Positions 1 through 40,820 of a stretch of 40,820 nt of DNA are shown in pieces. Where the stretch lies: IMG/VR virus record IMGVR_UViG_2917413769_000008, positions 1-40,820 of that record; one strand, written 5' to 3'. The notes under the pieces are model-generated. The model was not told where the DNA came from. It did not search any database and was given only the letters and a program-made list of their open reading frames with translations. Both the position numbers and the translations under genes were made by a program. How positions within the stretch are numbered: position 1 is the first letter of the stretch; each line of letters opens with the position of its first letter. This DNA comes from a virus. Lineage: Duplodnaviria; Heunggongvirae; Uroviricota; Caudoviricetes.

Positions 1-915
1 CTATGCTGTTTTGATATCTACGATAACCCAGTCTTTACCACGATCATCATTGTATCGGTCGGTCATTTTTCTGGATTTATGGCCTAACAACTTTTGCGTA
101 TCCAGACCCTGTTCCCGATATAACCGTTCTGACAGAGATCGCTGCTCATGAAATGTGGGCGCAGTTCCTTGCTCCCATTTTATGCCACATTTTTCCCTGG
201 CCTTTTTAAAAGCCGTTGTCAGAGTATTTGCAGAAACCTGGTCTCCTCTGTTTGCTTGAGAGGTAGTGTGACGGTAATGGACCAGATATTTACTAACAAC
301 AGCATCCCTGCACTGAGATATAACTTCACGAAGGGTAATATTCAGAGCATCGCATTTCAGGTTAAGCGGAATAGCAAGTTTTGAACCGGTTTTTTCCTGA
401 GTAATGTGCAACATGTCGTCCCAGATATCAGAGAATTTCAAATTGCAGATATCACCTAAACGTTGTCCAGTAACAAGAGCAAGTAGCATGCCGCATTTTA
501 AATAGGGCTGCCGTCTGCTTACGCTTTCAAATATTGCCTGCCATTCGGGCAGTGACAATCTTTGGCGGTTTACTCGATTTCGCGGTTGTTTTGTTGCCTG
601 TGCTGGGTTAAATCCTGGCGGAACATGTCCTGCGTGTTGTGCTTCTTTGAAGACGTCGATCAACACCATTCTCACGACTTGCGCCATCCTGTTATGACCT
701 TCAGCCTTTACAGCATCAATTATTTCGGCAATATCAAGTGCGGTAATATCCTTGAGGTGTTGCATTCCACAATGCTCACGGAAAAGACGAATGGGTTTGC
801 CTTTTTGCCGATAGGAGTTGGGTCTTAGTTCATTATGTTGCAGCCTGTCCTCCTGGATAGAAATATATTTATCAAGCCATTCTGTCACCGTAATGTCTGA
901 GCGCCTGCCTTTCAT
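1..915 (-). CDS. int: Tyrosine integrase (lambda Int family), core-binding and catalytic portion; longest ATG-initiated ORF, stop codon at window positions 1-3
   Basis: 304-aa ORF aligns to lambda Int from about residue 60 to the C-terminus (HELRSLSARLY / LLGHKS motifs conserved as HEQRSLSERLY / LLGHKS). Confidence 0.9.
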   Translation of the reverse strand: MKGRRSDITVTEWLDKYISIQEDRLQHNELRPNSYRQKGKPIRLFREHCGMQHLKDITALDIAEIIDAVKAEGHNRMAQVVRMVLIDVFKEAQHAGHVPPGFNPAQATKQPRNRVNRQRLSLPEWQAIFESVSRRQPYLKCGMLLALVTGQRLGDICNLKFSDIWDDMLHITQEKTGSKLAIPLNLKCDALNITLREVISQCRDAVVSKYLVHYRHTTSQANRGDQVSANTLTTAFKKAREKCGIKWEQGTAPTFHEQRSLSERLYREQGLDTQKLLGHKSRKMTDRYNDDRGKDWVIVDIKTA

Positions 916-1024
916 TCTTTCCAGACGCTCATTGACGCTTAATATTTGTCGGGTACGTTGTTCAGCAATAATGGTATTTGCTTCAGTAGCAACTTGTTTT
1001 GCTTCATTCTCATCAGTTCCTAAG

Positions 1025-1144
1025 CTATGAAAAACGACCGGATAGTGGATGTTTGTATTGCCAATATACCTTTCCGGTTCGCTTATCTAATTTGCAATAT
1101 AAATTGGGTATAGAGATTTTGTGAGATCGGGGTCTAGCAGCCAT
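1025..1144 (-). pseudogene. int: Integrase N-terminal arm-binding segment (MAARPRSHKISIPNLYCKLDKRTGKVYWQYKHPLSGRFS*) in a different frame from the 1..915 ORF; frames meet at an A5/T5 run (1030..1034)
   Basis: ATG at 1144 overlaps the xis 3' end as in lambda; RSH / PNLY / RTGK resemble the lambda Int N-terminus. Removing one T from the run joins it in frame to ...HSLGTDENEAKQ... of the downstream ORF. Confidence 0.55.
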
Positions 1145-1370
1145 CAGCGATTATCCGTTGGAGTTTTGGGTTTGCGTTTATTGGGAGTTGCGGTTCTGCA
1201 AGCGTTCCTACAAAACGGGAATTTCGGTCAATCATCCAGTAGCGACCAACTTTTATAGCGGGTGGGGCCATCATTTTCCCTTGCGCGTATTTTTTCAGAA
1301 CTCGCTCACTTGGTGCTAAGTCCCCAAATTCTTCTTTAGCCCAGTCCTGTAAAGTGATTAGTCGAGACAT
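1134..1370 (-). CDS. xis: Excisionase (Xis)
   Basis: 78-aa ORF immediately upstream of and overlapping int; N-terminus resembles lambda Xis (LTLQ-W motif). Confidence 0.8.
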   Translation of the reverse strand: MSRLITLQDWAKEEFGDLAPSERVLKKYAQGKMMAPPAIKVGRYWMIDRNSRFVGTLAEPQLPINANPKLQRIIADGC

Positions 1371-1509
1371 TTGTCCTCCTCTTAGCTGCTGAGGGAGTTT
1401 GTGACCGATATATCTGACATGATATTAAGCTCATGGCAGGTACATCTCTTGACTGGTCATAGAGATAAATTTAATGCTGAGAAATGCAGTATTGAATTTA
1501 TCAATTTTT

Positions 1510-1797
1510 CTATTTCCTGCGTATGGCACGTAACTTCTTAATGTGTTCTGCTGTATCGATCTCTTCGGCTATCCGCTCTGATTCCACTTTACTCACAGGT
1601 TCAAAGTCATGATTAAAGCGGAACATGCTGGCGATACATGTTCTGCCTTTTCGGATGTAGTGAACTTTGTTGTGGGTAGAACGCAGGATTTTGCAGGGAG
1701 TGCCGTGGTGGTCGACGTACCAGGTGTTAGGAAAAATGATTCTGAACATTTTTACACCCCAGTTGGACGATGTTGAAATTTGCTGCTTTGAGGCCAT
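1510..1797 (-). CDS. Hypothetical protein, early-left operon
   Basis: ORF whose ATG (1797..1795) overlaps the stop of the upstream TraR-like gene (TGATG coupling). Start choice is uncertain. Confidence 0.5.
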   Translation of the reverse strand: MASKQQISTSSNWGVKMFRIIFPNTWYVDHHGTPCKILRSTHNKVHYIRKGRTCIASMFRFNHDFEPVSKVESERIAEEIDTAEHIKKLRAIRRK

Positions 1798-2015
1798 CAC
1801 AGTCCCCATTGTTTGTTCTTAAGTTCGATCTCCTCCTGGCAACTTGCACAAGTCCGACAACCCTGAACAGCCAGGCGTCTTCGCTCATCTATCGGATCGC
1901 CACACTCACAACAATGAGTTGCGGATACAGTCTGGTAGTTCAGACGACGCATTTTTATTGCTGTATTGCGCTGTAATTCTTCGATTTCTGATGCTGAATC
2001 AATGATGTCTGCCAT
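1797..2015 (-). CDS. DksA/TraR-family C4 zinc-finger protein
   Basis: 72 aa with a CxxC-(17)-CxxC pattern (CCECGDPI...CRTCASCQEE) typical of TraR/DksA zinc fingers. Confidence 0.7.
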   Translation of the reverse strand: MADIIDSASEIEELQRNTAIKMRRLNYQTVSATHCCECGDPIDERRRLAVQGCRTCASCQEEIELKNKQWGL

Positions 2016-2063
2016 CTTTCATTAATCCCTGAATTGTTGGTTAATACGCTTGAGGGTAAATGC

Positions 2064-2092
2064 GAATAATAAAAAAGGAGCCTGTAGCTCCC
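2064..2092 (-). terminator. Rho-independent terminator inside the early-left operon
   Basis: On the minus strand: GGAGCtacagGCTCC hairpin followed by TTTTTTTATT. Confidence 0.5.
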
Positions 2093-2113
2093 TGATGATT
2101 TTGCTTTTCATGT

Positions 2114-2329
2114 TCACCGTTCCTTAAAGACGCCGTTCAACATGCCGATCGCCAGGCTTAAATGAGTCGGTGTGAATCCCATCAGCGTTACCGTTTCGCG
2201 GTGCTTCTTTAGTACGCTACGGCAAATGTCATCGACGTTTTTATCCGGAAACTGCTGTCTGGCTTTTTTGATTTCAGAATTAGCCTGACGGGCAATGCTG
2301 CGAAGGGCGTTTTCTTGCTGAGGTGTCAT
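2114..2329 (-). CDS. Hypothetical protein (71 aa, MTPQQENALRSIARQ...)
   Basis: Internal ATG of the 2114..2395 ORF; this ATG overlaps the stop of an upstream small peptide ORF (ATGA). Confidence 0.5.
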   Translation of the reverse strand: MTPQQENALRSIARQANSEIKKARQQFPDKNVDDICRSVLKKHRETVTLMGFTPTHLSLAIGMLNGVFKER

Positions 2330-2409
2330 TGAACAAGCCCCATGTCGGCAAGCATAAGCACACAGAATATGAAGCCCGCTGCCAGAAAAATGCATTCAGT
2401 GGTTGTCAT
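2326..2409 (-). CDS. Candidate small hydrophobic peptide (27 aa, MTTTECIFLAAGFIFCVLMLADMGLVQ)
   Basis: ATG-initiated ORF not in the supplied track (<60 aa); single hydrophobic helix; stop overlaps the start of the downstream 71-aa ORF. Confidence 0.3.
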   Translation of the reverse strand: MTTTECIFLAAGFIFCVLMLADMGLVQ

Positions 2410-2568
2410 ACCTGGTCTCTCTCATCTGCTTCTGCTTTCGCCACCATCATTTCCAGCTTTTGTGAAAGGGATGTGGCTAACGTATGAAATTCTTCTCTGT
2501 TTCTACTGGTATTGGCACAAACCTGACTCCAATTTGAGCAAGGCTATGTGCCATCTCAATACTCGTTC

Positions 2569-2757
2569 TTAACTCAACAGGAGATGCTTTGTGCATACCG
2601 CCTCCCGTTTATTATTTATCTTCTCAGCCAGCCGCTGTGCTTTCAGTGGATTTCTGATAACAGAAAGGCCGGGAAATACCCAGCCTCGCTTTGTAACGGA
2701 GTAGACGAAAGTGATCGCGCCTACCCGGATATTATCGTGAGGATGCGTCATCGCCAT
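2569..2757 (-). CDS. Small conserved lambda early-left protein (orf60a-like)
   Basis: 62-aa ORF immediately downstream of exo, overlapping its 3' end; matches my recollection of lambda orf60a. Confidence 0.7.
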
Positions 2758-3428
2758 TGCTCCCCAAATACAAAACCAATTTCAGCCAGTGCCTCGTCCA
2801 TTTTTTCGATGAACTCCGGCACCATCTCGTCAAAACTCGCCATGTACTTTTCATTCCGCTCAATCACGACATAATGCAGGCCTTCACGCTTCATGCGCGG
2901 GTCATAGTTGGCAAAGTACCAGGCATCTTTTCGCGTCACCCACATGCTGTACTGCACCTGGGCCATGTAAGCCGATTTTATTGCCTCGAAACCACCGAGC
3001 CGGAATTTCATGAAATCCCGGGAGGTAAACGGGCATTTCAGTTCAAGGCCGTTGCCGTCACTGCATAAACCATCGGGAGAGCAGGCGGTGCGCATACTTT
3101 CGTCGCGATAGATGATCGGGGATTCAGTAACATTCACGCCGGAAGTGAATTCAAACAGGGTTCTGGCGTCGTTCTCGTACTGTTTTCCCCAGGCCAGCGC
3201 CTTAGCATTAACTTCCGGAGCCACACCGGTGCAAACCTCAGCCAGCAGGGTGTGGAAGTAGGACATTTTCATGTCAGGCCACTTCTTTCCTGAGCGGGGC
3301 TTTGCTATCACGTTGTGAACTTCTGAAGCGGTGATGACGCCGAGCCGTAATTTGTGCCATGCATCATCCCCCTGTTCGACAGCTCTCACGTCGATCCCGG
3401 TACGCTGCAGGATAATGTCCGGTATCAT
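2748..3428 (-). CDS. exo: Lambda exonuclease (Red-alpha)
   Basis: 226-aa translation matches lambda Exo over its length. Confidence 0.95.
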
Positions 3429-4210
3429 GCTGCCACCTTCTGCTCAGTGGCTTTCTGTTTCAGGAATCCAAGAGCTTTCACTGCTTCGGCCTGTGTCAGT
3501 TCTGACGATGCGCGAATGTCGCGGCGAAATATCTGGGAACAGAGCGGCAATAAGTCGTCATCCCATGTTTTATCCAGGGCGATCAGCAGAGTGTTAATCT
3601 CCTGCATGGTTTCATCGTTAACCGGAGTGATGTCGCGTTCCGGCTGACGTTCTGCAGTGTATGCGGTATTTTCGACAATGCGCTCGGCTTCATCCTTGTC
3701 ATAGATACCAGCAAATCCGAAGGCGAGACGGGCACACTGAATCATGGCTTTATGCCGTAACATCCGTTTGGGATGCGACTGCCACGGCCCCGTGATTTCT
3801 CTGCCTTCGCGGGTTTTGAATGGTTCGCGGCGGCATTCATCCATCCACTCGGTAACGCAGATCGGATGATTGCGGTCCTTGCGGTAAATCCGGCATGTAC
3901 AGGATTCATTGTCCTGCTCAAAGTCCATGCCATCAAACTGCTGGTTTTCATTGATGATGCGGGACCAGCCATCAACGCCCACCACCGGAACGATGCCGTT
4001 CTGCTTATCAGGGAAGGCGTAAATTTCTTTCGTCCACGGATTAAGGCCGTACTGGTTGGCGACGATCAGCAATGCGATGAACTGCGCATCGCTGGCATCG
4101 CCTTTAAATGCTGTCTGGCGAAGAGTGGTGATCAGTTCCTGTGGGTCGACAGAATCCATGCCGACACGTTCAGCCAGCTTCCCTGCCAGCGTTGCGAGTG
4201 CTGTACTCAT
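3425..4210 (-). CDS. bet: Lambda Bet single-strand annealing protein (Red-beta)
   Basis: 261-aa translation matches lambda Bet; ATGA overlap with exo. Confidence 0.95.
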
Positions 4211-4215
4211 CCGTT

Positions 4216-4512
4216 TTATACCTCTGAATCAATATCAACCTGGTGGTGAGCAATGGTTTCAACCATGTACCGGATGTGTTCTGCCATGCGCTCCTGAAAC
4301 TCAACATCGTCATCAAACGCACGGGTAATGGCTTTTTTGCTGGCCCCGTGGCGTTGCAAATGATCGATGCATAGCGATTCAAACAGGTGCTGTGGAAGAC
4401 CTTTTTCCATGTCGTCTGCCAGTTCTGCCTCTTTCTCTTCACGGGCGATCTGCTGGTAGTGACGCGCCCAGCTCTGAGCCTCAAGACGATCCTGAATGTA
4501 ACAAGCGTTCAT
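4216..4512 (-). CDS. gam: Gam, RecBCD inhibitor (short 98-aa form)
   Basis: Matches the C-terminal 98 aa of lambda Gam; an in-frame stop lies 19 codons upstream, so the long isoform is not encoded. Confidence 0.9.
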
Positions 4513-4587
4513 GGCTGAACTCCTGAAAATGGCTGTGAAAATATCGCCAGCGAAATGCCAGGCTGATTAGAAAAACAGGAAAGGGGA

Positions 4588-4794
4588 TTAGTGATTCAGG
4601 CCGTTGCCGCGTCCGTCAAGAAAAACTTCCACGAGCAAGTCACGGGTATAAGTGCGCTCGATGCCGCGATGCAGATAAAGCCGTCCGCGTAAATTAGCTG
4701 ATGCTGTCCAGGTACCATCTTTGTGTTTGACCAGCATTCCTGGCATGACCGCACCGCGATTAACGGTCTGCGTTCCGTAATGTTGATGAACCAT
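4588..4794 (-). CDS. Hypothetical small protein (68 aa) in the kil/cIII position
   Basis: ATG ORF with E. coli-like codon choice 75 bp upstream of gam; no recognised family. Confidence 0.4.
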   Translation of the reverse strand: MVHQHYGTQTVNRGAVMPGMLVKHKDGTWTASANLRGRLYLHRGIERTYTRDLLVEVFLDGRGNGLNH

Positions 4795-4964
4795 AAAAAC
4801 CCCTGCCCGTAAGCTGGGCTGCTGAACATATAGAGACTTCTGCGCGTATTCAGGCGGTGGATGGCCGCCGGTGTCATAACTAAGCCGCCTCGTTGAAGCG
4901 ACTGAGGTATGAAGTATCGAGTTGATTTCAGCTGGTCACACCGACGTTCACGCGTCCGTTTCAC
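4596..4964 (-). CDS. Candidate N-like antiterminator with an N-terminal arginine-rich motif (GTG start; alternative reading of the same DNA)
   Basis: First ORF downstream of the presumed pL; GGGAG sits 6-7 nt upstream of the GTG; N-terminus (M)KRTRERRCDQLK resembles lambda N MDAQTRRRERRAEK. It overlaps the 68-aa ORF out of frame and its C-terminal composition is atypical. Confidence 0.25.
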   Translation of the reverse strand: MKRTRERRCDQLKSTRYFIPQSLQRGGLVMTPAAIHRLNTRRSLYMFSSPAYGQGFLWFINITERRPLIAVRSCQECWSNTKMVPGQHQLIYADGFICIAASSALIPVTCSWKFFLTDAATA

Positions 4965-5059
4965 CCCTCGCACTCCCCGTAGCCTGCTGAAATTCAAACT
5001 GCGGATCTAAGCGGTCATCGCAACGGTGAAACAGGTGGTTGCCGTATCGTTGTGTTGTT

Positions 5060-5125
5060 GCGATGAATTTATTTAAAACTATAGTTGTTTTGTCGTCAAC
5101 AACAAAAGTTGTTTTGTCGGTTATT
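5060..5125 (-). promoter_or_regulatory. Putative pL promoter with OL operator repeats
   Basis: Minus strand: TTGACG, 17 nt, TTAAAT; GTTGTT / AACAAC inverted half-sites; a ~30-bp block shared with OR (TTGTTGAC..AAAACAAC(C/T)ATAGTTTTAA). Confidence 0.55.
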
Positions 5126-5237
5126 TTAAATATAACTGGTTGTATTTAGGATGGATTTATTTTGTGACTTGCATCGCATAGCGATAACTGAAGCGAGGTT
5201 GTGGTGTTTTTTTTGAACGGTGTGTGATGAGGGTAGG

Positions 5238-5290
5238 GCAAAAGAAAACCCGGGCCGTGAACTGTCCAACTTTCGGGGGGCAGTTCACGG
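5238..5290 (-). terminator. Rho-independent terminator ending the cI-distal operon
   Basis: On the minus strand: CCGTGAACTG...CAGTTCACGG 10-bp stem followed by a T-rich tract (cccgggTTTTCTTTT). Confidence 0.6.
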
Positions 5291-5380
5291 GGGCAGGGTT
5301 TAGATGATTGGTTAAGAAAGGGTAATAGGGAATGAAAAATCGCTTTGCCTAATGCAAGGTGGCGAGCAGTTTCTTAAGCA

Positions 5381-5821
5381 CTAAAGAAAAAAGTACATTG
5401 ATAGCTTATAAAGTCCTGTTCCTGCAGCGATGATTGCTGGAACACCAAGCAATACCGCAAGCTTTGCGTCTGAAATCTTTCTATCGACAGCATCGATGGA
5501 TGGTTTTTTGGCTAGTGACTCTTTTATTGAATCGAGTCGCTCCAGAACAGCGATCATGTTTCTGTCGATAGATTTGACATCTGTCTTGAGCTCATCAACG
5601 TCACGTCGGATGTAGGACACATCAGACTCAAGCTTTGCAACTTTCGATTCAAGCACATTATTACTCCCAGAGCCACCGCTACCACTTGATTGTAGCATAG
5701 GTACATTACCGCCAGACATACCAGCTGATTGAGAAAATGCTGCGGTGTGCAAAGATGATGATCTTGCCGCTTGTTCAAGCTTTTCAGTTAGGTTTGGAGC
5801 TTCGTAATAACCGTGTTTCAT
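5381..5821 (-). CDS. Coiled-coil protein with Gly/Ser-rich N-terminal region and a single C-terminal transmembrane helix (146 aa); rexB-position cargo
   Basis: ATG ORF 8 nt after the upstream gene's stop; C-terminal LAVLLGVPAIIAAGTGLY hydrophobic segment; heptad-like LESKVAKLESDVSYIRRDVDELKTDVKSIDRNMIAVLERLDSIKESL region. Confidence 0.7.
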   Translation of the reverse strand: MKHGYYEAPNLTEKLEQAARSSSLHTAAFSQSAGMSGGNVPMLQSSGSGGSGSNNVLESKVAKLESDVSYIRRDVDELKTDVKSIDRNMIAVLERLDSIKESLAKKPSIDAVDRKISDAKLAVLLGVPAIIAAGTGLYKLSMYFFL

Positions 5822-5829
5822 TGTTAATA

Positions 5830-6099
5830 TTATGACTTATTGGTTTTAGCTCTATCATGCTGATCGCGAATAAAGTCAGCGAGTTTAAGCATTAAATCTT
5901 CCGTCATGCGAATTGTTGCAATGTTGTACTTTACGCTTTCAGTGTCATTACTACCATCAGCGTCCCATTCTGTAACATGCTGAAAGAAAGATATGGAGCC
6001 TAAGCGATCGTCATCTTCCCCAAAAGATGAATATCCAAATGCATCAGCATATGCATCTACACAGTTATTTGATTTTTTAATAAGTTTTTTATCACTCAT
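5830..6099 (-). CDS. Small acidic hypothetical protein (89 aa); rexA-position cargo
   Basis: Internal ATG at 6099 preceded by GGGAAAGG 6 nt upstream; AT-rich, unlike its neighbours; lies directly downstream of cI on the same strand. Confidence 0.65.
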   Translation of the reverse strand: MSDKKLIKKSNNCVDAYADAFGYSSFGEDDDRLGSISFFQHVTEWDADGSNDTESVKYNIATIRMTEDLMLKLADFIRDQHDRAKTNKS

Positions 6100-6179
6100 T
6101 TTTTGCCTTTCCCGTAATGTTATTTTTATAAAGAATTCTTTCAGCGCATTACCCAAAAGCCTCATCAGCACGCAGCTGA

Positions 6180-6869
6180 TTATCCGTGTTTCCTGTACGT
6201 CTGCGGCATGCTCCCAATAACCTTACCGAATATGAATACCCGATTCATCTCGTCTTTCTCGATCGGGTCCCACGGTGAGTAGCTCTTGTTATCAGAGATA
6301 ACCAGCAGCTTATCCTTCATCATTTGCAGGCGCTTTACATGGGCTGTGTCGTCGTACAGAAACGCATAGATGCCATCACCGTCGAAAGATTTAACAGTGA
6401 TATCAACGAACAGCAGGTCACCTGGTTCGATCGTCCCTGACATGCTGTCACCGCGCACGTTAATGATGCGGATATTTTCCGCCTTCCTGCCATCGAACAT
6501 GTGACGAGCATCGTCAAACGAGTACTCAACCGAGCGTAGAACTTCCACAAACTCACGGTTGATGACACCCGGTCCGGCACTGACTTCTATATCAAGAACG
6601 TCAATCTTGAAGTATTTTGAATGGCTGACAGTTGATTGTATTGGTTGCACGGTACTGTCTGACATATTTCCAACGCCAGAAGATAACCATTCTGCGCGCA
6701 CACCCAAAGCGTTTGCGATCTCCACGATTTTAGTTGTTTGGTTAGCTTTCCCTGTTTCGATTTTCTGAATGGCAGCCTGGCTAACCCCGACCATATCCCC
6801 AAGCGCCTTTTGTGTAAGGCCTCGCGCTAATCTGGCTTCTTTAAGTCTTTCTGAGAGTGTTGTTTTCAT
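6180..6869 (-). CDS. cI: Prophage repressor (cI-like): N-terminal HTH plus C-terminal LexA/S24-type autopeptidase domain
   Basis: Start taken as MKTTLSERLKEARLARGLTQKALGDMVGVSQAAIQKIE (HTH); C-terminal GDSM...K motifs of S24 peptidases; divergent from cro. Confidence 0.85.
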   Translation of the reverse strand: MKTTLSERLKEARLARGLTQKALGDMVGVSQAAIQKIETGKANQTTKIVEIANALGVRAEWLSSGVGNMSDSTVQPIQSTVSHSKYFKIDVLDIEVSAGPGVINREFVEVLRSVEYSFDDARHMFDGRKAENIRIINVRGDSMSGTIEPGDLLFVDITVKSFDGDGIYAFLYDDTAHVKRLQMMKDKLLVISDNKSYSPWDPIEKDEMNRVFIFGKVIGSMPQTYRKHG

Positions 6870-6973
6870 AGTCCAAATGTACAACCAAGGTTTTATTCCA
6901 TCAAACGAAAATGGTTGTTGACTAAAAACAACCATAGTTTTAATCTTGATTCAAATTAACCACGGAGGTTGTT
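6870..6973. promoter_or_regulatory. OR operator / divergent pRM-pR promoter region
   Basis: Palindrome GGTTGTTgactaaaAACAACC (6913..6933) and a wider ACAACCA...TGGTTGT repeat; pR TTGACT, 17 nt, TAATCT upstream of cro; a cI -10 (TACATT) only ~6 nt from the cI ATG suggests a leaderless cI mRNA. Confidence 0.6.
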
Positions 6974-7204
6974 ATGAACCCAGCTATCAAAACAGCGATC
7001 AATATCGTTGGTTCACAAAAGAAACTGGGCGCTGCTTGCGAAGTTTCACAGCAGGCCGTCTATAAGTGGCTTCACAACAAAGCAAAGGTATCCCCTGAAC
7101 ATGTCGGCAGCATTGTTACGGCTACTGGTGGAGTAGTGAAGGCATACCAGATTCGCCCGGATCTTCCGAAGTTGTTTCCACACACCGAAAAGAACGCAGC
7201 TTAA
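6974..7204 (+). CDS. cro: Cro-like HTH regulator
   Basis: 76-aa ORF divergent from cI, GGAGG RBS, HTH-like segment (GSQKKLGAACEVSQQAVYKW). Confidence 0.8.
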   Translation: MNPAIKTAINIVGSQKKLGAACEVSQQAVYKWLHNKAKVSPEHVGSIVTATGGVVKAYQIRPDLPKLFPHTEKNAA

Positions 7205-7273
7205 ATTTCCATTTAACGCTCTTTAACAATAAGCAATCAACTTAACAGTCAATTCAAACTAAAGGAGTCAATT

Positions 7274-7813
7274 ATGCAACCACTTACATACCAACAGACT
7301 AGCGGATTTAGCCCGACTGCGGTGATAAATCGTTCTCAAACAAAACAGGTGCCAGGCCACGAAAAAATCCGTGATGCCGTCCGCGCTTGGTCGGCTGAAG
7401 ATAATCAGGATGTCGTTGCCACACTCATTGTGAATGAGTATCGGGAGCAGGGCGGCGGCACCATCGATTTCCCTGATGATGTCAGCCGTGCACGCCAGAA
7501 GCTGTTCCGCTTCCTCGATAACAAATTCGATTCTGAAAAATACCGAAATAACGTGCGTGAACTGACCCCGGCAATTCTGGCGGTACTACCGCTGGAATAT
7601 CGCGGTTACCTGGTTGAGCAGGATAGCTTCATGGCTAGGTTGGCTGAAATGGAAAAGGAACTCAGTGAGGCAAAACAGGCTGTCATTCTCAACGCACCAC
7701 GCCACCAGAAACTGAAGGAAATTAGTGAAGGTATTGTGTCGATGTTTCGTGTGGACCCAGATCTGGCTGGTCCATTGATGGCGATGGTTACTACCATGCT
7801 GGGGGCGATATGA
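7274..7813 (+). CDS. YdaT-like protein in the cII position
   Basis: 179-aa ORF between cro and O with AGGAG RBS; family assignment from memory only. Confidence 0.5.
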   Translation: MQPLTYQQTSGFSPTAVINRSQTKQVPGHEKIRDAVRAWSAEDNQDVVATLIVNEYREQGGGTIDFPDDVSRARQKLFRFLDNKFDSEKYRNNVRELTPAILAVLPLEYRGYLVEQDSFMARLAEMEKELSEAKQAVILNAPRHQKLKEISEGIVSMFRVDPDLAGPLMAMVTTMLGAI

Positions 7814-7899
7814 CAGGTTCAGAAATGGCGAAAGCCGGTCTGCTGGAACAGAACCGACTTTCAGGTGCAAATCGTAACACACTCATTGCGGGAGGAATT

Positions 7900-8829
7900 A
7901 TGGCAAACACTGCTGAGATATTCAATTTTCCAGTGCCGGATGCGGCACAAAAGGAGCCGCGCGTGGCAGATCTCGATGATGGTTATACGCGCATTGCAAA
8001 TGAGTTGCTGGAAGCTGTGATGCTGGCCGGATTAACACAGCACCAGCTTCTGGTCTTCCTGGCTGTCATGCGCAAAACATATGGCTTTAATAAAAAACTG
8101 GATTGGGTGAGCAACGAGCAACTTTCCGAGTTAACCGGGATATTGCCGCACAAGTGTTCTGCTGCAAAAAGTGTTCTGGTAAAGCGTGGGATTTTAATTC
8201 AGAGCGGGCGGAATATCGGCATCAATAATGTGGTCAGTGAATGGTCAACATTACCCGAATCAGGTAAGAAAAATAAAGTTTACCTGAAAGAGGTAAATTT
8301 ACCTGAATCAGGTAAGAAAAGTTTACCCAAATCAGGTAAAGGCACTTACCCGAATCAGGTAAACACAAAAGACAAACTAACAAAAGACAATATAAAACCT
8401 TTTTCGTCCGAGAATTCTGACGAATCCTCTGACCAGCCAGAAAACGATCTTCCTGTGGTGAAACCGGATGCTGCAATTCAGAGCGGCAGCAAGTGGGGGA
8501 CAGCAGAAGACCTGACCGCCGCAGAGTGGATGTTTGACATGGTGAAGACCATCGCGCCATCAGCCAGAAAACCGAATTTTGCAGGGTGGGCTAACGATAT
8601 CCGCCTGATGCGTGAACGTGACGGACGTAACCACCGCGATATGTGCGTGCTGTTCCGCTGGGCATGCCAGGACAACTTCTGGTCCGGTAACGTGCTAAGT
8701 CCGGCCAAACTCCGCGACAAGTGGACCCAACTCGAAATCAACCGTAACAAGCAACAGGCTGGCGTGACAGCCGGAAAACCAAAACTCGACCTGACGAACA
8801 CTGACTGGATTTACGGGGTGGAGCTATGA
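7900..8829 (+). CDS. O: Replication initiator O (mosaic: non-lambda N-terminal DNA-binding half, lambda-type C-terminal P-interaction half)
   Basis: Start MANTAEIFNF... with GGAGG RBS; N-terminus resembles lambda O (VADLDDGY); C-terminal ~100 aa match lambda O; iterons lie inside the gene. Confidence 0.9.
   Translation: MANTAEIFNFPVPDAAQKEPRVADLDDGYTRIANELLEAVMLAGLTQHQLLVFLAVMRKTYGFNKKLDWVSNEQLSELTGILPHKCSAAKSVLVKRGILIQSGRNIGINNVVSEWSTLPESGKKNKVYLKEVNLPESGKKSLPKSGKGTYPNQVNTKDKLTKDNIKPFSSENSDESSDQPENDLPVVKPDAAIQSGSKWGTAEDLTAAEWMFDMVKTIAPSARKPNFAGWANDIRLMRERDGRNHRDMCVLFRWACQDNFWSGNVLSPAKLRDKWTQLEINRNKQQAGVTAGKPKLDLTNTDWIYGVEL
8251..8400. repeat. Replication origin: four ~18-bp iterons (TTACCYRAATCAGGTAAR) plus an A-rich flank, inside O
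   Basis: Direct repeats at 8251, 8299, 8323 and 8347, each an internal palindrome (TTACC..GGTAA), followed by cacaaaagacaaactaacaaaagacaatataaaacc. Confidence 0.8.
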
Positions 8830-9527
8830 AAAACATCGCCGCACAGATGGTTAATTTTGACCGTGAGCAGATGCGCCGGATCGCCAATAACATGCCGGAA
8901 CAGTACGACGAAAAGCCGCAGGTACAGCAGGTAGCGCAGATTATCAATGGTGTGTTCAGCCAGTTACTGGCAACTTTCCCGGCGAGCCTGGCTAACCGTG
9001 ACCAGAACGAACTGAACGAAATCCGCCGCCAGTGGGTTCTGGCTTTCCGGGAAAATGGGATCACCACGATGGAACAGGTTAACGCTGGAATGCGCGTAGC
9101 CCGTCGGCAGAATCGACCATTCCTGCCATCACCCGGGCAGTTTGTCGCCTGGTGCCGGGAAGAAGCATCCGTTAACGCCGGGCTGCCAAACGTCAGCGAG
9201 CTGGTTGATATGGTTTATGAGTATTGCCGGAAGCGTGGCCTGTATCCAGATGCAGAGTCTTATCCGTGGAAATCAAACGCGCACTACTGGCTGGTTACCA
9301 ACCTGTACCAGAACATGCGGGCCAATGCGCTTACTGATGCGGAATTACGGCGCAAGGCTGCCGATGAACTGGCCTGTATGACCGCGCGAATTAACCGTGG
9401 AGAGGCGATACCTGAACCAGTAAAACAACTTCCTGTCATGGGTGGCAGGCCGCTTAATCGTGTTCAGGCGCTGGCGAAGATCGCCGAAATCAAAGCGAAG
9501 TTTGGGCTGAAAGGGGCGAGTGTATGA
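8826..9527 (+). CDS. P: Replication protein P (DnaB helicase loader)
   Basis: 233-aa translation matches lambda P; ATGA overlap with O. Confidence 0.95.
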   Translation: MKNIAAQMVNFDREQMRRIANNMPEQYDEKPQVQQVAQIINGVFSQLLATFPASLANRDQNELNEIRRQWVLAFRENGITTMEQVNAGMRVARRQNRPFLPSPGQFVAWCREEASVNAGLPNVSELVDMVYEYCRKRGLYPDAESYPWKSNAHYWLVTNLYQNMRANALTDAELRRKAADELACMTARINRGEAIPEPVKQLPVMGGRPLNRVQALAKIAEIKAKFGLKGASV

Positions 9528-9823
9528 CGGGCAAAGAGGCAATTATTCATTACCTGGGGACGCATAAGAGCTTCTGTGCGCAGGACGTTGCTGAGGTAAC
9601 AGGCGCAACAGTAACCAGCATAAATCAGGCTGCGGCTAAAATGGCGCGGGCAGGAATCTTGGTCATTGATGGTAAGGTCTGGCGAACGGTGTATTACAGG
9701 TTCGCTACCAGGGAAGAACGGGAAGGAAAGGTGAGCACGAATCTGATTTTCAAGGAGTGTCGCCAGAGTGCCGCGATGAAGCGGGTTTTATTTGTTTATG
9801 CGGCGGGGGGAGGAAATCAGTGA
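9524..9823 (+). CDS. ren: Ren
   Basis: Matches lambda Ren (MTGKEAIIHYLGTH...). Confidence 0.9.
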   Translation: MTGKEAIIHYLGTHKSFCAQDVAEVTGATVTSINQAAAKMARAGILVIDGKVWRTVYYRFATREEREGKVSTNLIFKECRQSAAMKRVLFVYAAGGGNQ

Positions 9824-9974
9824 GGTTGACGATAACTAATATCTGGCGCTATATTCTGTGTGTTGCCGCAAAATCGGCACACGGGATTGGCGTCCCGGAT
9901 AAGGTAATCGCGACTACTACACGCCGCGAGCGTGTTTTTTATTGTCGTAAGCATACGCACATCTGAATTATGGT

Positions 9975-10040
9975 GGGGCGTGTAGGGCCGACTTCGGTCG
10001 GGCCGGTTGATTACCCCGGTTACGCCAACCCTACATGTCT
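9975..10040 (+). other. GC-rich structured element (nested hairpins, UUCG tetraloop) between ren and the antirepressor-like gene
   Basis: GGGCCGACttcgGTCGGGCC hairpin nested inside GTAGGG...CCCTAC; no convincing ORF. Confidence 0.3.
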
Positions 10041-10098
10041 CACCACCAAACTGATTGGCGTCAGCGGTGGTGGTTAACTTGATTTATAGGTAATCATC

Positions 10099-10704
10099 AT
10101 GAGCACACAACTAGTCTTTCATCAAACAAAATTCCATCCTGTTAAACACAACAACAGTATCTGGCTTACTGCCGTTGAGATTGCTCAAGCTCTCGGATAT
10201 AAAAAATCTGATGCCGTAACTCAGATCTACGATCGAAATTCCGATGAATTTAGGGCAGATATGACTGAGACCCTCAATTTGAGTGTCTCAGGGAACTACC
10301 AGAAAACAATACGCATTTTCTCCCTCCGTGGTGCCCATTTGATCGCTATGTTCGCCCGCACTCCTGTAGCCAAAGAATTCCGCCGCTGGGTTCTGGATAT
10401 TCTCGATCGAGAAGTTCAACAATCCCCAATCACAAAACAATTCACTGATAACGAACTTTGCACACCCGCCTGGTTATGGCGAGCAGGGGATGTGATGTTA
10501 ACCGCCTGCCAGAATGTTACTCCACTTCTTCAGGTTGCGGAGCATCGCGAAGCCGGTCGCTTTACTTCTATTGAGCAAGAATATCCCCAGATACTACATA
10601 AGGCGCGCGAAATCCTTGCCAGAGAAACGGCACATGTAAGATTCCAGCCGTGGCAGGATGATAAGTGGAGCCGAGTATTGCCGCATTTGCGTTCTGAGCA
10701 GTAG
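10099..10704 (+). CDS. AntA/Bro-N-family antirepressor-like protein (Roi-like)
   Basis: 201-aa ORF with good RBS; N-terminal region resembles AntA/Bro-N antirepressor domains (family call from memory). Confidence 0.6.
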   Translation: MSTQLVFHQTKFHPVKHNNSIWLTAVEIAQALGYKKSDAVTQIYDRNSDEFRADMTETLNLSVSGNYQKTIRIFSLRGAHLIAMFARTPVAKEFRRWVLDILDREVQQSPITKQFTDNELCTPAWLWRAGDVMLTACQNVTPLLQVAEHREAGRFTSIEQEYPQILHKAREILARETAHVRFQPWQDDKWSRVLPHLRSEQ

Positions 10705-10883
10705 CAATAAAGTTTCCGGTGAGAAATGTCACCAGCATTTTGTTATGAAACGGGTATTGGCGGTATATGGGGGCGGGGCTTTAGTTATTAGGTGTCGAGA
10801 ATTAATTGTTTGTAGCAATATAAAAAGGAACGCTTAAGTTCGTTTATTTTTTAAGCTTCATATACATAGTGGATAAAAATGAG

Positions 10884-10910
10884 AACCACCCGCTGAACGG
10901 GTGGTTTTGC
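10884..10910. terminator. Hairpin terminator between the antirepressor-like gene and the antisense moron
   Basis: AACCACCCGctgaaCGGGTGGTT followed by TTTTG on the plus strand; lies at the 3' side of both convergent genes. Confidence 0.6.
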
Positions 10911-10982
10911 GCAAGTTAAATTTTATAATTTCAGTGAATCTTTACGCGGTAATAATGCAAATGATAGTTGAAAAAAGCACTA

Positions 10983-11660
10983 TCAGTCGATAGACTCACC
11001 GTAGGATGCAACTGCCTGAGCGCTGTATATAATAGAAGTATGCTGGGTATATCCAGTATCCATCAGACAAGAATAAGTATTATCATCTTTATTAAAAGCG
11101 TAAATGCTACAAACACCCTCAAGCTCACAACTTGTGTCCCATCCACTATTAGTTAACGTGCCCCACTCCTGGTAAAGTCCTGCGTTAACTTTTCGATTGA
11201 TATGATGCCATCCGCTATTTTCATCAATATAGTCACTATCGATATCATGTATTCTAGGAAATTCTCCGTTCATGTTTTCAATCCACGGTAAAATCTTTTT
11301 AACTGAGTTATAAGTTTCAATGCTGTATTTGAAAAAACGCTTCACGATAAAAATATAGATGCCGGCAGATTTATTCGTTGATTTATCAGTGGCGAAAATG
11401 ACAAAAATCTTCCCAACGCACTTTTCATCTACGCCCGGAAAAGTTACTGTGCCATCCTGGCTAACCGCCAGAACATTATTGTCTGCATTAGTGCCACAGG
11501 TCCATTTTACCTTGTCATTATTAATAGGGTCATTATCAATGACCATCTTGAAGGTTGCTCCTGGGAACAAACTGTTAGGGAAACAGTAACCACTCTCCAT
11601 ATCATTTTTAATATCATAGATATGGCTATCAACTAACACGCCTGTAATTTTGCTCATCAT
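10983..11660 (-). CDS. Moron: hypothetical 225-aa protein of unknown function, AT-rich, antisense to the nin operon
   Basis: First ATG at 11660 with a weak GAGAG RBS (the longer ORF begins with TTG); strongly AT-rich with a flanking AT-rich noncoding region; no recognised domain. Confidence 0.7.
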   Translation of the reverse strand: MMSKITGVLVDSHIYDIKNDMESGYCFPNSLFPGATFKMVIDNDPINNDKVKWTCGTNADNNVLAVSQDGTVTFPGVDEKCVGKIFVIFATDKSTNKSAGIYIFIVKRFFKYSIETYNSVKKILPWIENMNGEFPRIHDIDSDYIDENSGWHHINRKVNAGLYQEWGTLTNSGWDTSCELEGVCSIYAFNKDDNTYSCLMDTGYTQHTSIIYSAQAVASYGESID

Positions 11661-12171
11661 TGAACTCTCTTTGTTTGTTAAATAAAAAGTTTTATTCCTG
11701 AACAACGGAACACGCTGATATTAATGCAACCAATGAATTGTTGTTGTTATTTGGAGGTTATATAGTGGTATGAATGTTATTATACGATGTCTCTGAGTGA
11801 TGGGGTAAGGATTATATGATTCGCTTTTGAGATTTACCTATGTCAGGCGTTGCTGTTCATGTTCGTCCCCGTTGTCAGTCTTCTTAGTCTGAGCTAATGT
11901 GATCATCAATGGGTTATCAGTTTTCTCTGAAGTTATATAATTAATTGAGCGCCATAGCACCATGGGGCATTGTTGAATTTCATCTTCAATTGATTTTCCA
12001 TAATCAACTCGCCATAATCATGTCATCGGAGCCTGAACACCTCCGGTGACTTCTGCGCTAAACGGGGACGTTTATGCGCACACACAATCCAAACTCTCTT
12101 CTCCCTTCACAGATGCAGAAATGCACCTGCGATTTTTTGCATCCAACGTTTGACCTCTGCGGAGGTGAAGC

Positions 12172-12627
12172 GTGAACCTCCCACAAGACGGCATCAAATT
12201 GCATCGCGGTAACTTCACCGCTATCGGTCAGCAGATCCAGCCTTATCTGGAGGATGGAAAATGCTTTCGCATGGTGCTTAAACCGTGGCGGGAGAGACGC
12301 AGTCTTTCCCAGAATGCACTCAGCCACATGTGGTACAGCGAAATCAGTGAATACCTCATCAGCAGGGGGAAATCGTTCGCTACCGCAGCATGGGTAAAAG
12401 ATGCTCTCAAACACACATACCTCGGTTATGAAACCAAGGACCTGGTTGATGTCGTAACCGGCGAAATCACTACTATCCAGTCGTTACGCCATACCTCCGA
12501 TCTTGATACCGGAGAGATGTATGTCTTCCTGAGTAAGGTTGAATCTTGGGCGATGAGTATTGGCTGCCACCTGACTATTCCGCAGAGCTGCGAGTATCAG
12601 CTGCTGCGTGATAAGCAGGAGGCGTAA
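12172..12627 (+). CDS. ninB: NinB-family recombination protein
   Basis: 151 aa, GTG start after GGAGG; [13 protein letters not shown] resembles the NinB RSLDQN motif; position at the head of the nin operon. Confidence 0.7.
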
Positions 12628-12797
12628 TGGCTACACCGCTTATTCGTGTCATGAACGGACACATCTACAAAGTACCAAATCGTCGTAAGCGTAAACCTGA
12701 GCTGAAGCCATCCGAAATACCAACACTGCTCGGATATACCGCCAGCCTGGTTGATAAAAAATGGTTGCGACTGGCAGCAAGGAGGAATCATGGCTGA
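12627..12797 (+). CDS. ninE: NinE-like small protein (56 aa)
   Basis: ORF not in the track (<60 aa); start overlaps the ninB stop, stop overlaps the next start; basic NinE-like sequence. Confidence 0.55.
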   Translation: MATPLIRVMNGHIYKVPNRRKRKPELKPSEIPTLLGYTASLVDKKWLRLAARRNHG

Positions 12798-13080
12798 TTT
12801 GAGAAAAGCAGCGCGTGGTCGGGAATGCCAGGTAAGAATCCCTGGCGTATGTAATGGCAATTCTGAAACGTCTGTACTGGCACATATCCGGCTGGCTGGA
12901 TTGTGCGGTACCGGTATCAAACCGCCAGACCTGATTGCCACCATTGCATGTTCTGCCTGTCACGACGAAATCGACCGCCGCACACATTTTGTCGATGCTG
13001 AGTATGCAAAAGAATGCGCGCTGGAAGGTATGGCGAGAACGCAGGTTATCTGGCTGAAAGAGGGGGTAATCAAGGCGTGA
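12790..13080 (+). CDS. ybcO: YbcO-like protein (96 aa, Cys-rich)
   Basis: [23 protein letters not shown]... with several Cys/His; sits between ninE and rusA as in DLP12-type nin regions (from memory). Confidence 0.6.
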
Positions 13081-13439
13081 ATACTTACTACATCACACTA
13101 CCCTGGCCGCCGAGCAATAACCGCTACTACCGCCATAATCGCGGGCGCACGCACATCAGCGCAGAGGGGCAGGTATACCGCGATAACGTCGCCCGAATCA
13201 TCAAAGGCTCCATGCTGGATATCGGTCTGGCTATGCCAGTGAAAATCCGTATTGAGTGCCACATGCCGGATCGCCGTCGCCGTGACCTGGATAATCTGCA
13301 AAAAGCAGCTTTTGACGCACTCACCAAAGCAGGTTTCTGGCTGGATGATGCTCAGGTCGTTGATTATCGCGTTGTGAAAATGCCCGTTACCAAGGGTGGG
13401 AAGTTGGAGCTGACCATCACTGAACTGGGAGATGAATGA
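13077..13439 (+). CDS. rusA: RusA Holliday-junction resolvase
   Basis: GTG start; translation ([26 protein letters not shown]...[25 protein letters not shown]) matches E. coli RusA. Confidence 0.9.
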
Positions 13440-13576
13440 TGTTTGAGTCTTATATGGCAGAACGTCTTCGCCGCCGCTGGGGGCGCCTGCGCTTATATCG
13501 TTTTCCCGGTTCTGTTTTGACCGATTACCGAATACTGAAGAATTACGCCAAAACACTGGCAGAGACAATTGTATGA
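13436..13576 (+). CDS. ylcG: YlcG-like small protein (46 aa)
   Basis: [41 protein letters not shown]...; start overlaps the rusA stop. Confidence 0.6.
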
Positions 13577-13656
13577 AGCCAGAGATAACGATCGGTTGAT
13601 GCCGTTTTATTGTTTTTTGCTGCCAATTGGCGTGCTGGTGTAAATGGAGAACGAGA

Positions 13657-14409
13657 ATGAATCTTGAGGCCTTACCAAAATATTACTCCCCAAAATCTCC
13701 AAAATTGAGCGATGACGCACCGGCGACAGGCTCTGGCTGTTTAACGATTACGGATGTGATGGCTGCGCAGGGGATGGTGCAGTCGAAAGCACCGCTTGGG
13801 TTTGCCTTATTCCTGGCAAAAGTTGGTGTTCAGGACCCTCAGTTTGCAATTGAAGGTCTGCTCAATTACGCGATGGCACTGGATAACCCGACATTGAATA
13901 AATTGAGTGCAGAAACACGGTTACAGATTATTCCTTACCTCGTGAATTTTGCCTTTGCTGATTATTCCAGGTCTGCGGCAAGTAAGGCTCGCTGTGAGCA
14001 TTGTGCTGGTACGGGATTTCATAATGTATTGCGCGAAGTGGTGAAACATTCCAGAAGCGGGGAATCCGTTATCAAGGAAGAGTGGGTGAAGGAACTATGT
14101 CAGCATTGTCATGGTAAGGGAGAAGTCAGCACAGCGTGCAGAGGGTGTAAGGGTAAAGGTATTGTCCTGGATGAAAAAAGGACCCGGCTTCATGGCACGC
14201 CTGTTTATAAGATTTGTGGGCGTTGCAATGGAAACCGGTTTAGCCGTTTACCAACCACACTGGCGCGGCATCATGTCCAGAAACTGGTACCGGACCTGAC
14301 GGATTATCAGTGGTACAAGGGGTATGCTGATGTTATTGATAAACTGGTTACAAAGTGCTGGCAGGAAGAAGCATATGCAGAAGCACAGTTGAGAAAAGTG
14401 ACAAGATAA
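13657..14409 (+). CDS. Q: Late-gene antiterminator Q (QuuD / phage 21-82 type)
   Basis: 250 aa from MNLEALPKYY; Cys-rich zinc-binding region; sits directly upstream of a pR'-like promoter and tR'. Confidence 0.85.
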   Translation: MNLEALPKYYSPKSPKLSDDAPATGSGCLTITDVMAAQGMVQSKAPLGFALFLAKVGVQDPQFAIEGLLNYAMALDNPTLNKLSAETRLQIIPYLVNFAFADYSRSAASKARCEHCAGTGFHNVLREVVKHSRSGESVIKEEWVKELCQHCHGKGEVSTACRGCKGKGIVLDEKRTRLHGTPVYKICGRCNGNRFSRLPTTLARHHVQKLVPDLTDYQWYKGYADVIDKLVTKCWQEEAYAEAQLRKVTR

Positions 14410-14440
14410 ATAATTTTCGCCGAAGATATCGACATGATGC

Positions 14441-14475
14441 TTGCATTTTTTCAAAAAATATGGATAGGATTTTCT
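14441..14475 (+). promoter_or_regulatory. Late promoter pR' with qut-like region
   Basis: TTGCAT, ~17-18 nt, TAGGAT, followed by tttctcaacgatggg, which resembles the lambda pR' initial transcribed sequence. Confidence 0.6.
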
Positions 14476-14515
14476 CAACGATGGGCTTTGTATGTCCGGT
14501 GTTGAGAAAAAGTAG

Positions 14516-14547
14516 AAAACCCGCTAATGAGCGGGTTTTTGTGTTTT
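14516..14547 (+). terminator. tR' rho-independent terminator
   Basis: AAACCCGCtaatgaGCGGGTTT hairpin followed by TTGTGTTTT. Confidence 0.8.
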
Positions 14548-14778
14548 AAATGGGGAGGTGGCTGGATGTCTAAAATAAACATTGCTTCCAAGTGTACAAC
14601 TATGCGTTAATGGCTGCGTCGGTTTGAAGAACAGACGATATACGAAGTAGTTTACTAAAGCAGTTCTCATTTCAGGTGTTATTCACTTATTCCTTCTTTG
14701 AGTCTCTCCAATTAAGTACGAAGTCGTTTCTGTTATACAAATCATTTATGCCGAAAGGCTCAAGTTAAGGAATGTAGA

Positions 14779-14994
14779 ATGTCAAATAAAATGACTGGTT
14801 TAGTAAAATGGTTTAACGCTGATAAAGGTTTTGGCTTTATTTCTCCTGTTGATGGTAGTAAAGATGTGTTTGTGCATTTTTCTGCAATTCAGAATGATAA
14901 TTATCGAACCTTATTTGAAGGCCAAAAGGTTACCTTCTCTGTAGAGAGTGGTGCTAAAGGTCCTGCAGCAGCAAATGTCATTATTACTGATTAA
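14779..14994 (+). CDS. cspB: Cold-shock protein (CspA family), inserted between Q and the lysis genes
   Basis: 71 aa with [12 protein letters not shown] (RNP1) and VFVHFSAI (RNP2) motifs; long 5' leader; CspB rather than CspI is from memory. Confidence 0.8.
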
Positions 14995-15192
14995 AATTCA
15001 TAGCTTGTCTGTATACGATAACGAAGAAGGCTGATGCCTGAGTAGAGATGCAGATAGAGTTGTGGGTATTGAATCCCATTTTGTGGTGAAGTGCAGGTTT
15101 GCTGCATGAATAGTTTTACAGTAGAAGCTAACTGCTGGCATAGCAATACAAAGTGCGTAAGTGGGTAACTACCACAAAAAGCACCACAATCT

Positions 15193-15220
15193 CAAACCCG
15201 CGCAGGCGGGTTTTTTATTA
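15193..15220 (+). terminator. Rho-independent terminator downstream of cspB
   Basis: AAACCCGCgcagGCGGGTTT followed by TTTTATT. Confidence 0.7.
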
Positions 15221-15275
15221 TCTGATTTAAATATATTATTAAAATATAAAAACTCTTTGTAAGTAATCGAAACAC

Positions 15276-15446
15276 TCAGGCAACAGCTTTAAGATTTGTT
15301 TGGAATACTTTGTTGCAATGAGGGCAGATCAAAAGGGCACCTTTTTGTACTCTAGAAAAACTGTGTTCTGATTCTTGGGTACAGTTTGGGCAAGAACATT
15401 TTACGAGATAATTACGGCGTGATTTTGAGTCTTTACGTTCTGACAT
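15276..15446 (-). CDS. Candidate small zinc-ribbon protein (56 aa, MSERKDSKSRRNYLVKCSCPNCTQESEHSFSRVQKGALLICPHCNKVF...)
   Basis: ATG ORF not in the track (<60 aa); CxCPxC...CPHC pattern. Confidence 0.4.
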   Translation of the reverse strand: MSERKDSKSRRNYLVKCSCPNCTQESEHSFSRVQKGALLICPHCNKVFQTNLKAVA

Positions 15447-15667
15447 AGGCTTTTCCTGTATAAATGGCCGTATACATTACACTAAATAGAAAAATATATC
15501 CCGCATTATTATTTAATAGATGGTTTTTCTTTTAAAATATTTAACCACATTATTTTAATTTTCTGTTTTTTGAGCGTCGTTGAGAACAACGTTTGCTGTA
15601 AAAACTAACCCGTAGACTCCGATCTTTTCAAACATATTGCACCATCCGTGTACATCGGGGTGAGGAT

Positions 15668-15883
15668 ATGAAATCAATGGATAAGTTAACAACAGGTGTC
15701 GCCTATGGCACCTCTGCAGGCAGTGCTGGCTACTGGTTTTTACAGTTGCTCGATAAAGTCACGCCATCACAGTGGGCGGCAATAGGTGTGCTGGGTAGTC
15801 TGGTATTTGGCCTGCTGACGTACCTGACAAACCTTTATTTCAAGATTAAAGAAGATAAGCGTAAGGCTGCGAGAGGTGAATAA
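15668..15883 (+). CDS. S: Class II holin (phage 21 S-type pinholin)
   Basis: 71 aa with dual-start MKSM, two TM segments and a charged C-terminus; matches phage 21 S from memory. Confidence 0.9.
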
Positions 15884-16380
15884 TGTCGCCATCATTACGC
15901 AAGGCTGTTGCAGCTGCTATTGGTGGTGGGGCTGTTGCCATAGCGTCTGTGCTCATCACTGGTCCGAGTGGTGACGATGGTCTGGAAGGTGTCAGCTACA
16001 TACCATATAAAGATATCGTTGGCGTATGGACTGTATGTTACGGGCACACCGGAAAAGACATTATGCTCGGTAAAACGTATACCGAAGCAGAATGCAAAGC
16101 CCTCCTGAATAAAGACCTTGCCACTGTCGCCAGACAAATTAACCCGTACATCAAAGTCGATATACCGGAAACAACGCGCGGCGCTCTTTACTCGTTCGTC
16201 TATAACGTGGGCGCAGGCAATTTCAGAACATCTACTCTTCTTCGCAAAATAAACCAGGGCGATATCAAGGGCGCATGTGACCAGCTACGTCGCTGGACAT
16301 ACGCTGGCGGTAAGCAATGGAAAGGCCTGATGACTCGTCGTGAGATTGAGCGTGAGGTCTGTTTGTGGGGGCAGCAATGA
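15883..16380 (+). CDS. R: SAR endolysin (lysozyme, phage 21 R-type)
   Basis: 165 aa with an N-terminal hydrophobic signal-anchor-release segment; overlaps the holin stop. Confidence 0.9.
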
Positions 16381-16814
16381 GCAGGGTAACCGCGATTATC
16401 TCCGCTCTGGTTATCTGCATCATCGTCTGCCTGTCATGGGCTGTTAATCATTACCGTGATAACGCCATTACCTACAAAGAACAGCGCGATAAAGCCACGT
16501 ACATCATCGCTGATATGCAGAAGCGTCAACGTGATGTAGCAGTACTCGACGCCAGATACACAAAGGAGCTTGCTGATGCTAACGCGACTATCGAAAGTCT
16601 CCGTGCTGATGTTTCTGCTGGTCGTAAGCGCCTGCAAGTCTCCGCCACCTGTGCAAAGTCAACGACCGGAGCCAGCAGCATGGGCGATGGAGAAAGCCCA
16701 AGACTTACAGCAGATGCTGAACTCAATTATTACCGTCTCAGAAGTGGAATCGACAGGATAACCGCGCAGGTTAACTACCTGCAGGAGTACATCAGGACGC
16801 AATGCCTGAAATAA
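16377..16814 (+). CDS. Rz: Rz i-spanin
   Basis: Start [19 protein letters not shown] (TM) overlapping the endolysin stop; coiled-coil periplasmic domain. Confidence 0.85.
16570..16761 (+). CDS. Rz1: Rz1 o-spanin lipoprotein embedded in Rz (+1 frame)
   Basis: 63-aa ORF inside Rz with a lipoprotein signal (LLVVSAC) and a Pro-rich mature part. Confidence 0.8.
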
Positions 16815-16845
16815 TTTTTTTGCAAATCACAAAGTCAATTTAATG

Positions 16846-16900
16846 AGCCTCGCGATGCGGGGCTTTTTGCAATAAATGCGTACCGCAACGCATGTTTTTT
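16846..16900 (+). terminator. Tandem hairpin terminators downstream of Rz
   Basis: AGCCTCGCgatGCGGGGCT followed by TTTTT, then ATGCGTaccgcaACGCAT followed by GTTTTTT. Confidence 0.6.
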
Positions 16901-17015
16901 ACACCGAACCTGCCCCTTTGGAATGGGCCTTTGAGGATACCAGTTAGTGCTGGCGAGCCTCGGTGGGCTGGTTTCCTGTGCGGCAAAGGTTCATTTCAAA
17001 GAGTAGGTACACGCT

Positions 17016-17513
17016 ATGAAATCATTAACCCTCTTCAATCAACCAATTCGTATCGGTGAAGATGGCATGATCTGCCTCACTGATATGTGGAAAGCCAGTG
17101 GTAAAAGTGAATCTGAATCTCCGTACCACTACCTGCGAAACAAGCAGACCAAAGAGTTCTTAGCCGAGCTGGAGAAAAACCACGAATCTGTGGTTTTTAC
17201 TGAGCGCGGTGTACACGGTGGAACATATGGCGGGAAGTTTGTTGCTTATGATTATGCAGCATGGCTAAACCCCGGATTTAAATATGCAGCCTATAAAGTC
17301 CTGGATGACTACTTCACCGGAGAACTTCAGCATCGCAACAGCTTAAGTGCGCAGCTCAATATGAAGTGTCATGAGTTTGATCAGAAAAAAGATATGGCGA
17401 GCTTCTGTGGACAAGGGCTGGCGGCATGGCGCTATACGAAGCCAGTGTTGGTCGCTGAGATTAACTCCCTGGCTAACCAGCTGCAGATAACGATCCCCGG
17501 GCTTCCGGGATGA
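17016..17513 (+). CDS. KilA-N domain protein
   Basis: 165 aa; N-terminal region (ICLTDMWKA...) resembles the KilA-N DNA-binding domain. Confidence 0.6.
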   Translation: MKSLTLFNQPIRIGEDGMICLTDMWKASGKSESESPYHYLRNKQTKEFLAELEKNHESVVFTERGVHGGTYGGKFVAYDYAAWLNPGFKYAAYKVLDDYFTGELQHRNSLSAQLNMKCHEFDQKKDMASFCGQGLAAWRYTKPVLVAEINSLANQLQITIPGLPG

Positions 17514-17767
17514 GTGATCGTGTCATTGAATGCGCCTCCAGAGCGGGGCGCGACTTCTCAGAGTTCATGAAAGGCGAGAAGGGCATGATGGAAGCATTGG
17601 CCTCGGTGGATGAGTTTGGCGAGCAGCTGCGCCTCAACGGCTGTGTCAATCATCACTTTGTTAGCTACATGATGCGGAACTCGATCATGCAGGCATTCAT
17701 GGACATGGCAAAAGCCGAGAGGAAAGAAGAGCGCCGGCGTAAGCGAGCGGAAGCAAAAGCGAAGTAG
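17510..17767 (+). CDS. Hypothetical protein with basic C-terminal tail (85 aa)
   Basis: ATG overlaps the KilA-N stop; C-terminus KAERKEERRRKRAEAKAK. Confidence 0.5.
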   Translation: MSDRVIECASRAGRDFSEFMKGEKGMMEALASVDEFGEQLRLNGCVNHHFVSYMMRNSIMQAFMDMAKAERKEERRRKRAEAKAK

Positions 17768-18139
17768 CCATTACAAAGCCCATCTACTGGTGGGCTTGAT
17801 AATGGCTTATACCCTACACGGGATAACTTAACTGATATCCCTTTTAACGGATAAAGGTATTCAAGCCTGACACATCATGCGCTGTATCGTCGCTGTATTC
17901 CCGCATTAACCATGACCGTAGCCCGACGGGGAACTCCTTCTGCGCGAGTGTGCGGGAATAATCAAAAACGATGCACACCGGGTTTTTACCGCGTTTATGA
18001 TTCGCGGGGTTGTCCCTCATGCTCGCCAGTCCTGTGCGGGGGTGGAAGAAACAGGACGTGTATTCAGGTCTGTGCGACCGTGGTCGCACGACTTTGGTCG
18101 TTCAGATATTAAATCCCATTGTGAAGTAAACCCGAATGG

Positions 18140-18360
18140 CTGGCGGGTCCTTTCCGGCAATCCGGCAGACTACGGGGCGGAAGGCGCGCGGGTTTTCGCT
18201 ATTTATGAAAATTTTCCGGTTTAAGGCGTTTCCGTTCTTCTTCGCCGTAACTTAATGTTTTTATTTAAAACACCCCCTGAAAAGAAAGGAAACGACAGGT
18301 GCTGAAAACGGGCTTTTTGGCCTCTGTCGTTTCCTTTCTCTGTTTTTGTCCGTGGAATGA
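18140..18360. other. cos region (cosN + cosB), lambda-like but with a variant cohesive-end sequence
   Basis: 18175..18360 matches the lambda left end (GGGCGG......CGCGGGTTTTCGCTATTTATGAAAATTTTCCGG...) up to the Nu1 start, except cosN reads GGGCGGAAGGCG versus lambda GGGCGGCGACCT, plus a few cosB substitutions. Confidence 0.75.
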
Positions 18361-18363
18361 ACA

Positions 18364-18883
18364 ATGGAAGTCAACAAAAAGCAGCTGGCTGACATTTTCG
18401 GCGCGAGTATCCGTACCATTCAGAACTGGCAGGAGCAGGGAATGCCAGTTCTGCGGGGTGGTGGCAAGGGTAATGAGGTGCTTTATGACTCTGCCGCCGC
18501 CATAAAATGGTATGCCGAAAGGGATGCTGAAATTGAGAACGAAAAGCTGCGCCGGGAAGTTGAAGAACTGCGGCAGGCCAGCGAGACAGATCTGCAGCCA
18601 GGGACTATTGAGTACGAACGCCATCGACTTACGCGTGCGCAGGCCGACGCACAGGAACTGAAAAATGCCAGAGACTCCGCTGAAGTGGTGGAAACCGCAT
18701 TCTGTACTTTCGTGCTGTCGCGGATCGCAGGTGAAATTGCCAGTATTCTCGACGGGATCCCCCTGTCGGTGCAGCGGCGTTTTCCGGAACTGGAAAACCG
18801 ACATGTTGATTTCCTGAAACGGGATATCATCAAAGCCATGAACAAAGCAGCCGCGCTGGATGAACTGATACCGGGGTTGCTGA

Positions 18884-18909
<26 letters not shown>
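18364..18909 (+). CDS. nu1: Terminase small subunit Nu1
   Basis: 181-aa translation matches lambda Nu1. Confidence 0.95.
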
Positions 18910-22590
<3,681 letters not shown>

Positions 22591-22610
<20 letters not shown>

Positions 22611-23922
22611 TCTCCCGCATATTGCCAGCATGGCCTTTAATGAGCCGCTGATGCTTGAACCCGCCTATGCGCGGGTTTTCTTTTGTGCGCTTGCAGGCCA
22701 GCTAGGGATCAGCCGCCTGACGGATGCGGTGTCCGGCGACAGCCTGACTGCCCAGGAGGCACTCGCGACGCTGGCGTTATCCGGTGATGATGACGGACCA
22801 CGACAGGCCCGCAGTTATCAGGTCATGAACGGCATCGCCGTGCTGCCGGTGTCCGGCACGCTGGTCAGCCGGACGCGGGCGCTGCAGCCGTATTCGGGGA
22901 TGACCGGTTACAACGGCATTATCGCCCGTCTGCAACAGGCTGCCAGCGACCCGATGGTGGACGGCATTCTGCTCGATATGGACACGCCAGGCGGAATGGT
23001 GGCGGGAGCATTTGACTGCGCTGACATCATTGCCCGTGTGCGTGACATAAAACCGGTATGGGCGCTGGCCAACGATATGAACTGCAGTGCAGGTCAGCTG
23101 CTTGCCAGTGCCGCCTCCCGGCGTCTGGTCACGCAGACCGCCCGGACAGGCTCCATCGGCGTCATGATGGCTCACAGTAATTACGGTGCTGCGCTGGAGA
23201 AACAGGGTGTGGAAATCACGCTGATTTACAGCGGCAGCCATAAGGTGGATGGCAACCCCTACAGCCATCTTCCGGATGACGTCCGGGAGACACTGCAGTC
23301 CCGGATGGATGCAACCCGCCAGATGTTTGCGCAGAAGGTGTCGGCATATACCGGCCTGTCTGTGCAGGCTGTGCTGGATACAGAGGCTGCAGTGTACAGC
23401 GGTCAGGAGGCCATTGATGCCGGACTGGCTGATGAACTTGTTAACAGCACCGATGCGATCACCGTCATGCGTGATGCACTGGATGCACGTAAATCCCGTC
23501 TCTCAGGAGGGCGAATGACCAAAGAGACTCAATCAACAACGGTTTCAGCCACTGCCTCGCAGGCTGACATCACCACCGTGGTGCAAGCGACGGAGGGCGA
23601 GAACGCCAGCGCGGCGCAGCCGGACGTGAACGCGCAGATCACCGCAGCGGTTGCGGCAGAAAACAGCCGCATTATGGGGATCCTCAACTGTGAGGAGGCT
23701 CACGGACGCGAAGAACAGGCACGCGTGCTGGCAGAAACCCCCGGAATGACCGTGGAAACGGCCCGCCGCATTCTGGCCGCAGCACCACAGAGTGCACAGG
23801 CGCGCAGTGATACTGCGCTGGATCGTCTGATGCAGGGTGCACCGGCACCGCTGGCTGCAGGTAACCTGGCATCTGATACCAATAAAGAATTACTTAATAC
23901 ACCTGAAGCTTTACCGGTATAA
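22591..23922 (+). CDS. C: Prohead protease / scaffold fusion C
   Basis: GTG start after GAGGAGGAGAAG; matches lambda gpC (VTAELRNLPHIASMAFNEPL...). Confidence 0.9.
23515..23922 (+). CDS. nu3: Scaffold protein Nu3 (in-frame internal start within C)
   Basis: Internal ATG preceded by GGAGGG; MTKETQSTTVSATASQ... as in lambda Nu3. Confidence 0.8.
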   Translation: MTKETQSTTVSATASQADITTVVQATEGENASAAQPDVNAQITAAVAAENSRIMGILNCEEAHGREEQARVLAETPGMTVETARRILAAAPQSAQARSDTALDRLMQGAPAPLAAGNLASDTNKELLNTPEALPV

Positions 23923-23931
23923 GAGGCAGTT

Positions 23932-24264
23932 ATGGCGACAAAAGAAGAGTTTAACCATTACCAGCCGCTGGGTAACAGTGATCCGGCTCATACAGCAATT
24001 GCGCCTGGCGGATTGAGTGCGAAAACGCCTGCAATGACCCCGCTGATGCTGGATGGCACTACCCGTAAGCTGGTTGTGTGGGATGGCACCACCGACGGTG
24101 CAGCCGTTGGCATTCTGGCGGTTGCTGCTGACCAGACCAGCACCACGCTGACGTTCTACAAGTCCGGCTCGTTCCGTTATGAGGATGTGCTCTGGCCGGA
24201 GGCTGCCAGCGACGAGACGAAAAAACGGACCGCGTTTGCCGGAACGGCAATCAGCATCGTTTAA
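23932..24264 (+). CDS. D: Head decoration protein D
   Basis: 110 aa, matches lambda gpD. Confidence 0.95.
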
Positions 24265-24319
24265 TCTTCCCCTTCATCAACAAAGGCCGCCTGTGCGGCT
24301 TTTTTTATGGAAATAATTT

Positions 24320-25345
24320 ATGTCTGTATATACAACTGCAGAATTACTGGCATCGACCCAGCATCACTTTAAGTTCGATCCGCTGTTTCTGCGCCTGTTT
24401 TTCCGTGAAACCTATCCTTTCACCACGGAAAAAGTCTATCTCTCACAAATTCCGGGACTGGTAAACATGGCGCTGTACGTTTCGCCGATTGTTTCCGGTG
24501 AGGTTATCCGCTCCCGTGGCGGCTCCACATCTGAATTTACGCCGGGTTATGTCAAGCCGAAGCATGAGGTGAATCCGCAGATGACCCTGCGTCGCCTGCC
24601 GGATGAAGATCCGCAGAACCTGGCTGACCCGGCTTACCGTCGTCGCCGTATTATTCGGCAGAATATGCTGGATGAAAATCTGGCGATTGCCCAGGTCGAA
24701 GAGATGCAGGCAGTTTCTGCCGTGCTTAAGGGCAAATACACCATGACCGGTGAAGCCTTTGATCCGGTTGAGGTGGATATGGGCCGCAGTGCGGCGAACA
24801 ACATCACACAGTCCGGTGGCACGGAGTGGAGCAAGCGTGACAAGTCCACGTATGACCCGACCGACGATATCGAAGCCTACGCGCTGAACGCCAGCGGTGT
24901 GGTGAATATCATCGTGTTTGATCCGAAAGGCTGGGCGCTGTTCCGTTCCTTCAAAGCCGTCAAGGAGAAGCTGGATACCCGTCGTGGCTCTCATTCCGAG
25001 CTGGAGACAGCGGTGAAAGACCTGGGTAAAGCGGTGTCCTATAAGGGGATGTATGGCGATGTGGCCATCGTCGTGTATTCCGGACAGTACGTGGAAAACG
25101 GCGTCAAAAAGAACTTCCTGCCGGACAACACGATGGTGCTGGGGAACACTCAGGCACGCGGTCTGCGCACCTATGGCTGCATTCAGGATGCGGACGCACA
25201 GCGCGAAGGCATTAACGCCTCTGCCCGTTACCCGAAAAACTGGGTGACCACCGGCGATCCGGCGCGTGAGTTCACCATGATTCAGTCAGCACCGCTGATG
25301 CTGCTGGCTGACCCTGATGAGTTCGTGTCCGTACAACTGGCGTAA
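24320..25345 (+). CDS. E: Major capsid protein E
   Basis: 341 aa, matches lambda gpE. Confidence 0.95.
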   Translation: MSVYTTAELLASTQHHFKFDPLFLRLFFRETYPFTTEKVYLSQIPGLVNMALYVSPIVSGEVIRSRGGSTSEFTPGYVKPKHEVNPQMTLRRLPDEDPQNLADPAYRRRRIIRQNMLDENLAIAQVEEMQAVSAVLKGKYTMTGEAFDPVEVDMGRSAANNITQSGGTEWSKRDKSTYDPTDDIEAYALNASGVVNIIVFDPKGWALFRSFKAVKEKLDTRRGSHSELETAVKDLGKAVSYKGMYGDVAIVVYSGQYVENGVKKNFLPDNTMVLGNTQARGLRTYGCIQDADAQREGINASARYPKNWVTTGDPAREFTMIQSAPLMLLADPDEFVSVQLA

Positions 25346-25386
25346 TCGTGGCCCTTCGGGGCCATTTTCTCTCTGTGGAGGAGTCC

Positions 25387-25782
25387 ATGACGAAAGATGA
25401 ACTGATTGTCCGTCTCCGGTCGCTGGGTGAGCAACTGAACCGTGATGTCAGCCTGACGGGGACGAAAGAAGAACTGGCGCTCCGTGTGGCAGAGCTGGAA
25501 GAGGAGCTTGATGACACGGATGACGCTGCCGGTCAGGATACCCCTCTCAGACCGGAAAATGCGCTGACCGGACATGAAAATGAGGTGGTATCAGCGCAGC
25601 CGGATACCATGATTGATACGGCTGCTCTGGTCACGGTCGTGGCACTGGTGACGCTGCATACTGATGCACTTCACGCCACGCGGGATGAAACTGTGGCATT
25701 TGTGCTGCCGGGAACGGCGTTTCGTGTCTCTGCCGGTGTGGCAGCCGAAATGACAGAGCGCGGCCTGGCCAGAATGCAATAA
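25387..25782 (+). CDS. FI: Head assembly/packaging protein FI
   Basis: Start MTKDELI... matches lambda gpFI. Confidence 0.9.
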   Translation: MTKDELIVRLRSLGEQLNRDVSLTGTKEELALRVAELEEELDDTDDAAGQDTPLRPENALTGHENEVVSAQPDTMIDTAALVTVVALVTLHTDALHATRDETVAFVLPGTAFRVSAGVAAEMTERGLARMQ

Positions 25783-25793
25783 CGGGAGGCGCT

Positions 25794-26147
25794 GTGGCTG
25801 ATTTCGATAACCTGTTCGATGCTGCCATTGCCCGCGCCGATGAAACGATACGCGGGTACATGGGAACGTCAGCCACCATTACATCCGGTGAGCAGTCCGG
25901 CGCAGTAATACGTGGTGTTTTTGATGACCCTGAAAATATCAGCTATGCCGGACAGGGCGTGCGCGTTGAAGGCTCCAGCCCGTCCCTGTTTGTCCGGACT
26001 GATGAGGTGCGGCAGCTGCGGCGTGGAGACACGCTGACCATCGGTGAGGAAAATTTCTGGGTAGACCGGGTTTCGCCGGATGATGGCGGAAGCTGTCATC
26101 TCTGGCTTGGACGGGGCGTACCGCCTGCCGTTAACCGTCGCCGCTGA
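25794..26147 (+). CDS. FII: Head-tail connector protein FII
   Basis: 117 aa, matches lambda gpFII. Confidence 0.95.
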   Translation: MADFDNLFDAAIARADETIRGYMGTSATITSGEQSGAVIRGVFDDPENISYAGQGVRVEGSSPSLFVRTDEVRQLRRGDTLTIGEENFWVDRVSPDDGGSCHLWLGRGVPPAVNRRR

Positions 26148-26158
26148 AAGGGGGATGT

Positions 26159-26737
26159 ATGGCCATAAAAGGTCTTGAGCAGGCCGTTGAAAACCTCAGC
26201 CGTATCAGCAAAACGGCGGTGCCTGGTGCCGCCGCAATGGCTATTAACCGCGTTGCTTCATCCGCGATATCGCAGTCTGCGTCACAGGTTGCCCGTGAGA
26301 CAAAGGTACGCCGGAAACTGGTAAAGGAAAGGGCCAGGCTGAAAAGGGCCACGGTCAAAAATCCGCAGGCCAGAATCAAAGTTAACCGGGGGGATTTGCC
26401 CGTAATCAAGCTGGGTAATGCGCGGGTTGTCCTGTCCCGCCGCAGGCGTCGTAAAAAGGGGCAGCGTTCATCCCTGAAAGGTGGCGGCAGCGTGCTTGTG
26501 GTGGGTAACCGTCGTATTCCCGGCGCGTTTATTCAGCAACTGAAAAATGGCCGGTGGCATGTCATGCAGCGTGTGGCCGGGAAAAACCGTTACCCCATTG
26601 ATGTGGTGAAAATCCCGATGGCGGTGCCGCTTACCACGGCGTTTAAACAGAATATTGAACGGATACGGCGTGAACGTCTTCCGAAAGAGCTGGGCTATGC
26701 GCTGCAGCATCAACTGAGAATGGTAATAAAGCGATGA
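26159..26737 (+). CDS. Z: Tail completion protein Z
   Basis: 192 aa, matches lambda gpZ. Confidence 0.95.
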   Translation: MAIKGLEQAVENLSRISKTAVPGAAAMAINRVASSAISQSASQVARETKVRRKLVKERARLKRATVKNPQARIKVNRGDLPVIKLGNARVVLSRRRRRKKGQRSSLKGGGSVLVVGNRRIPGAFIQQLKNGRWHVMQRVAGKNRYPIDVVKIPMAVPLTTAFKQNIERIRRERLPKELGYALQHQLRMVIKR

Positions 26738-27129
26738 AACATACTGAACTCCGTGCAGCCGTACTGGATGCACTGGAGAAGCATGACACCGGGGCGACGC
26801 TTTTTGATGGTCGCCCCGCTGTTTTTGATGAGGAAGATTTTCCGGCAATTGCCGTTTATCTCACCGGCGCTGAATACACGGGCGAAGAGCTGGACAGCGA
26901 TACCTGGCAGGCGGAGCTGCATATTGAAGTTTTCCTGCCTGCTCAGGTGCCGGATTCAGAGCTGGATTCGTGGATGGAGTCCCGGATTTATCCGGTGATG
27001 AGCGATATCCCGGCACTGTCAGATTTGATCACCAGTATGGTGGCCAGTGGCTATGACTACCGGCGCGACGATGATGCGGGCCTGTGGAGTTCAGCCGATC
27101 TGACTTATGTCATTACCTATGAAATGTGA
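26734..27129 (+). CDS. U: Tail terminator protein U
   Basis: 131 aa, matches lambda gpU. Confidence 0.95.
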
Positions 27130-27136
27130 GGACGCT

Positions 27137-27877
27137 ATGCCTGTACCAAATCCAACAATGCCGGTAAAAGGTGCCGGGACCACACTGTGGGTTTATAAGG
27201 GGAACGGTGACCCTTATGCGAACCCGCTTTCAGACGTTGACTGGTCGCGTCTGGCAAAAGTTAAAGACCTGACGCCCGGCGAACTGACCGCTGAGTCCTA
27301 TGACGACAGCTATCTCGATGATGAAGATGCAGACTGGACTGCGACCGGGCAGGGGCAGAAATCTGCCGGAGATACCAGCTTCACGCTGGCGTGGATGCCC
27401 GGAGAGCAGGGGCAGCAGGCGCTGCTGGCGTGGTTTAATGAAGGTGATACCCGTGCCTATAAAATCCGCTTCCCGAACGGCACGGTCGATGTGTTCCGTG
27501 GCTGGGTCAGCAGTATCGGTAAGGCGGTGACGGCGAAGGAAGTGATCACCCGCACGGTGAAGGTCACCAATGTGGGACGCCCGTCGATGGCTGAAGATCG
27601 CAGTACGGTGACGGCGGCAACCGGCATGACGGTAACGCCAGCCAGTGCTTCTGTAGTGAAAGGGCAGAGCACCACGCTGACCGTGGCATTCCAGCCGGAA
27701 GGCGTAACCGACAAGAGCTTCCGTGCGGTGTCTTCGGATAAAACAAAAGCCACCGTGTCGGTCAGTGGTATGACCATCACCGTGAACGGCGTTGCTGCAG
27801 GCAAGGTCAACATTCCGGTCGTATCCGGTAATGGTGAACTTGCTGCTGTTGCAGAAATCACCGTCACCGCCAGTTAA
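27137..27877 (+). CDS. V: Major tail tube protein V
   Basis: Start [14 protein letters not shown]...; matches lambda gpV including the C-terminal Ig-like domain. Confidence 0.95.
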
Positions 27878-27892
27878 TCCGGAGAGTCAGCG

Positions 27893-28306
27893 ATGTTCCT
27901 GAAAACCGAATCATTTGAATATAACGGCGTGACCGTCATGCTTTCTGAACTGTCAGCCCTGCAGCGTATTGAGCATCTCGCCTTGATGAAACAGCAGGCA
28001 GAATCCGACAGCAACCGGAAGTTTACTGTGGAAGACGTCATCAGAACCGGCGCTTTTGTGGTGGCGATGTCTCTGTGGCATAACCATCCGAAGAAGACGC
28101 AGATGCCGTCCATGAATGAAGCCGTTAAACAGATTGAGCAGGAAGTGCTTACCACCTGGCCCACAGAGGCAATTTCTCATGCTGAAAACGTGGTGTACCG
28201 GCTGTCCGGTATGTATGAGTTTGTGGTGAATAATGCCCCTGAACAGGCAGATGACGCCGGGCCTGCAGAGCCTGTTTCTGCGGGAAAGTGTTCGACGGTG
28301 AGCTGA
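27893..28306 (+). CDS. G: Tail assembly chaperone G
   Basis: Matches lambda gpG. Confidence 0.95.
   Translation: MFLKTESFEYNGVTVMLSELSALQRIEHLALMKQQAESDSNRKFTVEDVIRTGAFVVAMSLWHNHPKKTQMPSMNEAVKQIEQEVLTTWPTEAISHAENVVYRLSGMYEFVVNNAPEQADDAGPAEPVSAGKCSTVS
28282..28288 (+). promoter_or_regulatory. Programmed -1 ribosomal frameshift slippery site (GGGAAAG) producing the G-T fusion
   Basis: The heptamer lies in the G/T overlap, as in lambda. Confidence 0.85.
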
Positions 28307-28722
28307 GTTTTGCCCTGAAACTGGCGCGTGAGATGGGGCGACCCGACTGGCGCGCCATGCTTGCCGGGATGTCATCCACGGAGTATGCCGACTGGCACCG
28401 CTTTTACAGTACCCATTATTTTCATGATGTTCTGCTGGATATGCACTTTTCCGGGCTGACGTACACCGTGCTCAGCCTGTTTTTCAGCGATCCGGATATG
28501 CATCCGCTGGATTTCAGTCTGCTGAACCGGCGTGAGGCTGACGAAGAGCCTGAAGATGATGTGCTGATGCAGAAAGCGGCAGGGCTTGCCGGAGGCGTTC
28601 GTTTTAGCCCGGACGGGAATGAAGTTATCCCCGCTTCCCCGGATGTGGCGGACATGACGGAGGATGACGTAATGCTGATGACAGTATCAGAAGGGATCGC
28701 AGGAGGAGTCCGGTATGGCTGA
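28288..28722 (+). CDS. T: Tail assembly protein T (expressed as G-T fusion by -1 frameshift)
   Basis: 144-aa ORF in the -1 frame overlapping the 3' end of G; matches lambda gpT. Confidence 0.9.
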   Translation: MFDGELSFALKLAREMGRPDWRAMLAGMSSTEYADWHRFYSTHYFHDVLLDMHFSGLTYTVLSLFFSDPDMHPLDFSLLNRREADEEPEDDVLMQKAAGLAGGVRFSPDGNEVIPASPDVADMTEDDVMLMTVSEGIAGGVRYG

Positions 28723-31276
28723 ACCGGTAGGCGATCTGGTCGTTGATTTAAGTCTGGATGCGGCCAGATTTGACGAGCAGATGGCCAGAGTCAGGCGTCA
28801 TTTTTCCGGTACGGAAACTGATGCGAAAAAAACAGCGGCAGTCGTTGAACAGTCAATGAACCGGCAGGCGCTGGCTGCACAGAAAGCGGGGATTTCCGTC
28901 GGGCAGTATAAAGCCGCCATGCGTATGCTGCCTGCACAGTTCACCGACGTGGCCACGCAGCTTGCAGGCGGGCAAAGTCCGTGGCTGATCCTGTTGCAAC
29001 AGGGGGGTCAGGTGAAGGACTCCTTCGGCGGGATGATCCCCATGTTCAGGGGGCTTGCCGGTGCGATCACCCTGCCGATGGTCGGGGCCACCTCGCTGGC
29101 GGTGGCTACAGGGGCGCTGGCGTATGCCTGGTATCAGGGCAACTCAACCCTGTCCGATTTCAACAAAACGCTGGTCCTTTCCGGTAATCAGTCGGGTCTG
29201 ACGGCAGATCGTATGCTGGTCCTGTCCAGAGCCGGGCAGGCGGCAGGGCTGACGTTTAACCAGACCAGCGAGTCACTCAGCGCACTGGTTAAGGCGGGGG
29301 TAAGCGGTGAGGCTCAGATTGCGTCCATCAGCCAGAGTGTGGCGCGTTTCTCCTCTGCATCCGGTGTGGAGGTGGACAAGGTCGCTGAAGCCTTCGGGAA
29401 GCTGACCACAGACCCGACGTCGGGGCTGACGGCGATGGCACGCCAGTTCCATAACGTGACGGCGGAGCAGATTGCGTATGTTGCTCAGTTGCAGCGTTCC
29501 GGCGATGAAGCCGGGGCATTGCAGGCGGCGAACGAGGCCGCAACGAAAGGGTTTGATGACCAGACCCGCCGCCTGAAAGAGAACATGGGCACGCTGGAGA
29601 CCTGGGCAGACAGGACTGCACGGGCATTCAAATCCATGTGGGATGCGGTGCTGGATATTGGTCGTCCTGATACCGCGCAGGAGATGCTGATTAAGGCAGA
29701 GGCTGCGTTTAAGAAAGCAGACGACATCTGGAATCTGCGCAAGGATGATTATTTTGTTAACGATGAAGCGCGGGCGCGTTACTGGGATGATCGTGAAAAG
29801 GCCCGTCTTGCGCTTGAAGCCGCCCGAAAGAAGGCTGAGCAGCAGACTCAACAGGACAAAAATGCGCAGCAGCAGAGCGATACCGAAGCGTCACGGCTGA
29901 AATATACCGAAGAGGCGCAGAAGGCTTACGAACGGCTGCAGACGCCGCTGGAGAAATATACCGCCCGTCAGGAAGAACTGAATAAGGCCCTGAAAGACGG
30001 AAAAATCCTGCAGGCAGATTACAACACGCTGATGGCGGCGGCGAAAAAGGACTATGAAGCGACACTGAAAAAGCCGAAGCAGTCCGGCGTGAAGGTGTCT
30101 GCAGGAGAGCGTCAGGAAGACAGTGCTCATGCCGCCCTGCTGACGCTTCAGGCAGAACTCCGGACGCTGGAGAAGCATGCCGGAGCGAATGAGAAAATCA
30201 GCCAGCAGCGCCGGGATTTGTGGAAGGCAGAAAGTCAGTTCGCGGTACTGGAGGAGGCGGCACAACGTCGCCAGCTGTCCGCACAGGAGAAATCCCTGCT
30301 GGCGCATAAAGACGAGACGCTGGAGTACAAACGCCAGCTGGCTGCACTTGGCGATAAGGTTACGTATCAGGAGCACCTGAATGCGCTGGCGCAGCAGGCG
30401 GATAAGTTCGCACAGCAACAACGGGCAAAACGGGCAGCCATTGATGCGAAAAACCGGGGGCTGACTGACCGGCAGGCAGCGCGGGAAGCCACGGAACAGC
30501 GTCTGAAGGAACAGTATGGCGATAATCCGCTGGCGCTGAATAACGTCATGTCAGAGCAGAAAAAGACCTGGGCAGCTGAAGACCAGCTTCGCGGGAGCTG
30601 GATGGCAGGCCTCAAGTCAGGCTGGAGTGAGTGGGAAGAGAGCGCCACGGACAGTATGTCGCAGGTTAAAAGTGCAGCCACGCAGACCTTTGATGGTATT
30701 GCACAGAATATGGCGGCGATGCTGACCGGCAGTGAACAGAACTGGCGCAGCTTCACCCGATCCGTGCTGTCCATGATGACAGAAATTTTGCTTAAGCAGG
30801 CAATGGTGGGGATTGTCGGGAGTATCAGCAGCGCCATTGGCGGTGCTGCCAGTGGTGGCGCATCAGCGTCAGGTGGTACAGCCATTCAGGCAGCTGCGGC
30901 GAAATTCCATTTTGCGACCGGAGGATTTACGGGAACCGGCGGCAAATATGAGCCAGCGGGGATTGTTCACCGTGGTGAATTTGTCTTCACGAAGGAGGCA
31001 ACCAGCCGGATTGGCGTGGGGAATCTCTACCGGCTGATGCGCGGCTATGCCACCGGCGGTTATGTCGGTACACCGGGCAGCATGGCGGACAGTCGGTCGC
31101 AGGCGTCCGGGAAGTTTGAGCAGAATAACCATGTGGTGATTAACAACGATGGCACGAACGGTCAGATAGGGCCACAGGCGCTGAAGGCGGTTTATGACGT
31201 AGCCCGTAAGGCGGCAATGGATGTTGTGACCGGGCAGATGCGTGATGGTGGTCTGTTCTCCGGAGGTGGACGATGA
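28715..31276 (+). CDS. H: Tape measure protein H
   Basis: 853 aa, matches lambda gpH. Confidence 0.95.
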   Translation: MAEPVGDLVVDLSLDAARFDEQMARVRRHFSGTETDAKKTAAVVEQSMNRQALAAQKAGISVGQYKAAMRMLPAQFTDVATQLAGGQSPWLILLQQGGQVKDSFGGMIPMFRGLAGAITLPMVGATSLAVATGALAYAWYQGNSTLSDFNKTLVLSGNQSGLTADRMLVLSRAGQAAGLTFNQTSESLSALVKAGVSGEAQIASISQSVARFSSASGVEVDKVAEAFGKLTTDPTSGLTAMARQFHNVTAEQIAYVAQLQRSGDEAGALQAANEAATKGFDDQTRRLKENMGTLETWADRTARAFKSMWDAVLDIGRPDTAQEMLIKAEAAFKKADDIWNLRKDDYFVNDEARARYWDDREKARLALEAARKKAEQQTQQDKNAQQQSDTEASRLKYTEEAQKAYERLQTPLEKYTARQEELNKALKDGKILQADYNTLMAAAKKDYEATLKKPKQSGVKVSAGERQEDSAHAALLTLQAELRTLEKHAGANEKISQQRRDLWKAESQFAVLEEAAQRRQLSAQEKSLLAHKDETLEYKRQLAALGDKVTYQEHLNALAQQADKFAQQQRAKRAAIDAKNRGLTDRQAAREATEQRLKEQYGDNPLALNNVMSEQKKTWAAEDQLRGSWMAGLKSGWSEWEESATDSMSQVKSAATQTFDGIAQNMAAMLTGSEQNWRSFTRSVLSMMTEILLKQAMVGIVGSISSAIGGAASGGASASGGTAIQAAAAKFHFATGGFTGTGGKYEPAGIVHRGEFVFTKEATSRIGVGNLYRLMRGYATGGYVGTPGSMADSRSQASGKFEQNNHVVINNDGTNGQIGPQALKAVYDVARKAAMDVVTGQMRDGGLFSGGGR

Positions 31277-31602
31277 AAACCTTCCGCTGGAAAGTGAAAC
31301 CGGGTATGGATGTGGCTTCGACTCCTTCCGTCAGGGAGGTGCGCTTTGGTGATGGTTACTCCCAGCGCGCGCCTGCCGGGCTGAATGCCAACCTGAAAAC
31401 GTACAGCGTGACGATTTCTGTCCCCCGTTGGGAGGCCACGGCGCTGGAATCGTTTCTGGCAGAGCACGGAGGCTGGAAAGCCTTTCTGTGGACGCCGCCT
31501 TATGACTGGCGGCAGATAAAGGTGATCTGCGCAAAATGGACGTCGCGGGTCAGTATGCTGCGTGTTGAGTTCAGCGCAGAGTTTAAACAGGTGGTGAACT
31601 GA
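31273..31602 (+). CDS. M: Minor tail protein M
   Basis: 109 aa, matches lambda gpM. Confidence 0.95.
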   Translation: MKTFRWKVKPGMDVASTPSVREVRFGDGYSQRAPAGLNANLKTYSVTISVPRWEATALESFLAEHGGWKAFLWTPPYDWRQIKVICAKWTSRVSMLRVEFSAEFKQVVN

Positions 31603-32300
31603 TGCAGGATATCCGGCAGGAAACACTGAATGAATGCACCCGTGCGGAGCAGTCGGCCAGCGTGGTGCTCTGGGAAATCGATCTGACAGAGGTCGGTGGT
31701 GAACGTTATTTTTTCTGTAATGAGCAGAACGAAAAAGGTGAGCCGGTCACCTGGCAGGGGCGGCAGTATCTGGCGTATCCCATTCAGGGGAGTGGTTTTG
31801 AACTGAATGGCAAAGGCACCAGTACGCGCCCCACGCTGACGGTTTCTAACCTGTATGGCATGGTCACCGGTATGGCGGAGGATTTGCAGAGTCTGGTCGG
31901 CGGAACGGTGGTCAGGCGTAAGGTTTACGCCCGTTTTCTGGATGCGGTGAACTTCGTCAACGGAAACAGTGATGCCGATCCGGAGCAGGAGGTGATCAGC
32001 CGCTGGCGCATCGAGCAGTGCAGCGAACTGAGCGCGGTCAGTGCCTCCTTTGTGTTGGCCACACCGACGGAAACGGATGGTGCTGTTTTTCCGGGGCGCA
32101 TCATGCTGGCTAATACCTGCACCTGGACCTATCGCGGTGATGAGTGCGGTTATCACGGTCCGGCTGTCGCTGATGAATATGACCAGCCGACGTCCGATAT
32201 CACGAAGGATAAATGCAGCAAATGCCTGAGTGGTTGTAAGTTTCGCAATAACGTCGGCAACTTTGGCGGCTTCCTTTCCATTAACAAACTTTCGCAGTAA
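31602..32300 (+). CDS. L: Minor tail protein L
   Basis: 232 aa, matches lambda gpL including the C-terminal Cys cluster. Confidence 0.95.
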   Translation: MQDIRQETLNECTRAEQSASVVLWEIDLTEVGGERYFFCNEQNEKGEPVTWQGRQYLAYPIQGSGFELNGKGTSTRPTLTVSNLYGMVTGMAEDLQSLVGGTVVRRKVYARFLDAVNFVNGNSDADPEQEVISRWRIEQCSELSAVSASFVLATPTETDGAVFPGRIMLANTCTWTYRGDECGYHGPAVADEYDQPTSDITKDKCSKCLSGCKFRNNVGNFGGFLSINKLSQ

Positions 32301-32304
32301 TCCC

Positions 32305-33048
32305 ATGACACAGACAGAATCAGCGATTCTGGCGCACGCCCGACGATGTGCGCCAGCGGAGTCGTGCGGCTTCGTGGTGAGAACGCCGGAGGGGGAAAGA
32401 TATTTTCCCTGCGTGAATATCTCCGGTGAGCCGGAGAAGTATTTCCGGATGTCGCCGGAGGACTGGCTGCAGGCAGAAATGCAGGGTGAGATTGTGGCGC
32501 TGGTCCACAGCCACCCCGGTGGTCTGCCCTGGCCGAGTGAGGCCGACCGGCGGCTGCAGGTGCAGAGTGATTTGCCGTGGTGGCTGGTCTGCCGGGGGGC
32601 GATTCATAAGTTCCGCTGTGTGCCGCATCTCACCGGGCGGCGCTTTGAGCACGGGGTGACGGACTGTTACACGCTGTTCCGGGATGCTTATCATCTGGCG
32701 GGGATTGAGATGCCGGATTTTCATCGTGAGGATGACTGGTGGCGTAACGGTCAGAATCTCTATCTGGATAATCTGGAGGCCACAGGGCTGTATCAGGTGC
32801 CGTTGTCAGCGGCGCAGCCGGGCGATGTGCTGCTGTGCTGTTTTGGTTCATCTGTGCCGAATCATGCCGCCATTTACTGTGGTGACGGCGAGCTGCTGCA
32901 CCATATTCCTGAACAACTGAGTAAACGAGAGAGGTATACCGACAAATGGCAGCGACGCACACACTCCCTCTGGCGTCACCGGGCATGGCACGCATCTGCC
33001 TTTACGGGGATTTACAACGATTTGGCCGCCGCATCGACCTTCGTGTGA
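32305..33048 (+). CDS. K: Tail tip assembly protein K (Mov34/NlpC-P60-like)
   Basis: Start MTQTESAILAHARRCAPAESCGF...; matches lambda gpK. Confidence 0.9.
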   Translation: MTQTESAILAHARRCAPAESCGFVVRTPEGERYFPCVNISGEPEKYFRMSPEDWLQAEMQGEIVALVHSHPGGLPWPSEADRRLQVQSDLPWWLVCRGAIHKFRCVPHLTGRRFEHGVTDCYTLFRDAYHLAGIEMPDFHREDDWWRNGQNLYLDNLEATGLYQVPLSAAQPGDVLLCCFGSSVPNHAAIYCGDGELLHHIPEQLSKRERYTDKWQRRTHSLWRHRAWHASAFTGIYNDLAAASTFV

Positions 33049-33593
33049 AAACGGGGGCCGAAGCCATCCGGGCGCTGGCCACGCAGCTTCCGTCGTTTCG
33101 CCAGAAACTGAATGAGGGCTGGTATCAGGTGCGCATTGCCGGGCGTGATGCAGGCGAAAATGAATTATCTGCCCGTCTTAATGAGCCGCTGGCAAATGGT
33201 GCCGTGATCCATATCGTGCCGCGTCTGGCGGGAGCTAAAAGTGGCGGTGTGTTTCAGGCGGTGCTGGGTGCGGCGCTGATTGCGGTGGCATGGTGGAACC
33301 CTGTGGGCTGGCTGGGGGCCGCGGCTGTATCGGGTATGTATGCAGCAGGGGCCAGTATGATCCTGGGTGGTGTGGCCCAGATGCTGGCACCGAAAGCCCG
33401 GACGCCCACAGCGACCAGCACGGATAACGGTAAACAGAACACCTATTTCTCCTCACTGGATAACATGGTTGCCCAGGGCAATGTTCTGCCCGTTCTGTAC
33501 GGTGAAATGCGCGTGGGGTCACGTGTGGTTTCTCAGGAGATCAGCACGGCAGACGAAGGGGATGGTGGTCAGGTTGTGGTGATTGGTCGCTGA
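32946..33593 (+). CDS. I: Tail tip assembly protein I
   Basis: 215 aa, matches the N- and C-terminal parts of lambda gpI with a divergent middle. Confidence 0.9.
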   Translation: MAATHTLPLASPGMARICLYGDLQRFGRRIDLRVKTGAEAIRALATQLPSFRQKLNEGWYQVRIAGRDAGENELSARLNEPLANGAVIHIVPRLAGAKSGGVFQAVLGAALIAVAWWNPVGWLGAAAVSGMYAAGASMILGGVAQMLAPKARTPTATSTDNGKQNTYFSSLDNMVAQGNVLPVLYGEMRVGSRVVSQEISTADEGDGGQVVVIGR

Positions 33594-33653
33594 TGCAAAA
33601 TGTTTTATGTGAAACCGCCTGCGGGCGGTTTTGTCGTTTATGGAGCGTGAGGA

Positions 33654-36600
33654 ATGGGTAAAGGAAGCAGTAAGGGGCATACCCCGCGCGAAGCGAAGGA
33701 CAACCTGAAATCCACGCAGTTACTGAGTGTGATTGATGCCATCAGCGAAGGGCCGATTGAAGGCCCGGTGGATGGATTAAAAAGCGTGCTGCTGAACAGT
33801 ACGCCGGTGCTGGACAGTGAGGGAAATACCAACATCTCCGGTGTCACGGTGGTGTTCCGGGCAGGTGAGCAGGAGCAGTCACCGCCGGAGGGATTTGAAT
33901 CATCAGGTTCCGAGACGGTACTGGGTACGGAAGTGAAATACGACACGCCGATCACCCGGACCATCACGTCTGCAAACATCGACCGTCTGCGCTTTACCTT
34001 CGGTGTGCAGGCACTGGTGGAAACCACCTCAAAGGGGGACAGGAATCCATCGGAAGTCCGCCTGCTGGTTCAGATACAACGTAACGGTGGCTGGGTGACA
34101 GAAAAAGACATCACCATTAAGGGCAAAACCACCTCGCAGTATCTGGCCTCGGTGGTGGTGGGTAACCTGCCGCCGCGCCCGTTTAATATCCGGATGCGCA
34201 GGATGACGCCGGACAGCACCACAGACCAGCTGCAGAACAAAACGCTCTGGTCGTCATACACCGAAATCATCGATGTGAAACAGTGCTACCCGAACACGGC
34301 ACTGGTCGGCGTGCAGGTGGACTCGGAACAGTTCGGCAGTCAGCAGGTGAGCCGTAATTATCATCTTCGCGGGCGCATTCTGCAGGTGCCGTCGAACTAT
34401 AACCCGCAGACGCGGCAATACAGCGGTATCTGGGACGGAACGTTTAAGCCAGCATACAGCAACAACATGGCCTGGTGTCTGTGGGATATGCTGACCCATC
34501 CGCGCTACGGCATGGGGAAACGTCTTGGTGCGGCGGATGTGGACAAATGGGCGCTGTATGTCATCGGCCAGCATTGCGATCAGTCGGTGCCGGACGGTTT
34601 TGGCGGCACGGAGCCGCGCATCACCTGTAATGCGTACCTGACCACACAGCGTAAGGCGTGGGATGTTCTCAGTGATTTCTGCTCGGCGATGCGCTGTATG
34701 CCGGTATGGAACGGGCAGACGCTGACGTTCGTGCAGGACCGACCGTCGGATAAGGTGTGGACCTATAACCGCAGTAATGTGGTGATGCCGGATGATGGCG
34801 CGCCGTTCCGCTACAGCTTCAGCGCCCTGAAGGACCGCCATAATGCCGTTGAGGTGAACTGGATTGACCCGAATAACGGCTGGGAAACGGCAACAGAGCT
34901 TGTGGAGGACACGCAGGCCATTGCCCGTTACGGTCGTAACGTCACGAAGATGGATGCCTTTGGCTGTACCAGCCGGGGGCAGGCGCACCGCGCCGGGCTG
35001 TGGCTGATTAAAACGGAGCTGCTGGAAACGCAGACCGTGGACTTCAGCGTGGGTGCAGAAGGGCTTCGCCATGTACCGGGCGATGTCATTGAAATCTGTG
35101 ATGATGACTATGCGGGTATCAGCATCGGCGGGCGCGTGCTGGCGGTGAACAGCCAGACGCGGACACTGACGCTCGACCGTGAAATCACGCTGCCATCCTC
35201 CGGCACCACGCTGATAAGCCTGGTTGACGGACAGGGGAATCCGGTCAGCGTGGAGGTCCAGTCCGTCACCGACGGCGTGAAGGTGAAAGTGAGCCGGGTT
35301 CCTGACGGCGTTGCCGAGTACAGCGTGTGGGGGCTGAAGCTGCCGACGCTGCGCCAGCGCCTGTTCCGCTGTGTGAGTATCCGTGAGAACGATGACGGTA
35401 CGTATGCCATCACTGCCGTGCAGCATGTGCCGGAGAAAGAAGCCATCGTGGATAACGGGGCGCACTTTGACGGTGACCAGAGCGGCACGGTGAATGGTGT
35501 CACGCCGCCAGCGGTGCAGCACCTGACCGCAGAAGTCACCGCAGACAGCGGGGAATATCAGGTGCTGGCGCGCTGGGACACGCCGACGGTGGTGAAGGGC
35601 GTGAGCTTCCTGCTTCGCCTGACCGTGGCTGCGGATGATGGCAGTGAACGGCTGGTCAGCACGGCCCGGACGACGGAAACCACATACCGCTTCAGGCAAC
35701 TGGCGCTGGGAAATTACAGGCTGGCAGTCCGGGCGACAAATGCCTGGGGGCAGCAGGGAGACCCGGCGTCGGTATCGTTCCGGATTGCCGCACCGGCAGC
35801 GCCGTCACAGATTGAGCTGACTCCGGGCTATTTTCAGATAACAGCCACGCCGCATCTTGCCGTTTATGACCCGACGGTACAGTTTGAGTTCTGGTTCTCG
35901 GAAAAGCGGATTGCGGATATCAGGCAGGTTGAAACCACAGCCCGCTATCTTGGCACGGCGCTGTACTGGATAGCCGCCAGTATCAATATTAAGCCGGGCC
36001 ATGATTATTATTTTTATATCCGCAGTGTGAACACCGTTGGCAAATCGGCATTTGTGGAGGCTGTCGGTCGGGCGAGCGATGATGCGGAAGGTTACCTGGA
36101 TTTTTTCAAAGGCCAGATAACTGAATCCCATCTCGGCAAGGAGCTGCTGGAAAAAGTCGAGCTGACGGAGGATAACGCCAGCCAACTGGAGGAGTTTTCG
36201 AAAGAGTGGAAAGACGCCAACGATAAATGGAATGCCATGTGGGGCGTCAAAATTGAGCAGACAGAAGACGGTAAGCATTATGTCGCGGGGCTTGGCCTCA
36301 GCATGGAGGATACGGAGGAAGGTAAACTGAGCCAGTTTCTGGTTGCCGCTAACCGTATCGCGTTTATTGACCCGGCAAACGGGAATGAAACGCCGATGTT
36401 TGTGGCGCGGGGCAACCAGATATTCATGAACGAAGTGTTCCTGAAGTATCTGACGGCTCCCACCATTACCAGCGGCGGCAATCCGCCGGTATTTTCCCTG
36501 ACACCGGACGGGCGGTTGACGGCGAAAAATGCCGATATCAGCGGTAACGTGAATGCGAACTCCGGGGCGCTCAACAACGTCACGATAAATGAGAACTGTA

Positions 36601-37067
36601 CGATTAAGGGAATGCTCGAGGCTACTCAGGTCAAAGGTGACTTCGTTAAAGCTGTATCTAAGCCATTCCCGAAAAAAACTGGCTCGTGGGGCAATACGGA
36701 AACACCAGGCGGGACGGTTACAGTCACCATTTACGATGATCATAACTTTGACCGCCAAATCATTATTCCGCCCATTATTTTTAACGGTATGGCGTATGAC
36801 GATCCGGGGAGCGGTAATAACCCGGGAGGTACGCGATACACGGGTTATGGTTTTGAAGTTCGCAAAAACGGCGTATTAATCGCATCCAGAGAAACTAAAG
36901 GGGCCATTCCCGGTAGTTACAGTGCGGTTATTGATATGCCGAGTGGTGGTGGTAGCGTCACTCTGGAGTTTAAGATTTTCCAGAAAGGCAATCAGGGCGC
37001 AGGTAACATCACAGACTGTACGGTGATTGTGACCAAAAAAGCTGCTTCCGGTATCAGTATCCGTTGA
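33654..37067 (+). CDS. J: Central tail fibre / host specificity protein J, with a divergent C-terminal receptor-binding region
   Basis: 1137 aa, lambda gpJ-like up to ...[15 protein letters not shown]; the last ~150 aa differ from lambda and are lower in GC. Confidence 0.95.
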
Positions 37068-37087
37068 AATATTTATAACCCCAATAC

Positions 37088-37116
37088 GGGCGCCAGAAAT
37101 GGCGCCTTTTTTATTT
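37088..37116 (+). terminator. Hairpin terminator between J and stf
   Basis: GGCGCCagaaatGGCGCC followed by TTTTTTATTT. Confidence 0.65.
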
Positions 37117-37127
37117 GTGGAGTGAGT

Positions 37128-39521
37128 ATGGCAGTACAGATTTCAGGTGTGCTGAAAGATGGTGCGGGAAAACCAATACAGAACTGCACTATTCAACTGA
37201 AGGCAAAGCGTAACAGCACCACGGTACTGGTGAACACGGTGGCCTCTGAAAATCCGGATGAAGCCGGGCGTTACAGCATGGACGTTGAGTATGGCCAGTA
37301 CAGCGTCACCCTGCTGGTTGAAGGTTTTCCGCCTTCACATGCCGGGACCATTACCGTCTATGAAGGTTCCAGACCAGGTACGCTGAATGATTTTCTCGGT
37401 GCCATGACGGAAGATGATGTCATGCCGGAGGCATTGCGTCGTTTTGAGGCAATGGTGGAAGAAGCGGCACGCAACGCCGAAGCCGCCTCTCAGAGCGCAG
37501 CGGCGGCAAAGAAATCCGAAACTGCAGCGGCATCGTCCAGGAACGCGGCGAAAACGTCAGAGACGAATGCAGGTAACAGTGCGAAAGCGGCAGCGGCCTC
37601 ACAGACTGCATCGGCAAACTCCGCGACAGCAGCCAAAAAATCAGAAACCAACGCGAAAAACAGTGAGACAGCCGCAAAGACGAGCGAAACCAACGCAAAG
37701 TCCAGCCAGACGGCAGCGAAAACCAGCGAAACGAATGCCAAAGCCAGTGAAGCTGCGGCGAAAAGCAGTCAGGATGCAGCAGCCGAAAGCGAGAGCGCGG
37801 CAGCCGGTTCTGCGACTTCAGCTGCTGGATCAGCAACTGCAGCGGCTAACAGCCAGAAAGCTGCGAAGACGAGTGAAACTAACGCAAAGTCCAGCCAGAC
37901 GGCAGCGAAGACCAGCGAAACGAATGCCAAAGCCAGCGAAACTGCGGCGAAAAGCAGTCAGGATGCAGCAGCCGAAAGCGAGAGTGCTGCAGCTGGTTCT
38001 GCAAGCGCGGCGGCTGCTTCTGCCACTGCATCAGCTAACAGTCAAAAAGCAGCAAAGACGAGCGAAACCAACGCAAAGACAAGCGAGACTGCGGCGGCTA
38101 ACTCGGCGAAAGCATCAGCTGCAAGCCAGACGGCTGCAAAAGCGAGTGAAGACGCAGCCAGAGAGTATGCAAGCCAGGCTGCGGAGCCGTATAAACAAGT
38201 TTTGCAGCCGCTTCCCGATGTGTGGATACCGTTTAACGATTCACTGGAAATGATTACTGGTTTCGCTCCTGGTTATAAAAAAGTAACTATCGGTGATGAT
38301 GTTATTACTTTTCCATCAGAGAAGGTTGTATCTTTCACTCGCTCCACTTCTGCAACGTATATAAACAAATCAGGTTCATTTGCTTTTGCAGAAATTAACG
38401 ATCCGCGCTTTGAAAAGGAAGGTTTATTAATTGAAGGTCAGAGGACAAATACATTTACTAATAGTAACAATCCTTCATTATGGAATTATGACGACAAGAA
38501 TATAGAAATAACCACATCGGTTGATGAATATGGTTTTAAATATGGTTTGTTCGATGTAAAGGAAACATCAACTACTGAAAGGGCGACGATAATATCTACT
38601 GGATACAGTAGGGTTATTGATGTTGCTGCAAATGAATCTGTTACCTTGTCCTGTAGGGTTAAGAAGATAAATGGAGAAGGTATTATAACTTTAAGACCCA
38701 GAATATCTTTCGTTAACGATGACGGCACAAGCAACACGCTGGTAGCTGGTTCCTACATAGATTGCGAAACTGGTGATGTTTTAGGTTTTTCTGGTGGGGA
38801 TGCTGTAAATCATGTCATATACAGAGAAGCTAACGGATGGTTACGCGTCGAATTTACATATAAATCACCAGAAGCAAAAAGCATGTATGGGCGCTTTGAA
38901 ATGGGAGCAGATAAAAGGGCGATCAAAAAAGGCGATCAGATAATGTTTACTACGCCGCAATTTGAAAAAGGATCGTGTGCATCATCATTTATCGTTACAT
39001 CAGATGTGGCAGTTACACGGGCTAGTGACGTGGTAATAATGCCAATAAGACTGAACTGGTCAACGCCTCCGTTAAGCGTTCTTATGGAAGTTAATATCAA
39101 CTGGGACAAAATGCCAAACAGTGAAGGTTCAGCAAGGCTTCTTAACGTGTCAATAACTGGCGCAACAACGGATGTTGCTGATGAAAGTTATATGTATTTT
39201 GGTTTTACCTCTGGAGGCGCGCGCTCAATTATAACTAACGGAAAAGGAACAAAGACCGAGTATAAAGCCTACTGTAACAGGACAACCCGCAGGTTTATTG
39301 CTGGGTTTAAGTTTACAGAGCAGAAAGAATTGCGTGCTGTTATAAACGGTAACTTTGGCGCTGTTGGTGTATCACAACACACAAGACAACGTTATACAGA
39401 AGGGCCAATAAATATAGGCGGTCAATCAATATCAGGTAACAGGCATTTATTTGGACACGTGCGCAATTTACGTATCTGGCATAAGGAACTGACAGATGCA
39501 CAAATGGGAGAAAGAATATAA
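37128..39521 (+). CDS. stf: Side tail fibre protein (Stf-like): lambda-type N-terminal anchor, Ala/Ser/Thr-rich repeats, unrelated AT-rich C-terminal domain
   Basis: MAVQISGVLKDGAGKPIQNCTIQLKAKRNSTT... matches the lambda Stf N-terminus; internal tandem repeats; distal half differs from lambda. Confidence 0.85.
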   Translation: MAVQISGVLKDGAGKPIQNCTIQLKAKRNSTTVLVNTVASENPDEAGRYSMDVEYGQYSVTLLVEGFPPSHAGTITVYEGSRPGTLNDFLGAMTEDDVMPEALRRFEAMVEEAARNAEAASQSAAAAKKSETAAASSRNAAKTSETNAGNSAKAAAASQTASANSATAAKKSETNAKNSETAAKTSETNAKSSQTAAKTSETNAKASEAAAKSSQDAAAESESAAAGSATSAAGSATAAANSQKAAKTSETNAKSSQTAAKTSETNAKASETAAKSSQDAAAESESAAAGSASAAAASATASANSQKAAKTSETNAKTSETAAANSAKASAASQTAAKASEDAAREYASQAAEPYKQVLQPLPDVWIPFNDSLEMITGFAPGYKKVTIGDDVITFPSEKVVSFTRSTSATYINKSGSFAFAEINDPRFEKEGLLIEGQRTNTFTNSNNPSLWNYDDKNIEITTSVDEYGFKYGLFDVKETSTTERATIISTGYSRVIDVAANESVTLSCRVKKINGEGIITLRPRISFVNDDGTSNTLVAGSYIDCETGDVLGFSGGDAVNHVIYREANGWLRVEFTYKSPEAKSMYGRFEMGADKRAIKKGDQIMFTTPQFEKGSCASSFIVTSDVAVTRASDVVIMPIRLNWSTPPLSVLMEVNINWDKMPNSEGSARLLNVSITGATTDVADESYMYFGFTSGGARSIITNGKGTKTEYKAYCNRTTRRFIAGFKFTEQKELRAVINGNFGAVGVSQHTRQRYTEGPINIGGQSISGNRHLFGHVRNLRIWHKELTDAQMGERI
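37677..38110 (+). repeat. Tandem 189-bp (63-aa) repeat, ~2.3 copies, within stf
   Basis: Near-identical copies start at 37677, 37866 and 38055 (AAGACGAG(C/T)GAAAC(C/T)AACGCAAAG...), encoding KTSETNAKSSQTAAKTSETNAKASE.AAKSSQDAAAESESAAAGSA... Confidence 0.85.
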
Positions 39522-39802
39522 TGCGAGACTTAACCCTCAAATTCATAAACAAGGCCGACTTTTCGGCCTTTATGGATAGCATTGGTTATGAAGATGACGA
39601 GGTAATGCAGAACAATGTTCTCATTGATGTGATAGGTAACGTGTACAAAGAAACCGGAGAACTTACTGAAGATGGCGAGCCGGTATGTGTTAAGGAAGAC
39701 GGATATTTTGTAAACGTGCGCATCATTAATGATGCAAAAAAATCGTCAATATTCGATAAATACGCGGTTGTTGTTGAGCATCAACTTCGTGGCTGGATGT
39801 GA
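39521..39802 (+). CDS. Hypothetical protein (93 aa) coupled to stf; possible fibre assembly factor
   Basis: ATG overlaps the stf stop (TAATG); AT-rich like the stf distal half. Confidence 0.5.
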   Translation: MRDLTLKFINKADFSAFMDSIGYEDDEVMQNNVLIDVIGNVYKETGELTEDGEPVCVKEDGYFVNVRIINDAKKSSIFDKYAVVVEHQLRGWM

Positions 39803-39811
39803 GGTAGAGAA

Positions 39812-40516
39812 ATGGCTACATCGACAGTAATTCCAGGAGATATCACCAAGCTAAAGGGGGATGTCAGTAAAGCTAAGGAAGATATTTCATCAATTAGCGG
39901 AAAAGTATCAACGCTTCAGACTGATATGGACAGTGCAAAGCAGGATATCAGTACCAGATACACAAAAACAGAAGTGGATAATAAGCTGAAAAACAAAGTG
40001 GAAGTGAACGATCTGGAAAGCGGTCGTTATGGCGGAGATTTTTATCCACTGACAGGTCGTGAAGCGTTTTATTTATGGAATTTGGCCACGACTACAGCTG
40101 CGGCAAACCTTTATCTTAATCCTGACCCCGCAATTTCGTCTGTGCTGCGGTCAACATCGTCTATCCGCTATAAACATTCAGTAGAGACGATAGATTCAGA
40201 GCACGCCGATCTCATTTTCAAGATGCGCCCTGTGTGGTACAGGTCGCAATGCGAAAATGACAGGCGTGACTGGGGATTCTACGGATTGATTGCCGAGGAA
40301 GTAGGAGAAATTGCCCCTCAGTTTGTACACTGGCGACCAGCTAACGAGAATGATGCTCCTGAAGCTATTTCCAGCAATGGCCTTGTTGCCGAAGGTGTAA
40401 TGTACGAACGTCTGGTTGTTCCACTGATTCACCATATCCAGAAACTGACTGAAAGAGTTGATGAACTTGAGTCAGAATTAAAGTTGTTATCAACTTCTCG
40501 AAGCGATATCGGATAA
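39812..40516 (+). CDS. Protein with N-terminal coiled coil and C-terminal intramolecular-chaperone (peptidase S74-like) domain
   Basis: 234 aa; C-terminal region has the S-x-x-R-x-K ... RPVWY ... GLIAEEV ... PQFV ... YERLVVPLIHHIQKL pattern typical of tail-fibre/endosialidase chaperone domains; N-terminus has heptad repeats. Confidence 0.6.
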   Translation: MATSTVIPGDITKLKGDVSKAKEDISSISGKVSTLQTDMDSAKQDISTRYTKTEVDNKLKNKVEVNDLESGRYGGDFYPLTGREAFYLWNLATTTAAANLYLNPDPAISSVLRSTSSIRYKHSVETIDSEHADLIFKMRPVWYRSQCENDRRDWGFYGLIAEEVGEIAPQFVHWRPANENDAPEAISSNGLVAEGVMYERLVVPLIHHIQKLTERVDELESELKLLSTSRSDIG

Positions 40517-40526
40517 AGGAGGAGTA

Positions 40527-40820
40527 ATGGATATAACACCTTTCCTTCATGCACTTTGTGCTGTGGCTGCGCAGGTACTGGTTGGTCTTTTTACCGGAAA
40601 CTGGGCTTACGGTGCGATAGCCGGTTGTACGTTCTTCATTGCGCGTGAACACACCCAGGCAGAATATCGCTGGATTGAAATGTTCGGGCATGGCAAGCGT
40701 ATGAATATGCCGTGGTGGGGCGGTTTTGATCCACGCGCGTGGGATGTGGCAAGCCTGATGGATTTTGCTGTGCCGGTGGTGGCGTGTCTGCTGGTCTGGC
40801 TGTTGGTTAATCGCGGGTGA
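40527..40820 (+). CDS. Hypothetical membrane protein (97 aa, two predicted TM helices); stop at window end
   Basis: AGGAG RBS; hydrophobic segments ALCAVAAQVLVGLF and FAVPVVACLLVWLLV. Confidence 0.5.
   Translation: MDITPFLHALCAVAAQVLVGLFTGNWAYGAIAGCTFFIAREHTQAEYRWIEMFGHGKRMNMPWWGGFDPRAWDVASLMDFAVPVVACLLVWLLVNRG

Follow-up and report, generated by a model that had tools for sequence, protein, structure and literature searches.

Is the integrase gene at the left end of this prophage truly broken, is it read across a change of frame, or was one base added to its record? The stretch of DNA analysed here (40,820 nt, called the window throughout) is a mosaic lambdoid prophage that runs from int to the tail-fibre genes, and its int is divided between two reading frames at a run of five A. 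The first-pass annotation had ascribed the split to a one-base frameshift at an A5/T5 homopolymer and had left two explanations side by side, a mutation that inactivates int, on the way to a cryptic prophage, and a homopolymer sequencing error. The anatomy of the split, the frequency of the allele, the origin of the record and the indels found elsewhere on the same contig were examined in turn.

The split gene and the integrase restored by removal of one base

Plus-strand positions 1020..1044 were read directly as CTAAGCTATGAAAAACGACCGGATA, with the A5 run at 1030..1034; the minus strand around the run is GGT CGT TTT TCA TAG, with T5 at 1034..1030. The first frame, from ATG 1144, encodes 39 residues, MAARPRSHKISIPNLYCKLDKRTGKVYWQYKHPLSGRFS; the second frame opens upstream of the run, reaches position 1 and has ATG 915 as its first start codon. 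The ORFs and the sequence thus agree with the earlier description, in which int started at ATG 1144 in overlap with xis, was stopped at 1025..1027 and continued in another frame, with its first ATG at 915, to position 1. The overlap of the xis and int starts is 11 nt, the same as in intact relatives. Removal of one base from the run gave a single ORF of 1143 nt (380 aa), ...KHPLSGRFHSLGTDENEAKQ...; the clean join claimed for such a repair therefore holds and yields a complete Int. The length of int is 1144 nt in the window and 1143 nt in every relative. An alignment to intact homologous integrases, proposed in the first-pass annotation as a check, gave the same picture: all 93 fetched relatives that align here have A4, are in frame and carry exactly one A fewer (93/93), so the junction of the two frames at the run is not due to chance; A5/T5 runs number 99 in the whole window. 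Coordinates are collected in the table.

Table. Positions in the window of the int region, of two other genes at or near one-base differences and of the sites at which two assemblies disagree
Feature	Position	Strand	Remark
int, phage-21-type (lambda-family) tyrosine integrase gene	1..1144	-	Pfam PF09003 and PF00589
Frame-B ORF, 304 aa, core-binding and catalytic domains	1..915	-	PF00589 and PF22022 matches
Frame-A fragment, 39 aa, first half of arm DNA-binding domain	1025..1144	-	TAG 1027..1025
A5 run with one extra base, frameshift (coding strand T5)	1030..1034	.	relatives A4
Discordant site 1	1030..1034		window/GenBank A5, Logan A4; in int
xis, excisionase, 78 aa	1134..1370	-	protein 100% identical to a relative's WP_000088653.1
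DUF1382 (lambda orf63-like) gene, truncated to 39 aa	2409..2596	-	lesion near 2496
kil-like (KilR-like) gene, 68 aa	4594..4794	-	4871/4872 just upstream of annotated start
Discordant site 2	5207..5214		window/GenBank T8, Logan T7; no called gene
Discordant site 3	5255..5256, CC in CCCGGGCCG		window/GenBank CC, Logan CCC; no called gene

The lambda Int arm DNA-binding domain (PF09003) was matched by residues 1-71 of the repaired protein (E = 1.7e-28), in line with the likeness to the arm-binding domain of lambda Int pointed out earlier. On the 39-aa fragment the match was confined to residues 1-38; the unrepaired sequence breaks off the domain after residue 38, and, since PF09003 spans residues 1-71, the break lies in the middle of the arm domain. 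The catalytic domain (PF00589) was found at repaired residues 200-367 (E = 1e-23). The repaired protein was aligned end to end with lambda Int (1z1b; E = 1e-55), and in this alignment, read by eye, VTGQR, QEKTG, FHEQR, LGHKS and DRY stand at the R-K-H-R-H-Y catalytic positions; by this reading all six positions appear to be conserved. The arm-binding, core-binding and catalytic domains of lambda Int (PDB 1z1b, 1z1g, 5j0n) are all present in the repaired protein, whereas the two differ in that lambda Int is a distant homologue (the alignment was judged visually) and in that its attB lies between gal and bio; the int of the window uses icd.

Phage 21 (GenBank M61865, OL657228), a lambdoid phage that integrates at icd, is 99.3% identical in nucleotides over int-xis and has the same 11-nt overlap; 3 of the 380 residues of its Int differ from the repaired protein. 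One amino acid differs from the Int of E. coli 118UI and none from the Int called on a contig of a second assembly (Logan, L106; see below); the exact 380-aa protein was found on at least 1,000 contigs among the matches listed in the protein collection. Across int-xis, identity to 27 phage records and to more than 1,500 E. coli chromosomes is 99.1-99.8%, and the E. coli and phage copies are annotated as site-specific integrase and excisionase, adjoining icd. Arm domain, catalytic domain and genomic context all point to a lambda/phage 21-type tyrosine integrase; the underlying gene is already well known as such.

The left end of the prophage (L105 16936..17100) carries a phage-21-type attL with three TTTTGGGGAA repeats and the phage-borne icd 3' end beside the host icd, as in phage 21; identity between the attL region and the attP/icd' region of phage 21 is 93.5%, and the host icd lies about 113 bp past the int stop. 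Compared with phage 21, the window record has five A in place of four at the run, and the rest of its prophage is another mosaic (immunity, replication and tail modules differ).

Frequency of the five-base run and other disruptions of int

A 65-base query laid on the run was matched in 1,627 complete E. coli genomes, in every case at 64 bases and in none (0/1,627) at 100% identity. In IMG/VR the 39-mer with the 4-base run was found on 88 contigs and the exact 40-mer with the 5-base run on none; the exact 40-mer had no match in JGI metagenome contigs. The sole match among species-representative genomes (39 bases, i.e., A4) lies in a contaminated MAG, and exact look-up of the 39-aa int fragment in the protein collection returned no record. 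By these counts the A5 allele is seen once in over 1,700 copies of this locus and is either a private mutation or an error. Two properties looked for in a pseudogene were not seen: the lesion is not common to relatives, and further decay of int was not found, the repaired protein being the widespread allele described above.

The same comparison bears on the possibility that the split is bridged, by programmed +1 frameshifting on CGU-UUU-U-CAU or by transcriptional slippage, and that full-length Int is made in a low, regulated amount. After a +1 shift on UUU-U the tRNA-Phe could re-pair, and the zero-frame stop codon stands two codons downstream. A recoding site should be conserved, however, and every homologue examined is in-frame A4; as A5 was seen in no homologue examined, a conserved recoding site is excluded. 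Five bases are a short run for transcriptional slippage, no stimulatory element was evident, and the remaining evidence for an artefact, given below, counts against recoding as well. Programmed +1 frameshifting and transcriptional slippage were rejected on the failure of conservation, no homologue having the site, and a bridged frameshift is regarded as extremely improbable.

According to the other biological explanation, a very recent insertion (+1), private to the strain from which the record was taken (E1130, see below), lengthened the A4 run and truly inactivated int. A 39-aa peptide with part of the arm-binding domain would remain, together with at most a 304-aa protein that lacks this domain; the prophage would be unable to excise and would have begun to turn cryptic. 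Spontaneous frameshifts arise most often by slippage at base runs, and this speaks for such an insertion, as does the disruption of the int N-terminus in other genomes. In loci L095-L104 int is cut in its N-terminal part, equivalent to about 944..1090 of the window. Genes of IS1-type transposases adjoin the cuts in L095-L098 and L100, with varied breakpoints, and a DUF772 transposase gene adjoins that in L099; in L104 codon 28 is changed from TGG to TGA (Trp28 to stop). A 304-aa product identical to that of the window is also called on contigs whose int is cut by other lesions. These N-terminal inactivations are independent and recurrent.

The window record, taken as written, would resemble prophages left grounded or cryptic by an inactivated int, in that its Int would be without a working arm-binding domain, and natural examples exist for this very int. 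It differs from them in that its lesion is absent from the second assembly and from the relatives and in that int has no other decay; the singleton state of the allele and the lack of further decay both argue against a private mutation. Were A5 real, which is quite unlikely, E1130 would have a freshly grounded icd prophage, one more N-terminal inactivation in a recurrent pattern; such a case might reflect selection to keep the prophage fixed in its site, and would otherwise be routine prophage grounding of little general interest.

Source record and second assembly

Homopolymer-length indels and miscalls are the characteristic error of Ion Torrent sequencing. The window was found to be 100% identical to PDIL01000007.1 (GCA_004745435.1), a contig of Escherichia cryptic clade II strain E1130, over the stretches compared (1..16935 and 18715..40820); no product is called in that record between xis and icd. 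Ion Torrent was the only platform used for E1130 and 15 sister strains; the E1130 reads were single-end, 35-400 bp, about 50x, and after assembly in MIRA and SPAdes CONTIGuator was applied and gaps were closed by hand (genome announcement, PMC6639607). The consensus thus comes from an error-prone platform and was made without polishing by another technology (PMC6639607), as would be expected if the extra A were a homopolymer error; the platform likewise weighs against a private mutation.

Exact look-ups of proteins of the window, which had led to this record, also returned a second assembly, two Logan contigs of the run SRR6148301, of which _404 covers 1..11285 and _0 covers 21715..31944 of the window (21,515 bases in total). 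Over these bases 0 substitutions and 3 differences were found, all of them single-base homopolymer lengths (discordant sites 1-3 of the table), and at 3/3 sites the Logan length is that of the wider population: at the T8/T7 site the length in relatives matches the Logan version, and at the CC/CCC site a relative with a full-length alignment (L048) has CCC, as in Logan. On the Logan contig int has A4 and is called as a 380-aa product. A run of four A, or a full-length integrase, had been named beforehand as the observation that would tell against the split; the Logan contig consensus in effect supplies it. A lesion reproduced in a second assembly, looked for as a further mark of a pseudogene, was not found, the Logan contig having A4 and 0 substitutions over 11.3 kb.

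Since the prophage repressor of the window was found, among NCBI assemblies, in E1130 alone, and since the number SRR6148301 fits the period of the project's SRX numbers (E1130 = SRX3260321), we infer that this run is probably E1130's own, from the same isolate. In that case the length called for the run changes with the assembler, and A4, which agrees with the population, is much the likelier true state, because otherwise Logan would have erred exactly at three truly mutated sites, each time restoring the ancestral length; the two assemblies, coming from one read set, are not independent measurements. If the run came from a clonal sister, 3 homopolymer indels with 0 substitutions in 21.5 kb would not be credible as biological divergence, and this too, with the A4 of a near-identical assembly, stands against a private mutation; with a different clonal isolate behind SRR6148301, A5 could be a private mutation of E1130.

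A fourth difference (AA vs A) lies inside icd, 4 nt from the tip of a Logan contig. It is assigned to the Logan side, since icd stays at 416 aa in the GenBank version, and it shows that the underlying reads carry homopolymer noise. The Logan assembly is therefore not error-free, and its A4 consensus is an indirect proxy for the reads.

Other indels on the contig and the reading of the extra base

About 12.5 kb of the chromosomal flank of the same GenBank contig were compared with E. coli. The pgrR homologue has A9 (A8 in E. coli), the alpha/beta hydrolase gene beside it has G (GG in E. coli) and the yeeN homologue has A6 (A5 in E. coli; residues 1-230, before the indel, 98.7% protein identity); in each the frame is lost. 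The indels are located at L107 19967 and 21724 and at L109 21211 (hydrolase, pgrR, yeeN). E. coli has intact copies of all three genes; the E1130 record calls no product for any of them. Three broken conserved host genes in so little DNA argue for assembly error rather than biology, and the occurrence of this type of lesion in conserved genes nearby is a further point against a private mutation in int. Together with the T8/T7 and CC/CCC sites, the pgrR, hydrolase and yeeN indels are the other run-length errors that were looked for in the assembly as a sign of homopolymer error. Near L107 19559 lies a tract of about 10 C within an alpha/beta hydrolase gene, with a length that differs here; the E. 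coli reference strain likewise has a frameshift annotated in that gene, and the tract could be naturally unstable.

The window itself was scanned for frameshifts on the basis of the annotated CDS of relatives. A scan of the relatives' stop-to-stop ORFs was discarded, as antisense ORFs and upstream non-coding parts produced many false events. About 60 annotated genes of relatives were comparable, and all of them are full-length and in one frame in the window except int and DUF1382; since the DUF1382 difference is a real allele (see below), errors seem to be sparser in the prophage than in the host flank, which counts against an artefact in int.

In DUF1382 one base is deleted at a site that is not a homopolymer (ACAGA-GAAG), the base being present in 51/52 aligned relatives; the deletion is also found in the Logan contig, and 79 blocks of the collection, drawn from many unrelated runs and carrying differing integrases, contain the identical 39-aa product. 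The frameshift was considered as a second sequencing error and was rejected in view of these 79 blocks; by its distribution, the truncation is a real allele circulating in nature and unrelated to the int lesion. That the prophage has one real frameshifted accessory gene may be counted in favour of a private mutation in int. At 4871..4872 the window has GGTG, and 39/39 aligned relatives have GGTTG. Because this site lies upstream of the kil-like start and the difference is common to the Logan contig, it is uninformative on errors; it would be coding only if translation of the kil-like gene began at an in-frame ATG further upstream, which relatives have.

At the right end of the prophage (window 40820 on, L109 13694..15000) a displaced icd fragment, an attP-like sequence and a cognate attR were sought, and none was seen; this end adjoins SDR, NmrA, alpha/beta hydrolase and pgrR genes. 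The arrangement would come either from recombination between two prophages, with rearrangement of the chromosome, or from a false join made in the scaffold at the CONTIGuator or manual closure step. The lack of a cognate attR in the assembly is the last point on the side of a private inactivating mutation, which on the whole of the evidence is held to be unlikely.

The frameshift is, by contrast, very probably a homopolymer artefact of sequencing or assembly. This reading is favoured because the record is an Ion Torrent-only draft, the second assembly has A4, the allele is a singleton and the same lesion is found in host genes. The window would then encode a phage-21-type integrase of the usual kind, functional in appearance, in a lambdoid prophage at icd, and the extra A would be a homopolymer miscall kept in the consensus of the Ion Torrent-only draft of E1130 (PDIL01000007.1); the true sequence would most likely be A4, with an intact 380-aa Int. 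Of the two alternatives offered by the first-pass annotation, the homopolymer error is thus upheld by platform, Logan contig, allele frequency and host-gene indels, and the inactivating mutation is not; the proposed step toward a cryptic prophage finds no support in the A5 lesion, given the Logan A4 and the singleton allele.

The case resembles the frameshifts by homopolymer miscall known from Ion Torrent and 454 data in the single-base change in a mononucleotide run, the disagreement of two assemblies, the several conserved genes hit and the documented platform; no departure from that pattern was found. Scans of raw sequence flag genes split at base runs as pseudogenes or as recoding sites, and caution is advised, since in Ion Torrent-only or unpolished assemblies such genes are mostly artefacts. 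As source, platform and second assembly could all be found, the case of int can be closed without wet work.

Some minor observations were made on the remainder of the window. The 93-aa ORF at 2114..2395 was tried as a lineage marker and proved useless, being a common normal gene. Exact look-up of the 799-aa tail-fibre ORF, taken from its mechanical start codon, gave no match; the annotated 797-aa version was matched. Among the loci fetched, no close relative was found for 10708..12017, 13437..15822, 16448..17908 and 38007..39591; these segments include a 225-aa gene with a weak Invasin_D4 match (10983..11660, minus strand) and a 250-aa antiterminator-like gene. In the J-to-tail-fibre region VATL01000052.1 (GCA_005781065.1) is 100% identical to the window over 5,843 bases (34479..40321).

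Follow-up and report, generated by a model that had tools for sequence, protein, structure and literature searches.

A conserved RNA module and a KilR-type kil gene at the head of a putatively N-independent early-left operon in a lambdoid phage

Results

Organization of the early-left region

The window analyzed here is the whole 40,820-nt stretch of the IMG/VR virus record IMGVR_UViG_2917413769_000008 (Caudoviricetes). Its pL promoter, read from the sequence, spans 5071..5099 on the minus strand (-35, TTGACG, 5099..5094; 17-nt spacer; -10, TTAAAT, 5076..5071) and overlaps the OL operator repeats at 5073..5119, with the transcript probably starting near 5064. A 19-nt operator-like sequence is common to pL and the cI-cro intergenic region (5073-5091 versus 6925-6943, 95% complementary), and pR (TTGACT-N17-TAATCT, 6918..6946) also lies within that intergenic region. 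In relatives with a different immunity region, homology to the window starts at ∼5063. The gam gene occupies 4216..4512, and only ∼550 bp separate it from the pL/OL block; a first-pass annotation had given this distance and placed the block at about 5060..5125, and both are borne out. The pL transcript comprises ∼270 nt that do not code for protein, followed by kil (4794..4588) and then by lambda-type gam, bet, and exo. The layout of pL, non-coding leader, kil, and Red genes, without N, is not rare: 2212 of 5426 complete E. coli genomes have the leader, as do viable, plaque-forming phage isolates (15 records covering at least 80% of the query).

A kil gene of the KilR type and an overlapping chance reading frame

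The sole ORF annotated in this region by PGAP is 207 bp long and labeled "phage encoded cell division inhibitor protein." It corresponds to the 68-aa ORF at 4588..4794 (minus strand), which profile matches identify as a kil gene of the Rac KilR type, not of the lambda type. The product matches PHROG 294 over its full length (E = 1.3e-37; residues 1-68 on profile positions 13-80 of 83) and NCBIfam NF008465 with an E value of 1.8e-17 and 63 bits, under the curated cut-off of 92 bits; when aligned with Rac KilR, it is 34% identical. By family membership, it would inhibit FtsZ and cell division. Polymorphisms in kil are distributed 7/10/32 over codon positions 1/2/3, and those with the minor allele in at least two sequences are distributed 1/2/17. 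The identity of this ORF as kil was missed in the first-pass annotation.

A second minus-strand ORF, out of frame with kil and overlapping it, carries an arginine-rich motif (ARM; KRTRERRCDQLK) and extends over 4596..4997 from a TTG (133 aa) or over 4596..4964 from a GTG (122 aa). This ARM ORF had been put forward as a possible compact N analogue, together with the remark that the 68-aa frame has the better codon usage. Both ORFs exist as described, and the 68-aa frame is indeed the better coding frame; polymorphic sites in the ARM part are distributed 8/5/5 over the three codon positions, without codon periodicity. Conservation was counted over 66 distinct sequences including the window, and ORF lengths were surveyed in 47 relatives. 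The ARM frame is open for 122 codons here because the window lacks one A, between 4872 and 4871, that is kept in all 65 other distinct relatives (a private 1-nt deletion, 1/66). The frame is cut by a TAG at 4904 in 17 of the 66 distinct sequences and shifted by a 5-nt insertion in 4, and the resulting ORFs among relatives are 125, 67, 29, or 20 aa long. No matches to the ARM ORF were found in Pfam, PHROGs, or NCBIfam. Conservation thus supports the 68-aa frame only, the very outcome that the first-pass annotation had named as speaking against its N analogue. We judge from these comparisons that the ARM ORF is no gene but a reading frame that is open by chance and not conserved. Accordingly, the calls of this ORF and of a 125-aa "Kil" in some phage records are over-extensions. 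A small ORF of HK225-type leaders (MRGAKRK) vaguely resembles the ARM peptide (VRGVKRT), but the likeness could not be substantiated and was dropped.

N, nutL, and put

Searches for known antitermination determinants gave no hits in the early-left region. The best E value in tblastn searches of the whole window was 1.4; the queries were N sequences of lambda, P22, and phage 21 and HK022 Nun, of which only Nun was read from a sequence record. As a control, the Pfam N_peptide profile (PF25694) detected a true N from another locus that bears the RNA module described below (E = 5.5e-12); the ARM ORF was not matched. On the minus strand of the pL operon there is no match to boxA within 2 mismatches, and no nutL (boxA/boxB) is present. 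A covariance model derived from 8 put sequences gave no hit in either early leader, with its best whole-window score (9.7 bits, E = 0.32) at 21 kb, and put BLAST matches do not extend to the phage family of the window. The earlier statement that no recognizable N follows pL is thus upheld by profile and tblastn searches alike, whereas the suggestion of an RNA like put of HK022 is unsupported by homology. The search for nut sites that had been advised comes out differently on the two sides: neither boxA nor boxB is found on the pL side, but a perfect boxA, without boxB, follows cro.

That boxA had been overlooked. It was read from the sequence as a consensus boxA, CGCUCUUUAACAA, at 7217..7229 (plus strand), 13 nt past the cro stop and at the position of nutR. 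The sole exact copy of GCTCTTTAACAA in the window, at 7218..7229, is thus in the pR operon. No boxB-like hairpin was found beside it.

Terminators of the pL operon

The first-pass annotation had also pointed to terminators further down the operon, and these are present beyond exo, which makes antitermination a legitimate question. A strong intrinsic-terminator-like hairpin at 2075..2093 (minus strand), between exo and xis/int, is identical to lambda 30673-30691 and lies in a stretch of 431 bp with 97.7% identity to lambda. Scans for terminator-like hairpins revealed another at 2665..2687 (minus strand), identical to lambda 31265-31287, which we take to be the position of tL3. Such lambda-identical terminators in a phage without N may mean that some read-through mechanism exists. 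From pL to exo there are only two weak terminator-like hairpins. A weak hairpin between kil and gam (4547..4561, minus strand), detected in the scans of both the window and lambda, is homologous to the hairpin at lambda 33145-33162, presumably tL2c; its stem is weakened in the window by a T-T mismatch, and positions 4560 and 4549 are polymorphic. The presumed lambda map positions of tL2a-c and tL3 agree with the predicted hairpins; the GenBank records of lambda have no terminator features.

A conserved RNA module in the pL leader

The pL-proximal ∼150 nt of the leader (4912..5066, minus strand) are seen only in the phage group of the window and include both starts of the ARM ORF (TTG 4997 and GTG 4964). 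At the 5' end is a 10-bp stem, an inverted repeat in which 5057..5066 is paired with 5015..5024. With a folding z-score of +0.29, this part has no unusual structure, and its polymorphism density (0.24-0.30 per site) is the highest in the leader. Compared with the pL leaders of HK225 and lambda, it gave scores inside the shuffle distribution, that is, no significant similarity. An AgvB-like anti-sRNA was considered on account of the transcript 5' end (GCAACAACACAACGA), which is like a GcvB target, but AgvB genes sit downstream of pR' and not of pL, and this candidate was rejected.

Next to this variable part lies a conserved RNA module of 59 nt (4853..4911). It comprises the P1-P2 hairpin at 4875..4911 (minus strand), an irregular duplex of ∼15 bp overall made up of P1 (CAUA/UAUG) and P2 (a 9-bp stem with a 3-nt loop), and the P3 hairpin at 4853..4869 (minus strand; GGCGG-CCAUCCA-CCGCC). 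In relatives, P3 lies over the codons Gly-Gly-His-Pro-Pro-Pro of an upstream ORF (uORF), the ATG of which (4877..4875) is buried in the 3' strand of P1. The 1-nt deletion of the window, just 5' of P3, shifts the frame of the uORF, which would mean either that the peptide is dispensable or that the window copy is impaired.

The covariation evidence for the module is strong. Double, compensatory changes are found at 6 of the 12 base pairs, and a further stem variant is accompanied by a compensatory change in P1. Paired cells amount to 98.2%, compared to 32-52% when the partner columns are slid, and the covariation score was reached by none of 500 shuffles. The G-U pairs work on the sense strand only, and the polymorphism density of the module is below that of kil. 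The folding z-score of the module is -4.07, whereas the leader taken whole has no excess stability (z = 0.00); of the structure prediction that had been advised for the pL leader, the positive outcome is therefore confined to these 59 nt, the only part to stand out. The exact core of the module was found in at least 120 viral contigs by a 29-mer search. The invariance of P3 is partly an artefact of this exact search, which is mitigated only partly by scans of synonymous positions, where very few variants were found and variants at the Gly1 wobble position retain G-U pairing.

The 3' part of the leader (4795..4852, minus strand) has the lowest polymorphism density in the region (0.034 per site). 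It contains the motif GCGCAGAAGUCU (4834..4845), a GC hairpin, P4 (4805..4819), and kil's Shine-Dalgarno sequence (4800..4804), in which the window has a private A-to-G change at 4801. The motif is kept whichever of the three frames it has relative to the uORF. The stem sequence of P4 varies between leader types while its pairing is kept, and P4 abuts the Shine-Dalgarno sequence of the first gene.

A covariance model of the module yields one match in the window (81.9 bits), with no second copy and none in the pR operon. In other loci, the first gene 3' of the module differs, but the module heads the delayed-early left genes regardless. In most loci with the P3/uORF form, an intrinsic terminator lies directly 5' of it, and other phages have it together with nutL and a true N. 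Scans for more module loci by means of Kil homologues returned only loci with a 100% identical Kil among viruses and nine loci among genomes, none of the nine with the module. Nothing relevant was found on the leader strand in Rfam, either at the gathering thresholds or, over 4400..5400, at E values up to 10, and no papers on the core sequences or the uORF peptide turned up in a literature search. The module, as the covariation of its aligned sequences strongly indicates, is a conserved RNA that is so far unannotated. The first-pass annotation had missed it. Absent from both Rfam and genome annotations, it marks the point, across lambdoid phages, at which the delayed-early left genes begin.

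A related hairpin upstream of cIII

When applied to lambda, the module model matched 33482-33521 (12 bits, E = 0.15), and in HK022 it matched with 14.9 bits (E = 0.022), in both cases directly 5' of cIII. These matches are weak by score and are convincing only jointly with synteny and alignment. In the four-sequence alignment, CAUA(C/A)C, CGCUUCA, CGAGGCG, and GUUAUG are common to all four, and the cIII-type version of the hairpin was found in at least 120 contigs. On this comparative evidence, P1-P2 and the hairpin that precedes cIII in lambda and HK022 are homologous. The lambda hairpin is presumably tL2b of the tL2 terminator cluster. No cIII of the lambda or HK022 type was found in the window or in any examined locus with the P3/uORF form of the module.

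Discussion

We consider it fairly probable that the 550 bp from pL to gam form the beginning of an early-left operon that works independently of N, with a non-coding leader that holds a conserved cis-acting RNA module and with a KilR-type kil as the first gene. The module would then probably be a leader or attenuator element and not the missing antiterminator, and it may control the amount of transcription and translation going into the toxic delayed-early genes. Possible routes include translation of the uORF across the hairpins, access of Rho, or residual pausing or termination; the U tract of the terminator-like lambda hairpin is lost in the window. Transcription from pL could reach exo without antitermination because just two weak terminator-like hairpins intervene, and the terminators at 2665..2687 and 2075..2093 would probably limit its continuation into xis and int. 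We know of no description of how N-less phages of this layout cope with the terminators that they have in common with lambda. The module provides a concrete handle for studying the gating of toxic early genes such as kil.

Alternatively, P1-P2 could be mainly an RNA-processing or stability element, namely, an RNase III site at which cleavage separates immediate- from delayed-early mRNA or tunes translation of the next gene. We regard this as rather unlikely. The irregular duplex of ∼15 bp is conserved with covariation, it lies at the boundary of two operon segments in every phage examined, and its lambda homologue is just 5' of cIII. In the pL transcript of lambda, RNase III sites have been reported for the N leader and for the cIII region, and translation of cIII reportedly depends on RNase III (Altuvia, Oppenheim, and colleagues). 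Nevertheless, the duplex is short for a canonical substrate, and processing would leave the conserved embedded AUG, P3, and the downstream motif unexplained.

Less probable still is that P1-P2-P3, or the 150-nt proximal leader, is a cis-acting processive antiterminator, similar to put but unrelated to it, that binds the RNA polymerase by which it was made and carries it through the hairpins at 2665..2687 and 2075..2093. The phage family is viable without N and very common, terminators identical to those of lambda are kept downstream, and the module, with its ∼60 nt, two stem-loops, conserved loops and linker, and proximity to pL, is like put in size and layout, put having been described as ∼70 nt with two stem-loops (PMC9378689). 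Moreover, HK639 is annotated with a putL-like RNA. Presumably, that phage lacks putR. Against this reading, the put covariance model is empty, no copy of the module exists in the pR operon, and in most phages the module sits 3' of a terminator and of nutL and N. The proximal leader, for its part, lacks a structural signal and is the least conserved part. The first hairpin is also found upstream of cIII in lambda, which is of the N type, and in HK022, which is of the put type; it is therefore present irrespective of the antitermination system, and its occurrence in N-type, put-type, and N-less phages alike argues that the module is not a processive antiterminator.

A bolder version, in which P1-P2-P3 belongs to a new class of cis-acting RNAs that render RNA polymerase, or a ribosome coupled to it, resistant to termination, appears to us very unlikely; if it were true, it would account for how the N-less family, found in ∼40% of complete E. 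coli genomes, expresses genes past lambda-type terminators without a phage protein.

Finally, the reading of the ARM ORF as a compact N analogue, alone or fused in frame to the uORF and Kil and with one of the leader hairpins as the equivalent of boxB, is already largely refuted by the conservation data and is improbable in the extreme: KRTRERR is similar to the lambda N motif, the GTG has GGGGAG upstream and is replaced by ATG in 5 of 66 relatives, and the frame continues into uORF-kil as a 125-aa ORF in about two thirds of the relatives examined (∼30/47), annotated as Kil by one submitter, but the frame stops after 20 aa in 13 of the 47 loci (the TAG-bearing 17/66 distinct sequences), is shifted in others, and loses its start in one, has neither codon periodicity nor a match to N_peptide or another family, no boxA on the pL strand, and no CDS annotated in RefSeq, and the leader hairpins are present in many phages without the ARM peptide.

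Comparison with known systems

Compared with lambda N/nut, the window has the same site right after pL, where N would sit, and a perfect boxA after cro; unlike lambda, it has no N, no boxA or boxB on the pL side, and no boxB at the pR-side boxA, and its ARM ORF is not conserved. The resemblance to the put sites of HK022 (putL and putR) and the putL-like RNA of HK639 consists of a non-coding RNA of ∼60-70 nt with two stem-loops, 3' of pL, in a lambdoid phage without N. The module, in contrast, has no similarity to put in sequence or structure, exists in a single copy, and lies ∼150 nt into the transcript and, in most phages, 3' of a terminator and of N. The put RNAs act in cis on RNA polymerase via the zinc-binding domain of beta' and suppress terminators 3' of them. 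HK022 itself has both put and the P1-P2 hairpin.

The Rac kilR locus likewise belongs to a lambdoid element without N and has, early in the leftward operon, a KilR-family toxin gene with a non-coding RNA region 5' of it, and kilR of Rac is silenced by Rho/NusG (PMC5793797). In the K-12 annotation, an sRNA, KilS, lies upstream of Rac kilR; it was considered as a counterpart of the leader and rejected, the Rac upstream sequence, including KilS, being unrelated to that of the window. Boxes of the rrn type are another point of comparison: in rrn operons and CRISPR arrays, Nus factors are documented to counter Rho in a boxA-dependent way with no phage factor involved (PMC7665894), and an exact boxA is present in the pR operon of the window and absent from its pL operon. 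In the rightward operon, the boxA that follows cro may bring in the host Nus complex to counter Rho.

In Salmonella, proline-rich leader uORFs of the mgtL/mgtP type gate downstream transcription. The short uORF of the module family, with its consecutive proline codons in what may be alternative hairpins before regulated genes, would be comparable by analogy only, and its frame is disrupted in the window.

A close counterpart is the ea10-cIII hairpin of lambda, with its HK022 equivalent. Within the pL operon it occupies the same site, with an intrinsic terminator on its 5' side and the cIII/kil/gam block on its 3' side, and it has the same CAUACC...GUUAUG closing helix with an embedded AUG. The apical CGCUUCAC(U)CGAGGCG is as in HK225-type members; in the window, its last C is replaced by A. 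A U tract follows the lambda stem, which is called terminator-like, whereas the window hairpin, with UAGUUAUG after it, is not. Lambda and HK022 then have a mini-uORF of 3 to 9 codons and cIII; in the family of the window, their place is taken by P3, a longer uORF, and a linear motif that is conserved. The core hairpin of the module is thus present in lambda itself, upstream of cIII.

Gene organization of the left arm

The window holds a lambdoid phage whose left arm lies on the minus strand, with int (1..915), xis (1134..1370), exo (2748..3428), bet (3425..4210), gam (4216..4512), and two overlapping open reading frames (ORFs; 4588..4997), and then an AT-rich block with repeated operators (∼5071..5119). 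Beyond it are a cI-like repressor gene (6180..6935) and cro (6974..7204, +). pL (5099..5071, −) reads TTGACG-N17-TTAAAT, and pR (TTGACT-N17-TAATCT) lies between cI and cro. Because the pL motif is accompanied by an operator-like 19-mer that recurs in the cI-cro intergenic region (95% complementary), the first-pass annotation was correct in its placement of pL/OL and of only ∼550 bp between it and gam. Two minus-strand ORFs of unknown function between cI and pL (5381..6099) occupy the lambda rexA/rexB position; they match only unknown-function PHROGs (5381..5821, PHROG 3556; 5830..6099, PHROG 4231), and the former has a coiled coil and a hydrophobic C terminus. At its 5′ end, the pL transcript has GCAACAACACAACGA (∼5044..5060, −), which resembles CACAACA, the CA-rich target consensus of the GcvB R1 seed, which the phage small RNA (sRNA) AgvB mimics (PMC4104026); this likeness may be due to chance.

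The conserved early gene is kil

Over its full length, the 68-amino-acid (aa) ATG ORF (4588..4794, −) belongs to PHROG 294, "Kil protein for bacterial septation inhibition" (E = 1.3e-37), also matches the Rac KilR family NF008465 (E = 1.8e-17, under the curated cutoff), and is exactly the RefSeq call in E. coli prophages ("phage encoded cell division inhibitor protein"). The ORF that overlaps it out of frame, starting at TTG 4997 or GTG 4964 and ending at 4596, had been proposed as a compact N analogue on the strength of an arginine-rich motif (ARM); it has no match in Pfam, PHROGs, or NCBIfam. Conservation was assessed in 95 loci of the window's leader type, representing 66 distinct sequences. 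Relatives are 96 to 97% identical to the window over this region, and every one carries an additional A following ATGAC (between 4872 and 4871 of the window), so that the window's 1-nt deletion is unique (1/66). Across these sequences, a C-to-T change at 4904 creates TAG in the ARM frame in 17, a 5-nt insertion shifts that frame in 4, and the GTG at 4964 is ATG in 5 and GGG in 1; read from this codon, the relatives' frame spans 125 (in frame with kil and the short upstream ORF described below), 67, 29, or 20 aa. Polymorphic sites at codon positions 1/2/3 number 7/10/32 in the kil frame (1/2/17 when the minor allele occurs in at least two sequences) and 8/5/5 (4/3/4) in the ARM part at 4964..4875. 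Coding behavior is thus restricted to the 68-aa frame, and the proposal of an ARM-bearing N analogue is therefore refuted. Some submitted phage genomes, such as PhiR26_1 (locus L001, 3167..3544), annotate a 125-aa "Kil" from the ARM GTG, and other records place a "membrane carboxypeptidase" or "hypothetical protein" across the leader; these calls are probably overextended or spurious.

The window itself has private or rare changes in this region, at 4801, 4549, 4916-4918, and 4871/4872. The deletion at 4871/4872 breaks the upstream ORF, an A-to-G change converts the kil Shine-Dalgarno sequence from AGGAG to GGGG, and the kil-gam hairpin contains a T-T mismatch. These changes, and an identity of no more than 96.9% to any E. 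coli genome over 4780..5130, could be explained by lower Kil expression or by a host of a divergent lineage.

Search for antitermination elements

The absence of N was confirmed: tblastn of the window with the N proteins of lambda, P22, and phage 21 and Nun (read from the HK022 locus) gave E values of 1.4 or worse, and Pfam N_peptide, which detects the true N of another fetched phage (locus L034, E = 5.5e-12), does not match the ARM ORF. An HK022 put-like RNA fared no better as far as homology is concerned, given that a putL BLAST search recovered HK75, O276, phiEt88, HK639, and others but not the window's family, and that a covariance model of eight put sequences matched neither early leader (best window match, 9.7 bits, E = 0.32, at 21 kb). 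A perfect consensus boxA, CGCTCTTTAACAA, lies at 7217..7229 (+), 13 nt past the cro stop, and has no other exact match in the window; no boxB-like hairpin adjoins it, and the pL strand has no boxA at ≤2 mismatches. The same exact 12-mer is also found in 24 fetched loci on the strand opposite the leader RNA (the pR side), 1.5 to 4.2 kb away. At boxA, the host Nus complex acts against Rho without a phage protein (PMC7665894), and the consensus boxA could recruit it in the same capacity to the rightward operon.

A covariation-supported leader RNA precedes kil

Distant BLAST searches showed that ∼60 to 100 nt just 5′ of kil are common to HK225 and phages of Enterobacter and Klebsiella with otherwise unrelated flanks. 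An exact 29-nt core, GTTATGACAAYCGGCGGCCATCCACCGCC, is present in at least 120 IMG/VR contigs, and the 5′ part shows compensatory variation. A covariance model of this module (R1) finds just one copy in the window (4853..4911, −; 81.9 bits), with none elsewhere, such as in the pR operon. P1 (CAUA/UAUG) and a 9-bp P2 capped by a triloop make up a single irregular hairpin, with the AUG of a short upstream ORF (uORF) inside the 3′ strand of P1; after a six-base linker, P3 (GGCGG-CCAUCCA-CCGCC) spans the codons Gly-Gly-His-Pro-Pro-Pro.

The module folds as predicted (z = −4.1) and is less polymorphic than kil. Among 35 distinct sequences, 98.2% of cells are standard pairs, versus 32 to 52% with the 3′ partners slid; 6 of the first helix's 12 pairs vary on both sides, and none of 500 shuffles reached the observed covariation score. 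Frequent G-U pairs fit the sense (kil) strand only. Additional copies add two variants, GGCAGA/UCUGCC in the stem and CAUACA/UUUAUG, a compensatory change, in the closing helix. Within P3, synonymous variants in IMG/VR are limited to three contigs at the Gly1 wobble position (all C to U, keeping a G-U pair), one at Pro2, none at His, and 11 at the last loop base (the Pro1 wobble position). Such scarcity, compared with at least 120 canonical copies, points to constraint on the RNA itself, with the invariance of P3 being partly built into the searches. Whichever of the three frames it occupies relative to the uORF, the motif GCGCAGAAGUCU(U), 3′ of P3, is conserved; next comes a small GC hairpin, of differing stems, immediately adjoining the next gene's Shine-Dalgarno sequence.

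Genomic context of the leader RNA

The first gene after the module is often not kil, and more than a dozen different genes take this place. Loci that do not belong to the window's family mostly have an intrinsic terminator ending 0 to 9 nt before CAUACC, and many of these loci have, 530 to 1,300 nt further upstream, a boxA-like GCTTTTTAACAA and then an A-rich-loop hairpin, a combination that looks like nutL. At least one such locus encodes a bona fide N; therefore, the module coexists with N systems, and it stands at the start of the delayed-early left genes. In HK225-type phages (HK225, locus L004, 2300..2400, and many IMG/VR loci), the conserved pL leader has the A-rich-loop hairpin (CACG-AAAA-CGUG and covarying variants) ∼50 nt after GCTTTTTAACAA, and the N-position protein, such as HK225 gp40 (PHROG 5305), has no annotated function.

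The window's family lacks nutL, N, and the terminator; pL is linked to the module by ∼150 nt of unique sequence that shows neither a structural signal (z = +0.29) nor similarity to other pL leaders. The same layout without N is found in 15 phage records with query coverage of ≥80%, among them plaque-forming isolates, and in 2,212 of 5,426 complete E. coli genomes (top identity to the window over 4780..5130, 96.9%). A very common N-less early-left layout is newly recognized.

Proposed operation of the early operons

Kil, Gam, Bet, and Exo could be made without antitermination, because only two weak terminator-like hairpins, one inside kil and the other at 4547..4561, lie between pL and exo. Two hairpins identical to those of lambda follow exo, one at 2665..2687 (the tL3 position) and the other at 2075..2093; in an N-less phage, they would be expected to limit how much pL transcription reaches xis and int, barring some other mechanism. 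The module is probably a leader or attenuator controlling access to the toxic genes. It could act through translation of the uORF across the hairpins, access of Rho to the 270-nt leader, which is C rich and untranslated, pausing, or processing by RNase III. It is probably not the antiterminator, since N-type (lambda), put-type (HK022), and N-less phages all have its core.

Downstream of cro, the strongest predicted intrinsic terminators are those of IsrK (9919..9935), tR′ (14515..14540), and one after a cspA-like gene (15194..15213), all on the plus strand. Rfam matches downstream of the replication genes comprise IsrK (9864..9940, +; 61 bits) and C4 antisense RNA (9966..10050, +; 74 bits); IsrK has its own promoter-like site (9826..9855) and terminator, both in the path of pR transcription. 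A full-length cspA 5′-untranslated-region thermoregulator (14618..15010, +; 156 bits) and a cspA-like ORF (14779..14994) lie between the hairpins at 14515..14540 and 15194..15213, and together they resemble a moron placed 3′ of the late promoter. Transcription antitermination has been reported for proteins of the CspA family.

Comparison with lambda, HK022, and Rac

The sRNA KilS is annotated directly upstream of kilR in Rac of E. coli K-12 (locus L127, 4406..4503), an analogous layout, although its sequence is unrelated to the window's leader. In lambda, the tL2c position corresponds to the window hairpin at 4547..4561, a weakened homologue. The cII position is filled in the window not by lambda-type cII but by a 179-aa protein with a YdaT-toxin domain (7274..7813, +; Pfam PF06254, E = 9.5e-30), which fits with the absence of cIII. 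A search of the window and of all fetched loci with the P3/uORF form gave no cIII.

With filters off, R1 gives weak matches of 12 bits at lambda 33482-33521 and of 14.9 bits at the equivalent site in HK022, both directly 5′ of cIII and directly 3′ of a terminator hairpin. CAUA(C/A)C, CGCUUCA, CGAGGCG, and GUUAUG are common to all sequences of a four-sequence alignment, and the cIII-type version is present in at least 120 viral contigs. The lambda stem is followed by UUUUUCGUUAUG and was called terminator-like, unlike the window's P2, which has no U tract and was not called a terminator. On the lambda map, we take tL2a, tL2b, tL2c, and tL3 to lie at ∼33930, ∼33494, ∼33141, and ∼31262; since each position coincides with a predicted hairpin, the P2 homologue would presumably be tL2b. 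Both lambda and HK022 keep the embedded AUG, which opens a mini-uORF: in lambda, AUG UAU AAA UAA, ending in the cIII Shine-Dalgarno sequence, and in HK022, one whose stop overlaps the cIII AUG. The covariation-supported leader RNA, extending the lambda hairpin upstream of cIII, is a new recognition.

Follow-up and report, generated by a model that had tools for sequence, protein, structure and literature searches.

Background

In phage lambda, the slot directly behind the repressor gene cI is occupied by rexA and rexB, which encode a soluble protein (RexA, 279 aa) and a four-helix membrane protein (RexB), respectively. Two in-frame starts within one gene, yielding membrane-associated products of two lengths, are found in the holin/antiholin pairs of lambda (S105/S107) and phage 21 (S68/S71) and in P22 SieB/Esc, Esc being the short product from inside sieB. 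A repressor-adjacent, prophage-expressed pair of a soluble and a membrane protein is also reported to defend against other phages in the case of gp30/gp31 of mycobacteriophage Butters. Another repressor-linked locus is the immI region of P22, in which orf59a and sieA follow mnt in the interval that separates gene 16 from ant/gene 9 (PMC4837284, PMC10883804); SieA is a protein of 162-164 aa with three predicted transmembrane segments (more broadly, ~160-200 aa and three or four segments) and the motif FxRYPxEAxxFNK (PMC10883804). Finally, XhlA of the Bacillus prophage PBSX (PF10779) is a short membrane protein that begins with a coiled coil and ends with a membrane helix; its functional partner is the holin XhlB (PMC5589764).

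Here we describe a pair of genes, denoted A and B, that occupies the slot behind cI in an E. coli prophage, a 40,820-nucleotide stretch of tailed-phage DNA (IMG/VR record IMGVR_UViG_2917413769_000008; hereafter, the window), and that appears to be a good candidate for a new anti-phage module. A search of the literature returned no paper on this pair, and it is possible that it has been tested earlier elsewhere.

Genomic organization

The pair lies between the stop of cI (position 6180) and a terminator, beyond which the OL/pL block follows, and the features of the locus are as follows.

6180..6869, minus strand: cI-type repressor (HTH_3 and Peptidase_S24), 229 aa
6100..6179, minus strand: 80-nt spacer from the cI stop to the A start, part of the cargo and outside the conserved flank
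5830..6099, minus strand: gene A, 89-aa acidic soluble protein, phrog_4231
5381..5821, minus strand: gene B, long form, 146 aa, phrog_3556
5664..5668, minus strand: internal Shine-Dalgarno-like GGGAG in B, 7 nt upstream of an in-frame GTG (codon 56)
5381..5656, minus strand: 91-aa short form predicted to be nested in B, with its start at GTG 5656 and only the coiled coil and the membrane helix
5504..5659, minus strand: coiled-coil segment of B, residues 55-106 (heptads and AF2 helix 55-104)
5408..5467, minus strand: membrane-spanning helix near the C-terminus of B (residues 119-138, from hydropathy), with a tail of 8 residues beyond it
5254..6179: exchangeable segment of cargo, as bounded by the blastn breakpoints
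5238..5290, minus strand: intrinsic terminator at the end of the cI-A-B unit, made up of a hairpin (5255-5290) and a T-tract
5071..5119, minus strand: OL operators and candidate pL (repeats; near-copy of pR/OR at 6911-6946)

The repressor is recognized by its Pfam domains (HTH_3, 2.9e-13; Peptidase_S24, 1.5e-18). Its longest open reading frame extends to 6935, and the start at 6869 is the most likely one; the gene is annotated at 690 nt in the sister phage PhiR26_1, and pR and the OR palindrome overlap at 6911-6946. On the other side of the cargo, OL consists of two direct 19-bp operator repeats (5077-5095 and 5101-5119; 89% identity, 24 bp apart), and the candidate pL, TTGACG-17-TTAAAT on the minus strand (5099-5071, with the -35 element at 5099-5094 and the -10 element at 5076-5071), nearly duplicates pR, TTGACT-17-TAATCT (6918-6946). 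The terminator hairpin (folding energy -25.3 kcal/mol, z = -3.45), with a 13-nt inverted repeat of 92%, precedes TTTTCTTTT. The spacer between cI and A showed no terminator-like site, a site resembling a promoter where A and B meet (5858-5829) was not above chance, and an Rfam search gave no match in or near the cassette. Taken as a whole, the placement of A and B for co-transcription with the repressor gene (cI here, mnt in the P22-like phages considered below), in a unit closed by a terminator, is strongly supported by the sequence comparisons.

Comparison with the phages PhiR26_1, Turner and Lambda_4C10 (blastn) delimits the cargo exactly, homology ending at 5253 and resuming at 6179-6181. 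In sister phages with a near-identical cI, the slot holds PDC-M11 (PDC-M11A and PDC-M11B, with PADLOC E-values of 2.9e-133 and 6.8e-52), a BamE-like lipoprotein or, in phage Turner, nothing. The terminator is a hybrid, in which the cargo's own hairpin is joined, at 5253/5254, to the T-tract of the terminator resident in the sister phages. The best explanation of segment 5254-6179 appears to be a mobile two-gene cargo, or moron, that a lambdoid prophage carries in its lysogeny operon. Since PDC-M11 is itself only a candidate defense system, the argument from a defense hotspot is indirect. Repressor-adjacent slots are also seen to hold non-defense cargo.

The initial annotation, made from the letters alone, had placed two open reading frames of 89 and 146 aa directly behind cI on the same strand, followed by a terminator and OL/pL, and had likened this order to cI-rexA-rexB of lambda; the frames, the terminator and the OL/pL block are all present where it put them, and the order is indeed that of lambda. 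Its view of the locus as a cargo slot subject to turnover is strengthened, the sister phages providing exact breakpoints at the cI stop and the terminator and three alternative states of the slot.

Proteins A and B

Protein A (pI 4.8, net charge -5) is a member of phrog_4231, with an E-value of 1.7e-48 over positions 1-87 of the 88 in the profile. Among 5,027 PADLOC-DB v2.0.0 models it has no match, and its best match by sequence in the PDB has an E-value of 0.4. A profile search against 1.84 billion representatives retrieved only 8 clusters of the family (E <= 1e-10), along with two matches to WD40-repeat proteins that we judged spurious. The protein is probably a dimer.

Protein B belongs to phrog_3556 (E = 1.9e-54, positions 128-265 of 276), with homologs in 109 clusters in Enterobacterales. 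The AF2 model, although poor (pLDDT 62.7), contains helices at residues 55-104 and 109-145 preceded by a Gly/Ser-rich N-terminus of low confidence. Residues 55-106 are hydrophobic at 14 of the 15 heptad a/d positions, the Kyte-Doolittle profile (19-residue window) peaks at 1.8 at residue 119, and K139 is invariant (alignment A1). That B spans the membrane once, by a C-terminal helix that comes after a coiled coil, is strongly supported by comparison; from the distribution of charges, it is probably tail-anchored, with its bulk in the cytoplasm.

In comparisons with diverged alleles, dN/dS is 0.08-0.12 for A and 0.11 for residues 56-146 of B vs 0.27-0.53 for residues 1-55. Values of about 0.1 are indicative of purifying selection and, on this measure, A and B are real genes, not chance open reading frames.

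Neither protein matches a Pfam or NCBIfam family above threshold. The matches of B in the family scans to FlaC, Lpp, DUF1515 and XhlA are below threshold and were dismissed as generic coiled-coil noise; the same noise is all that the 5,027 PADLOC models yield for B (best E 0.0054). In the PDB, its best matches are trimeric coiled coils, P22 gp26 (E = 0.0019) and Lpp, which are weak and were treated as compositional. The sole family matches of the two proteins are thus to the PHROG families named above, and, both being listed as of 'unknown function', membership in them is uninformative on the role of the pair.

The description of B that had been read from the sequence, with a Gly/Ser-rich N-terminus, a coiled-coil core and a single C-terminal transmembrane helix, agrees with the AF2 model, the heptads and the hydropathy. 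The failure to recognize a family for either protein is borne out by Pfam, NCBIfam, PADLOC and the PDB (no significant match), and the asserted lack of relationship to RexA/RexB by the Pfam and PHROG scans (no Rex family match). Of what had been said about A, the acidic character and the AT-rich coding DNA (GC 0.36-0.375 vs ~0.5 in the flanks) are borne out; the ribosome-binding site, GGAAAGG, is moderate and not strong.

A predicted internal start in gene B

The ATG of gene B, 8 nt past the stop of A, has no Shine-Dalgarno motif, which suggests translational coupling to A. Inside the gene, the strong GGGAG motif that precedes the GTG at codon 56 is predicted to direct the synthesis of the 91-aa short form, which would lack the N-terminal peptide. 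An internal in-frame ATG or GTG with a preceding Shine-Dalgarno motif was seen in all 20 B-type genes examined, and GGAGG, GGGAG or GGGGG stands before the conserved internal start in 17 of 17, at a distance of exactly 7 nt in 13 of these, in a sequence comparison among related and non-independent genes. GGA or GGG is used at codon -4 in 15 of the 17, compared with 21 of 62 among the other Gly codons of the linker. Many of the homologs of B in databases have been called as proteins of 90-93 aa that start at the internal Met. The nested start, the swapping of partners described below and the single-pass, tail-anchored nature of B had all been missed in the initial annotation.

Distribution and exchange of partners

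The A-B pair is not confined to the cI slot. In P22-like phages (UPF_BP1 and the IMG/VR loci L027-L034, L036 and L041-L047), it follows mnt and lies between gene 16 and ant/gene 9, at the place of orf59a-sieA in P22. Pairs of the B family occur behind at least 5 other types of repressor and also as opposite-strand inserts in tail modules. A B-type protein is encoded immediately downstream of A in all 43 viral loci that contain A, as established by a homology test for 30 of the loci and otherwise by direct inspection of representative loci. The gap between the two genes, 8 nt here, is within -14 to +12 nt for all but one of the 19 other tabulated pairs, the exception being one locus (L075) with 97 nt. 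On these comparisons, it is strongly supported that A and B are always adjacent and tightly spaced.

The B-type proteins have at least three unrelated families of upstream partners (phrog_4231, phrog_5893 and phrog_4293), and the N-terminal peptide of B differs according to the partner. Two loci (L051 and L054) with partners that are 74% identical share the same B N-terminus and differ in the membrane end of B. The other types of partner have no PADLOC match, and the other B types show only weak coiled-coil matches (best E 1.4e-4).

The pair is present in 214 of 5,426 complete E. coli genomes (~4%), and 164 of the 214 carriers have a 79% allele; O26:H11 and O111 strains are among the examples listed. 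Salmonella, Klebsiella, Citrobacter, Pantoea, Serratia, Xenorhabdus and Photorhabdus have relatives. A scan of species genomes yielded few close relatives and many weak coiled-coil matches, of which the full-length ones alone were used. All the contexts examined are phage or prophage DNA, except for an orphan copy without a partner in a Pantoea chromosome (L065).

Comparison with described systems

The A-B pair shares with lambda RexA/RexB the slot, the combination of one soluble and one membrane product and, presumably, transcription in the lysogen together with the repressor. The proteins themselves are of a different build, A having only 89 aa, and B being a coiled-coil protein that crosses the membrane once, at its C-terminal anchor, and has a predicted nested short form, whereas RexB is polytopic. 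The pair takes the place of SieA in the P22-like phages; however, with one predicted membrane helix, a bulk that is probably cytoplasmic and no FxRYPxEAxxFNK motif, B can be ruled out as a SieA. With Butters gp30/gp31, the likeness is one of concept, the sequences and the hosts being unrelated.

By its two in-frame starts, B resembles the holin/antiholin pairs and SieB/Esc, and the window's own holin, at 15668, has the classic dual start, MKSMDK. However, the starts of holins are 2-3 codons apart, whereas those of B are separated by 55 codons, and the long form gains a whole putative partner-docking peptide. Moreover, B belongs to the immunity operon, outside the lysis cassette, and has no similarity above threshold to the SieB and holin families. 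The prophage has a complete lysis cassette (holin, endolysin, Rz) at 15668-16814 of the window, by which B is ruled out as its own holin. The architecture of XhlA is similar to that of B; in contrast to XhlA, B is located in a lysogeny slot, not beside a holin or endolysin, and has a soluble partner. The B of the window scores 12.1 bits against XhlA (E = 0.23), and variants of B whose membrane end differs come closer, the best (P0104) reaching 25.2 bits (E = 1.9e-5), all below the Pfam gathering threshold of 34.7. The approach of these variants to a holin helper is a possible link of B to membrane damage.

Possible function

Position and architecture make a role in exclusion or abortive infection in the lysogen the best reading of the pair. 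In the mechanism that we favor, the two forms of B, short and long, would co-assemble in the lysogen through their coiled coils at the cytoplasmic face of the inner membrane, and the N-terminal peptide of the long form would dock the soluble A, which would serve as the specificity or control subunit. Upon infection by a second phage, A would be triggered or titrated, and the B assembly would then damage the membrane, resulting in an abortive infection of the RexB or holin kind; alternatively, it might block genome entry at the membrane. We rate abortive membrane damage somewhat above an entry block because nearly all of B is predicted to be cytoplasmic. To the entire explanation, that is, a moron in which A controls a membrane assembly of B that acts against infecting phage, we assign a probability of about 0.45, slightly below even odds.

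A toxin-antitoxin-like addiction or stabilization pair, with B, especially in its short form, as a membrane toxin, A as the antidote and any anti-phage effect secondary, seems unlikely to us, even though the two genes are, like those of type II systems, small, adjacent and coupled. Such a pair would account for the order of a small acidic protein upstream and a membrane protein downstream, 8 nt apart or overlapping, for the apparent dependence of the long B, whose own start has no Shine-Dalgarno motif, on the translation of A, for the travel of A-B as a unit among unrelated phage backbones, and for the partner-specific N-termini of B, which suggest direct binding. However, no toxin or antitoxin domain or family is recognized in either protein (Pfam, NCBIfam), A lacks the DNA-binding domain usual in type II antitoxins, and three unrelated families of partners suit sensors better than dedicated antidotes; besides, if A works via the N-terminal peptide, the short B would escape it. 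Quite improbable, in our view, is a role in the life cycle of the prophage itself, in the switch from lysogeny to lysis or in the timing of lysis at the membrane. The pair does sit in the immunity operon, and lambda RexA and RexB are reported in a bioRxiv paper to assist the transition to lytic growth (10.1101/2021.04.19.439022), a precedent for such a role; the architecture and nested start of B recall holin/antiholin systems, and its variants approach XhlA (PMC5589764). Against this, the slot is empty in Turner and is taken up by unrelated cargo in sister phages that share cI, cro and operators with the window, so that A-B must be dispensable for the switch, the same pair is found in phages with different repressors and lysis systems, and the lysis cassette of the window is complete without it.

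The third possibility, lysogenic-conversion cargo unrelated to phages, such as a membrane scaffold that alters host physiology (stress tolerance, or tethering of ribosomes or proteins in the manner of ElaB/YqjD), we likewise regard as unlikely. It fits the predicted tail-anchored coiled-coil architecture, the lack of matches to defense families in PADLOC and the enrichment in particular lineages, apparent from the share of the 79% allele among the E. coli carriers and from the O26:H11 and O111 strains listed. However, the sequences are similar neither to ElaB/YqjD nor to any host family, the contexts examined are those of phages and prophages save for the one Pantoea copy, and the exchange of partners and the turnover of the slot are typical of genes that evolve in conflict.

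Returning to phage exclusion, a broader version of this reading, which we offer tentatively and consider rather doubtful as it stands, is that of an undescribed, widespread class of Enterobacterales prophage immunity with three products and a plug-and-play organization. A constant tail-anchored coiled-coil effector, in its nested long and short forms, would be combined with an exchangeable soluble sensor, of the A type, the phrog_5893 type or the zinc-ribbon type, which would dock on the partner-matched peptide of the long form, and the module would fill both the rexAB slot of lambda and the sieA slot of P22.

Implications

Even if the pair has no part in defense, the conserved internal start means that hundreds of 'hypothetical' genes need a corrected annotation. 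Should phage exclusion prove to be its function, a compact and very modular family would be added to the defenses encoded by prophages, and the slot behind the repressor would emerge as a general defense hotspot with clean boundaries of exchange, which would aid in finding more such systems. The design with nested isoforms and a partner-matched peptide may, furthermore, show how small membrane effectors stay silent until infection.

Organization of the cI operon

The initial annotation had described two genes behind cI, A (an 89-aa soluble protein) and B (a 146-aa membrane-anchored coiled-coil protein), as occupants of the place that rexA and rexB hold in lambda. This layout proved correct: gene order, terminator, operators and a pL-like promoter parallel the cI-rexA-rexB-terminator-OL/pL arrangement of lambda, and the cassette (5254-6179) has a GC content of 0.36-0.375, compared with about 0.5 in the flanks.

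Features of the cI region and the lysis cassette
5099-5071, minus strand: promoter at the pL position, TTGACG-17-TTAAAT, directed at kil, gam, bet and exo
5077-5095 and 5101-5119: two 19-bp operator repeats, about 115 nt beyond the terminator
5255-5290, minus strand: terminator hairpin with T-tract (-25.3 kcal/mol, z = -3.45), closing cI-A-B
5381-5821, minus strand: gene B, 146 aa, after an 8-nt gap behind A
5830-6099, minus strand: gene A, 89 aa, first cargo gene behind cI
80-nt spacer, minus strand, between cI and A
6180-6869 (longest ORF to 6935), minus strand: cI-type repressor (Pfam HTH_3, 2.9e-13; Peptidase_S24, 1.5e-18)
6918-6946: pR, TTGACT-17-TAATCT, near-duplicate of the pL-position promoter
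6974-7204: YdaS-type cro, on the other side of cI from the cassette
7274-7813: YdaT-type gene at the cII position, also on that side
15668-16814, plus strand: lysis cassette encoding a phage-21-type holin with the classic dual start (MKSMDK), an endolysin of 165 aa, hydrophobic at its N-terminus, and an Rz-type spanin

The start of the longest cI ORF, at 6935, falls inside the OR palindrome (6911-6935) and this ORF overlaps pR (-35 at 6918-6923); the start at 6869 (229 aa, as annotated in a sister phage) is more plausible, the 251-aa version being the one annotated in RefSeq records. The leader from pL to the kil-like gene (4588-4794) consists of about 280 untranslated nucleotides (4795-5071, minus strand), in which we detected neither an N-like ORF nor an Rfam match. 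A promoter-like sequence at the 3' end of A, ATGATA-18-CATAAT (5829-5858, minus strand), is directed into B and by its position recalls the lambda promoter pLIT, located inside rexA, but is not above chance (2 sites found in the scan vs 4.7 expected).

Elsewhere in the window, just downstream of the replication genes, gathering-level Rfam matches to the Hfq-binding RNA isrK (9864-9940, plus strand, 61 bits) and to the C4 antisense RNA (9966-10050, plus strand, 74 bits) resemble the isrK locus of Gifsy-1 (PMC4825925). The cspA thermoregulator 5' UTR was matched over its full length (14618-15010, plus strand, 156 bits), which implies a cold-shock-protein gene within the late region.

Exchange of the segment behind cI

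In blastn comparisons, homology to sister phages stops exactly at 5253 and restarts at 6179-6181, the cI stop. Comparison of this slot across related phages, which the initial annotation had proposed as a check, revealed turnover of its contents.

Contents of the slot in related phages
PhiR26_1, 3392-3772: BamE-like lipoprotein (cI 96.5% identical in nucleotides to that of the window)
Lambda_4C10, 1003-2419: PADLOC candidate two-gene defence system PDC-M11A/B (2.9e-133 and 6.8e-52)
Turner, 2357-2491: 135 bp of non-homologous DNA, without cargo gene
Klebsiella phage: ParA-like ATPase

The PDC-M11 assignment covers the slot of Lambda_4C10; the hits in phages 4A7, D2, 1W, 3W and Perceval are to the same cI segment. 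In Lambda_4C10, PhiR26_1 and Turner, cI is near-identical and the breakpoints are identical, and yet the contents differ; thus, the place behind cI is a clean cargo hotspot and the segment is exchangeable cargo. In the window, the hairpin of the cargo itself has taken the place of one half of the terminator resident in the sister phages (CCCGGC..GCCGGG-TTTTCTTTT).

Distribution and genomic contexts

The cassette was found in 214 of the 5,426 complete E. coli genomes, invariably annotated as hypothetical, in two alleles: one with at least 95% identity (50 genomes) and one with 60-80% identity (164 genomes; about 79% among the listed examples, O26:H11 and O111 strains being among them). In strain C4, a 99.9%-identical cassette lies behind a different cI allele in a prophage adjoining icd, the integrase of which is 98% identical to that of the window, and in strain 2016C-3878, the cI-A-B region (97.8% identical) belongs to a prophage adjoining tRNA-Arg.

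Among 50,697 phage records, the sole carrier is Salmonella phage UPF_BP1, in which, as in many P22-like IMG/VR contigs, A-B follows immediately after mnt, in the interval from gene 16 to ant/gene 9. P22 itself has orf59a and sieA at this location, sieA encoding an exclusion protein of the inner membrane that is expressed from the prophage (PMC4837284, PMC10883804). Identification of B with SieA was rejected, SieA having three transmembrane segments and the motif FxRYPxEAxxFNK (PMC10883804). At the nucleotide level, the lambdoid copies are homologous to the P22-like ones only in A and in all or part of B; the mobile unit is the coding pair itself. Further copies are opposite-strand inserts adjoining tape-measure or tail genes.

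In several other contexts, B is followed by a small third gene (L027, 5745-5981; L034, 5736-6110; L048, 5474-5854), which encodes a BamE-like lipoprotein or is an ORF of 78 aa (TM-rich) or 124 aa (TM and coiled coil); the module may thus comprise three genes in some of its versions. An orphan 100-aa B-type gene in Pantoea sp. alder81 (2977-3279), without upstream partner and in an apparently non-phage chromosomal context, may be a remnant. Salmonella phage 29485 encodes a distant B-like protein (3920-4297; 33% identity over residues 56-137) just upstream of, and on the same strand as, the tape-measure gene cluster, a context unlike the lysogeny slots.

Sequence and predicted structure of A and B

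The earlier statement that neither protein has a recognized family was borne out: A and B showed no significant match in Pfam, NCBIfam, PADLOC or PDB sequences, and their sole true memberships are in phrog_4231 (E 1.7e-48) and phrog_3556 (E 1.9e-54), respectively, both annotated 'unknown function'. Protein A is acidic (pI 4.8) and is under purifying selection (dN/dS 0.08-0.12 vs three diverged alleles); its predicted structure, of moderate confidence (pLDDT 78.7), has a C-terminal helix behind three long beta-strands, a fold that hints at an interlocked dimer and does not indicate a function. The phrog_4231-type family is very small: among 1.84 billion representative proteins, a profile search yielded 8 clusters at E <= 1e-10. 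Homologues of B form 109 clusters across Enterobacterales.

For B, the structural model is poor overall, particularly for the N-terminal 55 residues, but the coiled-coil core and the single C-terminal membrane helix of the initial annotation are supported: 14 of the 15 a/d positions of the coiled coil (residues 55-106) are hydrophobic, and a hydrophobic helix (about residues 119-138) precedes an 8-residue tail. Because B lacks a signal peptide and its positive charges are mostly on the N-terminal side of the helix, we infer a tail-anchored protein with a probably cytoplasmic bulk. Against the same three alleles, dN/dS is 0.11 for residues 56-146 and 0.27-0.53 for residues 1-55; by these values, A and B are genuine genes and not chance ORFs.

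Modular pairing

A is encoded at 43 viral loci, and in 30 of these BLAST identified the product of the next gene downstream as a B-family protein. At representative loci among the other 13, this product shares the design of B, with a variable N-terminus and a low-complexity linker ahead of the coiled coil and the C-terminal membrane helix, BLAST similarity to B being lost in some. Conversely, in Citrobacter, Salmonella, Klebsiella, Pantoea, Xenorhabdus and Photorhabdus, B-family genes follow partners other than A, namely, phrog_5893 proteins (~136-153 aa, unrelated to A) or, in one case, a 109-aa CxxC..CxxC protein (phrog_4293). These pairs, neither member of which has a significant PADLOC match, either follow a repressor, of which at least five kinds occur, or are tail-module inserts.

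The N-terminal peptide of B varies with the partner. When the partners are closely related A-type proteins, it reads 'YYExPxLxEKLExAAxSSSL...MLQSSG', and two loci with 74%-identical phrog_5893 partners (L051 and L054) share 'MVRAIDINT.QPIEE' but differ in the coiled-coil and membrane ends. This peptide is therefore the putative docking site of the partner.

A predicted nested start within B

Where the linker joins the coiled coil, a methionine is present in nearly all B-type proteins; the window has GTG (5656-5654). All 17 phrog_3556-type genes have GGAGG, GGGAG or GGGGG ahead of this codon, with a spacing of exactly 7 nt in 13, whereas the two codons between vary. Codon -4 is glycine in all 17, and GGA or GGG in 15 of these vs 21 of 62 other linker glycine codons (Fisher p 7e-5, which overstates independence, the sequences being related). 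The window retains GGGAG (5668-5664) although it encodes Gly-Ser instead of Gly-Gly. In three genes of the sequence-unrelated phrog_5820 B type, an internal ATG lies at the same junction, 6-11 nt downstream of GAGG/AGGAG, and many entries in databases are annotated as proteins of 90-93 aa that begin at the junction methionine. The annotated ATG of B, 8 nt past the A stop, has no Shine-Dalgarno motif. From these patterns, we conclude that B probably yields two products, a 146-aa long form translationally coupled to A and a 91-aa short form consisting of the coiled coil and membrane helix alone. In principle, this is similar to dual-start holins and to SieB/Esc of P22, but in B, the long form adds a whole putative docking peptide.

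Putative function

The initial annotation had proposed an exclusion or abortive-infection module. The reading that we prefer, given position and architecture, is that A-B is a candidate prophage-expressed phage-exclusion module, a defence role having a probability of about 45%: several unrelated phage backbones carry it in a lysogeny operon or as a moron; the cargo slot turns over cleanly and has a candidate defence system among its other occupants; both the rexAB and sieA slots are occupied; partners are swapped; and one of the proteins is membrane-anchored and oligomerizing. In such a module, A would provide specificity or control, and the inner membrane would be the site of action of the B assembly. 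Abortive, membrane-damaging action is slightly favoured over an entry block because the bulk of B is predicted to be cytoplasmic and variants of B approach the XhlA family, XhlA being a holin helper (PMC5589764).

Competing explanations are a toxin-antitoxin-like stabilizer, conversion cargo unrelated to phages, and a factor that modulates the switch or lysis of the prophage itself. Against the last of these, the slot is empty or otherwise filled in phages that share cI, cro and operators, and the window has a complete lysis cassette of its own.

Homology tests of A-B against RexAB, SieA, XhlA and all PADLOC systems failed in every case; the likeness to RexAB is one of layout. We class A-B, its function being putative, as a new version of the prophage exclusion cassettes that combine a soluble and a membrane protein.

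Follow-up and report, generated by a model that had tools for sequence, protein, structure and literature searches.

A probable stand-alone invasin/intimin tip module, divergent in its lectin-like half, encoded by a moron-like prophage insert

Organisation and boundaries of the insert

The sequence analysed here (hereafter, the window) is a 40,820-nucleotide stretch of viral DNA (Caudoviricetes; IMG/VR record IMGVR_UViG_2917413769_000008) from a lambda-like prophage whose host is a cryptic Escherichia lineage. Between the stop codon of the ant gene and the conserved ylcH-ybcN backbone, the window carries an AT-rich insert (10705..11989) with a single gene on the minus strand (10983..11660). 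We verified this gene as an open reading frame of 225 codons running opposite to the delayed-early operon, as had been predicted from the sequence. The upstream neighbour (10099..10704, plus strand), previously described as antirepressor-like, is an ant-type anti-repressor with matches to both the Bro-N and P22_AR_C domains. To the right, the gene that had been called ninB (12172..12627, plus strand; 151 aa) does encode a NinB-family protein (PHROG 72, E 7.5e-51), more exactly one of the YbcN type; it corresponds to YbcN in E. coli annotation and to orf151 of phage 82.

The AT-rich island had been thought to extend for about 1.45 kb, from 10705 to 12171. This held for 10705-11989, where GC content is 0.373 (0.383 within the gene), compared with 0.513 for the whole window; the insert is among the two lowest-GC stretches of the window and lies about 2.3 standard deviations below the mean of 1285-nt windows (0.514, sd 0.061). 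The remaining 182 bp (11990-12171, GC 0.484) are instead phage-82/DLP12-type backbone ahead of ybcN, present in 2,852 of 5,426 complete E. coli genomes and 93-98% identical to phage 82, Turner, HK639, and those 2,852 genomes. Rightward of the insert, similarity to other phages restarts precisely at 11990, where the backbone (11990..12175, plus strand) begins, and this backbone includes a putative promoter (-35 at 11990-11995, -10 at 12013-12018), a possible regulator-binding repeat, and orf33/ylcH. All three elements are annotated here in record X92588 of phage 82; in the window, orf33 (12074-12175) runs into the GTG start codon of the gene that follows it, as seen in translation and matching the ylcH-like/ybcN annotation of E. 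coli. Because 11990-12171 is conserved backbone, the insert-specific noncoding DNA upstream of the gene amounts to 329 bp, not the roughly 500 bp of the original prediction. Neither the insert DNA nor the gene had any blastn match, with near or distant settings, in 50,697 phage records and the 5,426 complete E. coli genomes. The gene likewise had no tblastn match in collections of phages and plasmids, and Rfam gave none in 10500-12400.

The gene carries its own set of expression signals. Its reading frame opens with ATGATG, of which the second ATG (11657) is the only start conserved among all homologues; a stop codon interrupts the frame 20 codons before the ATGATG, or 15 codons before an alternative TTG start at 11705, and a Shine-Dalgarno-like AGAGAG (11665-11670) precedes the start by 5-10 nt. 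Downstream, the hairpin terminator predicted at 10884 was borne out as an intrinsic terminator (10874..10906, minus strand) with a 10-bp G+C-rich stem, a 3-nt loop, and a minus-strand T-run. The folding energy of the stem (10884-10906) is -16.5 kcal/mol (z = -4.1), a value equalled in 0 of 200 shuffles; on the plus strand the same element likewise reads as a stem followed by TTTT. On the other side of the gene, an alignment of the upstream regions of prophage, remnant, and other loci delimits a conserved 5' region of about 140 nt that travels with the gene (11661..11798, minus strand), with similarity to chromosomal and other loci stopping at 11798. The gene's probable promoter would lie in this region, which has candidate -10 elements at 11779-11784 (TATAAT) and 11757-11764 (TATATAAC), although a minus-strand consensus scan of the region gave no sigma-70 site scoring at least 9/12 and a convincing -35 element is absent. 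Beyond it lies an insert-specific spacer (11799..11989), common only to sister prophages, where the consensus scan marked a putative promoter-like site on the plus strand (TTATCA-16-TATAAT, 11914-11941). At the opposite edge of the insert, just past the ant stop codon, the same kind of scan marked a small plus-strand hairpin followed by a T-rich tract (10716..10735), possibly a nin-region terminator for rightward transcription.

Recurrence of the unit and its reading as a moron

A search for the island at the same position in other prophages, as originally suggested, found that the unit 10804-11798 is indeed present in the same slot of other lambdoid prophages, with differing replication modules. 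The unit also occurs in chromosomal remnants of decayed prophages and in an unrelated island rich in toxin-antitoxin modules, and the terminator falls inside the part conserved across these contexts. Ahead of ylcH-ybcN, HK639, Turner, and E. coli prophages carry other cargo in this slot; in DLP12 it is emrE-ybcKLM. The moron architecture that had been predicted is sustained by the deviant base composition, by the presence or absence of the insert at one position between conserved phage genes, by the opposite orientation, by the dedicated terminator, and by a 5' region that accompanies the gene. We consider the insert very probably a self-contained moron consisting of a 5' region, one gene, and one strong terminator. 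It resembles the lambdoid morons bor and lom of lambda and gp15 of HK97 (reviewed in PMC3594210) in being a unit of deviant composition between conserved phage genes, with a terminator and a promoter of its own (the promoter being putative here) and with cargo that varies at the slot, but those genes encode membrane proteins or lipoproteins of other folds, and our literature search found no moron encoding an adhesin-tip module.

Fold and domain structure of the encoded protein

The protein, which is acidic (pI 4.8), had been described as lacking any recognisable motif. This description was overturned by the remote-homology and structure searches that had been proposed for it, which uncovered a sub-threshold Invasin_D4 match and, unambiguously, the D4-D5 fold of invasin and intimin. 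The N-terminal half (codons 1-116; 11313..11660, minus strand) is an Ig-like domain homologous to invasin D4 that forms a conserved scaffold, and the C-terminal half (codons 117-225; 10986..11312, minus strand) is a C-type-lectin-like domain equivalent to invasin D5 and intimin D3. The window protein scored 16.6 bits (E 0.012) against Pfam PF21764 (Invasin_D4), below the gathering threshold of 27 bits; precomputed Pfam matches exist for most of its homologues, and a profile of the family matched the invasin D4 sequence with an E value of 7.3e-7. In fold searches, the only solved structures with the same two-domain fold were invasin and intimin. Matches to viral folds in BFVD were limited to generic Ig domains (BIG2, Hoc-like) with low TM scores, and thus revealed no phage structural protein with this two-domain fold; PHROGs, NCBIfam, and PADLOC returned no match for the protein.

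Homology also extends to the C-termini of proteins with IAT_beta/LysM/Big_1/Invasin_D3/D4 architecture; such domains are present in P0039 and P0043, two remote relatives of full length. By Pfam, the IAT β-barrel (PF11924), LysM, and the Big_1/Invasin_D3 stalk are all absent from the 225-aa protein, which is almost certainly a stand-alone invasin/intimin D4-D5 module. Relative to the D4-D5 region of Yersinia pseudotuberculosis invasin (PDB 1CWV), the product of a chromosomal adhesin gene and not of a prophage moron, it is without the signal peptide, LysM domain, β-barrel, and D1-D3 stalk; it lacks the C907-C982 disulfide; and its Ig-like domain contains a conserved acidic insertion of six residues, DIKNDM. 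The integrin-binding residues D911 and D811 of invasin align with Asn131 and Gly24, respectively, in a part of the alignment that is approximate. Intimin (PDB 1F00/1F02) resides in the outer membrane and binds translocated Tir, whereas the moron protein is leaderless and absent from the 5,426 E. coli genomes.

Distribution and evolution of the two halves

Members of this tiny family occur only in Escherichia. More than 20 clusters, diverging down to 44% identity, keep a reading frame of 218-233 aa and share the start, ribosome-binding site, 5' region, and terminator. Disruption of the reading frame in relatives, named with the original prediction as something that would count against it, was found in part, in copies L013, L017, and L018 and in the truncated clusters P0017, P0022, and P0024; most copies, however, are intact (222-233 aa), including some that survive in decayed prophage remnants of E. 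ruysiae and related lineages. Genomes contain up to four copies. In some prophages two alleles stand in tandem and a paralogue of 43-45% identity lies near int, and in some the ant gene has been duplicated jointly with the moron (tandem ant+gene copies in L019 and L020); tblastn and HMM searches of six-frame ORFs detected no second copy within the window. At nine other loci, neighbours annotated with Pfam and PADLOC were generic prophage, integrase, IS, toxin-antitoxin, and adhesin genes, with no recurrent partner or defence gene. The literature that we searched on the Pfam family, on leaderless invasin-like prophage proteins, and on nin-region defence hotspots contained nothing about this protein family.

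The two halves of the gene display disparate evolutionary profiles. The Ig-like half has a dN/dS of 0.11-0.32 and is under purifying selection, compared with 0.7-1.25 for the lectin-like half (up to 1.3 in sliding windows), a heterogeneity between domains with Fisher p from 9e-4 to 3e-6. Values of ω above 1 in the C-terminal domain were not significant in themselves (binomial p 0.4-0.7); our claim is therefore one of heterogeneity and localised mosaic divergence, not of proven positive selection. Relative to sister prophages, about 61 differences fall within a 348-nt segment of the C-terminal domain, against about 10 in the left flank (about 980 nt) and about 3 in the N-terminal domain plus right flank (about 1,070 nt). 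At finer scale, the Ig-like half and the flanks show 0-1 differences per 100 nt from sister prophages, and 25-28 differences per 100 nt separate the window from L021, L003, and L025 at 11000-11099 and 11200-11299.

Relaxed constraint on loops, plus recombination, could yield much of this pattern. At the protein level, the alignment and its entropy map place hypervariable patches at approximately residues 136-160, 166-190, and 196-220, and a set of C-domain motifs is invariant (R156, N159, GLYQEWG 161-167, GW 173-174, QAVA 215-218, and Y220). The lectin-like half probably displays a hypervariable binding surface, and its sharp variation between otherwise near-identical prophages suggests a binding module engaged in an arms race.

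Predicted location in the cell

As anticipated, the protein has neither a signal peptide nor a transmembrane segment (highest 19-aa Kyte-Doolittle mean 1.08). Its N-terminus reads MMSKITGVLVD, and residues 5-10 form a β-strand of the Ig fold in the predicted structure (pLDDT 92). In an alignment of 11 sequences, both canonical lectin-domain cysteines were kept in all seven exported relatives or fragments of larger proteins and missing from all four leaderless representatives; C907 of invasin is located among these conserved cysteines. Given the combined loss of signal peptide, LysM domain, β-barrel, stalk, and lectin disulfide, the protein likely acts in the cytoplasm.

Two other roles were considered and set aside. 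A type III effector, of the kind carried in the exchangeable effector loci of prophages, would be expected to have a disordered N-terminal secretion signal and to occur in LEE-positive E. coli, and would be at odds with the structured N-terminus and with the lack of any match in 5,426 E. coli genomes. Adhesin-like genes near L008 and L037 gave rise to the idea of a split adhesin tip docking on an exported stalk. This is unlikely: the moron protein carries no signal for export, and its 651-aa neighbour already possesses a C-terminal domain with Cys residues.

Proposed function and alternative explanations

These observations are best accommodated in a model in which the Ig-like half would act as a fixed scaffold and the lectin-like loops as a hypervariable recognition surface, reassorted by recombination between otherwise near-identical prophages. 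The moron, transcribed against the delayed-early (PR) operon, would be expressed in the lysogen, and its product may bind stoichiometrically to a fast-evolving protein, most plausibly one of a superinfecting or competing phage, so that, like Tab, it would bring about exclusion or block assembly as a lone protein. When the prophage itself enters the lytic cycle, expression of the gene would be counteracted by N-antiterminated rightward transcription across the cassette. We infer lysogen expression and an anti-phage role from the moron architecture and from the precedent of Tab (PMC10884400) and Tai (PMC11364771), each a lone prophage-encoded protein that binds structural proteins of phages; the likeness is a functional analogy only (a single non-enzymatic, lysogen-expressed binder) and involves no sequence or structural relationship. 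PADLOC-DB v2 defence models matched neither the protein nor its neighbours at paralogous loci, and no consistent partner gene or defence-island association emerged across the loci examined. The lack of a consensus sigma-70 site on the gene's strand, the truncated or frameshifted copies, and a C-domain ω not significantly above 1 also speak against the model. We offer only tentatively the complete proposal of a moron-encoded invasin tip that is made by the lysogen as a cytoplasmic, hypervariable, anti-phage binder, and regard the phage target, suggested by analogy, as somewhat doubtful. A broader formulation, in which an adhesin tip was turned into an intracellular, antibody-like recognition module in lambdoid prophages of non-coli Escherichia, would have the lectin-like loops exchanged by recombination on the fixed Ig-like scaffold, so as to track a rapidly changing intracellular target such as a rival phage's protein; the alleles kept in tandem, at the second site near int, and as domesticated copies in the chromosome would form its repertoire. 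This we think rather unlikely; if true, it would represent an undescribed class of binding-only single-protein immunity derived from a virulence-adhesin fold.

The tip of invasin and intimin is a textbook extracellular receptor-binding module, and to our knowledge the characterised proteins with a D4-D5 superdomain all bind eukaryotic receptors outside the cell. The moron might accordingly be a lysogenic-conversion factor, its product a free tip released by induced lysis or unrecognised export that binds an animal-cell receptor in the manner of invasin and β1 integrins or intimin and Tir, with host polymorphism or immunity driving its variation. Invasin and intimin being the only solved structures with this fold is consistent with such a role, as are the AT-rich prophage setting, shared with many virulence morons, and the position of the variation, since intimin, too, is variable and allelic in its C-terminal domain. 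We nevertheless judge this unlikely: the protein has no signal peptide or transmembrane segment and begins with a structured Ig strand, it has lost both disulfide cysteines kept in every exported relative compared, the positions of D911 and D811 are occupied by Asn and Gly (in the approximate alignment), and the gene is absent from a collection of E. coli genomes that should cover the well-sequenced pathotypes.

Improbable to a similar degree is a protein that benefits the phage itself, by binding a variable host defence protein or host factor in counter-defence or host takeover and so aiding replication or lysogeny. Family members are small and acidic (pI 4.4-5.0), with no enzymatic domain and a hypervariable surface, as are many anti-defence proteins, and the gene sits among early genes beside ant, with which it has been duplicated. 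Its transcription, however, runs counter to the early operon and has a dedicated terminator, and intact copies in remnants without phage functions and in non-phage islands point to a benefit for the cell and not for the replicating phage.

A benefit to the cell could also come from an orphan immunity-like protein that neutralises, and diversifies along with, a polymorphic toxin or bacteriocin of competitors. Cytoplasmic location, small size, hypervariable alleles, multiple paralogues per genome, and the copy in a toxin-antitoxin-rich island would all suit such a protein, but none of the examined loci has an adjacent toxin gene and we know of no immunity protein with the D4-D5 fold, leaving this explanation quite improbable. 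Less credible still is a functionless fragment captured from an inverse-autotransporter gene and now drifting. The C-domain ω near 1, several truncated or frameshifted copies, and the great rarity of the family are what drift would give; the low ω of the N-terminal domain, the reading frame and signals kept across more than 20 clusters with identities as low as 44%, and the invariant core motifs of the C-terminal domain are not, and neutral drift cannot produce two divergent patches inside near-identical DNA.

C-type-lectin folds are found in Mtd, TvpA, and tentaclins as DGR variable proteins (PMC10743442), lectin-like scaffolds that, like the moron protein, tolerate massive loop variation for ligand recognition. 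DGR-type targeted hypermutation as in Bordetella phage Mtd, which this classic scaffold and the sharp confinement of variation to the 3' half of the gene might suggest, is largely refuted for the window and hardly credible, because the variable region has no second copy in the 40.8 kb that could be a template repeat, synonymous and nonsynonymous changes stand in the ratio expected under neutrality where nearly all should be nonsynonymous, and the two patches spread over about 350 nt; the variation is apparently ordinary divergence plus recombination.

Returning to the cytoplasmic binder proposed above, a leaderless, disulfide-free, hypervariable version of the tip would show that bacteria make use of this fold within the cell as well, probably in a conflict between mobile elements. 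The protein would also offer a compact natural scaffold of 225 aa, with one half fixed and the other highly mutable for binding, and because natural alleles occur in near-isogenic prophages, swaps of specificity would be directly testable. The slot upstream of ylcH-ybcN, occupied by emrE in DLP12, is a cargo hotspot worth mining.

A stand-alone adhesin tip in a moron-like cassette

The cassette lying between an ant-type gene with Bro-N and P22_AR_C domains (10099-10704) and a YbcN-type member of the NinB family with a GTG start (12172-12627) is real; it is built as morons usually are, and its cargo is unusual. The predicted minus-strand ORF (10983..11660; hereafter the tip gene) was confirmed; it encodes 225 aa, starts with ATGATG, and is preceded by an AGAGAG motif 5-10 nt upstream. 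An alternative TTG start at 11705, with a stop codon just above it, would add only 15 non-hydrophobic residues. The region is as AT-rich as first described: GC is 0.34-0.39 over ~10750-11950 versus 0.49-0.57 in the flanks and a window mean of 0.513, and the insert (GC 0.373) compares with a mean of 0.514 (sd 0.061) for 1285-nt windows. Comparably low GC recurs in the window only in the Q-to-lysis gap, ~14200-15700. The hairpin was likewise recovered, at 10884-10906, where a G+C-rich stem of 10 bp leads into a minus-strand T-run (-16.5 kcal/mol; folding z = -4.1, with 0/200 shuffles as stable). Since TTTT also lies behind the stem on the plus strand, the hairpin may act on rightward transcripts as well.

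The right boundary of the island, originally drawn at 12171, had to be moved. Its final 182 bp (11990-12171, GC 0.48) are not island DNA; they share 85-98% identity with phage 82, Turner, and HK639 and with prophages in 2,852/5,426 complete E. coli genomes. The phage 82 annotation places orf33 here, together with a putative promoter and a repeat that may bind a regulator. In the window, orf33, named ylcH in E. coli, spans 12074-12175 and shares bases with the GTG start codon of the ybcN-type gene. Judging from these matches, the true insert is 10705-11989. Megablast and sensitive blastn of the insert against 50,697 phage records and 5,426 complete E. coli genomes returned 0 matches, and tblastn searches of phages and plasmids were negative too. 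Two plus-strand promoter-like sites face ylcH-ybcN-ninE-rusA-Q, one inside the insert (11914-11941, TTATCA-16-TATAAT) and one in the backbone, the putative promoter annotated in phage 82 (11990-12018); if they were active, nin-region transcription independent of PR would be possible.

Comparison with loci encoding homologues defined a conserved unit at 10804-11798, comprising the terminator, the gene, and a ~140-nt 5' region. The latter contains an invariant TATATAAC at 11757-11764 and, at 11779-11784, TATAAT, a site that reads CATAAT in most of the prophage alleles. With -10-like elements but no convincing -35, and with 0 promoters in a consensus scan of the gene's strand, a tip-gene promoter here is plausible rather than demonstrated.

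Identity and location of the tip protein

The protein had been described as lacking any recognisable motif, a view that remote-homology and structure searches overturned. Pfam gave a sub-threshold match to Invasin_D4 (16.6 bits vs a cutoff of 27), and the family profile aligned directly to the sequence of invasin D4 (E 7.3e-7). From 21 homologues, AlphaFold2 gave a confident model (mean pLDDT 91.4, pTM 0.88) with a β-sandwich over residues 1-~116 followed by an α/β domain, and Foldseek searches of the PDB returned invasin (1CWV, E 4.7e-12, TM 0.66 over 230 columns) and intimin (1F00, E 1.2e-6). Based on these fold and profile matches, the tip protein is a free-standing invasin D4-D5 (intimin Ig-like plus lectin-like) receptor-binding superdomain. 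When 1.84 billion representative proteins were searched with the profile, only four close clusters emerged; more distant matches included the C-termini of 900-3,100-aa proteins—those tested carrying IAT_beta, LysM, Big_1, Invasin_D3, and Invasin_D4—along with a few signal-peptide proteins and a few other leaderless proteins of ~220 aa. No BFVD viral protein had the same two-domain fold. Although it shares its fold with inverse autotransporters, the tip protein lacks most of their defining features and is therefore not a member of that family. The representative search also returned a 442-aa signal-peptide protein (P0031) with two tandem D4-D5 units, each with both disulfide cysteines; the superdomain therefore exists also in a secreted, barrel-less tandem form.

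The predicted absence of a signal peptide and TM segment was borne out, the N-terminus being the β-strand with which the Ig fold begins, and there is no lipobox. In an alignment of exported and leaderless relatives, where invasin C907 was the located member of the canonical lectin-domain cysteines, both disulfide cysteines occur in 7/7 exported or fragment sequences and both are missing from 4/4 leaderless representatives; export features and disulfide have both been lost from an adhesin-tip fold. The remaining cysteines (2-8 per protein) lie in variable loops. Asn131 and Gly24 occupy the positions aligned to the integrin-binding D911 and D811 of invasin, the alignment being approximate in loops, and the family is acidic (pI 4.4-5.0). 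We infer that the tip protein is cytoplasmic.

The Ig-like half is conserved, the lectin-like half hypervariable

Across 21 aligned sequences, the N-terminal half is almost invariant, whereas in the C-terminal half invariant cores (R156, N159, GLYQEWG, GW, QAVA, and Y220) alternate with patches that differ in nearly every sequence. Pairwise Nei-Gojobori dN/dS was 0.11-0.32 in the N-domain (codons 1-116) and 0.7-1.25 in the C-domain (codons 117-225), with significant heterogeneity between domains in the more diverged pairs (Fisher p 9e-4 to 3e-6); a test for ω > 1 in the C-domain was not significant. Sliding-window pN/pS reached 1.0-1.3 at residues 136-160, 166-190, and 196-220. Most telling is the mismatch map against three sister prophages (L021, L003, and L025), in which differences per 100 nt number 0-1 across ant, N-domain, 5' region, and backbone versus 25-28 in windows 11000-11099 and 11200-11299. 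Against one of two tandem copies in a prophage contig (L020a), there are 0 differences in the first 110 codons and 41 in the last 115. Synonymous sites have diverged too (dS 0.12-0.25 in the divergent segment vs 0-0.05 in the N-domain), and the pattern appears to reflect divergent C-domain segments brought in by recombination rather than point-mutated in place.

Distribution and genomic context

The family is very rare and comprises 24 clusters in a set of 5.8 billion proteins, every one from Escherichia; its loci number 8 in 185,579 species genomes, 14 in IMG/VR, and 5 in 241 million metagenome records. Other unclassified Escherichia strains have the unit in the same slot, between ant and orf33-ybcN, of their lambdoid prophages, which differ in replication module (DnaB-type in L003; O/P-type in L004 and the window). 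Several alleles can share a prophage or genome: two IMG/VR prophage contigs (L019 and L020) carry two ant-plus-gene cassettes in tandem with different C-terminal alleles, paralogues of 43-45% identity lie near xis/int of the same prophages that have the nin-region copy, and E1V33 has four loci in one genome; the window holds a single copy. In the tandem contigs, the two tip genes are distinct almost only in their C-domains, and of the two ant copies, the promoter-distal one is shortened to 147 aa and its N-terminal 400 nt have diverged.

Intact copies are also kept in decayed prophages. In chromosomal remnants of E. ruysiae and other Escherichia, the gene sits between ybcH-nfrAB and emrE-folD-cysS, adjoined on one side by a ninE fragment and, in one remnant (L007), on the other by the ant 3' end; here a prophage in the DLP12 position has decayed while the tip gene has stayed intact. 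Further copies adjoin fliE-fliF in E. whittamii (a flagellar-region remnant) and lie in a toxin-antitoxin-rich island with TacAT, HipBA, Fic/Phd, and omptin in an E. coli draft genome. Truncated or frameshifted copies occur as well (L013, L017, L018, P0017, P0022, and P0024).

In HK639, Turner, and E. coli prophages, the cargo of the slot upstream of ylcH-ybcN is unrelated, and in DLP12 it is emrE-ybcKLM; this is where emrE lies in K-12. An emrE-type small multidrug transporter gene lies 0.4-4.5 kb from a leaderless tip gene in L001, L007, L012 (chromosomal), and L037 (metagenome), in the last beside a distant leaderless relative (P0036, E 6e-9). The presence of emrE both near tip genes and in the DLP12 slot suggests one long-lived cargo hotspot. 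Divergent from P0036 in L037 is a 651-aa signal-peptide protein (2298-4253, minus strand) that combines Ig-like repeats (Invasin_D3/Big_1) with a C-terminal domain containing Cys, and in L008 a 2,639-aa inverse autotransporter gene lies ~6 kb from the tip-gene copy.

Possible function

We propose that the tip protein would be made in lysogens and bind an intracellular target that evolves fast; having neither an enzymatic domain nor a partner gene, it would have to act by stoichiometric binding. The target ranked most likely, a protein of a superinfecting phage, is a tentative choice made by analogy with Tab and Tai, prophage defences that act by binding only (PMC10884400, PMC11364771). We rate this step low because the tip gene has no defence-database match and no defence neighbourhood at homologous loci. 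Competing readings are a factor directed at a eukaryotic host, a counter-defence protein benefiting the phage, an orphan immunity protein, and an inert fragment. That the gene is a target of a diversity-generating retroelement is argued against by the absence of a template repeat from the window.

Other features of the window

A second AT-rich island (14200-15700), with GC (about 0.36) as low as that of the tip-gene insert, separates the holin/lysozyme genes (15668-16380) from the gene for the Q antiterminator (13627-14409), the slot in which Stx phages have stx. It contains a CspA-type cold-shock protein gene (71 aa, 14779-14994, plus strand) and, in opposite orientation, a Cys-rich YnfU-like ORF (56 aa, 15276-15446, minus strand). 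Two minus-strand ORFs (5381-6171, GC ~0.40) follow immediately after the gene for the cI-like repressor (6180-6935, minus strand), where lambda has rexAB. They encode 113 aa and 146 aa, the longer product resembling a coiled coil in its middle and carrying a hydrophobic segment at its C-terminus; both are candidate lysogen-expressed exclusion genes. The sister prophage L004 has other genes (DUF6932 plus 310 aa) at the equivalent position.

Follow-up and report, generated by a model that had tools for sequence, protein, structure and literature searches.

Two-protein side fibres whose second subunit ends in a self-cleaving chaperone are already known. In phages DT57C and DT571/2, LtfB, a full-size O-antigen-binding fibre with a conserved N-terminus and a C-terminal autocleaving S74 domain (pfam13884), is attached via LtfA (Golomidova 2016, PMC4728585; Ayala 2023, PMC10713586), and in the T5-like phage IrisVonRoten (Bas32) a published model attaches Gp24 to Gp22, a proximal fibre with a galectin-like domain at its end (Humolli et al. 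2025, PMC11990801). Peptidase_S74 domains, such as those of endosialidase, T5 pb1, GA-1 gp12 and the ICA domain of MyRF, serve large tailspikes and fibres or a eukaryotic transcription factor. At the locus described here, a domain like these in profile, Ser-x4-Lys motif and fold makes up half of a 234-residue protein, orf234. This protein is probably a further member of the known type. It would be the shortest widespread form of the second subunit, predicted to cleave itself, in a side-tail-fibre cassette exchanged between lambda-like, T1-like, 9g-like and T5-like phages.

The window, that is, the whole 40,820-nucleotide stretch of DNA analysed, ends in the genes listed in Table 1. A profile search places stf after a complete gpJ; orf234 follows stf and orf93 in the same operon, and the stop codon of orf97 forms the last bases of the window. 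The open reading frames of 93, 234 and 97 codons lie where a preliminary description of this DNA had placed them, close to the prophage end, and orf93 occupies the position of tfa, coupled to stf as that description had it, with one base common to its ATG and the stf TAA (TAATG). Taken as a whole, the region probably comprises a portable side (lateral) tail-fibre cassette of three genes, of which it holds the distal two-thirds, and behind it a passenger gene of temperate phages.

Table 1. Features of the fibre locus at the end of the window.
Feature	Position	Strand	Description
stf	37122-39521	+	799 aa; proximal side tail fibre
Tandem repeat within stf	37659-38096		189-bp repeat
orf93	39521-39802	+	Small acidic protein, 10.7 kDa, pI 4.4, coupled to stf
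orf234	39812-40516	+	Precursor; predicted minimal distal/branch fibre subunit with C-terminal self-cleaving chaperone
N-terminal adaptor peptide	39812..39883	+	orf234 aa 1-24, MATSTVIPGDITKLKGDVSKAKED
Predicted trimeric coiled-coil stalk	39830..39997	+	orf234 aa ~7-62
Tip segment	40007..40156	+	orf234 aa 66-115, non-helical, kept with the chaperone
Peptidase_S74 intramolecular chaperone	40157..40516	+	orf234 aa 116-234 plus stop codon
Predicted nucleophile Ser116	40157-40159	+	orf234
Lys121	40172-40174	+	orf234; predicted catalytic pair with Ser116
orf97	40527-40820	+	Small membrane protein, 2-3 hydrophobic segments

Stf belongs to the lambda-type side fibres, both by its place after gpJ and by its N-terminal phage_tail_N anchor (Pfam PF08400, E 3e-67, residues 3-133). 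An Ala-rich repeat shaft follows, and the distal part consists of beta-sandwich domains like those of the RcGTA head-spike fibre (NCBIfam GTA_spike_fiber, residues 436-634; PDB 6tb9, head spike fibre Rcc01080, E 6e-7), with the terminal motif IGGQ..RHLFGH.RN.RIW.K.L.D.Q. Over its C-terminal ~540 residues Stf shares 36-43% identity with the product of the first fibre gene in PeterMerian, ESCO3, JenP2, IrisVonRoten and HMD-P4. In IrisVonRoten the likeness extends to the whole cassette, whose gene order and spacing match those of the window: Stf residues 132-799 share 40% identity with Gp22, orf93 shares 39% with Gp23, and Gp24, the positional counterpart of orf234, begins with MVTKTVIPTDITKLK and ends in an S74 chaperone. 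The two cassettes differ in the anchoring of the first fibre, Gp22 being fixed to a T5-type collar and Stf by way of the lambda phage_tail_N domain, and in the size of the third protein, since Gp24 has 574 residues (463 mature) with two receptor-binding domains, whereas orf234 in its predicted mature form has 115 residues comprising a coiled coil and a tip. DT57C offers the same two-protein plan, although LtfA has an S74 end where Stf ends in lectin-like domains, and LtfB, unlike orf234, is of full size. With LtfB and Gp24, orf234 shares its downstream position and the combination of a conserved N-terminus with a variable distal part.

The small protein between the two fibre genes stands where lambda Tfa or Mu GpU-type proteins stand and is likewise translationally coupled to the fibre gene, but it follows another type of fibre C-terminal domain and gives no match in Pfam at E up to 1 or in NCBIfam at E up to 0.1. 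Because it lacks such matches, orf93 is not a Tfa; the profile search proposed in the preliminary description gave no match to any Tfa family, and a Caudo_TAP assembly protein was rejected with it. Its sole match is phrog_1361, a family without assigned function; no solved relative was found, and the predicted fold was uninformative. The gene tracks the C-terminal domain of the first fibre rather than the S74 gene (hereafter gene 3): behind that domain it persists where gene 3 is missing, as in type-b loci of lambdoid phages, in Dhillonvirus and in rV5-like phages. In PhiR55_1, moreover, the orf93 allele is only 35% identical to that of the window, whereas gene 3 is 90% identical. An adaptor specific to gene 3 is therefore disfavoured, as orf93 is kept without gene 3 and each of the two genes varies in allele independently of the other. 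Co-occurrence and translational coupling suggest a dedicated partnership of orf93 with the C-terminal domain of Stf, probably as an assembly factor. Wherever gene 3 is present, it shares the reading frame of orf93 and is separated from it by 9 or 12 nt; that ribosomes are programmed to read through from one gene into the other was rejected because five of nine cassettes use TAA, the spacer being simply a Shine-Dalgarno linker.

The S74 domain of orf234, recognised in the preliminary description, is genuine: profile, motif and fold agree. The match to Pfam PF13884 (Peptidase_S74) scores 27.4 bits, above the curated gathering score of 22 (E 4e-6), and pairs residues 116-172 with positions 1-57 of the 58 in the profile. 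Among solved structures, the best relative by sequence is the S74 region of LtfA in the DT57C L-shaped fibre (8hqz_d, E 1.6e-6), while a Foldseek search with the orf234 model returns the MyRF ICA domain 7dc3 first (E 3e-5, probability 1.00) and the phage chaperone domains 3gud and 3gw6 next. Ser116 and Lys121 (SSIRYK) are invariant in an alignment of 35 homologues and align with TSGIEYK of DT57C LtfA, and the S-x4-K spacing is identical in all gene-3 alleles. Cleavage is predicted at T115|S116.

Ahead of the predicted cleavage site, an alignment shows the adaptor peptide to be kept across gene-3 alleles whose bodies are otherwise unrelated. The stalk has 3-4 heptad spacing from residue 7 to 46 and AF2 helices at residues 12-47 and 52-60, and homologues of 221-269 aa vary by insertions and deletions of coiled-coil repeats. 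A coiled-coil N-terminus of about 115 residues had been proposed; this holds for the heptads and for the helical region to residue 60, but not for residues 66-115, a conserved non-helical tip that fibres of 539-1243 aa carry at their C-terminal ends with 56-61% identity. The monomer model reaches pLDDT 76-91 over residues 130-230 and is poor over residues 62-121 (pLDDT 33-42); the tip probably folds only as an intertwined trimer. Since no globular receptor-binding domain can be recognised in the mature part, only the tip of ~50 residues, a receptor-binding role for the tip is putative, and it may be merely a structural cap.

Residues ~45-234 of orf234, tip and chaperone together, form the C-terminal end of the same 539-1243-aa fibres, among them the lambda-type Stf proteins P0304 (735 aa) and P0305 (958 aa) as well as P2-type and T4-type fibres. 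P0304 and P0305 are 58-61% identical to orf234 over these residues; the C-terminal helix is almost unchanged, and the junction to orf97 is shared. The difference is that they carry the module in cis on a whole fibre, whereas orf234 is a separate protein with a short coiled coil and its own adaptor peptide. At locus L204 such an Stf, with the tip and S74 end, is followed by orf97 across an almost identical junction. Because the same module ends bona fide long fibres, we take it to be a genuine fibre end; this is also how we read the outcome of the search for C-terminal fusions that had been suggested as a check. The same resemblance (58% identity to the P0305 end over the last ~185 residues, the final 30 nearly identical, and the shared junction) could instead mean that an ancestral stf of the S74 type was displaced by the insertion of a new fibre module and that orf234 is what remains of its 3' end, now decaying. 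We regard this as highly improbable. The gene is intact, widespread and under purifying selection in all its parts, with dN/dS of 0.05-0.21 overall, below 0.35 in stalk, tip and chaperone each and 0.12-0.15 in the tip, and it has no frameshifts or internal stops. Its start codon, 9 nt past orf93 behind a Shine-Dalgarno-like spacer of its own, is kept in ~50 of 80 related loci. Full-length short forms (221-269 aa) occur in ~720 of 5,426 complete E. coli genomes and also in lytic T1-like phages, where orf234 is conserved at 56-60% identity; its functional-looking N-terminal peptide and coiled coil are kept as protein in lytic phages even though their DNA in this part is beyond blastn detection. 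The remnant or frameshifted fragment entertained in the preliminary description is thus rejected, and its remark that so short an S74 protein is atypical was overstated, the short allele being the commonest at the gene-3 position. No usable virion proteomics on short S74 proteins came out of a literature search.

The distribution of the cassette bears on where orf234 might attach. The order of proximal fibre with a GTA head-spike-like end, small acidic protein of ~92 aa and distal fibre with S74 domain recurs in four siphovirus lineages, namely lambdoid phages, Drexlerviridae (T1-like), Queuovirinae (9g-like) and T5-like phages. Its genome position differs among them, and only the N-terminus of gene 1 is lineage-specific, so that gene 3 most simply docks on a partner within the cassette. 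Gene 3 is itself a mosaic of a conserved N-terminal peptide (MATSTVIPxDIxxLK; M(A/V)T(S/K/V)T(V/I)IPxDI(T/K)xLK over all four lineages), a variable body and its own S74 chaperone. The start, always 9 or 12 nt past orf93, and the peptide are constant, while bodies and chaperones vary; the 234-aa and 346-aa alleles are 27% identical. Predicted mature lengths are 105, 108, 115, 221, 223, 226 and 463 aa, which puts the allele of the window (115 aa) near the minimum of the series. Short coiled-coil fibres attached directly to virions are known, and one of them, the P22 tail needle gp26, gave a weak match through its heptads, the only hit of this kind. Like these, orf234 might be an independent whisker on the tip complex, tube or collar, any contact with Stf being putative. 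Against this, the adaptor peptide is kept in all four lineages, whose tail-tip proteins we assume to be too different for a shared docking site. Gene 3, moreover, always lies immediately after gene 1 and orf93 and never alone, and we consider independent attachment improbable.

A further possibility is that orf234 is mainly a trans-acting factor for Stf and not itself a functional fibre, the whole protein or the released S74 domain helping Stf to fold or stay stable. The small size of the mature protein and its want of a globular receptor-binding domain would suit such a role, homologues in BASEL phages are annotated as 'putative lateral tail fiber chaperone', and DT57C LtfA seemed unstable without LtfB (PMC4728585). 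That annotation, however, comes from the Pfam name, and the matched solved S74 relatives sit at the C-terminus of their own fibre or factor. These relatives are not known to act on any chain but their own. The same tip and chaperone also stand in cis at the end of full-length Stf proteins, the N-terminal peptide of orf234 is common to long alleles with clear receptor-binding domains, and stalk and tip are under purifying selection. Finally, ~45 lambdoid loci, Dhillonvirus and rV5-like phages have no S74 gene and yet keep fibres whose C-terminal ~540 aa are homologous (36-43% identical), and an orf93 homologue accompanies each of these fibres. We therefore disfavour a trans-acting role as unlikely. 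These last loci also tell against the docking that we prefer, because there any site on Stf meant for orf234 would stand empty.

On balance we consider it reasonably likely that orf234 is a minimal self-cleaving distal or branch fibre docked on Stf; among the three options offered in the preliminary description, the minimal whisker-like fibre fits best. Stf would dock to the tail tip by its lambda-type N-terminus, with the lectin-like beta-sandwich domains at its other end. Translated in step with Stf, orf93 would work on that C-terminal domain, or together with it, either to assist assembly or as a small accessory subunit; in the genome it stands where Tfa would, though the two are unrelated. 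The S74 chaperone of the 26-kDa orf234 precursor would trimerise and template the folding of the preceding tip and stalk, after which Ser116 and Lys121 would cut the chain and the chaperone would leave. The mature 12.5-kDa protein, as a trimer, would form a very short fibre, and its N-terminal peptide would dock on Stf, adding a second small tip. This docking is suggested by the distribution of the cassette and by the proposed attachment of Gp24 to Gp22 in IrisVonRoten (PMC11990801), with LtfB on LtfA in DT57C as a further proposed precedent.

The last gene, orf97, is a conserved passenger of temperate cassettes and not a fibre component. It matches phrog_1443 but no Pfam family and, at E up to 0.01, no PADLOC family; a role in defence or lysis was accordingly dropped. 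The two transmembrane segments first described correspond to two strong hydrophobic segments (residues 3-24 and 72-96), to which a weaker one after the first must be added. Nearly all lambdoid cassettes, whether or not they include the S74 gene, are followed by this gene at 93-100% identity, and it is missing from lytic cassettes; its dN/dS is 0.09-0.30. It is thus the last conserved gene before the variable region rather than, as had been thought, the first gene of that region. Homologues occur after a J-like gene in a Comamonas prophage, where the neighbours had no Pfam hits, and in a non-phage Aeromonas context. A search for a promoter or terminator of its own gave nothing above chance.

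Side fibres help to set which strains are within reach of a phage, and delivery into gut E. coli is a current aim in the engineering of lambda-type particles. The cassette is among the commonest fibre modules in E. coli prophages and is shared with four lytic phage groups. The present reading corrects the misleading database label 'lateral tail fiber chaperone' and gives boundaries for swaps, namely the adaptor peptide (residues 1-24) and the predicted cleavage site, with the chaperone end and orf97 as a conserved right arm. More tentatively, and as a possibility rather than an expectation, the orf93 family may be a new class of fibre partner, either an assembly chaperone or a structural joint, specific for fibres ending in a GTA-head-spike-like domain and used by at least six phage groups, myoviruses included, with mature orf234 as a minimal docking-plus-tip unit. 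If this is true, the adaptor peptide, stalk and S74 chaperone of orf234 would be the smallest branch-adding module for such fibres and directly useful for host-range engineering.

The last 1.3 kb of the window holds three plus-strand open reading frames, exactly as the preliminary description had them. They follow stf, the gene for the proximal side tail fibre. The lom gene is absent between gpJ and stf (37067-37122) and is present there in PhiR49_1, PhiR55_1 and E. coli R11. Within stf, a 189-bp tandem repeat (37659-38096; 2.3 copies, 85% matches, with nested 21-bp and 42-bp periods) codes for the Ala-rich 'KTSETNAK' shaft of Stf, the length of which is probably set by repeat copy number. In the closest complete genome, E. 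coli R11 (NZ_CP107155.1; L004 3826-6222), the annotation breaks stf into several pieces or pseudogenes over the Ala-rich repeats, yet the DNA aligns with the window end to end at 97% identity.

Genes near the end of the prophage, in window positions
Gene	Positions	Strand	Features
gpJ	33654-37067		complete; upstream of stf
stf	37122-39521	+	799 aa; lambda-type phage_tail_N domain
orf93	39521-39802	+	93 aa; ATG shares one base with the stf stop (TAATG)
orf234	39812-40516	+	234 aa; start 9 nt past orf93
orf97	40527-40820	+	97 aa; stop codon is the window end

The C-terminal half of orf234 had been suggested to resemble S74 (Peptidase_S74, PF13884), a self-cleaving intramolecular chaperone domain, and profile, sequence relative, fold and Ser/Lys pair all bear this out. 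Residues 116-172 match the Pfam profile at 27.4 bits (cut-off 22), and among solved structures the closest in sequence is the DT57C L-shaped fibre protein (8hqz_d, E 1.6e-6). The AlphaFold2 monomer model, confident at about residues 122-233, is matched by Foldseek to the MyRF ICA domain (7dc3, E 3e-5) and then to the phage chaperone domains 3gud and 3gw6. Ser116 and Lys121 (RST/SSIRYK, the slash marking the predicted cut) are invariant across a 35-sequence alignment and form the Ser-x4-Lys arrangement of the S74 family. Cleavage between T115 and S116 would split the precursor into a retained N-terminal part of 12.5 kDa and a released chaperone of 13.7 kDa. The retained part opens with a conserved peptide (residues 1-24, hereafter the adaptor peptide); 3-4 heptad spacing is clean over residues ~7-46, with modelled helices at 12-47 and 52-60. 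Residues 66-115, which travel together with the chaperone, are conserved and non-helical, and their poor folding in the monomer model (pLDDT 33-42) is as would be expected for an intertwined trimer.

That orf234 might be a decaying remnant of a larger fibre gene, as had been raised earlier, is contradicted by its selection and conservation. Compared with PeterMerian and with three alleles from E. coli prophages or phages, orf234 has a dN/dS of 0.05-0.21, and the value stays below 0.35 in each of residues 1-65, 66-115 and 116-234. Full-length short homologues (221-269 aa, varying mainly in the number of coiled-coil repeats) occur in E. coli prophages; about 40 genomes of lytic Drexlerviridae also have them, at 56-60% identity. 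Of 5,426 complete E. coli genomes, 719 cover at least 80% of positions 39300-40820 at the DNA level. Decay is thus a highly improbable explanation.

The homologues do also exist as C-terminal fusions to larger fibres, a check that the preliminary description had proposed. When 1.84 billion representatives were searched exhaustively, residues ~45-234 turned up, at 56-61% identity, as the C-terminus of fibres 539-1243 aa long. Among these are P0304 (735 aa) and P0305 (958 aa), single-polypeptide lambda-type Stf proteins with phage_tail_N, as well as fibres with the T4 Gp34_trimer and gp37_C domains and one with a P2-type N-terminus. The C-terminal end of P0305, ...VDELESELKLLSTSRSDIG, is identical in orf234, and a truncated orf97 comes next on its contig, across a junction almost identical to that of the window. 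The module is therefore a genuine fibre end, either fused to Stf or carried on its own short stalk. The same metagenomic lambdoid contig (L204 4001-9689) has two phage_tail_N fibre genes in tandem, the 958-aa S74-type Stf with its truncated orf97 being followed by a 590-aa fibre and then a DUF4376 protein.

The short form belongs to a cassette of three genes, a proximal fibre (gene 1), a small acidic protein of the orf93 family (gene 2) and a distal S74 fibre (gene 3), found in four lineages: lambdoid phages (PhiR49_1, IdasGreatGrand, Tritos, PhiR55_1); Drexlerviridae (PeterMerian), between the primase and ssb genes; Queuovirinae (ESCO3, JenP2); and T5-like phages (HMD-P4, IrisVonRoten), at the L-shaped-fibre locus after the collar protein. 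Only the C-terminal ~540 residues of gene 1 are common to all four (36-43% identity), its N-terminus being lineage-specific. Gene 2 overlaps the gene 1 stop in 12 of 12 cases, and gene 3 always starts 9 or 12 nt past gene 2 with M(A/V)T(S/K/V)T(V/I)IPxDI(T/K)xLK, beyond which alleles diverge completely, each with its own S74 domain and with predicted mature lengths of 105, 108, 115, 221, 223, 226 or 463 aa. In IMG/VR, the 80 closest loci with orf93 include about 50 in which gene 3 is the short allele (227-234 aa) and about 25 in which it is 346 aa long. On DNA comparison the region is a mosaic whose segments have been exchanged independently of one another: the anchor and shaft of Stf; the distal domain of Stf; a conserved joint (39444-39876) of Stf end, orf93 and gene 3 N-terminus; the gene 3 body; and orf97. 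Genes 2 and 3 always share one reading frame (window 39800-39814; L001-L003, L005, L007, L199-L201); programmed readthrough between them is unsupported, since the stops are TGA or TAA.

In a third lambdoid architecture, also common (about 45 loci, and isolated phages such as Lambda_2E9), Stf and an orf93 homologue (52% identical) lead straight into orf97, and the S74 gene is missing. JeffSchatz (an rV5-like myovirus) and Ioannina (a Dhillonvirus) likewise pair an orf93 homologue with a fibre ending in the same ...IRIGGQ..RHLFGH..R.W..L.D.Q domain, and have no gene 3 of the cassette type beside them. Because orf93 is kept without gene 3, and because PhiR55_1 combines an orf93 allele only 35% identical to that of the window with a gene 3 that is 90% identical, orf93 is linked to the gene 1 C-terminal domain, a homologue of the RcGTA head-spike fibre Rcc01080 (6tb9, E 6e-7; NCBIfam GTA_spike_fiber). 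The acidic orf93 product (pI 4.4) matches no Pfam or NCBIfam family, and hence none of the Tfa families; no solved relative was found, and its low-confidence model gave only generic ferredoxin-like matches. Strict co-occurrence and translational coupling suggest an assembly factor or small structural partner. In Ioannina (L203 about 4259-4285), ATGGTTACT (M-V-T) stands 11 nt past the stop of the orf93 homologue and looks like a relic of a gene 3 start; the annotated next gene, which is unrelated, starts 85 nt downstream.

The small membrane protein gene orf97 had been taken to begin the variable accessory region, but is instead the last conserved gene, with variable cargo beginning after it: a copy with 93-100% identity comes after nearly all lambdoid cassettes, regardless of the preceding gene, and beyond orf97 a near-identical prophage (L010 6467-10265) carries an IS3-family transposase pair, an AraC-family regulator and an omptin, an arrangement that resembles the surroundings of appY-ompT in the DLP12 prophage of E. 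coli K-12. The lytic cassettes have no orf97. Two segments of the protein are strongly hydrophobic (residues 3-24 and 72-96) and a third is less so; no Pfam or PADLOC family matches it. Homologues outside Enterobacteriaceae occur in a Comamonas prophage (L198 5001-5303), directly after a 2520-aa J-like tail-tip gene, and in Aeromonas (L008 6001-6309) among ordinary, non-phage chromosomal neighbours (pirin, RIO1 kinase, lipid A acyltransferases). From its position, one might guess at a role in superinfection exclusion at the envelope.

In DT57C, LtfB combines a conserved N-terminus with an S74 domain and is attached via LtfA (PMC4728585, PMC10713586). For IrisVonRoten, a published model attaches the distal fibre Gp24, which has an intramolecular chaperone, to the proximal fibre Gp22, a protein with a galectin-like domain at its C-terminus (PMC11990801). 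In our comparisons Gp22, Gp23 and Gp24 correspond to stf, orf93 and orf234, by homology or by position. These precedents fit closely, and we read orf234 as a minimal allele of the distal or branch fibre subunit. Its chaperone would nucleate the trimer, fold the small tip and coiled coil and then cleave itself off, and the mature mini-fibre would dock on Stf through the adaptor peptide. As the cassette moves among four virion types with only the gene 1 N-terminus changing, the docking partner of gene 3 would most simply lie within the cassette. Attachment as a whisker elsewhere on the tail, quite improbable in our judgement, is hard to reconcile with a peptide conserved across four phage groups whose tail tips are assumed to differ. 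The database label makes orf234 a chaperone acting in trans on Stf, and the instability of LtfA without LtfB, its partner in the two-protein lateral fibre of DT57C, is a caution here; we nevertheless consider this unlikely, given that the same module is used in cis on long Stf proteins, that stalk and tip are under selection, that the adaptor peptide is shared and that other members of this fibre family, with 36-43% identity across the last ~540 aa, exist without gene 3. As a distal subunit, orf234 stands at the minimal end of an already known type of two-protein lateral fibre, common and explained; its tip could either bind a surface glycan or be no more than a cap.
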